Shown one piece after another: positions 1 through 64,000 of a stretch of DNA of 64,000 nucleotides. The DNA is from a virus (taxonomy: Duplodnaviria > Caudoviricetes). The translations under genes were made by a program, and so were the position numbers. Position 1 is the first letter of the stretch; each line of letters starts with the position of its first letter. The notes below the pieces were generated by a model. That model saw nothing but the letters and a program-made list of their open reading frames with translations. It made no database searches and was not told where the DNA came from. Where the stretch lies: IMG/VR virus record IMGVR_UViG_3300028175_000001; one strand, written 5' to 3'.

Positions 1-654
1 ATTACATTTGTCTAGAAGGCCCGGAATATTATAAATCAGTTTTGACAATGCTATTACAGATTTTGGAAAACCTATATTGTTTGCCAAAACACATATCCAA
101 GTAATCTTTCCATAATGTGGACTATGATGATTTTTCCATGATCCGTTAGTGGGATCTATTAACAATAAAGCATTTAAAACTACATCAGGATCAATTATTT
201 CGTTTGTGATAACATTTGTCGAATCAACGATTGTTTCTATGATTTCAACACGTACTTTTTGTTCAGTGCATCCTTTAAGACATTCACCTGTTTTAGTGTC
301 TTGAGGACAACCCATAGGATTAAGACACTCTTGAACATTTTTTACGCCTTCTGTAATAACTGTTTTACTCTCCCATTCTGGCGTTGGAAGATCAGAAATA
401 ATTTCAGTAACCTTTACCTTAGGAATTACTGCTTTTACAATTACAGGTTTGAAAAGTTGTAATCTTACTTCTTCATTTTCTTGACTAATTACAACCATTT
501 TTTTACCGCCAAGAGTTATGACAGTACCAAATGGCAGTCCTACTTTTTCACTAATTTTATTAACAGGGGTTGTCGCCACAACTGGATAGGGGGCGCAGGA
601 ACTTGAAAATATTGTTACTACGAATGACAATATTATCAGCATAAATTTATACAT
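1..654 (-). CDS. Putative lipoprotein/exported protein, 3'-truncated by the window edge (not in ORF track)
   Basis: Manual translation from ATG at 654 (RBS GAGG upstream) gives MYKFMLIILSFVVTIFSSSCAPYPVV..., open for 218 codons to position 1. It has a hydrophobic N-terminus followed by an imperfect lipobox-like SSSC. Confidence 0.75.
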   Translation of the reverse strand, partial: MYKFMLIILSFVVTIFSSSCAPYPVVATTPVNKISEKVGLPFGTVITLGGKKMVVISQENEEVRLQLFKPVIVKAVIPKVKVTEIISDLPTPEWESKTVITEGVKNVQECLNPMGCPQDTKTGECLKGCTEQKVRVEIIETIVDSTNVITNEIIDPDVVLNALLLIDPTNGSWKNHHSPHYGKITWICVLANNIGFPKSVIALSKLIYNIPGLLDKCN

Positions 655-714
655 ATTACCTCATTTATTTGAGATTAACAAAAAGAGCCAATATAGCTCC
701 ACCATTACACTTAT

Positions 715-743
715 ATTATCTCAAATATAGGAAGGAGAGTCAA
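715..743 (-). promoter_or_regulatory. Sigma70-type (early/middle) promoter
   Basis: Minus strand TTGACT-17 nt-GATAAT with TG extended -10, upstream of the 654 ORF. Confidence 0.65.
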
Positions 744-744
744 G

Positions 745-2193
745 CTAATTAAAGGTAAATTCCGAAAAATCTTTCTTTTTTTTCTTTTTTCTATCGTTTA
801 TTTCAACATCAAATACTGGGGGAGCATCATCTTTTTTAACCCAAGAATCTTTCTTTTTGTTTGGTGCATTTCTTGAAACAAGATCACTTTGAGCAGATTC
901 TTCAAGATCATACAATTTCATTTTTGCTCTATCAATTCCAATCACAAATCTTTTATGTCTGCCAGGGTCACTATAACGATTTTTCAACTGTTTAATTAAA
1001 ATTTGATCGAGTTCTTCCAATTCTTCTGTACTAATCAAAGCAAACATAAAATCCGCAGTTGCTGGCAATCCAAATGATTCAGAAGTATCTTCAAGACCAA
1101 AATCCGTATCCGTAAATCCTGATCTAGTTGTTTGTGTAGCAGAACAGATAGGAAGATTATTTTCAACTGCAAGACCACGAAGTTCCTCTGCAATCGATTT
1201 AACATAATTATACGAATTTACAGAATTACCATACTTCATTCTTGCTGAAGACATAATATTTAAATAATCTACAAATATAATCTCAGGAACAAATTTTCTT
1301 TTTAATTTTAATTCATTCAATAAATTTTTAAAATGGTTTACATTTGCAGAAGCGGGCGGGTATTCCTTGACAATCAATCTACCTGCTGTCGTCTTTTTAA
1401 CCTTTTTCATTTTTTTATCAAACACATCTTTAGGAATATCATGTAAATCATCTATCGTAATATTCATTAAATTGGCATCAATTCTTTCCGCAATTTTTTC
1501 TTCTGCCATTTCAAGAGTAATATATAAAACATTTAAACCCTGAGATATTGAAGCGGCCGCATGATGACACATGAATAACGATTTTCCTACACCTACACCA
1601 GCAAGTGTAATATTCAAGGTTTTTTTAGATAATCCACCATTGGTTATTTTATTGAAATAATCTAAATCAAACCTTACTTTTTCTTCAACCCTATGATAAC
1701 TTTCAAATCGTTCATCCGAGTCTTCAATATAGTCATGACCGATATTAGGATCAAAACAAATTGCAAGAGCATCAGATAAAATTTGGGGTATTACTCCTTT
1801 GTCCTGTTCTGTATCTTTTTGATTATCAATGATATTAATTGATTCAAATACTGCATTATAGATTGCTTTGTCTTGACAAAATTTTTCAGTAGTTTCAAGT
1901 AACCAAGCAGTTTCGGTGTTTTCTTTACTATTGAAAAATTCCGCAACTTTTTTAGAAACAATATCAAATTGTTGTTCAGAAATACTTGTATTATTTCCAA
2001 TCTCTATAATTAGGGCTTCTTGAGTAGGAAGAACATTAAACGCATTTACATATTTTTCTATTTCATTAAAAAGATATCGGTCATTATGTTCTGAAAAATA
2101 TTCTGTTTTTATATATGGTAAAGCTTTTCTGGTATATTCATCATTGAATATCAGGTTCTTCAATATCGTGTCCTCGATCCTCATCATTTCCAT
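745..2193 (-). CDS. 41: T4 gp41-like replicative DnaB-family helicase
   Basis: Walker A LAGVGVGKS, YITLEMAE, IFVDYL and SATQTTRSG motifs; lies downstream of uvsX. Confidence 0.95.
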   Translation of the reverse strand: MEMMRIEDTILKNLIFNDEYTRKALPYIKTEYFSEHNDRYLFNEIEKYVNAFNVLPTQEALIIEIGNNTSISEQQFDIVSKKVAEFFNSKENTETAWLLETTEKFCQDKAIYNAVFESINIIDNQKDTEQDKGVIPQILSDALAICFDPNIGHDYIEDSDERFESYHRVEEKVRFDLDYFNKITNGGLSKKTLNITLAGVGVGKSLFMCHHAAASISQGLNVLYITLEMAEEKIAERIDANLMNITIDDLHDIPKDVFDKKMKKVKKTTAGRLIVKEYPPASANVNHFKNLLNELKLKRKFVPEIIFVDYLNIMSSARMKYGNSVNSYNYVKSIAEELRGLAVENNLPICSATQTTRSGFTDTDFGLEDTSESFGLPATADFMFALISTEELEELDQILIKQLKNRYSDPGRHKRFVIGIDRAKMKLYDLEESAQSDLVSRNAPNKKKDSWVKKDDAPPVFDVEINDRKKKKKKDFSEFTFN

Positions 2194-2503
2194 GTGTATC
2201 TAAATCTATATTTTCTTGAATTACTTCTATTAAAATTTCACCTATTAATTTTTCAAATTCTATACCTTCAGTATCAGCGTATGATTTTTTTCTAATATCT
2301 TCAGGTATTTCTAGTATATCATATTCGAACCGATATTTCAACTCTTCAGCATCTTTCTCTGGGTCTATTAAACCGAATCGATTATACTTATAAATTACAT
2401 TTTTAAATTTACCCGTAGTGATAACAAAAGCGAATTGGTCATCCTCATCATTCTGAGGATTTTTCACCAGTTTGTACCACTTCTTCATCGACTGTTGTTC
2501 CAT
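2141..2503 (-). CDS. Hypothetical protein at the gp40 position (between uvsX and 41)
   Basis: 120-aa ORF overlapping both neighbours; the assignment rests on synteny only. Confidence 0.55.
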
Positions 2504-3500
2504 ATAAAAATTTCTCCTGACAAAATTTATCTATTTTTAACATTATTTCTTCAGTAAAATGTTTTTCAGGATCTTGCATGATCTGTTTACCGAATAATTT
2601 TATACCACTTGGAAGCTCATATCTCGTTGATACTTTGATGAAAATACCAGCTTCTTCAGCAAGCTCTAACATACCATGCCAACGATCTAATCCCTTATTA
2701 TAAGTAACTAATGCATCAACCATTCTATTTTCCACAGTCAGTCTAGACTTGTGATTTTTACAATGAATGATGTTTCCGATTACTTCGGTACCACTTTTTT
2801 CTTTTCTTTTTGAAAGAAACACAATATTACTTGAAGCATAATATAGACCCGTACCACCCCCCATAATTTGTTGGGGAAACATCACACCGATTTGACTATA
2901 TGTGTGATTTGTAATCAATACAGGAACCTTTGCTTTACTTGCTTTAAGGGTCAACACTCTAAATGCTCCCTTTACAAGTGCGGCTCTTGTCATATCTTTC
3001 GTCTCTTTACCATCAGTAATATCACCAACCTCTTTTGAAGTAGATAACATACCAAGACTATCAAGACATATCATCAAAGGCACTCTATCTGCACTAGCAA
3101 GATGTTTATCAAGAATTGTTGTGACTTGATGAGCAAACTCTTGAATCGTCGCAACTGGTAACATGACCATACGAGAAGTATCTATTTTTCGCTGTTCTAT
3201 CATTTGTTTAGTTATAGCGGATTCGGATTCAAAATAAAGAACTCCTCCCGTAGGATTGTCTTCTAAAAATTGCTTGACAATTCCGAGGACAAAGAAAGTT
3301 TTTCCGGTTGCACTTTCTCCAGCAAATGCTGTGATTTTATTTGAAGCCAACCCCCCGTATATAGTTCCACTAAGTAAAGCATTAAAAGCATAACTGCCAG
3401 TGTCAATGAAAGTTTCAACATCTCCTGCTTCAATTCCGTCAGACACAAATCCAGCATATTCATTACCTATTTCCTTAAGTACTTCTTTCAAAAAACCCAT
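2448..3500 (-). CDS. uvsX: UvsX RecA-like recombinase
   Basis: [10 protein letters not shown] Walker [15 protein letters not shown] and [12 protein letters not shown] motifs. Confidence 0.95.
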
Positions 3501-3509
3501 TTCGTCTCC

Positions 3510-6023
3510 TTAAATAAAAAAATCTTCGATTGTACTTGTTTTTTCATGTTCCCACCCAACGCATTTTAATATTGCTTTTAATGGTTCTAAAAAAGATTTT
3601 TCAAATTGCATTTTATAGTTTATATATTGGTGTAATCCAAACTCGGGGGGTAAGATTGTTCCCATACTAATTACAGTATCTCCTACGGGGTTTGGTTCTT
3701 TAAGATAAGAAAATTTAATCTTTTCTCCCTCCTGAATGATTTGATATTTCTTTGTAAGTTTATGTTCTTTTAATAACTTATTGTGTATAATCGTTCCCTT
3801 TACATGTATAGGAGTACCTTTTTTATACGATAATACACTATCACGATATTTCTCAATTCCTCTTACAGACCTGGGAAATGCAATATCTTCTGGAGAAAGC
3901 AAGTCAAATGATTCTTTAAATTCTTCAATAAATTCTTGCATTTGATGTTCAGAGCCATTCATAAGAATATCGAAAGATTGTTTTAATTTATCCCTACAAA
4001 CTGCGGGAGTCGAAGATTTAACTGATTCTAGTCCCATTACTTTTATTTTGGGTTTAGCATATTGTACTCCTTCACTATTATGAACGTTCATGATATAATG
4101 CTTCTTACCGGTCCAAACTGCTTTGTCTGCAAGAACTTCTCTAGACATATTCATTTTTTGTTCAAATGCATTCATATATACATGCAGTTTATTAAATGAA
4201 TCATTTATACAATCTTGTATTTTTGTATCACATACTTTATCTAAAAATTTAATAATTTTTTCTTTATTGGTTGTATCAGTAAAAACAGTTTTAACTAAAT
4301 CATCTAAACAAATATAAATCGAATCTGTATCGGCGGCTATAATATAATCTTTATTTTTTGTTTTTAGAAGAGCGTTCAAATAAAGATTAACGTCATTTTG
4401 AACCCACCTAATAGAAAGTTGTCCACCAGTTGTGATAGCCGTTGCCTGTCTTTCATCATAAAATCTAAAATATTGATTACCCAAAGCACCATAAGCAGAA
4501 TTGAGTTGAATTTTTCTCGCCATCTGCATGTTATTTAATCTTGAAACCTCTTTTATTAAACGTTTTTTTTCTGTTTCATTTTTTTCATTTTCAAGTAATT
4601 GTGATGTTTCAAGCATATCAGTTTTGAATTTCTTTCTTTCAGCATACATTCTCTCCATCATTTCTGGTAAAAATCCTTGATGATCTCTTGTAAAATGAAA
4701 CCCATTAGCTCCTAAACATACATTTTCAGCATTAGCATAATCTGTATCAATTTCTTGGTCTAACAGGTTATCAATTGATAATGATTTTTGAGGAAGTTTT
4801 GTGAGTAATGTTTCTGGAGAAATATTATATTGCATAATTAAATGAGGATATAAACTGTCTAAATCAAAACTAGCAACCCATTCATACATTCCTGGAACGG
4901 GTTCTTTCACATAAGCACCTATATATGGGTCATCTTTTATTGAATTTTTTTTAGGAGGAAGCTGGATGCCTTTATTTCGTAATTCATTATAAATCAACGT
5001 ATCCCACATTCTAACTTGAGTATAAACATCTGTATAGTTCACCTTAGCATCATACGCTAATACAGTAGCCATTTCGATTAGTTTCATTTTATCTTCTAAT
5101 CGGTTCACAAGTTCTACGTCTTTTATATTATATTCTATAAATTTCTGATAGTCTTCTTTCCAAAGATTGTGTAATGAACCATATTCAGAATAGTCTAATT
5201 TTCGTTCATTTAATTCAACATGAGCAATATGATCTAATCTATATGATTCTTGATTTTTATAAGTAAATTTTCGATATAGGTCTAAATAATCAAGAATACC
5301 AACTCCCATAATCTCATATGATTGCTGGGGTTTTGCTCCTCCAAAACCCATTACTGTTCTTTCGCTCACAAAATGCCAAGGAGATAAATCAGAATAAAAA
5401 GATTTATCAAATAATAAATCCATTCTATTCACGAGATATGGTATATCAAAAAATTTAACATTCCAACCAGTAATAATATCTATATCTTGATTAGACCAAA
5501 AAGACATAAATTCGTGAAGCAAATGCACTTCGTTTTTACAATCAAAATATTTAATATCATTTCTATGTACTTTATATTCCCCATAACCAAAAACATAATA
5601 TGTTCCCTTAAAAGAAACAGTAATTGCAGTGACGGGTTCTTGAGCAATTTCAGGATTGGGAAATCCATTTTCTGAACCAGTTTCTATATCAATGTTAGCA
5701 ATTGTTATTTTATTTAAATCGTATTCTACTTGATTGGGAAAATTGTCTGCAATAAAAGTATAATGATAATTGGTATTTCCAAAAATTTGAAAATTATCTA
5801 TACCTTCATATTTTTTTATAAAATTTCTGGCTTCGTTAATACTGCCGCAGTCAATAGGAGCAAGATAATTGCCATCAAGAGTTTTATATTTTGTGGGTTT
5901 TGGAGAGTTAATGAATAGAGCTGGATTATAATCTATTTTTTCTTTGAAATGAGTTCCAGTAGAATCTATTCCTCTACAATAGATTTTACCGCCCCAATTT
6001 TGAACATTTGTATAAAAAGCCAT
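3510..6023 (-). CDS. 43: Family B DNA polymerase (T4 gp43-like)
   Basis: Exo motifs DIET, FDIPY and YNIKD; SFDLDSLYPH, KIQLNSAYGALG and DTDS polymerase motifs; uninterrupted, with no intein or split. Confidence 0.97.
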   Translation of the reverse strand: MAFYTNVQNWGGKIYCRGIDSTGTHFKEKIDYNPALFINSPKPTKYKTLDGNYLAPIDCGSINEARNFIKKYEGIDNFQIFGNTNYHYTFIADNFPNQVEYDLNKITIANIDIETGSENGFPNPEIAQEPVTAITVSFKGTYYVFGYGEYKVHRNDIKYFDCKNEVHLLHEFMSFWSNQDIDIITGWNVKFFDIPYLVNRMDLLFDKSFYSDLSPWHFVSERTVMGFGGAKPQQSYEIMGVGILDYLDLYRKFTYKNQESYRLDHIAHVELNERKLDYSEYGSLHNLWKEDYQKFIEYNIKDVELVNRLEDKMKLIEMATVLAYDAKVNYTDVYTQVRMWDTLIYNELRNKGIQLPPKKNSIKDDPYIGAYVKEPVPGMYEWVASFDLDSLYPHLIMQYNISPETLLTKLPQKSLSIDNLLDQEIDTDYANAENVCLGANGFHFTRDHQGFLPEMMERMYAERKKFKTDMLETSQLLENEKNETEKKRLIKEVSRLNNMQMARKIQLNSAYGALGNQYFRFYDERQATAITTGGQLSIRWVQNDVNLYLNALLKTKNKDYIIAADTDSIYICLDDLVKTVFTDTTNKEKIIKFLDKVCDTKIQDCINDSFNKLHVYMNAFEQKMNMSREVLADKAVWTGKKHYIMNVHNSEGVQYAKPKIKVMGLESVKSSTPAVCRDKLKQSFDILMNGSEHQMQEFIEEFKESFDLLSPEDIAFPRSVRGIEKYRDSVLSYKKGTPIHVKGTIIHNKLLKEHKLTKKYQIIQEGEKIKFSYLKEPNPVGDTVISMGTILPPEFGLHQYINYKMQFEKSFLEPLKAILKCVGWEHEKTSTIEDFFI

Positions 6024-6060
6024 TTGGTGAATTTATAATATCAAGGTTTTGAATATCTTA

Positions 6061-6089
6061 ATAATAACACATTATACTATATTTGTCAA
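6061..6089 (-). promoter_or_regulatory. Sigma70-type promoter for gene 43
   Basis: Minus strand TTGACA-17 nt-TATTAT. Confidence 0.65.
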
Positions 6090-6159
6090 CCCATGCATTC
6101 TACTTACAAAAACAAAATAATATTTCCGAAAAAACAATTTTGATTTAACAAATAAAATT

Positions 6160-6624
6160 TTATGGTTTCCAAGGCAAATATTTACCTTTTGTGTATTTAT
6201 TAATTATTAAAGCGGTTTTGCGATTAGTTCCATCATTTTTATAAGAACAATGAATCCAACCACTATTGGGATCACCTTTTGGATCATAATATTCTAAAAT
6301 TATTTGATCAAAATCTAAATTTTTATAAATCCATGTTGCAACTTCTGCATTAGATATGCTATTAATTTCAAAATCTGCGGCCTGACCTCTTGCGTGTTGA
6401 GATTTTCTAGAACTTCCTATTGCTTCACATAATTTAATTGATCTATATCCAGAATTAATTTTTACTGATTTCCCAAAATGTTCTCTTATGGGTTGCAAAA
6501 TATGATTGCATAAATTTGCTAGATTTATTATTTGTTCTTCACTGGGATCATTATCTATATTTTTTCTAATTGCTGTATCAGAAAAAGTCATTTCTTTAAA
6601 TGAAAAATTTTTGGTGAATATCAT
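6160..6624 (-). CDS. Peptidase M15A (Zn D-Ala-D-Ala peptidase fold), candidate endolysin
   Basis: SGYRS, SQHARGQAADF and WIHCSY motifs. Confidence 0.85.
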   Translation of the reverse strand: MIFTKNFSFKEMTFSDTAIRKNIDNDPSEEQIINLANLCNHILQPIREHFGKSVKINSGYRSIKLCEAIGSSRKSQHARGQAADFEINSISNAEVATWIYKNLDFDQIILEYYDPKGDPNSGWIHCSYKNDGTNRKTALIINKYTKGKYLPWKP

Positions 6625-6634
6625 TTTATCCTAA

Positions 6635-6662
6635 AAAATGGAGGCCATATGGCCTCCATTTT
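6635..6662 (-). terminator. Intrinsic terminator after hsp20
   Basis: Perfect inverted repeat AAAATGGAGGCC-atat-GGCCTCCATTTT followed by a U-run on the minus strand. Confidence 0.8.
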
Positions 6663-6686
6663 ATCATTAACTGAGTTGTATTTGAT

Positions 6687-7157
6687 TTATACAACTTTAT
6701 GATCAACTACTTTAACACCATCATCGATAATGGTAATTTTACGAGGTCTTTTTTCTTCAGGAATAATTCGCTTTAAGTTAATTTTAAGCAAGCCGTTGAA
6801 TAAATCCGCACCCGATACAACGACATCATCAGCGATATTAAATTTTCGAACAAAGACTCGTTTGGCGATTCCATGATGTAGATAACTTTCATCACTTTCA
6901 TCTTTTTGCGGCACTGATTTTATTGTAAGAGTGCCCTCTGTCAGTTCTAAATCTAGATCGTCTTTCGTAAATCCTGCTAAGGCAAGTTCGATTACGTAAT
7001 CGCAATCAGTCACTTTTCGAATGTTATAAGGGGGATAAGTGCCTGAACCACCCGAATTATAAGCATTATCAAATAGACGATTAAAAAAAGAGTCAAACCC
7101 TACTGAGGTCGAAAGTTGGCGATTGAGGTCTTCTATAGTTTTTGGTACTAAATACAT
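6687..7157 (-). CDS. hsp20: Small heat shock protein (Hsp20/IbpA family)
   Basis: YPPYNI, IELALAGF, YLHHGIAKR and NGLLKI motifs; start chosen at ATG 7157 after the AGGAG RBS. Confidence 0.93.
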   Translation of the reverse strand: MYLVPKTIEDLNRQLSTSVGFDSFFNRLFDNAYNSGGSGTYPPYNIRKVTDCDYVIELALAGFTKDDLDLELTEGTLTIKSVPQKDESDESYLHHGIAKRVFVRKFNIADDVVVSGADLFNGLLKINLKRIIPEEKRPRKITIIDDGVKVVDHKVV

Positions 7158-7261
7158 ATTATCTCCTGTATTATTAGCGAGATTAATTATTTTCCTCTGC
7201 AAGGGCCAGAGGATGTTGCTACATGCAACGGATGAGATGCAAATGCACTCTCATAAGATCT

Positions 7262-7290
7262 ATTATACTACTATATATGCAATTTGTCAA
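7262..7290 (-). promoter_or_regulatory. Consensus sigma70 promoter for hsp20
   Basis: Minus strand TTGACA-17 nt-TATAAT, a perfect consensus. Confidence 0.8.
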
Positions 7291-7817
7291 GTTCCTGTAG
7301 ACCCAAATCCACCTTCTCTATCGGTTTTTTGATTTGGTCTGTTATTTAGGAAATCAATTTTAAAATTTTCTAATTTACGCAATTCAGCTTGTGCAATTCT
7401 ATCACCATGGGTTATTTGAATAGGGTCATATGATACATTTATCATAATACAATTACATTCTTCCACAAAATCTTCATCAATAATTCCAACATTATTTGCA
7501 GTAATTAAACCCTTTTTCAATGCATTGCCTGAACGTGGATGAATTTTAATATAATGGTCTTTCGGAATATCAAAAATTATTCCTGTAGGAATTAAATATC
7601 TCCAGCCAGGAGACATGAGTAAACAATTATTTTTTATAAAAATTTCTTTTTTAGTATTATATGGATCGTATGCTAATATTTTTGTAAATGAATTGAAATA
7701 TGCCTTTAAATCAAAACATGCAGATTTTTTTGTGGCCAATGTTGGCAGTTCAACATCATCATGCAAACAAAAAATTCCTAATTTTTGTTGTAATGCAACC
7801 GCTGTTGATTCATTCAT
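7287..7817 (-). CDS. dut: Trimeric dUTPase
   Basis: SACFDL, IHPRSG, GIIDEDF, GDRIAQ and C-terminal REGGFGSTG motifs. Confidence 0.92.
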   Translation of the reverse strand: MNESTAVALQQKLGIFCLHDDVELPTLATKKSACFDLKAYFNSFTKILAYDPYNTKKEIFIKNNCLLMSPGWRYLIPTGIIFDIPKDHYIKIHPRSGNALKKGLITANNVGIIDEDFVEECNCIMINVSYDPIQITHGDRIAQAELRKLENFKIDFLNNRPNQKTDREGGFGSTGT

Positions 7818-8215
7818 TATGATTTTTTGCCTATATTATATTTTGGAATCAAAGACCATTCTTTTTTTTCTGAAAAAGACAAAATCTTTAATTGATTTAG
7901 GGGTAAAATTGGATCTGTTGTTTTGTTTACATCAACTAATTTAATTAAATTCCATTCTTCTAACCTATTTGATATTGTATTTCTTCTAGCAATATCTGTA
8001 TCTGAAAAATTATAAGGTTTACCATCAAGAGCAAATAATTCTTTAAAATGTACTATGTAATATTTGCCCTGTTTGTGTAAAATGTGACAAGATTGATAAA
8101 GAGTTTTTTCTTTTCTACTAGCAACACCAATACGAGTTAGTGTTTCTTTTACTTTTAGAAAATCATCAGGTTCTTTTAACGTAATCTCTACCATTTCGCC
8201 GATATCATACATCAT
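7817..8215 (-). CDS. regA: RegA translational repressor
   Basis: DDFLKVKETLTRIG, CHILHKQGKYYIVHFKELFALDG; follows gp62. Confidence 0.95.
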   Translation of the reverse strand: MMYDIGEMVEITLKEPDDFLKVKETLTRIGVASRKEKTLYQSCHILHKQGKYYIVHFKELFALDGKPYNFSDTDIARRNTISNRLEEWNLIKLVDVNKTTDPILPLNQLKILSFSEKKEWSLIPKYNIGKKS

Positions 8216-8604
8216 TTATTTCCTTCGCCACCTGTATTTAATTTTTCTTTGATCAGATCGAGATCTTTCACGGAATGCAAATGTAAAACTTCTTTAGCTC
8301 TTTGTACATTATATCCATAATATTTTACGATCATTTTAATATTTTCATTTTCTTGGGATTTTATCCACTTAGGAAAACGTTTGTTTCGTCTGACTGTATT
8401 TATTAAATAATCAAATTGAAGTTTCTTATCAGTATTAGGTCGAATATTCATTTCATTCGCATAAAGGACTGTATCCATTGTATAAGATAGTCCCTTATTG
8501 ACAATGAAAGGCAAATATTGTTTTTCAACCTGATGGTCAGTATCACCGATCATCAGATTTTTTTTACCGTAATTAATATCGTTTAAAAAATCAAAAGGAG
8601 TCAT
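8212..8604 (-). CDS. 62: Clamp loader small subunit (gp62)
   Basis: PFDFLNDINYGK, YLPFIVNKGLS and YYGYN motifs; upstream of regA. Confidence 0.9.
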   Translation of the reverse strand: MTPFDFLNDINYGKKNLMIGDTDHQVEKQYLPFIVNKGLSYTMDTVLYANEMNIRPNTDKKLQFDYLINTVRRNKRFPKWIKSQENENIKMIVKYYGYNVQRAKEVLHLHSVKDLDLIKEKLNTGGEGNK

Positions 8605-8621
8605 TTTTATTTTAATTAAGA

Positions 8622-9686
8622 TTATTCTCGTATTGAGGCATACATTACATCTGCATTAATAAAGAGTCTTTTTAAAAGAACATTCACAATTAGAAATCTT
8701 CGTTTTCTCACAATCGTTAATGCGACCGTCTCTCCTATATTATATTTGTATATTTCATTTGAAAACTGTAATCCAGTATTAATAATTACACCATTAATTC
8801 CAATAATGGTATCAAATTTATTTAAGTCCGGCGGAAAACTGTCATTAGGCAATACGAATACCCCAAACGTATTCGGAACGAATTCTGGGTCAATTTCAGG
8901 AAATTTTGTTATAATTTTTTCTCTTTGTTTTTTCAGATTTAATGGTACAACCATAACACCAATTGCTGGTCTATCGACTTTTCCAAACATTAACATAGAA
9001 TTTAAAGACGTTTTTACAATATCGCTTCTAATCGCTAAACCAATTCCTGCATTTTCAGAGATTGTAGAAACGATTAACGTATTGATTCCTACAATTTCTC
9101 CTTTCATATTCAGAAGAGGGCCTCCAGAATTTCCTTTATTGATCGCGGAATCAGTCTGTATCGCTTTGATAAAAGGATGTCCTACAAATCGGTCAATGCT
9201 AGAAACAATTCCTTTGGTTACAGACCAAATCATTCCCATAGGATGGCCTATGGCGAAAACATCAGCACCTACTGATATTGCATTGGTGTCTTTTACAAAT
9301 TCAAGATAAGGAATCGGTTCTTTTTTTCCTATAATTTTAAGTAAAGCTAAATCAGCAAGGGGATCAACACCTATTATCTTTATTTCATACTCTCTCCAAT
9401 CAGTTTGCTCGTGATAATATAATTTTATATAATTTTGTTTGTAAATACAATGAAAATTAGTAATAACATGACCTATATTATCAACAACTGTTCCAGTACA
9501 TAAACCAGTACGTGATGCGTTCGTTTCTGGGTCTGCATTAGGATTCGTAGATAACAATACTACTGATTGGTTTGCTTTTTTAATAACATTTTCAAATGAT
9601 CCGTTTTCTTGTGCTGATATGTTAAACTTGACACCTATAAACATAATAAATAAACATATCAAGATATTATACTTGATATTTTTCAT
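8622..9686 (-). CDS. HtrA/DegP-like trypsin serine protease with signal peptide and C-terminal PDZ-like domain
   Basis: Triad motifs TNFHC, ADLALL and GNSGGPL; IQTDSAIN; hydrophobic N-terminus. Confidence 0.9.
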   Translation of the reverse strand: MKNIKYNILICLFIMFIGVKFNISAQENGSFENVIKKANQSVVLLSTNPNADPETNASRTGLCTGTVVDNIGHVITNFHCIYKQNYIKLYYHEQTDWREYEIKIIGVDPLADLALLKIIGKKEPIPYLEFVKDTNAISVGADVFAIGHPMGMIWSVTKGIVSSIDRFVGHPFIKAIQTDSAINKGNSGGPLLNMKGEIVGINTLIVSTISENAGIGLAIRSDIVKTSLNSMLMFGKVDRPAIGVMVVPLNLKKQREKIITKFPEIDPEFVPNTFGVFVLPNDSFPPDLNKFDTIIGINGVIINTGLQFSNEIYKYNIGETVALTIVRKRRFLIVNVLLKRLFINADVMYASIRE

Positions 9687-9689
9687 GCT

Positions 9690-9884
9690 TTATCCTTGAA
9701 AAATTGACGTGATTTTCTCTTTCGATTCTTCTTGTTGTACTTTGTCTTTATTATTTATTGATTTGTTTAGTTTAGAAGGAAAAAAAGAGGGTAACGTTTT
9801 TTCTGAGGTAACACATTTTAATTCATTGACTGAAAAAAGATTTTCTGCCCAAGTATCATTAAACTGAAATGTATAACATTTTTT
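9690..9884 (-). pseudogene. Start-less 64-codon open frame directly after the gp44 stop (remnant or readthrough extension)
   Basis: Manual translation KKCYTFQFNDTWAENLFSVNELKCVTSEKTLPSFFPSKLNKSINNKDKVQQEESKEKITSIFQG*. It has no in-frame ATG/GTG/TTG and fills the whole gp44-HtrA gap. Confidence 0.4.
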
Positions 9885-10826
9885 TTAAATAAATTGACAT
9901 TCTACCATTATTTCTACAAGACAAGCAACTAGATTTAATTCATGATCTGCCGCAAAAGCCGATTTATATTGCGAATCTGCTAAAATTAATACCAATTGAG
10001 GTATCGATGTTGCTTGAACGTGATTTGATGCAACATCATAAATTTTTCTGTAAACTTTTTGCGGATCATTATCCAAGTTATTCACAACCCATTTTCGCAC
10101 ATCATTGAATTTTTTAACCTTCATGTAATTCATAAGTTCGGTCAAATCTAAATCTGAAATTTGAGACAATATACCCGTATCTATGTTACCGTATTTAGAA
10201 TATTTTTGAAGTTCATTCAGTGTTCGACGATAATCAGGAAAATGTTTCATCAACACTTCCGCAACCACTTTTTTATCATAATTTACATTTTCTTGATCTA
10301 GGATATTATAAAGTCTTTTTCCGAAATTCGTCCCAACAGTTAACTTATCTTCTCTGCTTATCTTAAAATCAATTGATTGACATCTAGATCGCAAAGGCTC
10401 AATAATTCGATTAACATAATTACACGTCAGTATAAATGAACAATGTTTTTCGAATTCTTCAATAAAAGATCTTAGAGCCGGTTGGGTAGAATTGGGGTTT
10501 AAATAATCTGCTTCATCAAGTATAACAACTTTTCTTCCACCATCAAAACTGACTGTTGACGCATATCCTCTAATTTTAGTACGTAAAACATCAATGCCAG
10601 ATTCTTCAGAACCATTTATCATAAGAAAATCACACCCTATTTCATTACAAAGAGCTTTTGCTACGGTCGTTTTACCCGTACCAGGATCCCCAGAAAGAAT
10701 CATATTAGGAATACGTCCTTCCAATGATATCTGACTAAAAAGTGTTTTTATTCTATCAGGAAGTATACACTCTTCAATTGTTTTAGGTCTATATTTTTCG
10801 ACCCATAAAAAAGATTCTCCAAACAT
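9885..10826 (-). CDS. 44: Clamp loader large subunit (gp44)
   Basis: LWVEKYRP, GDPGTGKT, ILDEAD and LRSRC motifs. Confidence 0.96.
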   Translation of the reverse strand: MFGESFLWVEKYRPKTIEECILPDRIKTLFSQISLEGRIPNMILSGDPGTGKTTVAKALCNEIGCDFLMINGSEESGIDVLRTKIRGYASTVSFDGGRKVVILDEADYLNPNSTQPALRSFIEEFEKHCSFILTCNYVNRIIEPLRSRCQSIDFKISREDKLTVGTNFGKRLYNILDQENVNYDKKVVAEVLMKHFPDYRRTLNELQKYSKYGNIDTGILSQISDLDLTELMNYMKVKKFNDVRKWVVNNLDNDPQKVYRKIYDVASNHVQATSIPQLVLILADSQYKSAFAADHELNLVACLVEIMVECQFI

Positions 10827-10845
10827 TTATAATCCGCGCAATGGG

Positions 10846-11523
10846 TTAATCTTCATATATTGAATTTGCTAATTCTATAGCAATAAAATATTCTATAACA
10901 TTATCAGAACTTATAAATTGAGCCAATCCTTTACTTGATAACAATACATTATAATTTTTAGACATTAATTTTGTAATATTTTCAAATTTAAAAATAAATT
11001 TGAAATTTTTATCAGTTTCACCAACTACTTGTTCAGAAGAAGTTTCATTAGTTTGTGAATCTAATGCTGTAATAGTTATATCAGCCCCATTACCTATGAT
11101 ACCTATTTCAGGCAACGAAAGTACGCTTGCTTGCTTAATGGAAAAATCTAAAGCACTTGATTCAAGAGTAAAACTAACATCTTCAGTAGGAAGATGGACA
11201 TTTTTTCCTTCGGGGGGCCTTACAACAAGATCTGGGTCACACATCCAATATTTAACTTTTCTTTGATTTTTCTTGTCCTCAATAAGAATGTATTTTTCTT
11301 CAAATTCAACTTCAGGAGTTTCAAATAAAGAATAAGACCCGAGCATTTTTGTTATATCATATATGCCGAAATTCCTCGGTATATCTTCTATAATATTCGC
11401 TTTTGCTAAAATTGCTTTAGTGGGAGCAACTGTTTTAATTATTTTTCCTTTTTCAAAAAAAATACCATTATTGATATTGGCAAAATTCTTCAAAACTGAA
11501 ACGGTTTGATTACTTAGTTTCAT
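10846..11523 (-). CDS. 45: Sliding clamp (gp45)
   Basis: MKLSNQTVSVLKNFANIN, FGIYD and YFIAIE; upstream of gp44. Confidence 0.93.
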   Translation of the reverse strand: MKLSNQTVSVLKNFANINNGIFFEKGKIIKTVAPTKAILAKANIIEDIPRNFGIYDITKMLGSYSLFETPEVEFEEKYILIEDKKNQRKVKYWMCDPDLVVRPPEGKNVHLPTEDVSFTLESSALDFSIKQASVLSLPEIGIIGNGADITITALDSQTNETSSEQVVGETDKNFKFIFKFENITKLMSKNYNVLLSSKGLAQFISSDNVIEYFIAIELANSIYED

Positions 11524-11553
11524 AATAACACTCCATATTTAATTGTTTAAATT

Positions 11554-12567
11554 TCATTTTTTCTTTTTTAAATTTTTCTTTTTGTCCCTTAAAGATTTTC
11601 TTCTGTCTTGCCTAGTTGATTTCTTCTCTTCAATCCGCTCAATATTTTGTACTGCTATTGCTTCTTCAGTAACGTTTATTCTAGCTTGTCTTAATTTTTG
11701 TGATTGTTCCATATGAACCCTAGCAAGTTCATTAGACGAATCTATTCTTCCAAGGTCAGACATTGAACCATCAAACACATATGTTCCAATATGACCGAGC
11801 TTCATCCAAGGACAAAGATAAATGTTTATATCAATATGTCTTGCTAATTGACAAAATGCATAATCTTCGGAAAGATACCTATCAGACTTGTTTGAAGATC
11901 CCATTGGCATATAGGAGTCATTATCAATAACCGTATCAAAATATGCATGAATATATCGGTCTCCAGAAAATTGTTCAGAACGATTGTGATCTGGTTTATA
12001 ATGAAACTGAGGATATGCATCTTTCCATTTAGTAAAAACTTCTCTTTGAATCATCATAAATCCAGTTCCAATTTCTAAAACTTTTACGGGTTCGTTTATC
12101 TTTAATTCAGTGGTTCCCTGAACTGGATTAAATACAAAATCGCCCACGAATTTCTGCAATTCGTTTGGATCTTTATCAGCCACCCCAGCATCAACTGCTT
12201 GCACAATTTTTTCCCACGCAATACATTTTTTCCCATAGGGGCCACCGATAATAGGGTGTTTATCGTCACACAGTGCGGCAAGAGACAATACGTCTCTTGG
12301 ATCAAAATGAATATCAGCATCAATAAACATCAAATGAGTAAATTCTTCTGCTCTAAGAAATTCATCAACTAAATAATTTCTAGCTCTAGTAATAAGAGAT
12401 TCATTGAATATGAAAAAAAACTTACATTCTATTCCATAATTTGCACACATTGTTGCTAGATCAATACATGCCTTTGTGTACATACCCGCACATTGCCCAG
12501 CATACATTGGTGTTGCAACAAAAATCTTTTTCTTTCTTAATTCTTCAACTTTAATTTCAATTTGCAT
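11554..12567 (-). CDS. GT-A fold glycosyltransferase-like protein
   Basis: IFVATPMY, ESLITRARN, FIDADI (DxD), GTGFMMI and YLSEDYAFC motifs; basic C-terminal tail. Confidence 0.65.
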   Translation of the reverse strand: MQIEIKVEELRKKKIFVATPMYAGQCAGMYTKACIDLATMCANYGIECKFFFIFNESLITRARNYLVDEFLRAEEFTHLMFIDADIHFDPRDVLSLAALCDDKHPIIGGPYGKKCIAWEKIVQAVDAGVADKDPNELQKFVGDFVFNPVQGTTELKINEPVKVLEIGTGFMMIQREVFTKWKDAYPQFHYKPDHNRSEQFSGDRYIHAYFDTVIDNDSYMPMGSSNKSDRYLSEDYAFCQLARHIDINIYLCPWMKLGHIGTYVFDGSMSDLGRIDSSNELARVHMEQSQKLRQARINVTEEAIAVQNIERIEEKKSTRQDRRKSLRDKKKNLKKKK

Positions 12568-12586
12568 TATATCTCCATGATACAGT

Positions 12587-12621
12587 AATAGAGGATAAGA
12601 ATTTATTCCCTATCCTCTATT
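12587..12621. terminator. Inverted repeat, possible terminator after the MoxR/CobS-like gene
   Basis: AATAGAGGATA-13 nt-TATCCTCTATT, an 11-bp perfect stem in the intergenic gap. Confidence 0.5.
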
Positions 12622-12633
12622 TATGACTGTCAA

Positions 12634-13821
12634 TTAAAAGGGTGTTTCTGTATCCTCTTCTTCATTAGATGTATTCTCTTCTTCAAGGGTAGATTCTCCG
12701 TCTTCAGCAGGGGTTTCCCCAGGAACAGTAACATCAGCATCAACTTTGCTGTATAAATCAAGAAACGCAGATTTAGTTTCTTCATCAAAACGATTAACAC
12801 ACATCTGAATTGATTTCATTTTATCACCAAAAATAGCGTATGCATTACAAATATGAACTAGTCGGCGAGTAGCAATAATTTCGTCAACACCACCATCGTA
12901 AAATGTTTTACGAATAATGTCCGCCCAGTTTGTAAGTTTATCAACAAACTCTTCATTTTCACAACCAAGAGAAACAAGAACTGCATTGAGAATTTTTTTC
13001 TCAACTGAAATACTCGGATAATCTTGTTCCATAGTAATTGCAAATCTTTCAAGAAATGCTTCATTAAGAATATTTGTTCCGATAAATCGTCCATCATCAG
13101 AACCTTTTCCTTTAGTATTTGCAGTAGCAAAAACATTAAAACCTCGAACGGGACGAATCCATTGATTTATCTTTTTAATGAAAATACCTTTACCTTCAAG
13201 AACAGGTTGCAAACACATAATTTTATTTGATGCAAGATCGACTTCATCAAGAAGCAGAATAGCACCTCGTTTCATTGCTTGAATAACTGGACCATCTTGC
13301 CAAACAGTTTCCCCATCTTTCAAAAGATAGTGACCAAGCAAATCATCTTCATCAGTTTCAATAGTAACGTTAACACGAAACATTTCACGATTAAGTTTTG
13401 CACAAACTTGTTCAACCATGAATGTTTTACCATTACCAGAAAGACCAGTCACAAAAGTTGGATAAAAAATTCTCGATTTGACAATCTGTTCGACATCTTT
13501 ACAATGTCCAAATCTAACAAAATGAGAATCTTTATCTGGAATAAATGATTCGGTTTGTACGGGAAATGGAATCACTTTAGATTCCTTTTTTTCTTCAGGA
13601 TTTTCATTAACAACTGTTTGTGCTAATGCACTTTTCATAGAACCATCAAGTTGAGGGATACGATATACACCTCTAGCAACTTTATATGTCTCATTTTTCT
13701 GCACCCATGCAGTACTCACACCAAGTTGTCTTCCAATTGCTTTCAATTCCGGACGAGAAATTTCGTCTTCATAACCAGCATCAATAACAGCTTGAACAAG
13801 AGCCTTTTGATTCACGTTCAT
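12634..13821 (-). CDS. MoxR/CobS-like AAA+ ATPase
   Basis: GLSGNGKT Walker A, LLLDEVD Walker B, FATANTKG and AFLERF; acidic tail. Confidence 0.9.
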   Translation of the reverse strand: MNVNQKALVQAVIDAGYEDEISRPELKAIGRQLGVSTAWVQKNETYKVARGVYRIPQLDGSMKSALAQTVVNENPEEKKESKVIPFPVQTESFIPDKDSHFVRFGHCKDVEQIVKSRIFYPTFVTGLSGNGKTFMVEQVCAKLNREMFRVNVTIETDEDDLLGHYLLKDGETVWQDGPVIQAMKRGAILLLDEVDLASNKIMCLQPVLEGKGIFIKKINQWIRPVRGFNVFATANTKGKGSDDGRFIGTNILNEAFLERFAITMEQDYPSISVEKKILNAVLVSLGCENEEFVDKLTNWADIIRKTFYDGGVDEIIATRRLVHICNAYAIFGDKMKSIQMCVNRFDEETKSAFLDLYSKVDADVTVPGETPAEDGESTLEEENTSNEEEDTETPF

Positions 13822-13876
13822 ATTTTCTCCATAATATAATTAATAAAAAATGAAAGATGAAATAAATTCGCCGCCA

Positions 13877-13924
13877 CTAAATTACACCGTTGCAGGCACC
13901 AGAACATTTCCAGAAGGAAACCAT
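13877..13924 (-). CDS. Candidate 15-aa leader/small peptide MVSFWKCSGACNGVI
   Basis: GGAGG RBS about 11 nt before the ATG at 13924, just downstream of a sigma70 promoter. Confidence 0.3.
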   Translation of the reverse strand: MVSFWKCSGACNGVI

Positions 13925-13952
13925 TTGCGAACTTCCTCCACCTTTCACTACT

Positions 13953-13981
13953 ATTATCTCAAATCCACGCCTATTTGTCAA
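13953..13981 (-). promoter_or_regulatory. Sigma70-type promoter
   Basis: Minus strand TTGACA-17 nt-GATAAT with TG extended -10. Confidence 0.7.
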
Positions 13982-14370
13982 GACATTTCTTGGTCTAAAT
14001 CCATTTTTTTCACTTCTTCCCAAGTTCCATCCCCTAATTGTTTTACTGTAATTGCTGATTCTTTCTTATTCCATTCTTCGGGAGAAATCAAAGACAACAT
14101 ATCATCTGCATATAAGAAGTAATGTCTTTCTTTTACAATACGAAATGAAATGTTGACTTTTTCATGAATTCTCTTTGTTAATTGTACTCTGTCCATGATT
14201 TCTTTTGCTTGTTTTACTAAAAGATTTGCATGTTCTTGCAGTCTATTTATTTCTTTATGGGCAGATGTTTCCATTGCTTTAAGCAATTGGGAATCTGTTA
14301 AAGATTTTTCTGTTAGTATTTTTTGTATTTCTTTGTTTTTATTGTCCCATATAGGATTATCGATTGTCAT
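13978..14370 (-). CDS. Hypothetical protein resembling the DUF2452 family
   Basis: Coiled-coil LQEHANLLVKQAKEIMDRV followed by HYFLY...LSLISPEEW; family resemblance is from memory only. Confidence 0.55.
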   Translation of the reverse strand: MTIDNPIWDNKNKEIQKILTEKSLTDSQLLKAMETSAHKEINRLQEHANLLVKQAKEIMDRVQLTKRIHEKVNISFRIVKERHYFLYADDMLSLISPEEWNKKESAITVKQLGDGTWEEVKKMDLDQEMS

Positions 14371-14373
14371 GAT

Positions 14374-16662
14374 TCATGCGACCATTTCTGCAAAACTTTT
14401 CAAAACAATTCTATTAGTAAGTTTTTTCTTATTAAAGTTTTTAAATGCTTTAGTCAATTGACTTTTTGAAGCATCTTCACTAACAACAAAATCTTCATTT
14501 CCAACATTCAAATCTTCACCATCTTTAATGTAATACAATTTATCATAACCAAGATAATTTGAAGCAACATACGACTTCTCTCTTTTCCAAAGTTTTAAAA
14601 TTTCAGCAGAAGTTGGAGCATCCTTTGTACCCCAGGAAATATCCTGACTTATGTATTTAAATCTTCTTCCAGTTAAGAAAAATCCCAGAATATTAACATT
14701 ACATCGATCTTTTAAAATTTTATAAAAAGTAGCAGTAGACCTTCCACTTCGGCGACCTCTGGAATTATAAGTTTTTTTAGTGACAGGATCAACATAATAT
14801 GTGTCTCTTCCTCTACTATCAAAATATTCTTTATCCAGTTCACCGTCTTCATTAGCTTTCCAATATCGAGTATTAGTATGGGATTCACCATCAGTAAGAA
14901 AAACTGCATTTACAATTTGTACACGGTTTTTCTTTTGAAATTCAGGAACTACTTCTAATGCCGCAATAATTGCCGCATCAAGAGGAGTCCCACCCAACTC
15001 AAAATGATATGGAATTGCATATCTAAAATCATAATAATAATCAGGATCAAATTTTTTCATCTTCAATTGCACCATAGATTGCATAGCATAATTCATTTCT
15101 GAAGTTGACATTGAACTACTGAAAAGATTCATTAAATGCAAAGTAGAATTAGAAATCATATGTTTTTCTTTTTGAAAGAAAACTCTTTCACTTTGTTTTT
15201 CTTCACTTCCATCATGTACCTCTTGTGAAGTCAGTTTTTCTCCGTTTCTGTTCATTGTCCTAATACTACGATCAGTAAAAGCGTACACCTCAAAAGGAAT
15301 ATTTACTTTTTTACAAAACAGAACCAAATTCAAAAGTTGATCAATAGTACCTGCAAGGTTCGAATGCATAGAACCAGACCAGTCTATGAATAAAACAAGA
15401 CCATGATTTTTTCCAGAAGCAATAGTTGCAACTTTTTTGAAAAGATTATCATTATATTTGTAAGAATGAATTGAAGACATATCAAGCAAACCAGTTTTTG
15501 AAATGCTGGTCCTTTTATATTCATCGGCCCTCTTTCTCATTTCAAATTCTTTGACTAAATAATCTACTGTTTTTGAATTCTTACTTTTGAATTCTTTCAC
15601 CATAGTTTGTGCAATAGAAAACATTTTTTCATAACCTTCATTCTGAAACTTAGGATCTGAAAAATATTTACGAGTCATCCCATATAATTCCTTATGAGAA
15701 ACAATTATTTCCTCCAAATTTGCTTTTGGAATTGTTACATAGTCCCAAATTCGTTCAGATTCTTCATTTAAATCTTTTGCTGATTCTTGCCATGCTTCAT
15801 CAGTAAATGCTTTCGGATCTAGTGGAGAAAAATCTTTATCATTCGATACTCCACCTTCAAGACCAGAAGTTATTTGACCTCCCGCTTCTTCACCTTTATC
15901 TCCACTTCCATCCTCTTCTTCACCTTCGCCTCCAGCAGAAGCATTTTCTGATTCTTCTTCAGAAGATCCTTCTTCCTCTTCATCTTCTTCCATCCACTCA
16001 AGCGGAGAATCTCCCATTACTTCAGGCATTTCTTCACAACCATCAAAACCTTCACACATTGAAGATTCAAACTCAGAAAAATCTTGAAAATCTGTTTGAC
16101 TTTCATTTTCTTTTGAATACTCAAAAAGTCTTACAGTAATATCATAAATTTCTTCAAAAGTCTCTGCATTATCAATTTCAGTAATGAAAGGGCTTTCTAT
16201 TTCATTAAACTCAATACCAGCAGATGCACCGATTTTATAATGTAAATTAATTCTATCAATCAAATTTAATGTACTCAGATCACGATCTTTTGTTTGAAAA
16301 AAATTCTCTGATACAAGTTGGCGATAGCCTTCAATCATCGGCTTTGAACCACCTGGATACTTTCTTTTTATCTTTTTCTCAATTCTAGCATCTTCCACCA
16401 CATTAAGATAAGACTTGAATCCAGGACCCTTCGGATTCTTTTCAGAATGTAATCCTTTCAAAGGAGTCCAGAGTGCATGACCAACTTCATGGAGAACCAT
16501 CAAATCATAAATCGGACCACTCATATACTTGAAAATTGGTAGACGAATGACCCGATTTTTAACATCAAATGATGCAGTTTGATAATTTCCGTGTTCTACA
16601 GTAATGTTCTCAGAAGCAAGAAGTTTTGCTAAAAGAGATTTTGTAGACTGTATTTCATTCAT
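14374..16662 (-). CDS. VWA-domain protein with N-terminal HExxH metallopeptidase-like domain (CobT-like MoxR partner)
   Basis: LHEVGHA, acidic linker, MIDAS IDWSGSM, GGTPL and FLTDGE; start at ATG 16662 after AGGA. Confidence 0.85.
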   Translation of the reverse strand: MNEIQSTKSLLAKLLASENITVEHGNYQTASFDVKNRVIRLPIFKYMSGPIYDLMVLHEVGHALWTPLKGLHSEKNPKGPGFKSYLNVVEDARIEKKIKRKYPGGSKPMIEGYRQLVSENFFQTKDRDLSTLNLIDRINLHYKIGASAGIEFNEIESPFITEIDNAETFEEIYDITVRLFEYSKENESQTDFQDFSEFESSMCEGFDGCEEMPEVMGDSPLEWMEEDEEEEGSSEEESENASAGGEGEEEDGSGDKGEEAGGQITSGLEGGVSNDKDFSPLDPKAFTDEAWQESAKDLNEESERIWDYVTIPKANLEEIIVSHKELYGMTRKYFSDPKFQNEGYEKMFSIAQTMVKEFKSKNSKTVDYLVKEFEMRKRADEYKRTSISKTGLLDMSSIHSYKYNDNLFKKVATIASGKNHGLVLFIDWSGSMHSNLAGTIDQLLNLVLFCKKVNIPFEVYAFTDRSIRTMNRNGEKLTSQEVHDGSEEKQSERVFFQKEKHMISNSTLHLMNLFSSSMSTSEMNYAMQSMVQLKMKKFDPDYYYDFRYAIPYHFELGGTPLDAAIIAALEVVPEFQKKNRVQIVNAVFLTDGESHTNTRYWKANEDGELDKEYFDSRGRDTYYVDPVTKKTYNSRGRRSGRSTATFYKILKDRCNVNILGFFLTGRRFKYISQDISWGTKDAPTSAEILKLWKREKSYVASNYLGYDKLYYIKDGEDLNVGNEDFVVSEDASKSQLTKAFKNFNKKKLTNRIVLKSFAEMVA

Positions 16663-16706
16663 ATGATATCCTGTTTGTTTGATTGTTTTCCTCAACCCTC
16701 ACTTAT

Positions 16707-16735
16707 ATGGTATCAAATTCTGAAAATAGTGTCAA
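16707..16735 (-). promoter_or_regulatory. Sigma70-type promoter
   Basis: Minus strand TTGACA-17 nt-TACCAT with TG extended -10. Confidence 0.6.
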
Positions 16736-16747
16736 GACATTTTTTGG

Positions 16748-16960
16748 TTATATTTGGACCAATGAATCTCTCCAATCAAAACCGCTTGTGGGAATAGTGT
16801 GCAATGGCATGTAATGACCGGTTTTAACATCCCAAGCATCATCAACACAGTTTGGTTTATTTTCATAACAAAACCAGTTATGGTCCCAATCCATGGCCGC
16901 AAAATTCATATTATATTTTGTAAGTTTATCGACTACTTGTTTTTTGATATTAGCTTTCAT
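16748..16960 (-). CDS. Hypothetical protein
   Basis: 70-aa ORF filling the gap after the methyltransferase. Confidence 0.6.
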   Translation of the reverse strand: MKANIKKQVVDKLTKYNMNFAAMDWDHNWFCYENKPNCVDDAWDVKTGHYMPLHTIPTSGFDWRDSLVQI

Positions 16961-16962
16961 AA

Positions 16963-18183
16963 TTATTTTTTGTTATAAGGTTTTAGTACATTTATGTATA
17001 TACTATTTGCAATTTCTGTCATCATTTTTGGAGCCACCATACGACCTAATCTTTCTGCCTGTTGATCATAATCTCCAGTCAAAATAAAATCTTCTGGTAC
17101 TCCCATTAACCGTTTAAATTCTACTATAGTTGGTTTTCTATTTTCAGCATAATGAAAAACACCAGATAATCCTTTTTTCTGACCTTGTTGTGTTAAAGTC
17201 GGAGAAGGAAGATTTGGTGCTGGTCGAATCATATTAAAACATGATCCCTTTGGATTAAATTTATGAAATTGTTTATCTGAAGGTTTAAGAGGTTTTTCTG
17301 GATTAAAGGGTAAAAAACTTAAAAATTTCTTTTGAAATGATCCCTCAACATAATCTAAAAGCATTTTTACTTCTTCTGGATCATTTTCAATATCTTCAAA
17401 TGCTTCCTTCATAGAAACATGCTTTGAAACTGTTTTGGAAGGAAAAATGCCATTTATGTTCATAAAATTAAGACCAATTTTGGATGCAACATCTTTTCTC
17501 ACACATATAAAAATTGTTCTTTCTCTTGCTTGAGGTGTTCCAAAATCAGCGGCATTCAAAACTTGATACGAAACTTCATAACCTATTCGTTCAAAATCAT
17601 TAATAAATTCCAAAAGTTTCTTCTTTGACTCTCCGAAAGTTATTCCTTTTACATTTTCTGCTACAATAACTTTTGGTTGAATTCCTTTAGCAATACGTAT
17701 ATATTCTAAAAATAAATCTTCAATACCTTCTTGTGTTTTATTTGAATATTTTTTAATTCCGTCTTTTATTTTTTTTTCACCGGTTTGTATTACTGTACCC
17801 GTATCAAAATCTATTTCTGTATGTGTAGTATCTTCTATATAACCAGTCCAACCTTTATTTCGTTTTCCAGAAAGCGAAAACGCGGAACAAGGAGGAGAAC
17901 CATCAAGTAAATCTAATTCACCAACTTTAATTCCAGCCAATTCTAAAAAATCATCCGATGAATATTTTTTAATATCATCTACTAAAACTTTTGTGTCGGG
18001 AAAGTTTGCTTTATATGTCTCAATTGCTTCTTCAACAAATTCATTTATTAAAAGTATATTTGCACCAGCAAGTCTATAACCCGTAGAGCTACCTCCGCCA
18101 CCAGCAAAACAACTTATGACATTAAACAATTTCTCAGATGATTTTTCTTTAACATCTTTTGTATAATATTTTTGATAATTCAT
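16963..18183 (-). CDS. DNA cytosine-C5 methyltransferase
   Basis: FAGGGG (motif I), GSPPC (catalytic PC), AENVKG and QARERT motifs. The ATG at 18183 overlaps the upstream TGA (ATGA). Confidence 0.92.
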   Translation of the reverse strand: MNYQKYYTKDVKEKSSEKLFNVISCFAGGGGSSTGYRLAGANILLINEFVEEAIETYKANFPDTKVLVDDIKKYSSDDFLELAGIKVGELDLLDGSPPCSAFSLSGKRNKGWTGYIEDTTHTEIDFDTGTVIQTGEKKIKDGIKKYSNKTQEGIEDLFLEYIRIAKGIQPKVIVAENVKGITFGESKKKLLEFINDFERIGYEVSYQVLNAADFGTPQARERTIFICVRKDVASKIGLNFMNINGIFPSKTVSKHVSMKEAFEDIENDPEEVKMLLDYVEGSFQKKFLSFLPFNPEKPLKPSDKQFHKFNPKGSCFNMIRPAPNLPSPTLTQQGQKKGLSGVFHYAENRKPTIVEFKRLMGVPEDFILTGDYDQQAERLGRMVAPKMMTEIANSIYINVLKPYNKK

Positions 18184-19022
18184 GCAAAAAACCCTTCTAT
18201 GCTTGTACTTGTAGTTTTCCAATCTCTGACTAAATCCATTATTCTACTTCTATTATAGATGTTAATTTCTTTATTGTCAAGGAGTTTTTCAAAATAATTT
18301 GGTATTCCTGCGGCCAACTGTAAATTCAGATGATTTCTTCTCTTTATTTCTAGCAATTCAGGAAATGCATTAAACAATGGCGCTTTTTGATATGGTTTAT
18401 TAAAAAAATTCCAATCATACTCTATCATCCAGTCCCAGACCTTCTTATCGATGTATGGAGCAACTAAAGTAGAATCTATAGTTTCTGCTAATAACATTTG
18501 TTGTTTCACTCCTACAGGGTTTCCTGGAGTGAATTTTTGAGATTCTTTATCAAGTTTACCAAAATAATCATTTCTAAAAACATCAAACAATTCTTTAGTG
18601 TGTTTATAATGAATATTTGCACGTTTACTTACTCCATAATAACCATCAGCGGCCCATCCTGTTAAAATGTATTTTTCTTTTATGTGAGGATAAACATATA
18701 AAAAGGGAAATGTACATTCTACATGAGTTTTCTTTTTACATTCATATTTTTTAATCAAAGTAAAAAAATCATTTTCAATATTATCAACTGGAACATCTAT
18801 AAGTTTAAAATTCCAACCAAAATGATCACATGCTTTTTTTGCATAGATACTATCCTCAGAATCTTTTCCATCAACCCGAAACGTATAGCAATTTAGGGTT
18901 TTATTTAATCTATGCGCCGCTATGGCAACTGTCAAACTATCTGTACCACCAGACATTAATACCGCAACGGTTTGATCGGGTGCTTCTTGATCAATAATAT
19001 CCGTGATAATTTTATCAATCAC
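18180..19022 (-). CDS. Asparagine-synthase-like PP-loop (adenine nucleotide alpha hydrolase) protein lacking a glutaminase domain
   Basis: AVLMSGGTDS PP-loop, ILTGWAADGYYG and LVAPYID; GTG start. Confidence 0.7.
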   Translation of the reverse strand: MIDKIITDIIDQEAPDQTVAVLMSGGTDSLTVAIAAHRLNKTLNCYTFRVDGKDSEDSIYAKKACDHFGWNFKLIDVPVDNIENDFFTLIKKYECKKKTHVECTFPFLYVYPHIKEKYILTGWAADGYYGVSKRANIHYKHTKELFDVFRNDYFGKLDKESQKFTPGNPVGVKQQMLLAETIDSTLVAPYIDKKVWDWMIEYDWNFFNKPYQKAPLFNAFPELLEIKRRNHLNLQLAAGIPNYFEKLLDNKEINIYNRSRIMDLVRDWKTTSTSIEGFFA

Positions 19023-19143
19023 GAAAACCTTCGCCTTTTAAAAGATGTTGACAACGATGCCAAAAAACACCCCACATTAACTCAGGTAACGAATCTGCAG
19101 TATAATCACCAACATCTTTAATTACTAGTTTATATTTTGCCAT
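19015..19143 (-). CDS. Small hypothetical protein (42 aa, not in ORF track)
   Basis: Manual translation MAKYKLVIKDVGDYTADSLPELMWGVFWHRCQHLLKGEGFRD*; overlaps both neighbours and fills the gap. Confidence 0.65.
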   Translation of the reverse strand: MAKYKLVIKDVGDYTADSLPELMWGVFWHRCQHLLKGEGFRD

Positions 19144-19678
19144 TTTTAGTTTTTCTTAAAAGGGTTTTCATTTTTTTTCTTGCTTGTTGCATATGAATTT
19201 GACTGGCTCTATCAAAAAACGTATAGCCATTTAAATGATCATATTCGTGCAAAATTACTCTTGCAGAAAGACCAATAAAATTTCCATTATATGGTTCACC
19301 ATCTCTATCTCTCCAATTAATAGAAACCCCGCTTGGTCTTGCTATCTTAGGAAACAAGCCAAACCAAGTAAGACATCCCTCTTTCATCAAAGTTGTTTCT
19401 TCTGTCGCTTCTATAACTTTAGGATTAAACATAATCAAAGGCTCACCTTCGTGTAACATTGCAAATGCTCTACAATTAATGCCTATTTGATTAGAAGAAA
19501 GACCCAATCCTTCATGATGTGTCATATTTTCAAGTAATATCTCTTCTAGTTCTTGAGCATTTAATGTGTGTAATATTTTTTCATCATCAAAATACGTTAC
19601 TTTATTAGATTCAAAATCAAATTCGTCTAGTTTGGTTTCTATTAAAGGATGCACTCCATCTACAAGTTCTAAGATCAT
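19130..19678 (-). CDS. def: Peptide deformylase
   Basis: GLGLSSNQIG, EGCLT and HEYDH motifs. Confidence 0.92.
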   Translation of the reverse strand: MILELVDGVHPLIETKLDEFDFESNKVTYFDDEKILHTLNAQELEEILLENMTHHEGLGLSSNQIGINCRAFAMLHEGEPLIMFNPKVIEATEETTLMKEGCLTWFGLFPKIARPSGVSINWRDRDGEPYNGNFIGLSARVILHEYDHLNGYTFFDRASQIHMQQARKKMKTLLRKTKNGKI

Positions 19679-21390
19679 TGTACGATTCTACTAAAATTTT
19701 TAAATTTTTCAAATTTTATAACATGTTTAAATTTATCATAAAGAATTTCACCTTTATGACTTATCACAAATACATTTGATTCGCCGCCAAGAGAATGTAT
19801 TATTTTTAGAAAATCACTTGTTCCGTCTTCATCAAGAGAACTATCAAAGACTTCATCTAGTATGAGTAAATTTGTACTCATACTATTTTTCAATTTAGCA
19901 ATAGTTCTCCAGGTAAAAAGCAGGGCCAAATCAATACGCATTTTTTCGCCTTCACTAAATGAAGCATATGTAAATATATCACGAAATCTTGATTTGATAG
20001 TTTCCCCAAAATTTTCATCTAAATTAAAAGAAATATAAAATTCCATTAATGTCAAATATTTATTAATCAGATTATTCATAATTGGTAAATATTTTTTAAT
20101 AATTAAAGTCTTAATACCATTGTCTTTAAGCAAAACACTTGCTGTGTCATATACTGAGTGTAAATTGCTATATTGTTCTTTTAATGACAAAAACTTTTTA
20201 TGATCTAATTTTAATTCTTTTAATTGTATTAAAGCATCAGAAACATCTGCTCCCTTTTCATTTAATTGATTTATTTCTTCATTTATTTTTTCAATATATT
20301 GATTAATAGCGAATATTGACGCATTGTACTTTGTCACGGTGCTTTGTATTTCTGTAATGTTTTTTTGAGTAAGTTGCATTTCAGAAATTGAATTAAAAGA
20401 CGAGGTTATTTCTTTTCCTATCTTAGATATCGCTTCGTTTAATTTGGTTTTCTTATCTTCTTTCAAGTGTATTTCACACGTTCTATGCTCATCATCAATT
20501 GTTTGGTTACAAGTCGGGCAATCAGAATTTTCATTATAAAAATTTATTTCTTTTTCAAGTTGTTTTAAATTTTTTTCAATATTATATTGATATTTTTCTA
20601 ATTTTTGATGTTTAACGTGTATCTTATCAAAATTGCAAATAAGTTTTTGAAGAACAGAAATATCTTTATCACAAACTGCAATCTGTGAATTATATTGTTT
20701 TATTTGATTATTGGATTCTTTAATGTTTTTTTGATTACTCGCAATTAATTGTTTATTACTTTTTTTCATTTTTGAAATATAATCTTCTTGCAATTCTAAA
20801 GCATTTTCAGTTTTTGAAAACATTAATTCATTTTGATATTGTTCATTTTTCAAATTAGAAATTTTACCTTTCAACAATAAATTCATAGTAGAAAATATTT
20901 GAATACCTAACAAATCCTCAATGATCACTCTGCGGTCACTTGCTTTAAGTTGCATAAATGGAATAAAAGATGTACTACCGAGAACTACAATCTGAGTAAA
21001 CGATTTATAATTTAATTTGAGAATATTTTTTTCAAGATGTTCTTGATAATCTCTTGTTTTTGAATCTTGATTTATCATTTTTCCATCAACTTCAATTTCA
21101 AATATGTTCGGTTTAATACCTCTACGAACAATATAATTTTTTTTACTGATTGAAAATTCTGTTTCAATAAGACAATTTCTATCATTAATTGAATTGACAA
21201 TTTGTGACTTATTAATATTCCGGAATGCTTTTCCAAACAAACTAAAAGTAAGAGCATCTAGTATAGTAGACTTCCCAGATCCATTTTCACCAACCATTAA
21301 TGTTGTTGAATGTTGATTTAAATCAATTTCGATAAAATTTTGACCAGTGGAAAGGGTGTTTTTCCATCGAATTCTATGAAAGTTTATCAT
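19675..21390 (-). CDS. 46: Recombination endonuclease ATPase subunit (gp46, Rad50-like)
   Basis: GENGSGKS, CPTC zinc hook, FSEGEKMR and LILDEVFD. Confidence 0.96.
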   Translation of the reverse strand: MINFHRIRWKNTLSTGQNFIEIDLNQHSTTLMVGENGSGKSTILDALTFSLFGKAFRNINKSQIVNSINDRNCLIETEFSISKKNYIVRRGIKPNIFEIEVDGKMINQDSKTRDYQEHLEKNILKLNYKSFTQIVVLGSTSFIPFMQLKASDRRVIIEDLLGIQIFSTMNLLLKGKISNLKNEQYQNELMFSKTENALELQEDYISKMKKSNKQLIASNQKNIKESNNQIKQYNSQIAVCDKDISVLQKLICNFDKIHVKHQKLEKYQYNIEKNLKQLEKEINFYNENSDCPTCNQTIDDEHRTCEIHLKEDKKTKLNEAISKIGKEITSSFNSISEMQLTQKNITEIQSTVTKYNASIFAINQYIEKINEEINQLNEKGADVSDALIQLKELKLDHKKFLSLKEQYSNLHSVYDTASVLLKDNGIKTLIIKKYLPIMNNLINKYLTLMEFYISFNLDENFGETIKSRFRDIFTYASFSEGEKMRIDLALLFTWRTIAKLKNSMSTNLLILDEVFDSSLDEDGTSDFLKIIHSLGGESNVFVISHKGEILYDKFKHVIKFEKFKNFSRIVQ

Positions 21391-21568
21391 AGTTTAATTT
21401 TAATATTTCAATTATTTTTGTTTGGAGAAAGAGTACTTTAGTGTATGCTATATCTCTGTTGCTATAATGACCATGTTTATTTGTCTTGGCAAATTCTTTT
21501 TCTAACACAAATAATTTATCAAGTTCACTCTTCAGTAAGAAATTGAGGCGTTGATTCATTTTCAGCAT
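21374..21568 (-). CDS. Hypothetical protein
   Basis: 64-aa ORF between gp47 and gp46; start uncertain. Confidence 0.5.
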   Translation of the reverse strand: MLKMNQRLNFLLKSELDKLFVLEKEFAKTNKHGHYSNRDIAYTKVLFLQTKIIEILKLNYDKLS

Positions 21569-21725
21569 TATATTTTGAATATTTCATCGTTTTTTTGAAA
21601 ATATCATTAATATGATCATTTAAAGTTATATTTTTTTTATGAGCGTCTAATGCTATTTTTATAAAAACGTCATCATCTAACGCTAATTCTATTTCTTTTG
21701 TTTCTTTTTTAGGCCGTGATTTCAT
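21525..21725 (-). CDS. Small hypothetical protein, possibly ribbon-helix-helix DNA binding
   Basis: IELALDDDVFIKIALDAHKKNITLNDHINDIF has a strand-helix-helix pattern. Confidence 0.55.
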   Translation of the reverse strand: MKSRPKKETKEIELALDDDVFIKIALDAHKKNITLNDHINDIFKKTMKYSKYNAENESTPQFLTEE

Positions 21726-22785
21726 AGTCTAATGCTTCATTATAGAGTGTTCTTATTAAAGTGTCAAGTTCTTTTTTATCTTTTTGTATGTTTAATGTAT
21801 CTATATAATTACTTAAAATAGTGAGAGTGTCTTCAGCTTCATCAATAACTGAATCATCATCTTCAAATTCAAGATCAATATTTTCCACAACTGATACATT
21901 TACTGCTTCTGCTTTATATAATTCATCCAACATTGTATCAAACCAATACGGATTTTGTTTTTTTACAACTACAACTTTGACAATAGTTCCTGTATATTTT
22001 TCATATTGTTTTTCTTTAATTGATTCAAAGGTTTCTTTAGTGTCATCATAATAAATTTTATGAAACATGCGATAAGGATTTTGAATAAATTCCAATTCTC
22101 TTGTTTTAGTATCAAAAATATGAAATCCTCTTGAATCATTATAATCAGCCCAAGTTATTTCATAAGGATTACCTAGATAAGTAATGCTTCCCTGCGTAGA
22201 TTTATGATGAAAATGCCCACTATATACTAAGTCAAATTTAGAAAACGTGTTCATATCAACCCCATAATCACACACCTGATTGTAATTCATTAAAAAACCA
22301 TTAATTTCAAGATGCCCCATCATAATTTGCGAAGATGTTTTTTTGATAGCATCCATGCATTCTGTATAATTATCTGAAGTAATCCAAGGCATCATTATTA
22401 TTTTAGTACCATCAAAATCCACTTCTCTAGGACTAGAATATACCCATGGTTCATAAAGACCATCTGATGTTGAAAATAATTCAGTCATTGAATTTATTTC
22501 ATTAGTGTTTTTGTAAAAAATATCATGATTGCCAATTATGAAATGAGTGTCAACGCCCATTTTCCACAAGCGGTCCACAAAATTTTCTCTTAAATCATTT
22601 GCAGTTTTAAAATTGATATATTTTCTTCTGTCAACAACATCTCCTAAATGAATACATGCTTTAATATTATATTCCTCAATACGAGGAAAAAAAACATTAT
22701 CATAAAATTTACGAAAATAATTAGAAAATATCACATTATCATTTCTAGCTCCGAAATGAGTATCCGTTATTAATGCTATTTTCAT
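21709..22785 (-). CDS. 47: Recombination endonuclease nuclease subunit (gp47, Mre11-like)
   Basis: ITDTHFG, HLGD, IGNHD, MGHLE and SGHFH motifs. Confidence 0.96.
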   Translation of the reverse strand: MKIALITDTHFGARNDNVIFSNYFRKFYDNVFFPRIEEYNIKACIHLGDVVDRRKYINFKTANDLRENFVDRLWKMGVDTHFIIGNHDIFYKNTNEINSMTELFSTSDGLYEPWVYSSPREVDFDGTKIIMMPWITSDNYTECMDAIKKTSSQIMMGHLEINGFLMNYNQVCDYGVDMNTFSKFDLVYSGHFHHKSTQGSITYLGNPYEITWADYNDSRGFHIFDTKTRELEFIQNPYRMFHKIYYDDTKETFESIKEKQYEKYTGTIVKVVVVKKQNPYWFDTMLDELYKAEAVNVSVVENIDLEFEDDDSVIDEAEDTLTILSNYIDTLNIQKDKKELDTLIRTLYNEALDYEITA

Positions 22786-23351
22786 ATGTAAACTGTTCCT
22801 GATTTTGAAAATATTTTATTTTTGGGATCTTCTTGAGATTCGTCTTCTTTTTTCTGTCTTTTTGCAAATCTCTTTTCTTCGAAATCCTCTATAAATTTAG
22901 ATATGGCAAGTCTAGAATCAGCAGAACCTATTAAATTCAAATATTCTTTATTATCAGAATCACTGGTCTCTATATGGTCTTCAAGGTGCGATAATCTATC
23001 CATTTCTTTGTATTTAATATATAAATTCTTTTTTTCTTTTTGGATTCTTCTAACAAATGCCCAATAAATTATCTGAGTAAAATATGCAAAGGGGTTTGTT
23101 GATTTTTCTGGATTAAAATTATTAACATATTGAAGACAATTTTCTATACCATCAGAAATCATGTCTTCTTTAAATGCATAATTTATAAAATTTGGTCTAA
23201 AAGAAAGTCGTTGAGCTATAAGTAAAAAACATTCTCCCACATAATCTGGAACGGGAGGAATTTCTATATTTTCTTTCTCCGCAGTACTGATTTTTTCTTT
23301 ATACTCAATCATAGCTTTAAGAAAATCTGCATTATTTATATAATTGGCCAT
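22782..23351 (-). CDS. 55: Late-transcription sigma factor (gp55)
   Basis: YINNADFL, RPNFINY, EDMISDGIENC and NPFAYFTQI. Confidence 0.95.
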   Translation of the reverse strand: MANYINNADFLKAMIEYKEKISTAEKENIEIPPVPDYVGECFLLIAQRLSFRPNFINYAFKEDMISDGIENCLQYVNNFNPEKSTNPFAYFTQIIYWAFVRRIQKEKKNLYIKYKEMDRLSHLEDHIETSDSDNKEYLNLIGSADSRLAISKFIEDFEEKRFAKRQKKEDESQEDPKNKIFSKSGTVYI

Positions 23352-23394
23352 TATTTCTCCGTGTTATGTTAAAGATCAAAAAATTCTTACTTTT

Positions 23395-23424
23395 ATAATA
23401 ACATGAATATATGATATTTGTCAA
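23395..23424 (-). promoter_or_regulatory. Sigma70-type promoter for gene 55
   Basis: Minus strand TTGACA-18 nt-TATTAT with TG extended -10. Confidence 0.55.
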
Positions 23425-23438
23425 GTTTTTTATTGGAA

Positions 23439-24923
23439 TTAAGAATTTATCGGAACAGTTATAATAGTATATTCAAACTGTTCTTCATTATAAAGTTTTA
23501 TTCTTTCTACAAAATGATTTAACGTATAATTTTTATAGTTTTTATAAGAAAAATCATCTGCTATATCGTATAACGTAGCTATTTTTTTCGATTTATTTTG
23601 TCTAAGACTTCTTCCTATACTTTGTAAATTTCTTATTCTTGATTTAGAGGGAGAAGCAAAAATAATATTATGTAAATTGGTTATATTGATACCAGTAGAA
23701 AATGTACCATAACTCGCTACAACAATAGCATTTGTTTCATTTTCAACAGCTTTTCTAATATTTTCTCTATCAGTTGTTTCTGTTCCACCATATACAAAAA
23801 AGACTTTTCTTCCATCTTTGGCTTTTTCTTTTATAAGATCATACAGAATTTTTCCATGATTTTCCACCATTTGAAAAAGAATCAAAGTATTAGTATTTAA
23901 ACTTATTGCAAGATTTCGAATGAATTTGTTTCTTTTTTCATTTGAAATAATAACATCGATTTCTTCTTTATAAGTATAAGACTTAATCTGTTTACGCATT
24001 TCTTCAGGATACTGTAAAACTAAAGACTTAATTCGAAAGGGAGAAAGTGTTTTTTTATCTATTAACTCGTTTGTAGTGGTTACTAGATGAGTTTCTCCGA
24101 ATAACCCTTCTAAAACTAATTTATGAGTTAATGTTCCATCTAAAGTTCCAGTTGTACCAAATTTATATTTTGTATTAATTGTTTTTTCCATTATAGACGT
24201 AAGAGATTTCGCTTTAAAAAGATGAGCTTCATCCCCCAGAATAAAATCAAAATCAGCATAATAACTAATATTCATTTTATATAAAGATTGCCAAGTAGAA
24301 ATATAAATAGGTTTAGATGATATTTTATCTTTACCTGCATAAATCTGATGAACATTTTCTGAGGCATTCCAATTATCTGGTTTAGAATAATCTGCAAAAT
24401 CACTCGTCATCTGTGCTACTAAAGATGTTGTGGGAACAATTATTAATGCTTTAAAATTTGGAAATTTTTGTTGATAGTATCTTAAAAGCAAATATATTAT
24501 AAAAGATTTACCAGATGCCGTAGGAGAGAGAAGTAAACATCTTTCATGATTTATTGCATATAAAAACGCATCAATTTGATAGTCTCTAGCCCGAATATCC
24601 AATACAAGACTTTTGACAAATTTTTCATAATCTTCATTGTTGTAATTGTTTAAACTTTTAGGAAAACTTTTATATTCTATTTTATATTGTCTGTCTCGTG
24701 TAAATCGTAGTAAATGATTTAATAATCCAATATATAATTCTTTTGATCTTAAATTATAAAGTCTAATTTTTCCATCCCACATTTTGTTTTTAAAGGATGG
24801 CATAAACCTATAGCCAGGAATAAAAAAAGTAAAATATTCGCTTATTTCTCGTTCAATACCAGGTTCTGATTGAACCAGCATATGTACTTCATTTTTTTTA
24901 TCTATTGAAATTTTTTCTATCAT
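23439..24923 (-). CDS. uvsW: UvsW SF2 helicase
   Basis: RDYQ, SPTASGKS, GDEAH, GTTGT and LQSIGR. Confidence 0.95.
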   Translation of the reverse strand: MIEKISIDKKNEVHMLVQSEPGIEREISEYFTFFIPGYRFMPSFKNKMWDGKIRLYNLRSKELYIGLLNHLLRFTRDRQYKIEYKSFPKSLNNYNNEDYEKFVKSLVLDIRARDYQIDAFLYAINHERCLLLSPTASGKSFIIYLLLRYYQQKFPNFKALIIVPTTSLVAQMTSDFADYSKPDNWNASENVHQIYAGKDKISSKPIYISTWQSLYKMNISYYADFDFILGDEAHLFKAKSLTSIMEKTINTKYKFGTTGTLDGTLTHKLVLEGLFGETHLVTTTNELIDKKTLSPFRIKSLVLQYPEEMRKQIKSYTYKEEIDVIISNEKRNKFIRNLAISLNTNTLILFQMVENHGKILYDLIKEKAKDGRKVFFVYGGTETTDRENIRKAVENETNAIVVASYGTFSTGINITNLHNIIFASPSKSRIRNLQSIGRSLRQNKSKKIATLYDIADDFSYKNYKNYTLNHFVERIKLYNEEQFEYTIITVPINS

Positions 24924-25515
24924 CTCTTAACCAGACTTTTGAAGCCGCCCAAACATTATTCGGCAAGATCCAAACTTCTTTAAATTTTTCACCCACTGCT
25001 CTTGCTACATCTCCCCAATTATAATCATGGCCCATAATTAAACCGTCTTCTTGTACTATTGGTGTCCAGCAATTTATATCAGTTTTAACACTTTCATAAC
25101 TATGATCACCATCTATAAATACAAAATCAATAGATTCTTTCTCAAATTGTTTTGAAGCATTATCAGAACGATCTATGATCAATTCAAGATTTGGGAATTT
25201 AAGAGATTCTTTTAATACCTGTTTTTTAAGTATATTTAAAGATTCATCATTATATTCTTCATTTATGCGTTGTTCATATAACGTATTGTCTGGTTGTACT
25301 TTATAAGGATCGACACCGTACATTTTTAGTTGTTTATTTCCCTTATCCAACAAACTAAACATGTTTTCGCCGTTATTCACTCCTATCTCCACACCTATTT
25401 TATAATTAAACTGAGTGATCATGATGTTTATTACGTCCCACCTTGCCCAATAGGCAGGATAAGCGAATTGAACGCCTGTTTTTATTAAATCTTTCGGTTT
25501 TGGATTTTTGTTCAT
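24898..25515 (-). CDS. Class I SAM-dependent methyltransferase (Methyltransf_24-like, glycan/small-molecule type)
   Basis: VEIGV, YGVDPY, FVFIDGDHSY and GHDY motifs. Confidence 0.8.
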   Translation of the reverse strand: MNKNPKPKDLIKTGVQFAYPAYWARWDVINIMITQFNYKIGVEIGVNNGENMFSLLDKGNKQLKMYGVDPYKVQPDNTLYEQRINEEYNDESLNILKKQVLKESLKFPNLELIIDRSDNASKQFEKESIDFVFIDGDHSYESVKTDINCWTPIVQEDGLIMGHDYNWGDVARAVGEKFKEVWILPNNVWAASKVWLRDDRKNFNR

Positions 25516-26555
25516 TTTAATAATTTAGCCCATTTTTTAATAATTATATCAGAATCGAATTTTTTTAAGTCAACAACTGTTTTTCTTTTTTCAATATCCA
25601 CAGTCCAATCATAAATATCATCTATAGTTGTATTTTTTCTAATAAACATGTTATTTTCATCTGTTAATATTTCCTCAGCCGCATCTGATTCATATGTTAT
25701 TACAGGTACTCCTAAGTTATTTGCTTCTAAATAAACAAGACCAAACGTTTCTTGAGGCATTCCCACTCTAAAAAGACATGCGGCATTAGCTAGAGTTTTT
25801 AAAACAGATTCATAATTTAATTCTCCTAAAAAATGAACAGGATAATTGCTTTTATTAACTTCTTCGATTAAATCTGTAAATATTTTCACGTCTCTTTTTT
25901 GTTTTTGAGGAGGACAGCAAACATAAAATGGCCTTTTCATACCTTTATCATAAAGAGCGATATAAACCATCAGTGCTTCTTTAAATCCTTTACCAAAAGC
26001 ACTCATCCAAAAAAGATAATTTCCTCTTTCATTTTTCGGTTTCTGTTTATCCGCGCCTTTAGGAAGCATATAATGAATAGTTTGATCACCTTTTACTTTT
26101 TTACCTTTATCATGAACATAGTTTTTAAGTGCATCTGATAAAAACAATCTAGGAACTTCTTCATGGCAAGTTGTCCAATTATGCAACCAAATATAATTTT
26201 TATCTCCGCTATTATTTTCTAAAGGCGATAATACTTTAATATGGGGATTAAACATTTGATAATGTTTCCAAGTATTACCAATATAACTAATTTGATTACA
26301 ATTTATCCTTACTCTTGATTTAGCATAAAAATGTCTATAATAATTTAAATGTTTTACATTGTTTATTATTTTATCAGTTCCATCTGTTAAAGAATGCACC
26401 AATCCAACATTGAAATTTTCACTGGCTAGTTTTTCTGCAACAGTCAAAACTTGTCTCTCTGTACCGCCCATAGCTCCCCCATCAATTTCAAACAATTGAG
26501 GTGAAATTATTAAGTAATCATAACTCATTAAGCTCCTGAAGTGAATTTTCTCCAA
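25512..26555 (-). CDS. GT-B glycosyltransferase (GT4-like)
   Basis: MGGTERQV N-terminal loop; ETFGLVYLEANNLGVPVI (Ex7E) motif. Confidence 0.8.
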   Translation of the reverse strand: MEKIHFRSLMSYDYLIISPQLFEIDGGAMGGTERQVLTVAEKLASENFNVGLVHSLTDGTDKIINNVKHLNYYRHFYAKSRVRINCNQISYIGNTWKHYQMFNPHIKVLSPLENNSGDKNYIWLHNWTTCHEEVPRLFLSDALKNYVHDKGKKVKGDQTIHYMLPKGADKQKPKNERGNYLFWMSAFGKGFKEALMVYIALYDKGMKRPFYVCCPPQKQKRDVKIFTDLIEEVNKSNYPVHFLGELNYESVLKTLANAACLFRVGMPQETFGLVYLEANNLGVPVITYESDAAEEILTDENNMFIRKNTTIDDIYDWTVDIEKRKTVVDLKKFDSDIIIKKWAKLLK

Positions 26556-26971
26556 TCAATTATATTCTTGATCAAAAAATTTCTGTTAACAACTGTTTTT
26601 ATAATTGATTCTAAATAATTTATTTTTTCTTTTTGATATTCGATTTTTTCTTGCAGAACAATCATGTCTTTATCAGAATATAAAAATCTATCTAAATCTA
26701 ATTTATTTCTAGATTTAATATCTAATTCGAACGGATCCCAATTCATCTTATCTAAAGTGATTTTATCAAGTTTGCCTGTGTAATAAAGCCATTTTAATTT
26801 AGACAGTTCTTTCTTTCTCGACTCAAATTTTACAAGTCTCAATTTTTCTTCTGAAAAAATTTTAAAATATTTATTGTGAAGTTCGGGTATTCTTTTTGAT
26901 TCTGTGTCTAGTTGTATATCATCTAAAACACAATCACTGGTCCATAATTCTTGAATGTTTTCTAATTTCAT
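26528..26971 (-). CDS. uvsY: UvsY recombination mediator
   Basis: PELHNKY, WLYYTGK and IKNIIDWRKF; synteny. Confidence 0.9.
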   Translation of the reverse strand: MKLENIQELWTSDCVLDDIQLDTESKRIPELHNKYFKIFSEEKLRLVKFESRKKELSKLKWLYYTGKLDKITLDKMNWDPFELDIKSRNKLDLDRFLYSDKDMIVLQEKIEYQKEKINYLESIIKTVVNRNFLIKNIIDWRKFTSGA

Positions 26972-26983
26972 TATACCTCATAA

Positions 26984-27520
26984 TCAATGTTCTCCAATAA
27001 TTCTTTCTATGTTATATGTAGAATATGCAAATGTAGCATCTGCGGCAACAACTTCTGCATCAGCAACATCAGAAGACATTTCTATATCTGTTAAGTCCAC
27101 AGGAAATAAATCTGTAAATTTGGCCACATACTGTATATTTTTGTTACTGGTAAGAATTGACAATGTACCATCAGAATATAATTCTCCTTTAGGATTAGGT
27201 ACATTTGCTACTGCAAGATTTTTATATTGGTCCAGATTATCAGGAAAAGTAATACCTTTTATCCAATCATAAACCTCTAACCAATTTTTCAATTCTTCAT
27301 CTATTATAAATCTAACACGTAATTCATTATATTGCACTTTATCGCCCGCAATAGGAATGTCTCTAAGGGGAGTTGTAAGAATGGCCTGTCCTGCTGATAA
27401 CCCAGGTAAATTTGCAGATTGACAGAAAAAATTTACGTTTGGAATTTTTTCAATCGTAAATTTAAATCCCGTGGGTATAAAATAATTTAAATTTTTTGGT
27501 TGGTTGCTAGATTTCGCCAT
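26984..27520 (-). CDS. 3: Tail completion/sheath stabiliser (gp3)
   Basis: FFCQSANLPG, PIAGDK, FIIDE.LKNW.E.YDW; upstream of uvsY. Confidence 0.85.
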   Translation of the reverse strand: MAKSSNQPKNLNYFIPTGFKFTIEKIPNVNFFCQSANLPGLSAGQAILTTPLRDIPIAGDKVQYNELRVRFIIDEELKNWLEVYDWIKGITFPDNLDQYKNLAVANVPNPKGELYSDGTLSILTSNKNIQYVAKFTDLFPVDLTDIEMSSDVADAEVVAADATFAYSTYNIERIIGEH

Positions 27521-28179
27521 AGCTCATCTTTCGATATGTTTGGTATATTTTCTAATGTTTGATCTTGATCAATAACTCTTTTTATTTTAATATCATCATA
27601 TATATTTAGTAAGTATTCAAAACCATCTATAAATTCTTTTGTCATAGTAGTATTAGATGCTCCTTCTGAAGGATATCCATTAGTTCCATCATACATATTA
27701 TCTCTATCACCGAATATGTCAAATCCTATTAGATATATTTCTTCTTTTGGATAAAGATTGTGTGCTAATCTAGTTGCTTGTATTCCAGCACTTAATCCCC
27801 ATCCATCATCTTTCCAAGGTGTTTTTCTTATTAAACTTCCTTCTTTAGCCCATGAAATATAAGTGTGATCACCCCAACCATTATAATAAAATTCATATCC
27901 TGTCGGTTCGTTTTCATAAATTTTAGAATCGGAAGGAATATCAATAGTGTCTCTAATCATTCCTGGAAGAGAATTTATATTGCTCAAATAAACAATATTC
28001 TTTAAACTATAATCAGTATCTAGTATTTCATGAGTGACATGAGGATCAATAGTTAAAAGATAATCTGGTGCAAAATCACGATAAAGAGCATTACAACCAA
28101 ATGTCCATGCCTTTGTCTTAATATTTTCTAGATCCATATGTTGTCTAGATTTTCCATTTCCTATTATAACTACTGCCAC
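27487..28179 (-). CDS. Maf/GT42 sialyltransferase-like fold protein, paralogue 1
   Basis: VIIGNGKSR, FGCNALYRD and IYLIGFD resemble Cst/Maf motifs GNGPS, CN and YLxGxD. Confidence 0.5.
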   Translation of the reverse strand: MAVVIIGNGKSRQHMDLENIKTKAWTFGCNALYRDFAPDYLLTIDPHVTHEILDTDYSLKNIVYLSNINSLPGMIRDTIDIPSDSKIYENEPTGYEFYYNGWGDHTYISWAKEGSLIRKTPWKDDGWGLSAGIQATRLAHNLYPKEEIYLIGFDIFGDRDNMYDGTNGYPSEGASNTTMTKEFIDGFEYLLNIYDDIKIKRVIDQDQTLENIPNISKDELWRNLATNQKI

Positions 28180-28778
28180 GTTATTTCTTCCATAAATTGC
28201 TCTGTTGTTATATTATCAATATTTTCAATTTTTGTATCATCATCTATAACTCTTGTTAATCTTATTTTTGGACAAAAATGATCCTTCAACAAATAAAACA
28301 ATCCAATTCTTTCATCTTCCGCCATATGAAATTCTTCATTGGATGTTATTCCCTCCTTAAACATTGTTGGATAATTAGGAGAACCCTCATAAATATTTTT
28401 TCTATCACCGAATAAGTCAAAACCTATCATATATATTTGATCTTCTGGATGAAAATGATATGCCAATCTAATGCTCTCCCATCCAGAATTTACTGGATAT
28501 ATCTTCTCGAAAGGCACTAAAGAAACTTTATGTCCTTTGGGTGTTTTTTTCAGTATATCCTGTATATTACCATATCCATATTCAGTTGTATAAACTTTAT
28601 TTTCTTTAGAATATCCAGACTCAATTATTTCTTCAAGCATCATTGGATCACATGTAAGGAGTATGTCTGGAGTAAAATCACGATAAAGACCATTACTTCC
28701 ATATATTGTACCGTATTTCTTCAAAAATTGCAAGTCTATTTTTTGTCTTGACTCGCCATTACCTATACAAAAAATCAT
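28170..28778 (-). CDS. Maf/GT42 sialyltransferase-like fold protein, paralogue 2
   Basis: CIGNGESR, YGSNGLYRD and IYMIGFD; clear paralogue of 27487-28179. Confidence 0.5.
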   Translation of the reverse strand: MIFCIGNGESRQKIDLQFLKKYGTIYGSNGLYRDFTPDILLTCDPMMLEEIIESGYSKENKVYTTEYGYGNIQDILKKTPKGHKVSLVPFEKIYPVNSGWESIRLAYHFHPEDQIYMIGFDLFGDRKNIYEGSPNYPTMFKEGITSNEEFHMAEDERIGLFYLLKDHFCPKIRLTRVIDDDTKIENIDNITTEQFMEEITWQ

Positions 28779-29308
28779 GCTTTTTTATAAATTTCACGTT
28801 CTATGTTTTTAATACCATGTGTATACGAATATACAACATGAACTTCAATATTTTCTTTTATTGTTTCAGCTATTTTATTTCTCCACCAATCTTTCGGTTT
28901 TAATGTACAATGAGCATTTTCACCGTTTGGTAAAATTTGACTGGCTGGATACATTGCTATATTTAAATAAGTACATTTATTTGATAATGTAAAAATTTCT
29001 TTTAAAGTGTAATTTATTTCTTTTTCTGGAACATGTTCTAAAACATCTGTACAAATAACACAATCAAAATTGCCAGATGGCAAAAGACCCCATTTTGGTA
29101 TTGCAGGATCATAAAGCCCCATCTTATCAAGTCCCCATGATAAATGAATCCTATCTTCTATGTAATGTTTTGCATTTCCACATCCATAATCCAATGCGGT
29201 TTTTGATTTTGTAGTTTTTATTAATTTTTTGATATTGTCTAAATGAAGCGTAAGGGAATTGCCAGGATAAGGAGGAAGTTGTTTATATAAATCAATTTTA
29301 GAATGCAT
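28775..29308 (-). CDS. Class I SAM-dependent methyltransferase
   Basis: LDYGCG, LYDPAI and FDCVICTDVLEHVPE. Confidence 0.8.
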   Translation of the reverse strand: MHSKIDLYKQLPPYPGNSLTLHLDNIKKLIKTTKSKTALDYGCGNAKHYIEDRIHLSWGLDKMGLYDPAIPKWGLLPSGNFDCVICTDVLEHVPEKEINYTLKEIFTLSNKCTYLNIAMYPASQILPNGENAHCTLKPKDWWRNKIAETIKENIEVHVVYSYTHGIKNIEREIYKKA

Positions 29309-29323
29309 AATGTCTCCAAAAAC

Positions 29324-29354
29324 AAAAAAGGAGAAGGTTTAACCCTTCTCCTTT
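29324..29354 (-). terminator. Intrinsic terminator after gp23
   Basis: AAAGGAGAAGG-6 nt-CCTTCTCCTTT stem followed by a U-run on the minus strand. Confidence 0.8.
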
Positions 29355-29381
29355 ATGTATAATCTAAATTTTCAGAGAAAA

Positions 29382-30722
29382 TTACATTAAGTTATTTACT
29401 CTTACAATTCTGTAATACTCGTTGCCTGCGGCACCAGCATTATCTGCACTAATATCTGCACTACCTGAGCTTGTGCTATCTGAAGCTCCAGTTGCAAATG
29501 GATTTCTTACAAGACCATAACGAGTCTTAAATCCAATTTTTGGCTGGAAAGTGCTTGTATCAACTGCACGTACCATTTGTAACGGAACGTATGGGCAGTA
29601 GAACATACCAGCATCATATGAAGATGATCCTTTATATCCAACTACAAAATAGTTAGCATCATTTGTTACTGCATATGGATCAACATAAACACGATAACGC
29701 CCGTTAAGTACACCAACAAAAGTATTTCCTGCATCATCAGGATTAAGATTGTTGCTGTCAAGAGCAGGAGCGTAATCAAGAACTCCAGCCATTTGAAGTG
29801 CGGAAGCAACATCTGAAGAGGTCATAAGGATATTACCTTTTCCTCTACGTGTCTTCTTCGCAATCTCATTGGCTTCTCTCTCTATCTGGAACATGAGACC
29901 TTTAAACTTCTCTACGGACCAGCGACCATTTGAATCTGTGTCAAGATCAAAAATACCTGCAGTTGTGGTGTTATTTTGGGCACCGACTTTGGCTTCTCTG
30001 TAAATCTTACGAATAACTTCACGATTAATTTCTGCAAGAATCTCAGCGGAAAGAATATTGCTGAGTTCTGTTTCTGCATCAAGACCATGAACTGCTTTAA
30101 GATCCTGAGCAACTTCCATTGTGTAATCCGCTCTTAAGGCTCTTGTTTTCGCAGTAACAGTAACCTTCTCAATCGAGAAAGCCATGTTATTAGGCGTCAT
30201 TGACTCACCTGCGGCAGTTGATAATCCTCCACTTACTAAAGTTTGAGAAGCATTAGCCGTACCATCAGAATGAATATGAAGTCCCGGAACATTGCTGTCT
30301 TGGGCTATGCCAGAATTAGCAGAATAATTTGTGTCCGCTTCATTATAAAGTGCTTCTGGTGACTGATTCATTGTGACATATCTTGCTCTCATAGCAAAGA
30401 TAAGACCAGTAGGACCAGTCATTGGTTGCACACCACAAACATCGTATGCAATCAAATTAGGCATTGCTCTCCGAACAAGAGAAATCATAATAGGGTCATA
30501 TTTTGCAACACCCCCCTGATCAGGGAATGAGCCTGAAGCCTGGCCGGCCTCTGTCAAGAAATTTTGTGAAGAAAGGACTTGATTGTCTTCCTGCATGGAC
30601 TTTTCTTGATTCTCCAAAAGAACAGTTGTTACTGCCTTTCTATATGGGTCTGAAATTGTTCCCAATTCTGGATGATCAAGAATAGGAGCCCACTTTTTTT
30701 GTAATTGCTCTGATAAATACAT
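29382..30722 (-). CDS. 23: Major capsid protein (gp23)
   Basis: KWAPILDH, LLENQE, VQPMTGPTGLIFAMR, EINREVIR and QPKIGFKTRYG. Confidence 0.98.
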   Translation of the reverse strand: MYLSEQLQKKWAPILDHPELGTISDPYRKAVTTVLLENQEKSMQEDNQVLSSQNFLTEAGQASGSFPDQGGVAKYDPIMISLVRRAMPNLIAYDVCGVQPMTGPTGLIFAMRARYVTMNQSPEALYNEADTNYSANSGIAQDSNVPGLHIHSDGTANASQTLVSGGLSTAAGESMTPNNMAFSIEKVTVTAKTRALRADYTMEVAQDLKAVHGLDAETELSNILSAEILAEINREVIRKIYREAKVGAQNNTTTAGIFDLDTDSNGRWSVEKFKGLMFQIEREANEIAKKTRRGKGNILMTSSDVASALQMAGVLDYAPALDSNNLNPDDAGNTFVGVLNGRYRVYVDPYAVTNDANYFVVGYKGSSSYDAGMFYCPYVPLQMVRAVDTSTFQPKIGFKTRYGLVRNPFATGASDSTSSGSADISADNAGAAGNEYYRIVRVNNLM

Positions 30723-30741
30723 GTGTAAATCTCCTTAATTG

Positions 30742-31941
30742 TTATTTAATAATAGTTCTAGAAATAGCTGATGCATATTTTTTGATATTTTCAGGCGCTT
30801 GTGCCATTGCATCGTCTGAAGAATTTTCTTCATTGAATTCCATATCATCTTGTGTATCTTCGATTAAAACGGTTTTTGGATTAATCGTTTCTTCTGCACG
30901 GAAATACTTGTCTTTAATAATCTGAAGTTTTTCAGTATAGGAATCTTCATTTTCATATCCAATACCCTCAGCCAATTTAATCATTTTTTCTTGATCAACT
31001 TCAGTCATTCCTTCTGAAACCATATACAAAGAATCCATCTTTTTGTACTCTTTGAGGTCTTTAGATGAATCAATGTTTTTTTGTATTTCAGAATTTAATG
31101 ACTCTTCAAGGTCTTCAACCTTAGCGAATAGGTCATCAACAAGATCAACCTTTTCGTCAGGAATATCAACATAATGTTCGACAAACAGATTTTTAAGACC
31201 AACCATAAAATCTTCAACGATTTCTGAACGAATGCCCTTATCAACGGCAAGTTCATTTTCTTGCATCCATTCATTAACAACATAATTCATGAAATCATCT
31301 ACTTTTTCAATCATAACACTATGGTTATTTTCGATGGCTTCTTGAAGTTCTGTTTTATATTGTTCATCGAGTTTGTCTATTCTTGTGGAAACTTCATCGT
31401 TGACTCTAGCAAAAACTGCGGCTTCAAATATAGTAGCCGCCTTTTCTTTAAATTCGTCTGACAGTTCTTCTCCCTCAATAAGGGCTTGAACATCACTCTC
31501 TAAATCAAATTCTTCTCTAGTAACAACTTCTCGTGTTTCTTTTTTATTTTCGGAAACAATTTCATTACCTTCTTCGTCGAATTCGGCTTCATCAATTTCG
31601 TTAAGCGCACCGAGAATTTCAGCAACTTCATCTTTGCTCATCTCGTCTAACTTATCATAAATTGATTTAATAAGTGACATTTTTGATGCACTTTCAGAAA
31701 CTCCTCCTTTATCAGCAGGACGCTTCTTAGCAGATGGCACCCCTTTTGTAAAATCTGGTTTGGGCCCATCGGGAACCTCGTTATTTACTCCCGTATCTAT
31801 TGCTTTTTTGGGAGCTTTTTTAATTGGTTCTTTATTTTTTCCAGCACCTGGATATGAAGTCTCATGTACCTGAGATTCTTCATTTGTAATATCCTCTTGA
31901 GTTTCCTCTTGAGTTTCCTCTATTACGTTTTCTTCTGACAT
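30742..31941 (-). CDS. 22: Prohead scaffolding/core protein (gp22)
   Basis: Acidic coiled-coil, FKEKAATIFEAA, YVVNEWMQENELA and GLKNLFVEHY. Confidence 0.92.
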   Translation of the reverse strand: MSEENVIEETQEETQEDITNEESQVHETSYPGAGKNKEPIKKAPKKAIDTGVNNEVPDGPKPDFTKGVPSAKKRPADKGGVSESASKMSLIKSIYDKLDEMSKDEVAEILGALNEIDEAEFDEEGNEIVSENKKETREVVTREEFDLESDVQALIEGEELSDEFKEKAATIFEAAVFARVNDEVSTRIDKLDEQYKTELQEAIENNHSVMIEKVDDFMNYVVNEWMQENELAVDKGIRSEIVEDFMVGLKNLFVEHYVDIPDEKVDLVDDLFAKVEDLEESLNSEIQKNIDSSKDLKEYKKMDSLYMVSEGMTEVDQEKMIKLAEGIGYENEDSYTEKLQIIKDKYFRAEETINPKTVLIEDTQDDMEFNEENSSDDAMAQAPENIKKYASAISRTIIK

Positions 31942-31990
31942 TTGATAACTCCTTAATTTTGTGAGAATTTTGTTTTCTGTCTCATGTTTA

Positions 31991-31998
31991 TATTTATA
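31991..31998 (-). promoter_or_regulatory. T4-type late promoter TATAAATA
   Basis: Exact consensus on the minus strand upstream of gp22. Confidence 0.75.
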
Positions 31999-32001
31999 TA
32001 A

Positions 32002-32646
32002 TTATAGATTTGAAAGAAAACTATTAAACGCTTTTAACTTTACATTCTCTAGTTTAATGGAAGAGGATTTGTTAATTTCTTTTTTAATAAACGAAAGAGC
32101 TTTTTCTTTAATAACCCCTGACTCCCAAACCCATTCTTTTCCTTCCATGATTCCTTGAACAAATGCCTCGGGTGCAGAAGGATCAGCAACTATATCAGCG
32201 GCTGTTGCTAAATAAAAATCATCTTTTACATATTTTGTTCCACCCTTTTCTTCTAAAGACCCCATTCCCCTAGAAGAAACGCCTAACTGTGCGCCATTTT
32301 CAATAAGATTTTGCACAATTTTTCCATATGGAGTGTCCATAATTTTTGCTTTACCAATAACATTATTACCGTCTTCTTCCAGCTCGGTAATCATATGAGA
32401 CACCCTTTCTAAATTTATACCAGGACCATCTGGATGCCCCAATTCTCCAAATGCTCTTTTTTTGTTAACATAATTCTCATTATATCTCTGAATTTCTTTC
32501 ATAAGAATTTCTTTGGGATAAACTCTTCCATTTTTATTTTTCACTTCTGCCATCATGAACGGTCCATGAATATATAGAGACTTTTTCCCATTGATAGTTT
32601 CTGTAATATATTCTATATTTTCTGTAATTTCTGTAATTAATCTCAT
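32002..32646 (-). CDS. 21: Prohead protease (gp21)
   Basis: NKNGRVYP, GELGHP, GVSSRGMGS and DIVADPSAP. Confidence 0.96.
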   Translation of the reverse strand: MRLITEITENIEYITETINGKKSLYIHGPFMMAEVKNKNGRVYPKEILMKEIQRYNENYVNKKRAFGELGHPDGPGINLERVSHMITELEEDGNNVIGKAKIMDTPYGKIVQNLIENGAQLGVSSRGMGSLEEKGGTKYVKDDFYLATAADIVADPSAPEAFVQGIMEGKEWVWESGVIKEKALSFIKKEINKSSSIKLENVKLKAFNSFLSNL

Positions 32647-32655
32647 GACTTAGCC

Positions 32656-33054
32656 TTATTGTCCAGGTGTTTTTATCTTTGTCTTTCTTTTACGTTGCAA
32701 TTCTTGATATCTTTTAACTTTTACTAGTCGTTTTGCCATTTTTTTAATTTTGGGTAAAAACTTATCTAATCTTGTTGATATCATCATTTTTTGAGCAGGA
32801 GACATAGATGCCATACTTTGTCCTTTAGCAATTCTATTTTTCATTATATTTCTAGCACTTCTCTGAGCCCGTTTTTGCAATACTTTTGGACTAGCCATTC
32901 TTCTTAATGCTCTCTCCTTCGCTCTTGTCAATAACTTAGAACGTCTTCTAGCTCGTTGACCCGCTTTCAATCTTTGTTGAAGAGTAAATTTTCTTTCCTC
33001 TAAGGGAACATGTTGATATTCTGATTCATCTTTAAATTCTCTGAAATTTTTCAT
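32656..33054 (-). CDS. Basic prohead core protein (gp68-like)
   Basis: Arg/Lys-rich helix directly upstream of gp21. Confidence 0.55.
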   Translation of the reverse strand: MKNFREFKDESEYQHVPLEERKFTLQQRLKAGQRARRRSKLLTRAKERALRRMASPKVLQKRAQRSARNIMKNRIAKGQSMASMSPAQKMMISTRLDKFLPKIKKMAKRLVKVKRYQELQRKRKTKIKTPGQ

Positions 33055-33371
33055 TTTTTTTGATGATGCTTTCCTAATTTCGAAATTCCCCTATACAACC
33101 CAGATCTCAACGTTTTCTTTCTTTTTAAAGTTATTAATCTCTGTTTTATTTTTCTTTTTCTTAAAGACTGCCTTATTTTCAAATTAGTTTTAGGATTAAA
33201 CCTTTTTCTTTCTTTAGCAGACATTTTTTTAAGGATCTTTTTACCCGCAACTTTTCTATATCCTTTACCGATCAGGCTTCTGCTTTTTCTAAAAATATTT
33301 CTGAACGCCTTTCGTCTACCGCCAATAGTTCGAACACGACTAATTTTATGTATTCTTCTCGCATTTGCCAT
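33051..33371 (-). CDS. Very basic hypothetical protein (possible internal/core protein)
   Basis: 106 aa, extremely R/K-rich, ATGA-coupled to the next gene. Confidence 0.6.
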   Translation of the reverse strand: MANARRIHKISRVRTIGGRRKAFRNIFRKSRSLIGKGYRKVAGKKILKKMSAKERKRFNPKTNLKIRQSLRKRKIKQRLITLKRKKTLRSGLYRGISKLGKHHQKK

Positions 33372-33377
33372 TTAACA

Positions 33378-33626
33378 TTAGTCCGAATGTGCTATTTTTG
33401 TCGCTTGACCCGTGAAGGTTATGCTATAAGCGGCATCTTTATTAACTTTATGTATTCCTACAGGAAGTTTAATTGTTCCTTTAGACTCCCATGCCGCACC
33501 ATTTAATCCAAGACCCTGTACTTCTACAACTCCAGCAGTTTCTATGTTACACGCAACCGAAGTCGCTGAACCTATTGTATTATTTGCTGGATCTGTTACT
33601 AAAGTTCCAAGTATTTTATAAGCCAT
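33378..33626 (-). CDS. Hypothetical protein (probable small virion protein)
   Basis: 82-aa beta-rich ORF in the head operon. Confidence 0.6.
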   Translation of the reverse strand: MAYKILGTLVTDPANNTIGSATSVACNIETAGVVEVQGLGLNGAAWESKGTIKLPVGIHKVNKDAAYSITFTGQATKIAHSD

Positions 33627-33629
33627 TAA

Positions 33630-34208
33630 TTACTCTCCTCTGCTTCTAGAAAAAGAAACCATGTTCCAAAAATCTTTCTTACTTTCAAATAGTTTTTTAG
33701 AAAACTCTTCTTTATTTTTTTCATTTAATCTTTTATATGTTTCGTATAAAATTTTTGCATCATCAGGATCAACAATTACTTGAATATCATCTTTTAAACT
33801 TATTTTATGAGATCTTTGTTCTTTATAAATTTGTTTAAGCAATGGAATTAAATCATTAATATGATGAACATCTTCAATCATATCTGCATCATCATATTCA
33901 TATTCTTCATATGGATTATCTTCTGAACCATGTTCCATTTCATAATCAAGATAATATTTTACAGAACTTAAATTAGAACATGCTTTTGAAATTTTATCTT
34001 GTACCCATGTTTCTAATTCAACTTGATCATCAAGCATTTCAAAAAGGTCCTTACTGTATTTATGCACTTTATATAAACTTTGTTTAGCCAGTCTTCCTTC
34101 AAAATCATCATATTTCATTTTCATATGAGGAAATTCATGAGAAATGTTTACAGAATGTTCTTTTATTTCTTTTTTAGCTACTGATGATAAATCTTTAAAT
34201 GTTTTCAT
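33630..34208 (-). CDS. Hypothetical head-module protein
   Basis: MKTFKDL start typical of T4-like core proteins; first gene after a late promoter. Confidence 0.65.
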   Translation of the reverse strand: MKTFKDLSSVAKKEIKEHSVNISHEFPHMKMKYDDFEGRLAKQSLYKVHKYSKDLFEMLDDQVELETWVQDKISKACSNLSSVKYYLDYEMEHGSEDNPYEEYEYDDADMIEDVHHINDLIPLLKQIYKEQRSHKISLKDDIQVIVDPDDAKILYETYKRLNEKNKEEFSKKLFESKKDFWNMVSFSRSRGE

Positions 34209-34242
34209 AACCCCTTGGCATTAAATTGTAATATCTAATTTA

Positions 34243-34250
34243 TATTTATA
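34243..34250 (-). promoter_or_regulatory. T4-type late promoter TATAAATA
   Basis: Exact consensus at the downstream boundary of the accessory insertion. Confidence 0.75.
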
Positions 34251-34268
34251 TAATCCATGTCCTTTGTG

Positions 34269-34655
34269 TTAAATCATTTTTCCTAAAATCATGCCAAAGT
34301 CATTAGGTAAATGGTAAATTATATTTTTTTCATCTAAAAGTGTTTTAACTTGATCATATATGGATTCATCAAAATCAAAATACCACATATAATCTTCTGC
34401 CCATTGCCCAGCACATGAAACCAAAGAAAGCAATGTTGAATTATTAGCAGTGTGTTTATATTCATTTTTAACATATCCAGATGTAGTAGGATCAAAAGTG
34501 CATATTAACGATGATGTTTGTAAATGTATTTTATGAAAGTCTGTTAAATCTGGAACAGGTTCAATATCACAATCCAATACAAATTCATTATCAACTATTG
34601 TTAATGTTGCTTCTATCTCTATTCCGCTCTCTGTTAAAGGCATATTCCGCTCCAA
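34269..34655 (-). CDS. Acidic hypothetical protein
   Basis: 128-aa ORF, last gene of the inserted cluster. Confidence 0.65.
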   Translation of the reverse strand: MERNMPLTESGIEIEATLTIVDNEFVLDCDIEPVPDLTDFHKIHLQTSSLICTFDPTTSGYVKNEYKHTANNSTLLSLVSCAGQWAEDYMWYFDFDESIYDQVKTLLDEKNIIYHLPNDFGMILGKMI

Positions 34656-35221
34656 AAATCATCCCAAATAAGTTTATCTGCTGAATCATAAGGTCTAAAC
34701 CATTTATCCCCAACATGCATTTTTTTAACACCATCAAATGGAAGTTCGACCCAAAATAATAAGCGAGGTTTCCATTCTGGATTTAATTTCCAATTTTCCC
34801 AATGAAGAACACTACCTAAAAACGAATCCATTAATAAATCGTCACCTAAATACAAATAATTTATAATTTTACTGCCTAATTTTCTTAACAAAAGAGGATT
34901 TTCTAAAATAACAAAAACAGGTAGTCCATAAGCAGAATCAGGAAGTTCATCTAATGATTGCTCGTTAAATGTATGTATTGTTGCACCTGTTTGTTGTAAA
35001 TCATTCTTAATGGCTCTCATCATCTGAACTGCATGAATTTCATATTGTTCCATATCTAAGTCAGAATTAATATTATTATCAGGAAATAAAGATAAGGATA
35101 CATTCATAAGAAAATGATTAATCGCAATATTAGAACCATTAAGATGTGTAGGATATAAATCTTTTTTGAGAGAATTCGTCCAAGCAGTTTTAAATATTGT
35201 TCTTCGTTCTTCGGGAGTCAT
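34634..35221 (-). CDS. Hypothetical protein sharing a motif with the hidden ORF at 52674-52853
   Basis: 195-aa ORF containing LLLRKLGSKIINYLYLGDD. Confidence 0.7.
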   Translation of the reverse strand: MTPEERRTIFKTAWTNSLKKDLYPTHLNGSNIAINHFLMNVSLSLFPDNNINSDLDMEQYEIHAVQMMRAIKNDLQQTGATIHTFNEQSLDELPDSAYGLPVFVILENPLLLRKLGSKIINYLYLGDDLLMDSFLGSVLHWENWKLNPEWKPRLLFWVELPFDGVKKMHVGDKWFRPYDSADKLIWDDFWSGICL

Positions 35222-35718
35222 AATGATATTCCTTTTCGGTCAAAATATTCCGTTATACTATGCATAAAATCATAAATATATGCCCATTTCATATGAAATT
35301 GAGGCCTCCCCTCCTTACTTTGCTGTAAATATTCCATCACGGAACTATTAGGATCAACAGTAGGATATGATGTATATAAATTTTCAAGAAAAGCATCAAA
35401 ATGTTCTTGACCATATTTCGTTGCTAACGAATTATATCCATTTATTATAGTATTTATTCTCGTAGAATACGAATGAATATGATCAGGTCCAGGATGTAAT
35501 TGTTTATCGATATATGTTCGACCTTCTTCTACGGTATCATCTGTATATTGAGTATCATCTATGATAGTCTCTTTTGTAAATCTAATCTTTGATGTTGAAT
35601 GAATTAAACAATGAAGTTCTATTAATAATGTATCATCATCTAGTTCATCTTCCATTTTTAACTTTGACCACAGAGGAGATGTATCTATAGTCGGAAATTC
35701 TTCAGTAATTCTTCCCAT
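35218..35718 (-). CDS. Acidic hypothetical protein
   Basis: 166-aa ORF, ATGA-coupled to the next gene. Confidence 0.7.
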   Translation of the reverse strand: MGRITEEFPTIDTSPLWSKLKMEDELDDDTLLIELHCLIHSTSKIRFTKETIIDDTQYTDDTVEEGRTYIDKQLHPGPDHIHSYSTRINTIINGYNSLATKYGQEHFDAFLENLYTSYPTVDPNSSVMEYLQQSKEGRPQFHMKWAYIYDFMHSITEYFDRKGISL

Positions 35719-35727
35719 TTTATATCC

Positions 35728-36621
35728 TTACTTTAATGCTTCCAAAAACCAGTCTATTCGTTTTTCTTCTTCTAAAAGGTATTTAGTAAACGGTTTTGCT
35801 ATTTTACCATATTGGCAACTTTCAATAAAGGGTTTATCTTCTGATAAAATGGTCGGTACAAAGTTTTTCGCACTCGTTTTTATAACGTCCGCCATTCGTT
35901 CATCCATACCTTCTTTATTAAAATATCCTTCATATACTACTGTTGTTTCATTATGTTTTTCGGGAATAAAATAACCAATAAACGTCACAATATCAGAAAT
36001 ATTTGATATAAACAAATTAGGAAATATATAGATATTTTCCCATTTCCATTCATCAATATATTTTTTATATCGTTGAGGTGCTTCTGAAACTATTCGTTCT
36101 AATGAATGTTTTCCATATCTTATTTGTTCTGGAATATGGTCTAATGAAAGAAATGGTTTTAACATATTTTTAGATTCTTTATGTACGTGTTTTACATGCT
36201 GGTATTCTATAACATTTTCAACAAATAATTTCCAATTTGCGTTAATTTTCAACTCGTAATGAAAAAAATGATTATTGGCTTTATAATTATATTTGCGTAA
36301 TAAAGAAATCATTGAAGGATCGTGTTCACCTACAAACAATAAATTTTTATATCTGTAATGAGGATATTGTTTTGCATGAGACTGGTCTTTACCATGATAA
36401 CCACATACAAATTCTTGATTACCATATCCTAGGGGGTGTATTAAGGAAAGTCTATGGTCACAAACATTATCATAAACAGCACCATCTCTAACAACAACTG
36501 GGTGTTTTCCTATAAGAAAACTGTGATAATCATTTTTACGTAATGAACGATACCCAGAATCTACAAACATTCCTTTTAAGAATATTTTTTCTATTTCCTC
36601 ACTAAATCGTTGTTTTTCCAT
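35728..36621 (-). CDS. Rieske non-heme iron oxygenase (ring-hydroxylating alpha-subunit-like)
   Basis: CDH...CGYH Rieske ligands, NWKLFVENVIEYQHVKHVH mononuclear Fe site, C-terminal EDKPFIESCQ. Confidence 0.85.
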   Translation of the reverse strand: MEKQRFSEEIEKIFLKGMFVDSGYRSLRKNDYHSFLIGKHPVVVRDGAVYDNVCDHRLSLIHPLGYGNQEFVCGYHGKDQSHAKQYPHYRYKNLLFVGEHDPSMISLLRKYNYKANNHFFHYELKINANWKLFVENVIEYQHVKHVHKESKNMLKPFLSLDHIPEQIRYGKHSLERIVSEAPQRYKKYIDEWKWENIYIFPNLFISNISDIVTFIGYFIPEKHNETTVVYEGYFNKEGMDERMADVIKTSAKNFVPTILSEDKPFIESCQYGKIAKPFTKYLLEEEKRIDWFLEALK

Positions 36622-37718
36622 TCTCTTTCAGGGATCATAGGCTTCATAAATTTGTTATAAACCATAGTATCTTCAACACGGGACTGTAAATTAAGAATGT
36701 TTCGTATATCTTTACGTGTTTCTGTAAATTGTGTTTTATAGGGTTCTTGAGAATAATAGTTATAATCTTCAGGAATTAAATGACAATAATTACATGGTGT
36801 ACGGTATGCTACTCGTTCATCTACAGGACCTATTCTATTATGTAAAGTTATAGAATTATCAAAAATACATATATCATTATTTTGCTGATATTTATGGTGA
36901 TAAATATATTCATCTACAAATAATTCTTTGTCTAAATCATCTAAAAACTTAGTTCTCTCTACGGTGCCAGGAGAATAGTGTAGTCCTTTTATTCCTCCAG
37001 GAGATGTAATGACCAGTGGAAGTTCAATCGGTTCAAACGTTTGATTCCACCGAAATAAATCATCTTGATCTTTGTCAATTTCAGGCGCAGTTTCATAATT
37101 CTGATATTTAAAAATGATGGTCATATCATCTAATTCTCTTTTAAAAGAATCTCTTTGCTTCTCGTACCAAGAAGCAGTAGTAGCAAATCCTGTTGAAGTA
37201 CCAACCATTCCTTTTATGCCCATTAAAGCAATTCCTGGATTAAATACAATTGATCCCGGTTCATTAGAGTGCCAAAGCAATTCTCCTTCAGCAAACATTC
37301 CTATGGCCTTTCCGTTTTCTTTTATACCAGATATACGGTGTAGTTGAGATTTCCAAGGAATCTTTTCCCCTATAAATTCATCACCTCCGGCCCCCATCCA
37401 AGCTAAATCTTCTGCATGTTTTCGGTCTTCGTCTTCTATAAGATTACGTTTAAATAGACTATAGAAATTGCTTATTCCCAATTTCTCTTTATATTTTTTT
37501 CTAATCCTATATCCATCTAAAATAAAAGGATCACCCCAAAGAATCATTTTTCGTTCAAATTCATTAGGATGAATATCAACACCTCTAATGATTGTTACTA
37601 AATCAGTAAGATGGTCTTTTCCTAGTTCTATCCAATCATTATCAGACATTTCTGCTAATGATATATCATCTATAAATCGACCATAATCACCGAGTCCGGG
37701 TATTTTACTAGTTTTCAT
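36591..37718 (-). CDS. TauD/TfdA-family 2OG-Fe(II) dioxygenase
   Basis: LLWHSNE, STGFATT and IFDNSITLHNR motifs. Confidence 0.75.
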   Translation of the reverse strand: MKTSKIPGLGDYGRFIDDISLAEMSDNDWIELGKDHLTDLVTIIRGVDIHPNEFERKMILWGDPFILDGYRIRKKYKEKLGISNFYSLFKRNLIEDEDRKHAEDLAWMGAGGDEFIGEKIPWKSQLHRISGIKENGKAIGMFAEGELLWHSNEPGSIVFNPGIALMGIKGMVGTSTGFATTASWYEKQRDSFKRELDDMTIIFKYQNYETAPEIDKDQDDLFRWNQTFEPIELPLVITSPGGIKGLHYSPGTVERTKFLDDLDKELFVDEYIYHHKYQQNNDICIFDNSITLHNRIGPVDERVAYRTPCNYCHLIPEDYNYYSQEPYKTQFTETRKDIRNILNLQSRVEDTMVYNKFMKPMIPEREWKNNDLVRK

Positions 37719-38515
37719 TGCTTACTCCGTTCATATTTTTCATTTCCCATATCTTCTGCAATGTCTTTTATTATATCAAATACTAATTTCTGAAGATCAA
37801 AATTATACGTAAAGATAAATTCATAATAATTTTCACCCGGTAATGGTGCAGTTCGTAATAATGCTGGTTTCCAAAATCCAGTATTAAAACTTAACGTAAT
37901 TCTATTGTTCGTTTGTAGAAAATTAAAATTTTCATTATCAACCAATTCATTTTTTTCCCAAACTTTATTAATAGCAGTTCTTAAAAGAGCAGTTAAATAA
38001 TTTAATCCATCAATTGAACACGCTGTCCATGTTACATATGCTCTACTCTGTGATGATTCATTAATTAAATGTCCCTCACATGATCCAAAAGTTCTAATAC
38101 CATCAAACACGTTGAAAACATCAACTAACGGCTTAATGCCCGTTTCTATTTCAAAAGTATCATTGGTCACACCTCCTCCCATAGAACCACTAGACAAATC
38201 TTCAGTTGGCAAAAGGTCTAATTCATTAAATAAGGCTATATCTTCAGTAGAATTTATATCTTTCCAATTATAACCAATTTCATATTTTTTAAGAAATTCA
38301 CTAAAAACACTTATTAATAGTTCATATTTTAGATTAGCATGTCCACAAATTAATACATATTCTTTTTTTCTTTTCGCTCGTTCAATGTCTTGATCATTAC
38401 CGCTAATCTTATCTACTAATGAAATTAATAACTTATTTAACAGGTCCACTCGAATTTTCGAATCAGGATCATGTACAATAATATAATTCTGTCTCCACGT
38501 ATTAATTGTAATCAT
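37715..38515 (-). CDS. Hypothetical SCEGH-motif protein (TYW3-like motif), paralogue of 48353-49174
   Basis: GIKPLVDVFNVFDGIRTFGSCEGH...AYVTW. Confidence 0.6.
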   Translation of the reverse strand: MITINTWRQNYIIVHDPDSKIRVDLLNKLLISLVDKISGNDQDIERAKRKKEYVLICGHANLKYELLISVFSEFLKKYEIGYNWKDINSTEDIALFNELDLLPTEDLSSGSMGGGVTNDTFEIETGIKPLVDVFNVFDGIRTFGSCEGHLINESSQSRAYVTWTACSIDGLNYLTALLRTAINKVWEKNELVDNENFNFLQTNNRITLSFNTGFWKPALLRTAPLPGENYYEFIFTYNFDLQKLVFDIIKDIAEDMGNEKYERSKQ

Positions 38516-39300
38516 ATTTTTCTCAAAAATTTCTCTATAATAAAAACATTTAAAAAATCTGTCTCATACCATTTATCTGACATTTTCGTATTATATGCAC
38601 TAGGATCATAATGGTGATTATTATGTAACATTGATCCAGTAAAACCAGACAACCATTGCCCGAGTGTATTGTTTGTACTTTTATCTGTAGTTTCAAAATT
38701 ACGATAGCCCCACATGTGTCCTATAGTATTAACTAAACCTCCAGTATGAAGTGTTATAATACTAGGTAATGCAAAAAAGAAAACAGGTATTCTCCAATCA
38801 ATTAATGCAGTTAAAACAAGTGGTGGAACAACTATAGTCAAATAATTTCTATGTAATAATTTTAAGAACGGATCTTTCACAAGATCAGCATACAGTCTAT
38901 GTTCATATATTTCCTGTCTCCAATTAGTAAACCATACATCAAAAGGACTTAAATAATGTGGCGAATGAGGATCTTCAGGTGTGTCAGATTTCTCATGATG
39001 ATATCTATGAAATGCAACCCACGGAAATTGAGTTCCTTGGTATATAAAGATTCCGCATATAGCCATAAATTTATGGGCCCAAGATTTTGCTTTAAAGCTT
39101 CTATGCGCAAAATATCTATGGGCGCCTATTTCTCCTCCTATATGTCGAAACAATATAACTCCTACAAGAGTTAACCACAGCCAGTACCATGAACTATATA
39201 ACAATCCTATTACTGATGCAATATGAAATAAAATCATGAAGCTAAAATATGCTTGCCATGAATTATTATACTTTGAGATAATTTTTAATAAACTTCCCAC
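38512..39300 (-). CDS. Membrane fatty-acid desaturase (delta-9-like) 3
   Basis: His boxes HRYFAH, HRYHH and HNNHH with transmembrane segments. Confidence 0.92.
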   Translation of the reverse strand: MGSLLKIISKYNNSWQAYFSFMILFHIASVIGLLYSSWYWLWLTLVGVILFRHIGGEIGAHRYFAHRSFKAKSWAHKFMAICGIFIYQGTQFPWVAFHRYHHEKSDTPEDPHSPHYLSPFDVWFTNWRQEIYEHRLYADLVKDPFLKLLHRNYLTIVVPPLVLTALIDWRIPVFFFALPSIITLHTGGLVNTIGHMWGYRNFETTDKSTNNTLGQWLSGFTGSMLHNNHHYDPSAYNTKMSDKWYETDFLNVFIIEKFLRKI

Positions 39301-40054
39301 AATAGTCCCTTTCTTTTCCTGTTACATTTTCATCCCAATTACTAGGATCTTGATGATGATTATTATGCAATCCACTTCCTAATGTTAAATCATTAACCCA
39401 CCAATTGTTTGTACTTTTATCTGTAGTTTCAAAATTACGATAACCCCATTTATGACATACAATATTAACTAATGCCGCGCCATGAATAATTCCTACACTG
39501 GGTATACTAATTAAAAACACAGGCAATCTCCAATCTATTAATGACAATAGTAAAAAAGTTATACCTATGATATAAAAATAATATTTATGGCTTTTTTTGT
39601 ATATCGGATCTTTTAATAAATCAGCATAGTGTTTTATGGGCAAATTAACTTTCCGCCACAATGTTAACCAAACCCTCCACCAAGAAATAATATGAGGTGA
39701 ATGGGGATCTAATTCTTCATCAGAATTCATATGGTGGGCCCTATGCGCTATAGCCCAGGAGATAGGGGAACCATAACAATTAAATATTCCTAATGTTGAT
39801 AACAAAAAATGTCTTATTGGACCTGTCTCAAAAGAGTTATGCGCAACATACCTATGATTACCTATTTCACTTCCAAATTTACCAAACAATAAAAATCCAA
39901 TAGGAATCCATAGATACCACGGCAATGGAGAATATATAATTCCTATTACTGCTAAAATATGATTCAATATCAAAAGTATTCTTACACCTATTTGATGTGT
40001 CATTTTGATAGAAAATCCGCACTCTGTAAAGTTTGTGCTAATTGCTGTTGCCAC
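39266..40054 (-). CDS. Membrane fatty-acid desaturase (delta-9-like) 2
   Basis: His boxes HRYVAH, HRAHH and HNNHH. Confidence 0.92.
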   Translation of the reverse strand: MATAISTNFTECGFSIKMTHQIGVRILLILNHILAVIGIIYSPLPWYLWIPIGFLLFGKFGSEIGNHRYVAHNSFETGPIRHFLLSTLGIFNCYGSPISWAIAHRAHHMNSDEELDPHSPHIISWWRVWLTLWRKVNLPIKHYADLLKDPIYKKSHKYYFYIIGITFLLLSLIDWRLPVFLISIPSVGIIHGAALVNIVCHKWGYRNFETTDKSTNNWWVNDLTLGSGLHNNHHQDPSNWDENVTGKERDYCGKFIKNYLKV

Positions 40055-40290
40055 AAAGTTACATCTCCTGTAACTTTTCCGCGACTTGTTAAATTAAACT
40101 GTTCGGATAAATTATTCAAACAGTCCAATATTATTTCTTCTTTCTTATTTTCTGGTTGACCCGCAGTTGCAATAAGAGCAATCCATTCCTGACATCCACC
40201 CGGGTATGAACCATAAATCGTATTTTCAAGTGATGTCTTTAATATTTCACTTACTTTTTCTATATTGCCCATGTTATTCTCCAAAATCAT
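40000..40290 (-). CDS. Hypothetical protein
   Basis: 96-aa ORF bridging the oxygenase and desaturase 2; start may be MGNIEK. Confidence 0.55.
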   Translation of the reverse strand: MILENNMGNIEKVSEILKTSLENTIYGSYPGGCQEWIALIATAGQPENKKEEIILDCLNNLSEQFNLTSRGKVTGDVTLWQQQLAQTLQSADFLSK

Positions 40291-41050
40291 GATAAGTTTG
40301 TTTTTCTGTTATTGATTCTTTCACTCTGATATCGTTCCATTGCTGTTTTGTCATTCCATGTACTTGAGATTCGTGATCTATGTCCATAAACATGATCAAA
40401 CTATGTCGTTCTTTTTTTGTTGAATTTGATACCCTATGGGGAGTAGATTTTAATTTATTTTGGGTCCACCACTGCATAAAATCACCACAATTAACTATTA
40501 TAAAATCATCACCAGGATGTTTTATCAAAGTCCATTCGCCATCAATGCATACTTCATATTCTTCTACAGGATCACATACATGCACTAATGTCAATGTTCC
40601 GAAATCACAATGACTGCCTAATCGATTATTTCCTATTTGATCTTTATAATATTTTACAAATATCAAATCATTACTTGATTTCTCGTGTTTCAGTGTTATT
40701 GAATTAGGCGGCAATTTCATATATTCTTCAATAGCATATAATATATCACACCCAACTTTTATATATTGGCTCCTTATAGTATTTACGCACTCCCAATCAT
40801 CAGACATATTTTTTAGAACAACTCTTTCGTTTGCTTCTCCGGGAAACCTTTTTGAACTTGATCGACCTTCTTCGTACATAGGTAATGTCTTTAAATCCGC
40901 CGCTTTTAATTTTTCACGTAATTGTTCTAATGATCCTTTCATATCAATAAAAGGATTTACTACTAATAAAAAACCAGTATTTTTAAAACTATCTACAATT
41001 GATTTAGAATTCCAATCAGACGAATTAAATACTATTGAACTTGGAGCCAT
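40274..41050 (-). CDS. IPNS-like 2OG-Fe(II) oxygenase
   Basis: LGSHCDFGTLTL (HxD), IIVNCGDFMQWWT, STPHRV and RHSL. Confidence 0.88.
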   Translation of the reverse strand: MAPSSIVFNSSDWNSKSIVDSFKNTGFLLVVNPFIDMKGSLEQLREKLKAADLKTLPMYEEGRSSSKRFPGEANERVVLKNMSDDWECVNTIRSQYIKVGCDILYAIEEYMKLPPNSITLKHEKSSNDLIFVKYYKDQIGNNRLGSHCDFGTLTLVHVCDPVEEYEVCIDGEWTLIKHPGDDFIIVNCGDFMQWWTQNKLKSTPHRVSNSTKKERHSLIMFMDIDHESQVHGMTKQQWNDIRVKESITEKQTYHDFGE

Positions 41051-41790
41051 TTTATAAACCTTGCGCCGGGATCGATTTCACCAAAACGATATTTATTTTG
41101 GTCATTATGATGATTCAAGTGCCACCCCTCTCCACCTGTTATCAATGCTATCAATAAATTATTAGAAGGTTCACCATGTCTATGACAATAAGCATTTATA
41201 AGACCGTATCCGTGATTTGCAAATACAATAGGAAGACAATAACCAAATACTAACAATAAAGGATCTATTAAAAAAAATATTAATATGATTAATGCATGTA
41301 ATTTAAGATAATTATCATAAAACCATTTTAAACTAGAATTTTTACTAAGACTTAACCAATCTTTAAGGTCTTCTCTTTCTGTTGGTATATACCTAAATCC
41401 TGCTTGAAACCAACCACTTGTATATACCCACCAAAAACCCTTATGTTTCGGACTATGTGGATCTTTCTCTGTATCGACGTATTTATGATGATCCCTGTGA
41501 ACACCTATCCATACTAATGCGGGTCCAGGATTTCCGAATAATCCAATAATTTGACTATAAATTTCATACCACTTGCCGATCTTAAAACTATTATGAGTCC
41601 AATATCTATGGTAGCCACTTGTGCCAGCAGTTATATGAACAAATTGCCACCATATAAAACTATACAATAACATCCACCATTCGCCATAAATTATTGCGGG
41701 TATAATAACTAAATGACAAAATACATTAATAGACCAAATACTATACCTGTTTAATGTAGCATTTTTTTCTAATGAGCCCATATATAACAA
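41032..41790 (-). CDS. Membrane fatty-acid desaturase (delta-9-like) 1
   Basis: His boxes HRYWTH, HRDHH and GEGWHLNHH. Confidence 0.92.
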   Translation of the reverse strand: MLYMGSLEKNATLNRYSIWSINVFCHLVIIPAIIYGEWWMLLYSFIWWQFVHITAGTSGYHRYWTHNSFKIGKWYEIYSQIIGLFGNPGPALVWIGVHRDHHKYVDTEKDPHSPKHKGFWWVYTSGWFQAGFRYIPTEREDLKDWLSLSKNSSLKWFYDNYLKLHALIILIFFLIDPLLLVFGYCLPIVFANHGYGLINAYCHRHGEPSNNLLIALITGGEGWHLNHHNDQNKYRFGEIDPGARFIKWLQVQ

Positions 41791-42143
41791 ACTCCTACTA
41801 CATATTCATCTGTATCAGACAATGATATTCTTACATCTTGTCTTGGGCCTTTGTATTCTTTCGATACTGAAGCATGTACAACAGGAAATCGAACCCCCCT
41901 GCTTGTCAAATGCATGTAACTAACATCTAATCTTAAATAAGGTGAAGCTATTGCTTTAGAATATGCTTCCTTAACACACCAACATTTAGTTAAATATCTA
42001 GCAGTCATAGGACTGGGCGCATTTCTTTTTTCAATATCTGTTAATATTTTATTAACAAATTTGTCTCCCCATTTATCATATATCTTTTGAATAGGTTCGA
42101 TTGTTTGTAAATCAATACCTATTAAATTTTCTCTAGCAGACAT
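41769..42143 (-). CDS. acpS: Holo-ACP synthase (AcpS-type phosphopantetheinyl transferase)
   Basis: IGIDL, WCVKEAYSKA and ISLSDT motifs; size 124 aa. Confidence 0.85.
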   Translation of the reverse strand: MSARENLIGIDLQTIEPIQKIYDKWGDKFVNKILTDIEKRNAPSPMTARYLTKCWCVKEAYSKAIASPYLRLDVSYMHLTSRGVRFPVVHASVSKEYKGPRQDVRISLSDTDEYVVGVCYIWAH

Positions 42144-43150
42144 AAATCAACTTGAAATCCTGGTCCATAAGAAATCATAACCAGTTTTCCTTCTTTCATA
42201 AAATCATTTTGTAAGGTTTTTATTACACTTGTGGCAGACATATTACCAAATAATCTAAACATCTCAAAAGAAGAATCTAATGCACCGTCAGGTAAATTTA
42301 ATCCTTCTGCAGTATTTTGCAAAACAACTTTTCCACCAGGATGACATATCCAATGATCAATATCATGACCTTTAATAAATTCTTCTACTTTTGGTAATAA
42401 CGCATCAGCGGCTTTTGGTAGTTCCTGCAATTTAGTAGATTCTACATTATATAATAATCCTGCACTTGTTCCTTCAAGAGTAATAAAATCTTCTGTATCA
42501 GGTAAAATATGAGATGCATGTTTAAGTACTTTCCAACCTCCGTGTTCATAATCATCACCAGCCATTAAAATAGCACTTACACCATCACCGAAAATAGTAA
42601 TACCAAATACTGTAGTAAGAGAACGATCTTCAGGATTTAAATTCATTGAAACTAAATCATTAGTGAGACAAATTACTACTTTAGTTGGGTTTGCTTTTAA
42701 AAATTCATCTGCAATTTGTATCACATGCGTACCACCATTACACGCTAAACCAAACATGGGTATTTTAATTACAGAATCAGGAAAATCAAAATGACTAAGC
42801 AATTTATGTGGTACAGTAGGAATTCCTACACCTGTCATTGTTGTAGATGTTATCATACACACATCTTCGGGAACAAGAAGGTCCAATTCCAATACTGCTT
42901 CTAATGATAACTTATGTACTACTTCATTAAATGTTTTATTTTTTTGCGTAAAAGTTTGAGACTGTTCCCGCATTGTCTCAATAGGATAACAAGTATGTCT
43001 ATATTCAACTCCTGTCAATGGCATATATCTGTCAAATACTCTACCCGAATAACCTTTTTCTTGCCACCATTCTTTCAGCTTTACTTTGAAGTCATCATTA
43101 TGTAATCGATTTTCAGGATGTTTAGTTACTATTTGTAAAATTTTACTCAT
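42122..43150 (-). CDS. Type III polyketide synthase (chalcone-synthase fold)
   Basis: Catalytic triad GLACNGG (Cys), ICHPGG (His) and FGNMSA (Asn); FGDGVSA; C-terminal SYGPG. Confidence 0.92.
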   Translation of the reverse strand: MSKILQIVTKHPENRLHNDDFKVKLKEWWQEKGYSGRVFDRYMPLTGVEYRHTCYPIETMREQSQTFTQKNKTFNEVVHKLSLEAVLELDLLVPEDVCMITSTTMTGVGIPTVPHKLLSHFDFPDSVIKIPMFGLACNGGTHVIQIADEFLKANPTKVVICLTNDLVSMNLNPEDRSLTTVFGITIFGDGVSAILMAGDDYEHGGWKVLKHASHILPDTEDFITLEGTSAGLLYNVESTKLQELPKAADALLPKVEEFIKGHDIDHWICHPGGKVVLQNTAEGLNLPDGALDSSFEMFRLFGNMSATSVIKTLQNDFMKEGKLVMISYGPGFQVDLCLLEKI

Positions 43151-43752
43151 TCTGCCTCTATTGTCATTTCTCTAATACGACCACTAAAATTAATCATATG
43201 ATCTATACATTCTACACATTGTTCAGGAGAAAGCATATTTGGTTCTAGCTTATGATCATATACTCGATTTACGAGAGTTGCCAATCTTGTTGTTCTTGGA
43301 GTTTCCACCCAACCAGGTCTTAGTAGTGAAATTTTACATCCGTTATGTTTTGCAGTCTTTTCATAACATTCTAGATTAATTTTATCAAGTGATATTTTAC
43401 CTGCTGTATAACGACTATGGCCTATAGGATAATCATCTGTATCTTTTTCAGATGCGATAGAACTAACAGAGATTATATGTTTATTTGGATCATCTTTCCA
43501 TAAATGAAAAACGAATAAAAGTGCTTGTGTTTGAGCCCACCATTTGTAGTCATTATATGCATTGTTTATGAATATATCACCTTTAGGATCAAACCATTCT
43601 TTAATATGTTCTATATCATGTTTATTATATCGCCTACTATGACCTTCTACCTCAATTAAGTCTTTGTATTTTGCGAGATAATTTCCATCATATTTTTCAC
43701 TTAGTGCTTTTCCTATACCGGAAGTCACACCAGTTATAATCATTTTACGCAT
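43147..43752 (-). CDS. Short-chain dehydrogenase/reductase
   Basis: ITGVTSGIG (TGxxxGxG), INNA, YTAGK (YxxxK) and PGWVET. Confidence 0.85.
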   Translation of the reverse strand: MRKMIITGVTSGIGKALSEKYDGNYLAKYKDLIEVEGHSRRYNKHDIEHIKEWFDPKGDIFINNAYNDYKWWAQTQALLFVFHLWKDDPNKHIISVSSIASEKDTDDYPIGHSRYTAGKISLDKINLECYEKTAKHNGCKISLLRPGWVETPRTTRLATLVNRVYDHKLEPNMLSPEQCVECIDHMINFSGRIREMTIEAE

Positions 43753-43996
43753 TTGCTTTTCGCTCTACCATATTATATAAATCGTTTATTGTTGTTGCTT
43801 TTTGAAACTCTTCTGCATCTAAGGCAATATTAAAAGTATCTTCAATAATTATCATTGTTTCTAAAATATGAATAGAATCAATTTCTAAATCTAAAGCAAT
43901 TTTACTATCGGACTTTATCTCTGGAAAATCAATACCCGCGGCCGCTTCTTCAAACGCGGATTTACATTTTTCTTCAATTTCTTGTCGTGTGTACAT
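43745..43996 (-). CDS. Acyl carrier protein
   Basis: 83 aa, acidic, DLEIDSI Ppant serine, IEDTFNI and TTINDL. Confidence 0.9.
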   Translation of the reverse strand: MYTRQEIEEKCKSAFEEAAAGIDFPEIKSDSKIALDLEIDSIHILETMIIIEDTFNIALDAEEFQKATTINDLYNMVERKANA

Positions 43997-44756
43997 CGTA
44001 TAAATCCTCTTCAGTTATTTGTTCAATGGGTTCAGCAATATAATTAAGGTCACTATGTTTTCCTGTTAATCCGTAAGCATCTGAATGATGACATAATTTA
44101 TAAGACCCCTCTTTATATCCTGCTATGCTAATTAATAAATTAAACCGAGCTGTTAAACCGGCATTAATTACAGTATGATTAATGCAACTATCATCTTGAT
44201 AAGAACTCCCATCTGCTGGTAAATAATATGATTGATCGTCAATAACAAAACGACATCCTGCATTAACTTCAAGGGGTATATGTATATTTTCAAAACTATC
44301 TTGATGCCAATTTATAGTAGTTAAAGGGTTTAACATCGTTATTCTAACTCGGTCTATCTCATAATATATAGACAACTTTTTATAAATGTTATGAAATTCT
44401 GTATCTAAATAATCTTCATTAAAAATAGTATAATCTTTACGTGTTTCAAATCTTTTTAATTTTCTATTAAAATTTGTCCCATCATGTATTATGCGCTTTA
44501 ATATATTGTACTTATAACCAGAAGAAGATGAAAAAACTGATGGTCTTTGAGGACAAAAACTTCTTACAGAATCATATAGTCTTTGTTCTGGTAAACAGTC
44601 TTTTGAATGTAAAAGTCCCAATACATAAGCATCATTAAAGTCGTCTCTTGTATTGAGATCCCATGGAGCGAATAAAGATTTTAGCGGCTGAAGTTCTTTT
44701 TGTAAACGATCTATATCAAATTCCCAAGGTAATTTTTTTACATAAATTGGTCTCAT
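43974..44756 (-). CDS. Aspartyl/asparaginyl beta-hydroxylase-like 2OG-Fe(II) oxygenase
   Basis: RVRITML, WHQD, IHIPL and HTVINAG...R motifs. Confidence 0.75.
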   Translation of the reverse strand: MRPIYVKKLPWEFDIDRLQKELQPLKSLFAPWDLNTRDDFNDAYVLGLLHSKDCLPEQRLYDSVRSFCPQRPSVFSSSSGYKYNILKRIIHDGTNFNRKLKRFETRKDYTIFNEDYLDTEFHNIYKKLSIYYEIDRVRITMLNPLTTINWHQDSFENIHIPLEVNAGCRFVIDDQSYYLPADGSSYQDDSCINHTVINAGLTARFNLLISIAGYKEGSYKLCHHSDAYGLTGKHSDLNYIAEPIEQITEEDLYDVHTTRN

Positions 44757-45490
44757 TGTTGATGTATATCAAATTCAAGCATTTCACAAGCAGTTTCTAA
44801 TTCAGTAATAGTATCCAAATCTGTTTCCTGGAGCTGACTAAATGTTTCTCTAATATATGCCAGAAGATCCGTTTGTTGTACAGAAGTTAAATTTGCTAAA
44901 ACATATTTATTTTCTTCATCCATAGCATCATATCTTATCGCAGAATCATAATGATTTTTATATATGATCATCATTTTTAAAAAATAGGAATATTTTGAAT
45001 ACGATAAACTTAATAATTTATCCTGAAGTGATTTAGTATCAGGATCAAGCCATGAACCGGTTTCTAATTCATCTGCTGACGGACCCCTTGCGGAACCATC
45101 ATCATGTGTTCCGGGATTATCTGATATCCATGATAACCAATTATCACGCATAAATGATGTACAATATTTTGTACTAGCATTTAATCTTTCATCAGTAAAC
45201 CATGATATATCTTGTTGCGATAAAAAAGTTCTACTGAAAACGGGTTCTGCATCTTCGAAGATATTAGACGGGTTTAAAATGCATCCTTGATACTTAAACA
45301 TATAAGTTCTATCTAACCATTGATCTTCTGTAATACCACATTCCAAATACACATCTTTATTGGTTATTAAAATATCAACTATATCATTAAACCTAGCAAT
45401 ATCATCACTCTCCATTAGAACCATAATTTGTCGGTCAGCCTTTAATTGTTTCCAGCTAGGATTACTTTTAAATACTTCGGCTTCAGCCAT
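44753..45490 (-). CDS. Acidic hypothetical protein
   Basis: 245-aa ORF coupled to its neighbours. Confidence 0.7.
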   Translation of the reverse strand: MAEAEVFKSNPSWKQLKADRQIMVLMESDDIARFNDIVDILITNKDVYLECGITEDQWLDRTYMFKYQGCILNPSNIFEDAEPVFSRTFLSQQDISWFTDERLNASTKYCTSFMRDNWLSWISDNPGTHDDGSARGPSADELETGSWLDPDTKSLQDKLLSLSYSKYSYFLKMMIIYKNHYDSAIRYDAMDEENKYVLANLTSVQQTDLLAYIRETFSQLQETDLDTITELETACEMLEFDIHQQ

Positions 45491-45700
45491 TTAAATGCTT
45501 TCCATTCTACGTGTATATCTATCTTTTAGCTCATTAAAATTAGATGTCAAATTAGCAGAAATAAATATAGACTCTGTTGAGTCTAAAAAGTTCAATATTT
45601 TTTGATATCCGTTTTTTGTGAAATCTTCACTTTCTATTTTATTTATTTTAAATAAAATAGTTTCAAACGATAGGTTTTTTAAGTTTACAATTTTACTCAT
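45491..45700 (-). CDS. Small hypothetical protein
   Basis: 69-aa ORF, ATGA overlap upstream and abutting the next gene. Confidence 0.55.
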   Translation of the reverse strand: MSKIVNLKNLSFETILFKINKIESEDFTKNGYQKILNFLDSTESIFISANLTSNFNELKDRYTRRMESI

Positions 45701-46611
45701 TTTAGTATACCATCTTCTCCAGGCATTACTACAGGTAGACTTGGATCAAGCGCATATTCATTTGGGAGATTTACAGTATCGTCACAATATGGAAGTTTTC
45801 CTTCAGTTGATAATATATTCCCGTATTCATCAGCTTTTTCATTTTTTTCTCCAGTAATTTCTTCTATAGGATCGTCAATGGGTCTATTGTTTTGGCCGGC
45901 AAGTCGAACATCAACTATGCCCTGACCAGGAGTGTCTGCACCCTGTACTGCTTGAGGATGTTTTGCGGGAGGATATGGCCCTCCCGCATGTAAATCCAAA
46001 GAACCAACTCCATCTTGACCATGCGCATTTCCTTGAGGTTTAAATATTTGCCCTCCAACACCTTCATTAACAAAAGCATCAACATCAATAATCGCATCAT
46101 CAAGAGTTTTTTTACTAAGGTCATCACGAGCAGTGTCTAGATATTCCATATAGTCTTTAGTGTTGCCTATAGCCTTAATGAGATGTTCTTTACATTGATT
46201 ATCACAATATTTATGAAAGTCAGAAGCAAACTGGCAATTACAAATCATTCCTTTTACATATTCTGCCTGTTCACCTGCTTCTGTTGTATAAGTAGGAGAG
46301 TCGTGTTCAACCATTCCTTCCAATTCTCTCAGAGTGTATTCAACAAGCTCATCAACCTTTTTGTCTTGATTTTCATCTACTTGAATATTTTGATGAGCAG
46401 TTGGCAATCCACCGGCCGGCTGACCTGTATCGGCCGTTAAAGTTTGACTATTCATATCCGTCAACATCTGTTGCTTTTGCAACGCACTTAATCCCAAATC
46501 TAATGACTTTAGTAATGTCATACCTATTGGCTGTGTTATTTCATCATCCAATAGTGGTGATAATGCGGCAATAGCGGCATTTGTGCATTCAATAACTTTA
46601 TTTTCACTCAT
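45697..46611 (-). CDS. Acidic hypothetical protein with Cys cluster (CNC...CDNQC)
   Basis: 304-aa ORF directly after radical SAM 3. Confidence 0.7.
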   Translation of the reverse strand: MSENKVIECTNAAIAALSPLLDDEITQPIGMTLLKSLDLGLSALQKQQMLTDMNSQTLTADTGQPAGGLPTAHQNIQVDENQDKKVDELVEYTLRELEGMVEHDSPTYTTEAGEQAEYVKGMICNCQFASDFHKYCDNQCKEHLIKAIGNTKDYMEYLDTARDDLSKKTLDDAIIDVDAFVNEGVGGQIFKPQGNAHGQDGVGSLDLHAGGPYPPAKHPQAVQGADTPGQGIVDVRLAGQNNRPIDDPIEEITGEKNEKADEYGNILSTEGKLPYCDDTVNLPNEYALDPSLPVVMPGEDGILK

Positions 46612-47956
46612 GATTTATCTCTCTGGGGAAATTTCTTTTTTGGGTTTCAAGCATTTCTTCTGCTATGTGATCTAAACCAGAACCCTGGCCAGAGGTATCT
46701 ATTATTCCCAATCTATCAATAGCAGTTGTCGGATGACCGGTTCTAGGCAATATTCTATTTTTTTCTTCTTTATCTCCTGCATCAGGAAGATGTTTCATTC
46801 CTTTTCCTACTCTCACTAATCCATTTTGTATTGATGCCAATCCTTGTTCTGTATAATAAAATCTATGATCTTTACGTTCTCCACAAGAATTACACATATC
46901 ACAAAACATGTGGCATACAGGAGAAAATAATTTATTTTTTATCCATTGTTTCCGTAAATAATCTATCTGTTCTTTTAATAACCAATTAATTTTTGCTTTA
47001 TCTTCGGGACTATCTTTACCCGCTAAACTTTCATCTATAGATGTAACAACTCTATCCGGTCCATATGTCTTGACTATACGCAAAATATCCTTAGCAAAAC
47101 ATTGTACATTTGATCTGTGAATAGTATACCTGGCCCTCCATTTAATTTGGTCTTGGGGTGGCATATTGGAATTATAATCTGAAATATTTTTAAATGCTTT
47201 TAATACATCTGGAGTAGAATCTTTACCAGAATAATATACCCTATCTAAATTTCCTGCACCATCAAAACTAATATCAAAAGAAACCCGTTGTTTAATTCCT
47301 GGATTAGATTCCAAAAAAGTAATAACACTATTAAAAAATTTTGGCTTACTTAAAAGTATACCATTAGTTGTTATATTGAAATGTAAATTGTGCTTCTGAG
47401 AATATGCATAATTCATAAGATATTCACAATTTTTCCATTCTAACATCGGTTCACCACCAAAAATACAAAATAAAGTTTGTTCATCTGGTCTATCGGTTTT
47501 ATTAATATCATCTACAAGTTTTTTCAACAATGGTGGTTCGGGTAAATGTTTTGGTCGATTTTCTAAATGTTCATAGCAATAAGAACAATTTAAATTACAT
47601 TGACTTGTCATATAAAATAAATGTATACCTCCACCGTGTGCAACTCTTGTATTTTCGTTTTCACCATGAGTAAAATGTCTATCCATAATTTCATTAACAT
47701 TGGCTTCTGCTAAATCAAGTCTTCCTTCTTTTAGTGCTTTAACACGGTCATAATGTTCATCTTTTGATACGCTTTCTACATGTTGTTTTACTACTTGATT
47801 CAATTCACGATCAGTTAGAGTTAATAATTTTTTAACATCATGTTTTTCATATTTACATACACCTTCTCCTGTTTTCAATCCTCGTTCATAATCAATAACA
47901 CCATCAAGAGATCCCATGGTGGGTAAAACTTTTTTAGAGCGTGTTAGTGTTTTCAC
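46604..47956 (-). CDS. Radical SAM enzyme 3
   Basis: CNLNCSYC, FGGEPML, TTNG and ISFDG; C-terminal CHMFCDMCNSC. Confidence 0.92.
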   Translation of the reverse strand: MKTLTRSKKVLPTMGSLDGVIDYERGLKTGEGVCKYEKHDVKKLLTLTDRELNQVVKQHVESVSKDEHYDRVKALKEGRLDLAEANVNEIMDRHFTHGENENTRVAHGGGIHLFYMTSQCNLNCSYCYEHLENRPKHLPEPPLLKKLVDDINKTDRPDEQTLFCIFGGEPMLEWKNCEYLMNYAYSQKHNLHFNITTNGILLSKPKFFNSVITFLESNPGIKQRVSFDISFDGAGNLDRVYYSGKDSTPDVLKAFKNISDYNSNMPPQDQIKWRARYTIHRSNVQCFAKDILRIVKTYGPDRVVTSIDESLAGKDSPEDKAKINWLLKEQIDYLRKQWIKNKLFSPVCHMFCDMCNSCGERKDHRFYYTEQGLASIQNGLVRVGKGMKHLPDAGDKEEKNRILPRTGHPTTAIDRLGIIDTSGQGSGLDHIAEEMLETQKRNFPREINHE

Positions 47957-48381
47957 TATTTTCCCCTTACAACTGGTCTTTCGTCCAGTTTTCTGCGGAT
48001 TTGTTCTTCTGGATTTTGTTTTAGAATATATGCTATGTTTTTCATAAGTCTAGGAAAATCAATGTTATAATTAAATAAATGTGACTTTATTCTTGTACCA
48101 TCTGATTCAGGATTCCAAGAATCATAAAGTAAATTTTTATCTCTCGCTTGTTTTTTTGATGGGGTGTCTTCTAGCTGTACTTGATTAATAAGAGTTTGAA
48201 TATCTCCGTCTTTTGCGGCCCTTGCCGATTTTTCATATCGCTCTACTGATTTTTTATTTTTATTATTTATTACAGCCTCTTGTCCTGAAATCGCAGGATG
48301 CCATCCTTCTTCACGATCTAGATCATTTAGTTCTTCTGGAGTTCCGTGTATTTTATTTTTTTCCATGTAACAATTTTCCAA
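47956..48381 (-). CDS. Hypothetical protein
   Basis: 141-aa ORF between the SCEGH protein and radical SAM 3. Confidence 0.65.
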   Translation of the reverse strand: MENCYMEKNKIHGTPEELNDLDREEGWHPAISGQEAVINNKNKKSVERYEKSARAAKDGDIQTLINQVQLEDTPSKKQARDKNLLYDSWNPESDGTRIKSHLFNYNIDFPRLMKNIAYILKQNPEEQIRRKLDERPVVRGK

Positions 48382-56750: not shown

Positions 56751-56776
56751 TTATTATTCCTGCACTCATCTACGGA

Positions 56777-58459
56777 TCAATCTACAAAATTTTCATCATC
56801 TTCTAAAACAGAAAAAAGAATATCATTTACTTTATCTTTAATATCATTTTCTTTTTTCGCAAATTCAAATTTTTCTTCAATCTTTTTATCAATATTTTCA
56901 TTAATTTCTTGTTTATTGTGTGTATCTATTTTTACAGAATTGAACTGCATATTATCTTCTCCCGAAAATCTAGGATCATCAGTTTCTTTTTGAATTTGCT
57001 CATCATTAGTTTTAATTTCATCATCGGTCATCATTAAAACATGTTTTCTAATATATTCATGAGACCAATATTTTCCAGCATATTCTTGTAAATCTCTTAA
57101 AATATTCAATCTATCTTGCATAAGTTCATTCTGTTTTATTTCTACAAAATGACTATCATTTTCAAATTCATAATATATTTCATTTTTAATATTCTTCCAA
57201 TCTTCTTTAGACATTATTCCCCTGAGGATCAACTGTCTTTCCATCATTTCATCAAACAGTAAACTAAATCTACTTTGAAGTTTATTAACAAATCGTGTAA
57301 ATTTAACTTCATCTCTTGAAATTTCAGTAGCACGACCAATCGTATAGTTTGCTTCTGATTCAAGTCTAGAAATAGGAACACCTAGTGATTTATAAAGTTT
57401 TTTCTGAAAATATAATACATCTTCAATATCTCCAAGATTATTACCACCGGGCAAAGTTGTAATTTCTGTTCCTCTCCCACCCTCTCTTCTTGGCATCCAA
57501 TAATCTTCAAGCATTGACATATGTTTTCTATCATCTCTAACCTCACCCGTTTGAGCATCATATACAAGTTTGTTTTTGTATCGTGTCATTAAATCACGCA
57601 TGTATTGTTCTGCTTTTAACTTGGGTAAATTTCCAACATCAACATAAAAAATTCTTCTCTCTGGGGCTCGTGAAATACGATAAATTACGAGAGAATCCTC
57701 GATCATTCTTAATTGATTTAATGGTTTGATTGCTTTGTGTAGGTAGGACAAAACTAATGTACGTGTACTATTCATTAGTCCTGAATGTGTATATATAATC
57801 GCATCAGGAGCTATTTTTAAACCACTGGCGGCACTTGTAAAAGCAGTACCCATTGTCTGCCCCTGTGATTGATATATTCCTTTTTGATTATAAACATAAT
57901 ATTCCTCGACAGTAGTTTTTGAGGTACCATCAGATTGTCTATCGGTTTTCTTTTCACGAATTTTCTTTATTTTTCTAGGGTCTAATACTCTTAATTCGTG
58001 AATTCCTTTTTCTAGATTATTTTCATCAACAACAACATGATAATAAATTCGACCATCAATATACCATCTTTTAAAAACATCGTGTCCTAAATTTTGTAAA
58101 TCTAGAAGTTTGCTTATTTGCTTAAATTCTACTCTTATTTTGTCTCTGATACTTTCAGAGATATTTAAGTTGTCTACATTAATTCTTACAAGGGGCTTGT
58201 CTTTGGAGGCTACAATGGCTTCATTAATTATATCATCAATGGCATTTTCTACTTCTGCTTGAAGACCCATATCACGATATCTGTTTATTAACTCAGATTC
58301 GCTTTTTATGGCTCCTGCCTGATCGACATATGTTCCATAAGCACCACCAGATGCTACGGTTAATGATCCATCTTCATATTCTGGTTCAGCGAAGGTTTGG
58401 GCTTTTACGGTTTTCTTTTCGGTTTTTCCGAGCGAAAAACCGAACAATTCAATGGGCAT
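56777..58459 (-). CDS. 20: Portal protein (gp20)
   Basis: MPIELFGF, WYIDGR, LHKAIKPLNQLRMIEDSLVIYRISRAPERRIFY and EDYWMPRREGGRGTEI; extended acidic C-terminus. Confidence 0.97.
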   Translation of the reverse strand: MPIELFGFSLGKTEKKTVKAQTFAEPEYEDGSLTVASGGAYGTYVDQAGAIKSESELINRYRDMGLQAEVENAIDDIINEAIVASKDKPLVRINVDNLNISESIRDKIRVEFKQISKLLDLQNLGHDVFKRWYIDGRIYYHVVVDENNLEKGIHELRVLDPRKIKKIREKKTDRQSDGTSKTTVEEYYVYNQKGIYQSQGQTMGTAFTSAASGLKIAPDAIIYTHSGLMNSTRTLVLSYLHKAIKPLNQLRMIEDSLVIYRISRAPERRIFYVDVGNLPKLKAEQYMRDLMTRYKNKLVYDAQTGEVRDDRKHMSMLEDYWMPRREGGRGTEITTLPGGNNLGDIEDVLYFQKKLYKSLGVPISRLESEANYTIGRATEISRDEVKFTRFVNKLQSRFSLLFDEMMERQLILRGIMSKEDWKNIKNEIYYEFENDSHFVEIKQNELMQDRLNILRDLQEYAGKYWSHEYIRKHVLMMTDDEIKTNDEQIQKETDDPRFSGEDNMQFNSVKIDTHNKQEINENIDKKIEEKFEFAKKENDIKDKVNDILFSVLEDDENFVD

Positions 58460-58472
58460 GATATTTCCTGAA

Positions 58473-58525
58473 TGCGAGTGAGTAAAAATAATACAATACT
58501 ATTAATTTATATTTATTCACTCGCA
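58473..58525. promoter_or_regulatory. 14-bp inverted repeat enclosing a late-promoter-like TATAAATT, between genes 19 and 20
   Basis: TGCGAGTGAGTAAA (58473-86) / TTTATTCACTCGCA (58512-25), one mismatch, 25-nt loop. Confidence 0.55.
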
Positions 58526-58545
58526 AAATCAGAAAATTGAGATTT

Positions 58546-59133
58546 TTATGCAGAGGCACCAATAGAAATAGTATCCGCTGTTCCTTTACCGCCTGTTTGA
58601 CTGCTCTTTGTTCGACTCCAGTAATCATAAGAGAAAGTTACGGTATATTCTTCAATAGTATCGTTATCTCCCCAATCAAGAGTGATTTCTGAAAGATCAG
58701 TTGGAAACATACCATGAAAGCTATATGATGCAGTTACTTTTGAACTACCAGATTTACTAAATTGTTGAACGTTCCCCACTAATGCATAAGCACTAGATGA
58801 ATCACCCGTTTGTCTTGTATTCGTAACATGATCGTTTATACCGTTCATCCACTTTTCAAATTGCGATCTTATAGCAAAATTTTCATCATTAATAACTGTT
58901 ATTGTCCATTCTGGAAAAGTTCTATTTCCTGCTAATTTAACTTCTCTACCAAAATAAGGAACCACAACAGTTCCTATTGTGGTACCGGGTATTGAGGTCC
59001 CTTTAGCAAACAGGTTTATATCAGTTCCATTAAAAAAACTAGCGGAACCATGTGGAATCTTAACCTCAAATAAATTAGGTCTTTGACCATCATAGACCAG
59101 GGCCTGTCTAAAAGTTGTTATATCGAATGCCAT
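58546..59133 (-). CDS. 19: Tail tube protein (gp19)
   Basis: RPNLFEV, YFGREVKLAGNRTF.EWT.T and FSYDYW. Confidence 0.95.
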   Translation of the reverse strand: MAFDITTFRQALVYDGQRPNLFEVKIPHGSASFFNGTDINLFAKGTSIPGTTIGTVVVPYFGREVKLAGNRTFPEWTITVINDENFAIRSQFEKWMNGINDHVTNTRQTGDSSSAYALVGNVQQFSKSGSSKVTASYSFHGMFPTDLSEITLDWGDNDTIEEYTVTFSYDYWSRTKSSQTGGKGTADTISIGASA

Positions 59134-59144
59134 CTATTTTCTCC

Positions 59145-61466
59145 TTAAATTGCGTTGACTACTTCAGAAAATTCAACTCCTGAAGCCACTGCGACAAAGT
59201 TTAATCCAATGAAATTAATTGATTTAGTCGGCTTGATAAAAATATCTCCCCTAAACTCATTTCTATTTATCACCACAGGTGTATTATTTGTGCTGTCACA
59301 TATTACTTTAAAATCCTCTATTCCCCTTTGTGACTGAATATCCCTTAAAAAAGGTTCTATCATAGAAACAAAATTTAATCGTGTAAAATCATCATTAAAT
59401 TCAAACAATAAATTTTCAGCGGCATTTGCTATAGCTTTTTCTAAAATAATAAACAATCTTCGTACATTAATTCTATCAAAAGAAGATGGCCTCGCTAACA
59501 TTGTTTTATCACCAAATAAAATTTTACCTTTTCCAGGAAATGATGCTATTGGATTAATACCATTTATATACAGATCGTCTCTTTCCCCTCTATTGGGAAC
59601 AAATGCTAAAAATTCTGCTCCTTTTATATTTCCTCTGGCAAACCCCGCAGGCGAAACATAAGGATTAACATTATCCGCTTGGGCGCAAATTCCAGCAACA
59701 TCAGCATTGAATGGAATCCATCTATAAACAGAGTTATACCTGTCAAATATGTATTTGTAATTTCCATCCATAACAGCATAACTTGTGCTTGGTAAAGTAT
59801 TTCTTCTAGCAACTATATTTGTTATTTCAGAACCTTCTTTATTTACAACATCTGACTCTTCCGGAGAAATAAACACAACACAATCTTTTCTGGTTTCTGC
59901 TATTTCATTAATTAAATAGGTAGCTAAAGTATTTGATGCTTCCCCCGAAATCAATAAAGAAATATTTATTTTCGCAGGATCTTTGAAATAACTATAAGCA
60001 GTAATTTCATCTGAAGATGAAGAACTATGTCCATCAACACCGCCCGACATACTAGCAGTCATAATTCCGTTTGCACCAGAATCACTAAATGCTCCGGGAA
60101 AACTAGCTGAATCATTTCCTGTGACAATAGTAGCACCCCAATCATAAGTAATTTTATTAGATCCGGCATCAAGAGGAGCATCTCCTGTACTATCGTGATC
60201 TGTCCATCTTATATAATTAGAAGAATTGTTTATTGCATCTTTATAATAGAGAGTTTGACCGGTAGTTCCTGTGGCACCATTTGCTACAGATACACCTTCA
60301 TATTTTTCAATGACTTGTTTTTCTGGATTATTTCCGCGAACATCTTTTGATCCTAAAATTTCACCACCTTCATCTACTATTGCAACATGTATTTCATCTC
60401 CAACAGATGCCGATCCAGTAATATTATAAGCATACACACTTGTAAGAGGCGCAGATCCAAAATCAGACGCAAATTCCCATTCCCTTTTCCAGGTACCACC
60501 ATATAAAGCGGCTGTTGTTACCGCCCTATCTAATTTAGTTGCAACGCCCATTGACGTTGAATTTGTAATAGACGATATTCTTCTTTTATTCTCTACTCCA
60601 TCATCATCTTTAAAGGTAATAATGTCTCCTAAATGCAATTGCCGAGTAAAATTAGTATCTGTTCCTGTAATAGTAGTTGATCCTGCAGAGACAGAAAGAT
60701 TACCAAGCATATTTACTGCTGGCTCTTCGAAGGCAGATCTTTTTTTTCTTACAAGACTTGCACCTGACATAGCGACATCATCCCCCATACCCGTAGTCTC
60801 TAGTCCACCAGTGGCCTGTGAAATTGTTATTGCGGTGTTAGACGTGATTGCCGTTACTATTCCGCTATTAGAACCATGAACAACTACATCACCAATTCTC
60901 AATTCTGTATCTGCTAATGTACCAACACCAGTAAGACCTGTTGTAGCATTAGAATTGGACCATGTACCCGTAAGATTCCAGTCGGTGCTACTTGCATGAG
61001 AAACAGTGCCATCAGAAGCATTAACTTGTGTACTTGTTCTATCCGCAACACACATAGAAACTTTTATTGAATTACCAAGTGTTCCTGGATATTTTGACGT
61101 AAAACTTGTTCCTGAAGTTGTCGTGTCCTTATATGTATTTTGATATTCTTTATCATTGCGAATTAAAATTGCAGAACCACCTGATACTGCATTTTTAGCA
61201 GTCGATGTATTAGCCGCTCTAACAACTCTTAACTTATTCGAATAACTCAAAAAACTTGTAGCACTAAAAAACGTTTTATACGTATTAGCATTCGGTTTTC
61301 CAAACACACCAACCATTTCATCTTCAGAAGTAATTAATGTAGCAACCTCCAAGGGCCCCCATGTTAAGTTACCTGCTATTGCACCATCTGAAATAGAAGG
61401 AATAGGAACTCTAGTAGTTAAATCGATCTCTGCTACGGCTACGCCTGGGCTAACTTGAAATGCCAT
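59145..61466 (-). CDS. 18: Contractile tail sheath protein (gp18)
   Basis: FQVSPGV, FLSYSN.LRVVR, SPAGFARG, GDKT and FDRINVRRLF. Confidence 0.97.
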   Translation of the reverse strand: MAFQVSPGVAVAEIDLTTRVPIPSISDGAIAGNLTWGPLEVATLITSEDEMVGVFGKPNANTYKTFFSATSFLSYSNKLRVVRAANTSTAKNAVSGGSAILIRNDKEYQNTYKDTTTSGTSFTSKYPGTLGNSIKVSMCVADRTSTQVNASDGTVSHASSTDWNLTGTWSNSNATTGLTGVGTLADTELRIGDVVVHGSNSGIVTAITSNTAITISQATGGLETTGMGDDVAMSGASLVRKKRSAFEEPAVNMLGNLSVSAGSTTITGTDTNFTRQLHLGDIITFKDDDGVENKRRISSITNSTSMGVATKLDRAVTTAALYGGTWKREWEFASDFGSAPLTSVYAYNITGSASVGDEIHVAIVDEGGEILGSKDVRGNNPEKQVIEKYEGVSVANGATGTTGQTLYYKDAINNSSNYIRWTDHDSTGDAPLDAGSNKITYDWGATIVTGNDSASFPGAFSDSGANGIMTASMSGGVDGHSSSSSDEITAYSYFKDPAKINISLLISGEASNTLATYLINEIAETRKDCVVFISPEESDVVNKEGSEITNIVARRNTLPSTSYAVMDGNYKYIFDRYNSVYRWIPFNADVAGICAQADNVNPYVSPAGFARGNIKGAEFLAFVPNRGERDDLYINGINPIASFPGKGKILFGDKTMLARPSSFDRINVRRLFIILEKAIANAAENLLFEFNDDFTRLNFVSMIEPFLRDIQSQRGIEDFKVICDSTNNTPVVINRNEFRGDIFIKPTKSINFIGLNFVAVASGVEFSEVVNAI

Positions 61467-61506
61467 ATTGTTTCTCCCCTAAATTATTAAAAAATTGCTT
61501 TCGTTA

Positions 61507-61514
61507 TATTTATA
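61507..61514 (-). promoter_or_regulatory. T4-type late promoter TATAAATA
   Basis: Exact consensus upstream of gp18. Confidence 0.75.
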
Positions 61515-61562
61515 TTTTAGCAGATTTTAGAAATGTTTTATTTATTCTAATATAAATAAAAC

Positions 61563-61985
61563 ATGGAGAAAGCAAAATCGAGATTTGAAAAAAAAATTAT
61601 AAAGACAAATGATTGCTGGTTTTGGGTTGCAAGTAAAACAAAACAGGGGTATGGTATGTTTTCGTATGAAGGAAAATCAATTCCTGCTCATAGATTTGCA
61701 TATATTGCATATAATGGAGTCATTGAACAAAATAAAATAGTACACCAGTCTTGCAATAATACATACTGTGTAAATCCAAACCATTTATATTTAACTACAA
61801 AAAGCGAAACAAGGAACAGATTTTATGAACTAAGAATTAATCCTGAAATGGTATTTAAAGAATCTGTGAGATATTTGGATAAATTGAAAAAACTGAGACC
61901 CGATTTAAAATCAAGTATAATTGAATTAATAAATCAAATAAAAGATCCTAAAAACATTCATCAAATCAATGTAGATAATCAGTAG
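61563..61985 (+). mobile_element. HNH homing-endonuclease-like protein, apparently degenerate
   Basis: CWFW...GYG...AHR...CNNTYCVNPNHL; the only + strand gene; overlaps the gp17 3' end by 20 nt. Confidence 0.75.
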
Positions 61986-63618
61986 AATATTTCGTATCTA
62001 CTATCCATTTTTCACCGCCCATATCAACAACTTCTGGATCATAAGAATTTCTACCATCATTTATATATCCGAAAGGAATCAATTGAGATTCCGCTTCGTC
62101 TAACTGATCTTTAAACATTTTTTCTCGTAAATCTAAATCTGTAACTTCTGTAAAATATTGTTGATTTACAAGCCAACCAAACAGTATTAAAGTCGTCATC
62201 AAATCATCATGATATCCTTCGTCAGCTTCGTAACTAGATCCTTTGGCTATATATGTTGTCATTTCAGAAATAGTATCAAGATCCCAAATGATTAATTTGT
62301 CTCCTTCTATCAAATCTTTGCAACTAGAACACCCCTTTCTTTTAACTTCTTTTGTGGTTCTAATTCCCAATTGCGAAGTTTTACCAAATCCCCCACCCAA
62401 AGTTTGACCAGATCTTCCCATTACACTTGTTTGAAAAATATTAGGATATTCTAACTCGTAATGTAAAATATCTGCTACTTGACCGCCGATGTCATTTATT
62501 TCGACCAAAATATATGCATGATTATAATATTTACATACATTATCAATAACAGTTGGCAATAACATTGGAGAAATATTTGGATCTCTATATTTTGCAACTT
62601 GCTGATATGGAAACTGAGAAACATCAATTATCGAAAAGGCAGAATAATCTTGTCCTCTGCCTCTTGCAACATCAACTATACAAACATAAGAATGTGTAGG
62701 ATCTGGTTCGACATAGACATCTAAACTATCTTTCTTTATAATAGGGGGTTTATATGGCAGAGTTTTTAATTTTGAAGGAGAAATTAAAGTATTTTGTGAA
62801 CCAATAAAATCACACTCGTATTCTTGTGAAAACTGCAATTCACTTGTATTTCTTATCGTTTCTTCTTTCCATGCTTGATCTCTTCCTGGAGTCTGAGACC
62901 AATGAACTTCTAACGGAACATAATCACTTCTTCCCTCGTCTGCATCAACCCACATTTTATAGAACATATTTAATCCCTTCGGGGTTGATACAATAAACAC
63001 TTTAGTTGTATTACCAGAAGAAATTGTAGGATATACAGAATTAAAAAACTCTTCTGCCAACCTTGGTGGATCAATATGAGCAAACTCATCCATGAAGATG
63101 ATGTTAAAAGATGATCCACGAACTGCGGAGGAAGATGTGGAAGCAGATATAACTTTACTACCGTTTTCTAATTCAATATTTCCCCTGTTCCAAACAACAA
63201 CTCCTTGTTGCAACCATTTTGGTAAATTTTCATAAGCAGTTTTTAATCGTTGAAGAATCTCTCTTGAAGTAGAGCCCTTATTAGCTAATATAGCAATATT
63301 AGATTGAGCATTAAAAAGAGCGTAATGTAATAAGTAAGCAACAATTGTTGTTGATTTTCCAGTTTGTCTAGGCATTTTACAAATAACAAACCGATTATCA
63401 TGCATTGTCTGAACAAGTTCTTCTTGATAACCATAAAGATCAAAGGGCATCAATCCATGGTCAACATGAATAATTTTCATGTAGTTTTTTGCAAAATATA
63501 CAGGATCATTAGAGCATTTAAGATACTCTTCTAAAGTATCTTTGTCATATTCTATTGGAATATATGCCGCTTTAAGTAATGGATTTCCTGCATAATTTTG
63601 TATACGGTCTATCGCCAT
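61966..63618 (-). CDS. 17: Terminase large subunit (gp17)
   Basis: MPRQTGKST, IELENGS, FMDEFAH, IVSTPKG, FSQEYEC, DVARG and HDDL. Confidence 0.97.
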   Translation of the reverse strand: MAIDRIQNYAGNPLLKAAYIPIEYDKDTLEEYLKCSNDPVYFAKNYMKIIHVDHGLMPFDLYGYQEELVQTMHDNRFVICKMPRQTGKSTTIVAYLLHYALFNAQSNIAILANKGSTSREILQRLKTAYENLPKWLQQGVVVWNRGNIELENGSKVISASTSSSAVRGSSFNIIFMDEFAHIDPPRLAEEFFNSVYPTISSGNTTKVFIVSTPKGLNMFYKMWVDADEGRSDYVPLEVHWSQTPGRDQAWKEETIRNTSELQFSQEYECDFIGSQNTLISPSKLKTLPYKPPIIKKDSLDVYVEPDPTHSYVCIVDVARGRGQDYSAFSIIDVSQFPYQQVAKYRDPNISPMLLPTVIDNVCKYYNHAYILVEINDIGGQVADILHYELEYPNIFQTSVMGRSGQTLGGGFGKTSQLGIRTTKEVKRKGCSSCKDLIEGDKLIIWDLDTISEMTTYIAKGSSYEADEGYHDDLMTTLILFGWLVNQQYFTEVTDLDLREKMFKDQLDEAESQLIPFGYINDGRNSYDPEVVDMGGEKWIVDTKYSTDYLH

Positions 63619-63998
63619 TATTGTAACTCGTAATTTACCAAACCCTGTTTTGCTGTGAAATCTGTGGCACCCGACATTGATCCTAAAATTTTCAATGAAG
63701 CAGTTTTAGGAGAAACCATTTTAATATCAACAATTCCCCTTCTCCATTTAGTTTTACTTAAATTTGCTTGATAAAAATCTTTACCACCAATTATATCACC
63801 AATATATTTTTTTGATAGAGAATCATTATTTAAACTACTTGCCACAGAATAATTAAAAAAAGAAGTAATAGTAAAAGGATAATTGTCTTTTATTGTTTGT
63901 ATCACTTTGCTTTTTCCATCAAAATGACCTTTCTTTATAAAATAGTCTTCTATTGCCTCTATTACAACATCAAGTTCTTTATTTTCTTTCGATGAAAG
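63618..63998 (-). CDS. Hypothetical protein, 5'-truncated by the window edge
   Basis: The frame stays open upstream of the track's GTG (63905) to the edge: LSSKENKELDVVIEAIEDYFIKKGHFDGKSKVIQT... Confidence 0.6.
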   Translation of the reverse strand, partial: LSSKENKELDVVIEAIEDYFIKKGHFDGKSKVIQTIKDNYPFTITSFFNYSVASSLNNDSLSKKYIGDIIGGKDFYQANLSKTKWRRGIVDIKMVSPKTASLKILGSMSGATDFTAKQGLVNYELQ

Positions 63999-64000
63999 AG

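Follow-up and report, generated by a model that had tools for sequence, protein, structure and literature searches.

The bacterial long-chain alkylpyrone and alkylresorcinol systems are the closest described counterparts of the phage locus presented here. They are built on type III polyketide synthases (PKSs) and include Pks11, Pks10, and Pks18 of M. tuberculosis, ArsABCD of Azotobacter, SrsABC of Streptomyces, and BpsAB of Bacillus. In Azotobacter ArsABCD, the fatty acyl starter of the type III PKSs is carrier-bound, and a phosphopantetheinyl transferase (PPTase) function is coupled to them. The phage PKS has its superfamily, catalytic triad, and fold in common with these enzymes, and the long-chain alkylpyrone synthases Pks11 and Pks10 are its best solved and Swiss-Prot matches (TM 0.91-0.93). 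However, it is only 26-27% identical to the enzymes of these systems and belongs to a separate, long-branched, virus-only clade. The phage cassette lacks a type I FAS, and no Srs- or Bps-type methyltransferase or monooxygenase is recognized in it. It instead adds a free-standing acyl carrier protein (ACP), an AcpS-type PPTase, a minimal short-chain dehydrogenase/reductase (SDR), two to seven desaturases, and several non-heme iron oxygenases, all in a lytic phage setting.

Off-loading of an ACP-tethered chain by a type III PKS has a precedent in CylI of cylindrocyclophane biosynthesis, which converts a carrier-delivered β-ketoacyl substrate into a resorcinol. CylI ranks fourth to tenth in the fold search with the phage PKS (TM 0.87-0.88) and is about 21% identical to it, but it works after type I PKS modules and an enzyme that activates the fatty acid, both of which are absent in the phage. 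In the plant elongase (KCS-KCR-HCD-ECR) and sporopollenin (PKSA/B and TKPR) pathways, a condensing enzyme of type III fold is paired with an SDR-type reductase, and the long-chain acyl substrates of the pair are hydroxylated by other enzymes. These pathways are CoA-based, eukaryotic, and membrane-bound, use other SDR subfamilies, and are close to the phage proteins in sequence at the superfamily level only.

Desaturase triads act on carrier-bound fatty acids in polyyne pathways (PMC9828172). Polyyne and alkyne cassettes (cay/pgn and JamABC) contain a dedicated ACP and three membrane desaturases, and the locus described here likewise has three beside its ACP. However, the polyyne cassettes depend on two further enzymes, a fatty acyl-AMP ligase and a thioesterase, and gain from rubredoxin or ferritin, none of which was found in the phage. 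The phage desaturases are SCD/Δ9-like, while cay and pgn lack a type III PKS and an SDR. Δ9-type membrane desaturases also occur in other marine T4-like phages: the cyanophage vFAD genes occur singly, with host membrane lipids as their proposed target, and the paper that describes them makes no mention of ACPs or polyketides (Roitman et al. 2017, PMC5776448). Here, two to seven paralogues are instead tied to an ACP/PPTase/PKS core.

The PKS of Streptomyces phage ZL12 is the only type III PKS match among 50,697 deposited phage records, and such enzymes are very rare across phage collections, in agreement with the original prediction that such genes are unusual in lytic phages. The ZL12 enzyme is 24% identical over 68% of the query and comes from a phage of another host phylum, with no sign of an ACP, PPTase, or desaturase context at the match. 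A literature search found no publication describing such a cassette in a lytic phage. An auxiliary metabolic gene of a phage typically encodes one enzyme that enhances a host pathway; this lytic phage instead has several genes that form a carrier-protein-based biosynthetic cassette around a type III PKS.

The cassette lies on the minus strand within the head-gene region of the phage. In the window, meaning the whole 64,000-nucleotide stretch of DNA analyzed, positions 41769-43996 are wholly occupied by four ORFs encoding ACP, SDR, PKS, and PPTase. Their ends overlap successively, as had been noted earlier, by 8, 4 (ATGA), and 22 nt, and the flanking genes overlap the core by a further 23 and 22 nt. 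No fewer than 10 distinct phage contigs carry the cassette. The order ACP-SDR-PKS-PPTase is kept in 10 distinct loci with PKS identities of 67-92% (L numbers below designate these and other loci). The four genes are inseparable in all 10 and form the invariant center of a larger block with a 2OG oxygenase (9 of 10 loci) and two to seven Δ9-type membrane desaturases (at least two in every locus), while TauD, Rieske, and AspH-like oxygenases are variable members. The cassette is under purifying selection (ω 0.01-0.30). A gene for a hotdog FabA/ApeI/ApeP-like dehydratase adjoins the PKS in one subclade (L004 and L097) and is absent from the other eight loci, this window included; both hotdog genes match dehydratase families and not thioesterases. 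The region had been called a complete module, which stands insofar as the four genes are intact. It does not stand in full, as the search turned up neither an enzyme to load the ACP nor a thioesterase to release the product, and the four genes are only the core of a bigger conserved block with desaturases and oxygenases.

The condensing enzyme (342 aa, 42122..43150, minus strand) is a type III PKS. It scores 36.2 and 33.7 bits against the Pfam Chal_sti_synt_N and Chal_sti_synt_C models (cut-off 27) and also exceeds the cut-off for PF08392 FAE1_CUT1_RppA (29 bits). The best 60 PDB matches by phmmer are all type III PKSs (Pks11, E 1.4e-29). The AF2 model (pLDDT 87.8) adopts the thiolase αβαβα fold, and its best 50 Foldseek matches are likewise all type III PKSs, with TM 0.91 to Pks11 (4jao) and 0.93 to Pks10, and further matches to CylI, THNS, BpsA, and PhlD. 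The predicted Cys-His-Asn triad is intact: C137, H270, and N303 line up with the Cys, His, and Asn of Pks11. C137 and N303 do not vary among 30 aligned sequences, and H270 is present in 29 of them; in phage cluster P0017, Gln replaces the catalytic His. F187-G188-D189 and G329-P330-G331-F332 are also invariant in this alignment, and the C-terminal loop reads YGPGF in the phage clade versus FGPGF in bacteria. F187 occupies what we take to be the gatekeeper position of CHS Phe215.

A FabH (KAS III) identity for this enzyme was rejected. FabH models give 38.6 bits against cut-offs of 249-292, compared with 70 bits for the NCBIfam DpgA model, and there is no FabH among the best 50 PDB or best 30 Swiss-Prot fold matches. 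Profile, phmmer, and Foldseek results thus agree on a type III PKS and not a FabH- or HMG-CoA-synthase-type enzyme. In phylogeny, the viral PKSs are monophyletic and form a separate virus-only clade (SH-aLRT 100%) with a long stem. The phage PKS sits on a very long branch and is at most 33% identical to any cellular enzyme, so substrate and product are not transferable by homology. No PKS above 31% identity was found in representative genomes of 185,579 cellular species, and no PKS of the phage clade was seen outside the cassette context.

ACP (83 aa, 43745..43996, minus strand) carries its phosphopantetheine site at S41 in LEIDSIHILE, the DS site named in the original prediction. It matches PF00550 above the gathering cut-off (E 5.9e-7; 30.1 versus 20.8 bits), the NCBIfam ACP models at E 1e-10 but under their cut-offs, and the ACP family phrog_5934. 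The motif D-L-E/D-I-D-S41-I-H is the same in nine loci, with IDS41IH identical throughout (ACP ω 0.06-0.27). The PPTase (124 aa, 41769..42143, minus strand) is AcpS-type as predicted, with a single ACPS domain (PF01648, E 1.2e-10; 41.8 bits, cut-off 25) and matches to PDB holo-ACP synthases at E 1e-5. Its IGIDL and VKEAYSKA segments, which contain the GxD and (K)EAxxKA motifs, align with holo-ACP synthase 3qmn, and IGIDLQTIE and VKEA(Y/F)SKA are conserved in nine loci (PPTase ω 0.12-0.19). Complex prediction for ACP and PKS gave an ipSAE of 0.42, against 0.01 for the best control, where a score of 0.60 or below counts as a weak pass. Run-to-run agreement is at least 67% of contacts, and partner pLDDT is at least 77. 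Of 80 solved complexes, 58 attain the complex-score mark, as do 2 of 110 mismatched pairs. The model lends weak support to a contact between the phage ACP and PKS.

The minimal SDR (201 aa, 43147..43752, minus strand) is recognized by its motifs and its match to the FabG-like phrog_3142 (E 8e-9). It falls some 50 residues short of classical SDR length, in a trimmed subfamily that spans 169-208 aa, and its adh_short score of 26.3 bits is just below the 26.6 cut-off. The YxxxK motif reported earlier is Y115-x3-K119, accompanied by TGxxxGxG, NNA, and Ser-Tyr-Lys motifs. Residues G8..G14, S39-R40, N63-N64-A65, Y115, and K119 do not vary across 23 family members, and ITGVTSGIGK, INNAY, S95/S98, and Y115-x3-K119 are invariant or almost so in 23 homologues. 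The AF2 model (pLDDT 88) matches actinorhodin ketoreductase (actKR), FabG, and acetoacetyl-CoA reductase in Foldseek (TM by query only 0.6-0.69, rmsd 5-8 Å). The enzyme is probably an NADPH-dependent ketoreductase. Short-SDR cousins exist without any PKS and adjoin an AspH-like gene in L009-L011, so the SDR here may instead work with an oxygenase.

The flanking genes are also on the minus strand. Directly upstream of ACP, 43974..44756 encodes an Asp/Arg β-hydroxylase-like (cupin) oxygenase (260 aa; PF05118, E 1.2e-7), a family that sits between PKS and PPTase in L004 and L008. On the PPTase side are three paralogous membrane fatty-acid desaturases: paralogue 1 (252 aa, 41032..41790; PF00487, E 3.2e-9), with orthologues in L001 (83%) and L002 (57%); paralogue 2 (262 aa, 39266..40054; PF00487, E 5.2e-13); and the Δ9/SCD-like paralogue 3 (262 aa, 38512..39300), with HxxxxH, HxxHH, and HxxHH boxes. 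Paralogue 3 matches acyl-CoA desaturase 1 (4ymk) in PDB phmmer (E 7.4e-15) and an NCBIfam DesA-family model at E 1.6e-23, under its cut-off. Between paralogues 1 and 2 are a 2OG-Fe(II) oxygenase (258 aa, 40274..41050; PF03171, E 1.7e-15) and a conserved 96-aa ORF (40000..40290) that has no Pfam or NCBIfam match and is 51% identical to an ORF in L002. An orthologue or 2OG-family gene comes after PPTase in 9 of 10 loci compared; in L001, the 2OG-type matches are only distant (24%) and lie elsewhere in the block. Further along are a TauD/TfdA-family 2OG dioxygenase (375 aa, 36591..37718; PF02668, E 1.3e-8), whose orthologue is placed between ACP and SDR in L002 and L012, and a Rieske non-heme iron oxygenase α subunit (297 aa, 35728..36621; PF00848, E 5.3e-16). 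The Rieske motif reads C54-x-H56 ... C73-x-x-H76, and orthologues occur in L001, L005, L007, and L098.

The absence of an acyl-AMP ligase had been noted earlier. Indeed, no AMP-binding domain was found in the screened window ORFs of at least 395 aa or in two related IMG/VR records. A screen of the window and the two related records, covering part of the small ORFs, yielded no acyltransferase, thioesterase, or electron carrier, and none of the screened cluster ORFs matches a thioesterase family.

It is fairly likely that the cassette is a phage-encoded, carrier-protein-dependent polyketide or lipid pathway expressed in lytic infection. The AcpS-type PPTase and ACP are both present, and the former would convert phage apo-ACP into holo-ACP. 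Because no ligase is present, the host is presumed to load ACP with a fatty acyl chain, perhaps with FAS II extending the chain while it is bound to the phage ACP, or with the PPTase moving acyl-phosphopantetheine from acyl-CoA. The SCD-like desaturases and the 2OG, TauD, Rieske, and AspH-like oxygenases may then put double bonds and hydroxyls on the chain or product. The PKS would condense an acyl thioester starter with malonyl units on C137 and free an alkyl polyketide; in doing so, it would also take over the off-loading that a thioesterase would otherwise perform. The translationally coupled SDR may reduce a carbonyl, either β-keto or in a ring, on the intermediate or the final product. 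Such a pathway would most probably yield a long-chain alkylpyrone, alkylresorcinol, or reduced derivative that is unsaturated or oxygenated. The compound would act in or on the membrane of the host, where it may serve in membrane remodeling or as a redox carrier, toxin, or signal.

Given the FabG/actKR-like SDR and the hotdog dehydratase of two relatives, the product may also be an acyl chain that has been reduced or elongated, and not an aromatic compound. The type III-fold enzyme would then act as a KCS/FabH-like condensing enzyme to yield a β-ketoacyl thioester, which the SDR reduces like FabG or KCR and the phage dehydratase (in some relatives) or host FabZ dehydrates. Together with the desaturases, this would supply elongated, hydroxy, or polyunsaturated acyl chains to the host membrane. 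Judged by the SDR's likeness to FabG and type II PKS ketoreductases and by the relatives' dehydratase, a reductive acyl-chain cycle fits better than an aromatic product. The PF08392 match, a dedicated ACP and PPTase typical of FAS-like systems, and paralogous desaturases suited to elongase/desaturase logic point the same way. Nevertheless, we consider such an elongation unit unlikely: the best sequence and fold matches are all cyclizing type III PKSs with FabH models much lower, no enoyl reductase or malonyl-CoA:ACP transacylase was seen, and 8 of 10 loci lack the dehydratase. Rieske ring-hydroxylase-type oxygenases, found in several loci, suit an aromatic product at least equally.

It is very unlikely that these are independent auxiliary metabolic genes in a hypervariable island, with desaturases fluidizing host membranes and oxygenases acting on unrelated substrates. 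The core four are inseparable and translationally overlapping, at least two desaturases accompany them throughout and the 2OG oxygenase almost throughout, an ACP with its own PPTase is purposeless without partner enzymes, and the clade's PKS keeps to the cassette. Such independence would nonetheless account for the differing oxygenase content and order among loci, the pairing of short-SDR cousins with AspH-like genes, the single viral Δ9 desaturases already described (PMC5776448), and the oxygenase-rich islands of marine T4-like phages, such as that of Pelagibacter phage Mosig, which has AspH-like, desaturase, and TauD genes and no PKS.

In every sufficiently long locus, the same strand carries three radical SAM genes and a Cys-repeat gene upstream of the cassette. 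The cassette could make an acyl or polyketide group for the radical-SAM-modified Cys-repeat protein, giving a lipo-RiPP-like or lipidated virion component, and each half of the region holds one of two paralogues (37715-38515 and 48353-49174). The former (266 aa, 37715..38515, minus strand) has a 66% identical orthologue in L002; its sole lead is that it weakly resembles TYW3/MTHFR_C-type proteins in its features (score 0.83-0.88). This role is highly improbable, since no acyltransferase, condensation, or GNAT-type joining enzyme is recognized, adjacency in a phage island is weak evidence, and three conserved genes with no informative match separate the halves.

Returning to the carrier-dependent pathway, the most likely function of the cassette, which is apparently virus-only, is to make an unusual modified lipid or polyketide while the phage infects its host. 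A more ambitious version is tentative and rather doubtful. In it, a widespread clade of ~235-kb marine T4-like phages would make its own specialized lipid in lytic infection, with the virus-only PKS off-loading phage-ACP-bound chains made polyunsaturated or acetylenic by phage desaturases. The resulting oxidized phenolic or pyrone lipid would possibly be attached to, or act with, the Cys-repeat protein, and the pathway would have been invented or long kept in viruses and not borrowed as a host gene. If the product is confirmed, the marine phage repertoire gains polyketide/lipid natural-product synthesis, and enzymology gains a compact ACP/AcpS/type III PKS/minimal-KR toolkit. It would also raise the question of the virus-made lipid's job in a marine host, whether membrane remodeling, redox chemistry, defense against competitors or grazers, or virion assembly.

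The source is, from its sequence, a marine T4-like myovirus, and contamination with host DNA is excluded: T4-like core genes lie on both sides of the block, the major capsid protein is 64% identical to that of Pelagibacter phage HTVC008M, and the PKS belongs to a viral clade with no close cellular copy. The general risk of metagenomic misassembly and the Gln of cluster P0017 notwithstanding, there is next to no chance that the genes are host DNA, misassembled, or decaying, as strand and GC (about 32%) fit the T4-like surroundings, the arrangement recurs in independent assemblies from many studies, ω is far below 1, and no cellular genome searched holds a close copy. Contigs from four metatranscriptome libraries, for which carried-over DNA is a possible source, cover the block in tiled fashion with 99-100% identity. 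In marine metagenomes, near-identical DNA occurs in at least 14 runs, which come from at least 10 studies.

The four core genes form a set of minus-strand ORFs joined by overlapping ends (8, 4 and 22 nt), and both flanking genes overlap as well. The ACP gene (43745-43996) scores above the cut-off for PF00550, and its motif IDS41IH is identical across nine loci. The SDR gene (43147-43752) carries SDR motifs with a Pfam score just below the cut-off, the type III PKS gene (42122-43150) contains both chalcone/stilbene synthase Pfam domains, and the PPTase gene (41769-42143) encodes a 124-aa AcpS-type enzyme with conserved IGIDL and KEAxSKA motifs. The original prediction had placed an acyl-carrier module at 41769-43996, with coupled gene ends, a DS Ppant site in the ACP, an AcpS-type PPTase and an SDR; this span matches the four ORFs exactly, and each of these features is borne out.

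The SDR is real but unusual. Its full motif set is invariant among 23 homologues, including an S39-R40 pair typical of NADPH binding, and family members range in length from only 169 to 208 aa. Fold matches of the SDR model (pLDDT 88) are actinorhodin ketoreductase, FabG and acetoacetyl-CoA reductases, all at just TM 0.6-0.69. Short-SDR cousins (169-185 aa, ~40% identity) adjoin an Asp/Arg-hydroxylase-like gene in three other marine phage-like contigs (L009, 3741-4881; L010; L011), which carry AdoMet decarboxylase, EamA transporter, ClpP and glycosyltransferase genes and no PKS.

Within the type III PKS superfamily, the PKS is a new, deeply branching enzyme that is apparently confined to viruses. 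Its best NCBIfam match is DpgA at 70 bits, with FabH at 38.6 bits. In a PDB sequence search, type III PKSs account for all of the best 60 matches; M. tuberculosis Pks11 comes first (E 1.4e-29), and the nearest structure is 26% identical. The AlphaFold2 model (pLDDT 87.8) superposes on Pks11 and Pks10 with TM 0.91-0.93, followed by CylI, THNS, BpsA, PhlD and plant enzymes, and FabH is not among its top structural matches. Pfam, NCBIfam, PDB and fold matches thus agree on a type III PKS rather than FabH. The predicted Cys-His-Asn triad is also intact: a 30-sequence alignment shows no variation at C137, at N303, in the F187-G-D motif or in GPGF 329-332, and hardly any at H270. R51, likewise invariant there, corresponds to the DKRY-motif Arg, which binds the CoA phosphates in chalcone synthase; this is offered as a lead.

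Two further PKS-type entries are unusual. In the phage PKS cluster P0017 (17 member sequences), Gln replaces the catalytic His (CQPGG) in the same alignment; either a genuine variant or an error in sequencing may explain this. P0121 is a 4818-aa metagenomic protein with 12 separate type III PKS-like stretches, ~25% identical to the query PKS; we know of no comparable repeated architecture in the type III PKS family.

Metagenomes contain ~20 close PKS protein clusters at 67-100% identity, beyond which identity is at most 33%. For 185,579 prokaryotic species, searched through their representative genomes, the best match is 31%. In a 158-sequence tree, the phage PKSs are monophyletic (100% branch support, SH-aLRT), and their stem measures 1.7 substitutions per site. 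The tree gives this clade no supported sister group, so no donor lineage can be named. Host contamination is ruled out by the phage-only PKS clade, the identity of at most 31% to cellular genomes and the presence of the same cassette in other loci.

Ten distinct loci were compared (the window and the contigs L001, L002/L012/L013, L004, L005/L006, L007, L008, L097 and L098). The gene order ACP-SDR-PKS-...-PPTase is kept in all ten, and each contains two to seven SCD-like desaturases, the seven-desaturase form being that of L002 and L012. A 2OG-Fe(II) oxygenase adjoins the core in nine; L001 is the exception, where the only 2OG-type matches are distant ones in another part of the block. TauD, Rieske (CxH...CxxH intact) and AspH-like oxygenases are variable members. 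Pairwise dN/dS of the four core genes is 0.01-0.30, and the value for Des2 against L001, an alignment artefact, was disregarded. Wherever a contig is long enough, the block (35728-44756 in the window) is bordered by T4-like head genes and by the same trio of radical SAM genes.

The window belongs to a T4-like myovirus. PHROG matches (E down to 0) include DNA polymerase, a gp46-like nuclease, helicase, major head protein, scaffold, portal and sheath, and Pfam adds large terminase, clamp loader and a DnaB-like helicase. For the major capsid protein, identity is 64% with Pelagibacter phage HTVC008M, 62% with Methylophilales phage Melnitz and ~60% with cyanomyoviruses. Genes lie almost exclusively on the minus strand, and GC is ~32% along the entire window, with no deviation in the cassette region. 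A same-strand stretch of ~22 kb of non-structural genes (34269-56750) separates the portal gene (56777-58459) from the genes for prohead protease, scaffold and major head protein (29382-32646). Among its members are a fibre gene, the gene of a Cys-repeat protein, the three radical SAM genes, the PKS cassette and oxygenases. The T4 late-promoter word TATAAATA is absent within 34.3-56.7 kb, and promoter and terminator scans gave no signal beyond chance level. CheckV completeness of two relatives implies genomes of ~235 kb, and a 237.6-kb contig carries one SDR cluster. A C-5 cytosine DNA methyltransferase (PF00145, E 1.7e-52) is found among the replication genes at 16963-18222.

Type III PKS genes had been expected to be unusual in lytic phages, and the surveys agree. 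Among 50,697 deposited phage records, the only match is Streptomyces phage ZL12, at 24% identity; against the same records, megablast with 8.5 kb returned no match and tblastn with the ACP protein found nothing. Neither the PKS nor the PPTase has a family in PHROGs, and pattern scans of 2.9 million IMG/VR contigs yielded only three contigs, all of the same PKS clade. Literature searches found nothing on type III PKS in lytic or marine phage, or on the combination of ACP, AcpS, SDR, type III PKS, desaturase and oxygenase. At least 14 marine or seawater metagenome runs, drawn from 10 or more studies, hold DNA near-identical to the window. Between 38 and 84% of the window's words are present in six metatranscriptome libraries, and contigs of four of these RNA libraries (three studies) tile 36-48 kb at 99-100% identity, which is compatible with expression, though also with DNA carry-over.

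The novelty lies in the cassette, which joins a free-standing ACP and an AcpS to a type III PKS with a minimal SDR, and adds several each of SCD-like desaturases and non-haem iron oxygenases. Neither ligase nor thioesterase was found in it, and it sits within the head-gene region of a lytic phage. The data show directly what the parts are, that they are intact and tightly linked, that they reside in a virus and that they are under selection. In the proposed pathway, the PPTase would prime the phage ACP, and the host would supply the acyl chain, since a search of the window's large ORFs and of two related records turned up no AMP-ligase. Desaturases and oxygenases would tailor the chain; membrane desaturases of the cay/pgn polyyne triad, which act on ACP-bound acyl chains, are a precedent (PMC9828172). 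The acyl thioester would then serve as the PKS starter, the PKS would free an alkyl polyketide, making a thioesterase unnecessary, and the SDR may reduce a keto group. A complex prediction for PKS and ACP scored 0.42 (best control 0.01), with at least 67% of contacts agreeing between runs and partner pLDDT of at least 77, and returned no interface; 58 of 80 solved complexes reach the score mark, as do 2 of 110 mismatched pairs, and passes of 0.60 or less count as weak. It lends weak support to ACP-PKS contact.

On balance, we favour a cyclising, off-loading PKS. The main rival, a KCS/FabH-like elongation cycle (KS-KR-DH), is unlikely; it draws on the FabG-like SDR and on a FabA/ApeI/ApeP-like hotdog dehydratase of 141-143 aa inserted beside the PKS in two loci of one subclade (L004, 11040-11465; L097, 4195-4626), a gene absent from the window. 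An island of AMGs with no relation to one another, as the PKS-less oxygenase/desaturase island of Pelagibacter phage Mosig and the pairing of SDR cousins with AspH-like genes in PKS-less contigs might imply, is quite improbable; against it stand the invariant core and its dedicated ACP and PPTase, which point to a shared pathway.

Beyond the PKS and its partners, the island contains further conserved genes. Upstream of the cassette, all sufficiently long loci (window 46604-52674; L002 292-5913; also L004, L005, L007, L012 and L098) carry three radical SAM genes (two SPASM-like) and a gene for a Cys-rich repeat protein, and a functional link to the cassette is possible. The conserved gene upstream of the ACP (44753-45490) has no match in Pfam or PHROGs, and its ESM Atlas matches are all below 0.8. 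Of two paralogues with 26% identity, one follows the desaturases (37715-38515) and the other lies inside the radical SAM block (48353-49174); the sole clue to their nature is a weak resemblance to SAM-binding proteins of the TYW3/MTHFR_C type. Mosig (L003, MT647606.1 51765-68307), an isolated pelagiphage, carries a looser relative of this island type, with two Asp/Arg-hydroxylase-like genes, a desaturase-domain gene 30% identical to window 38512-39300, and TauD, FMN reductase, peroxiredoxin and MoaA-like radical SAM genes.
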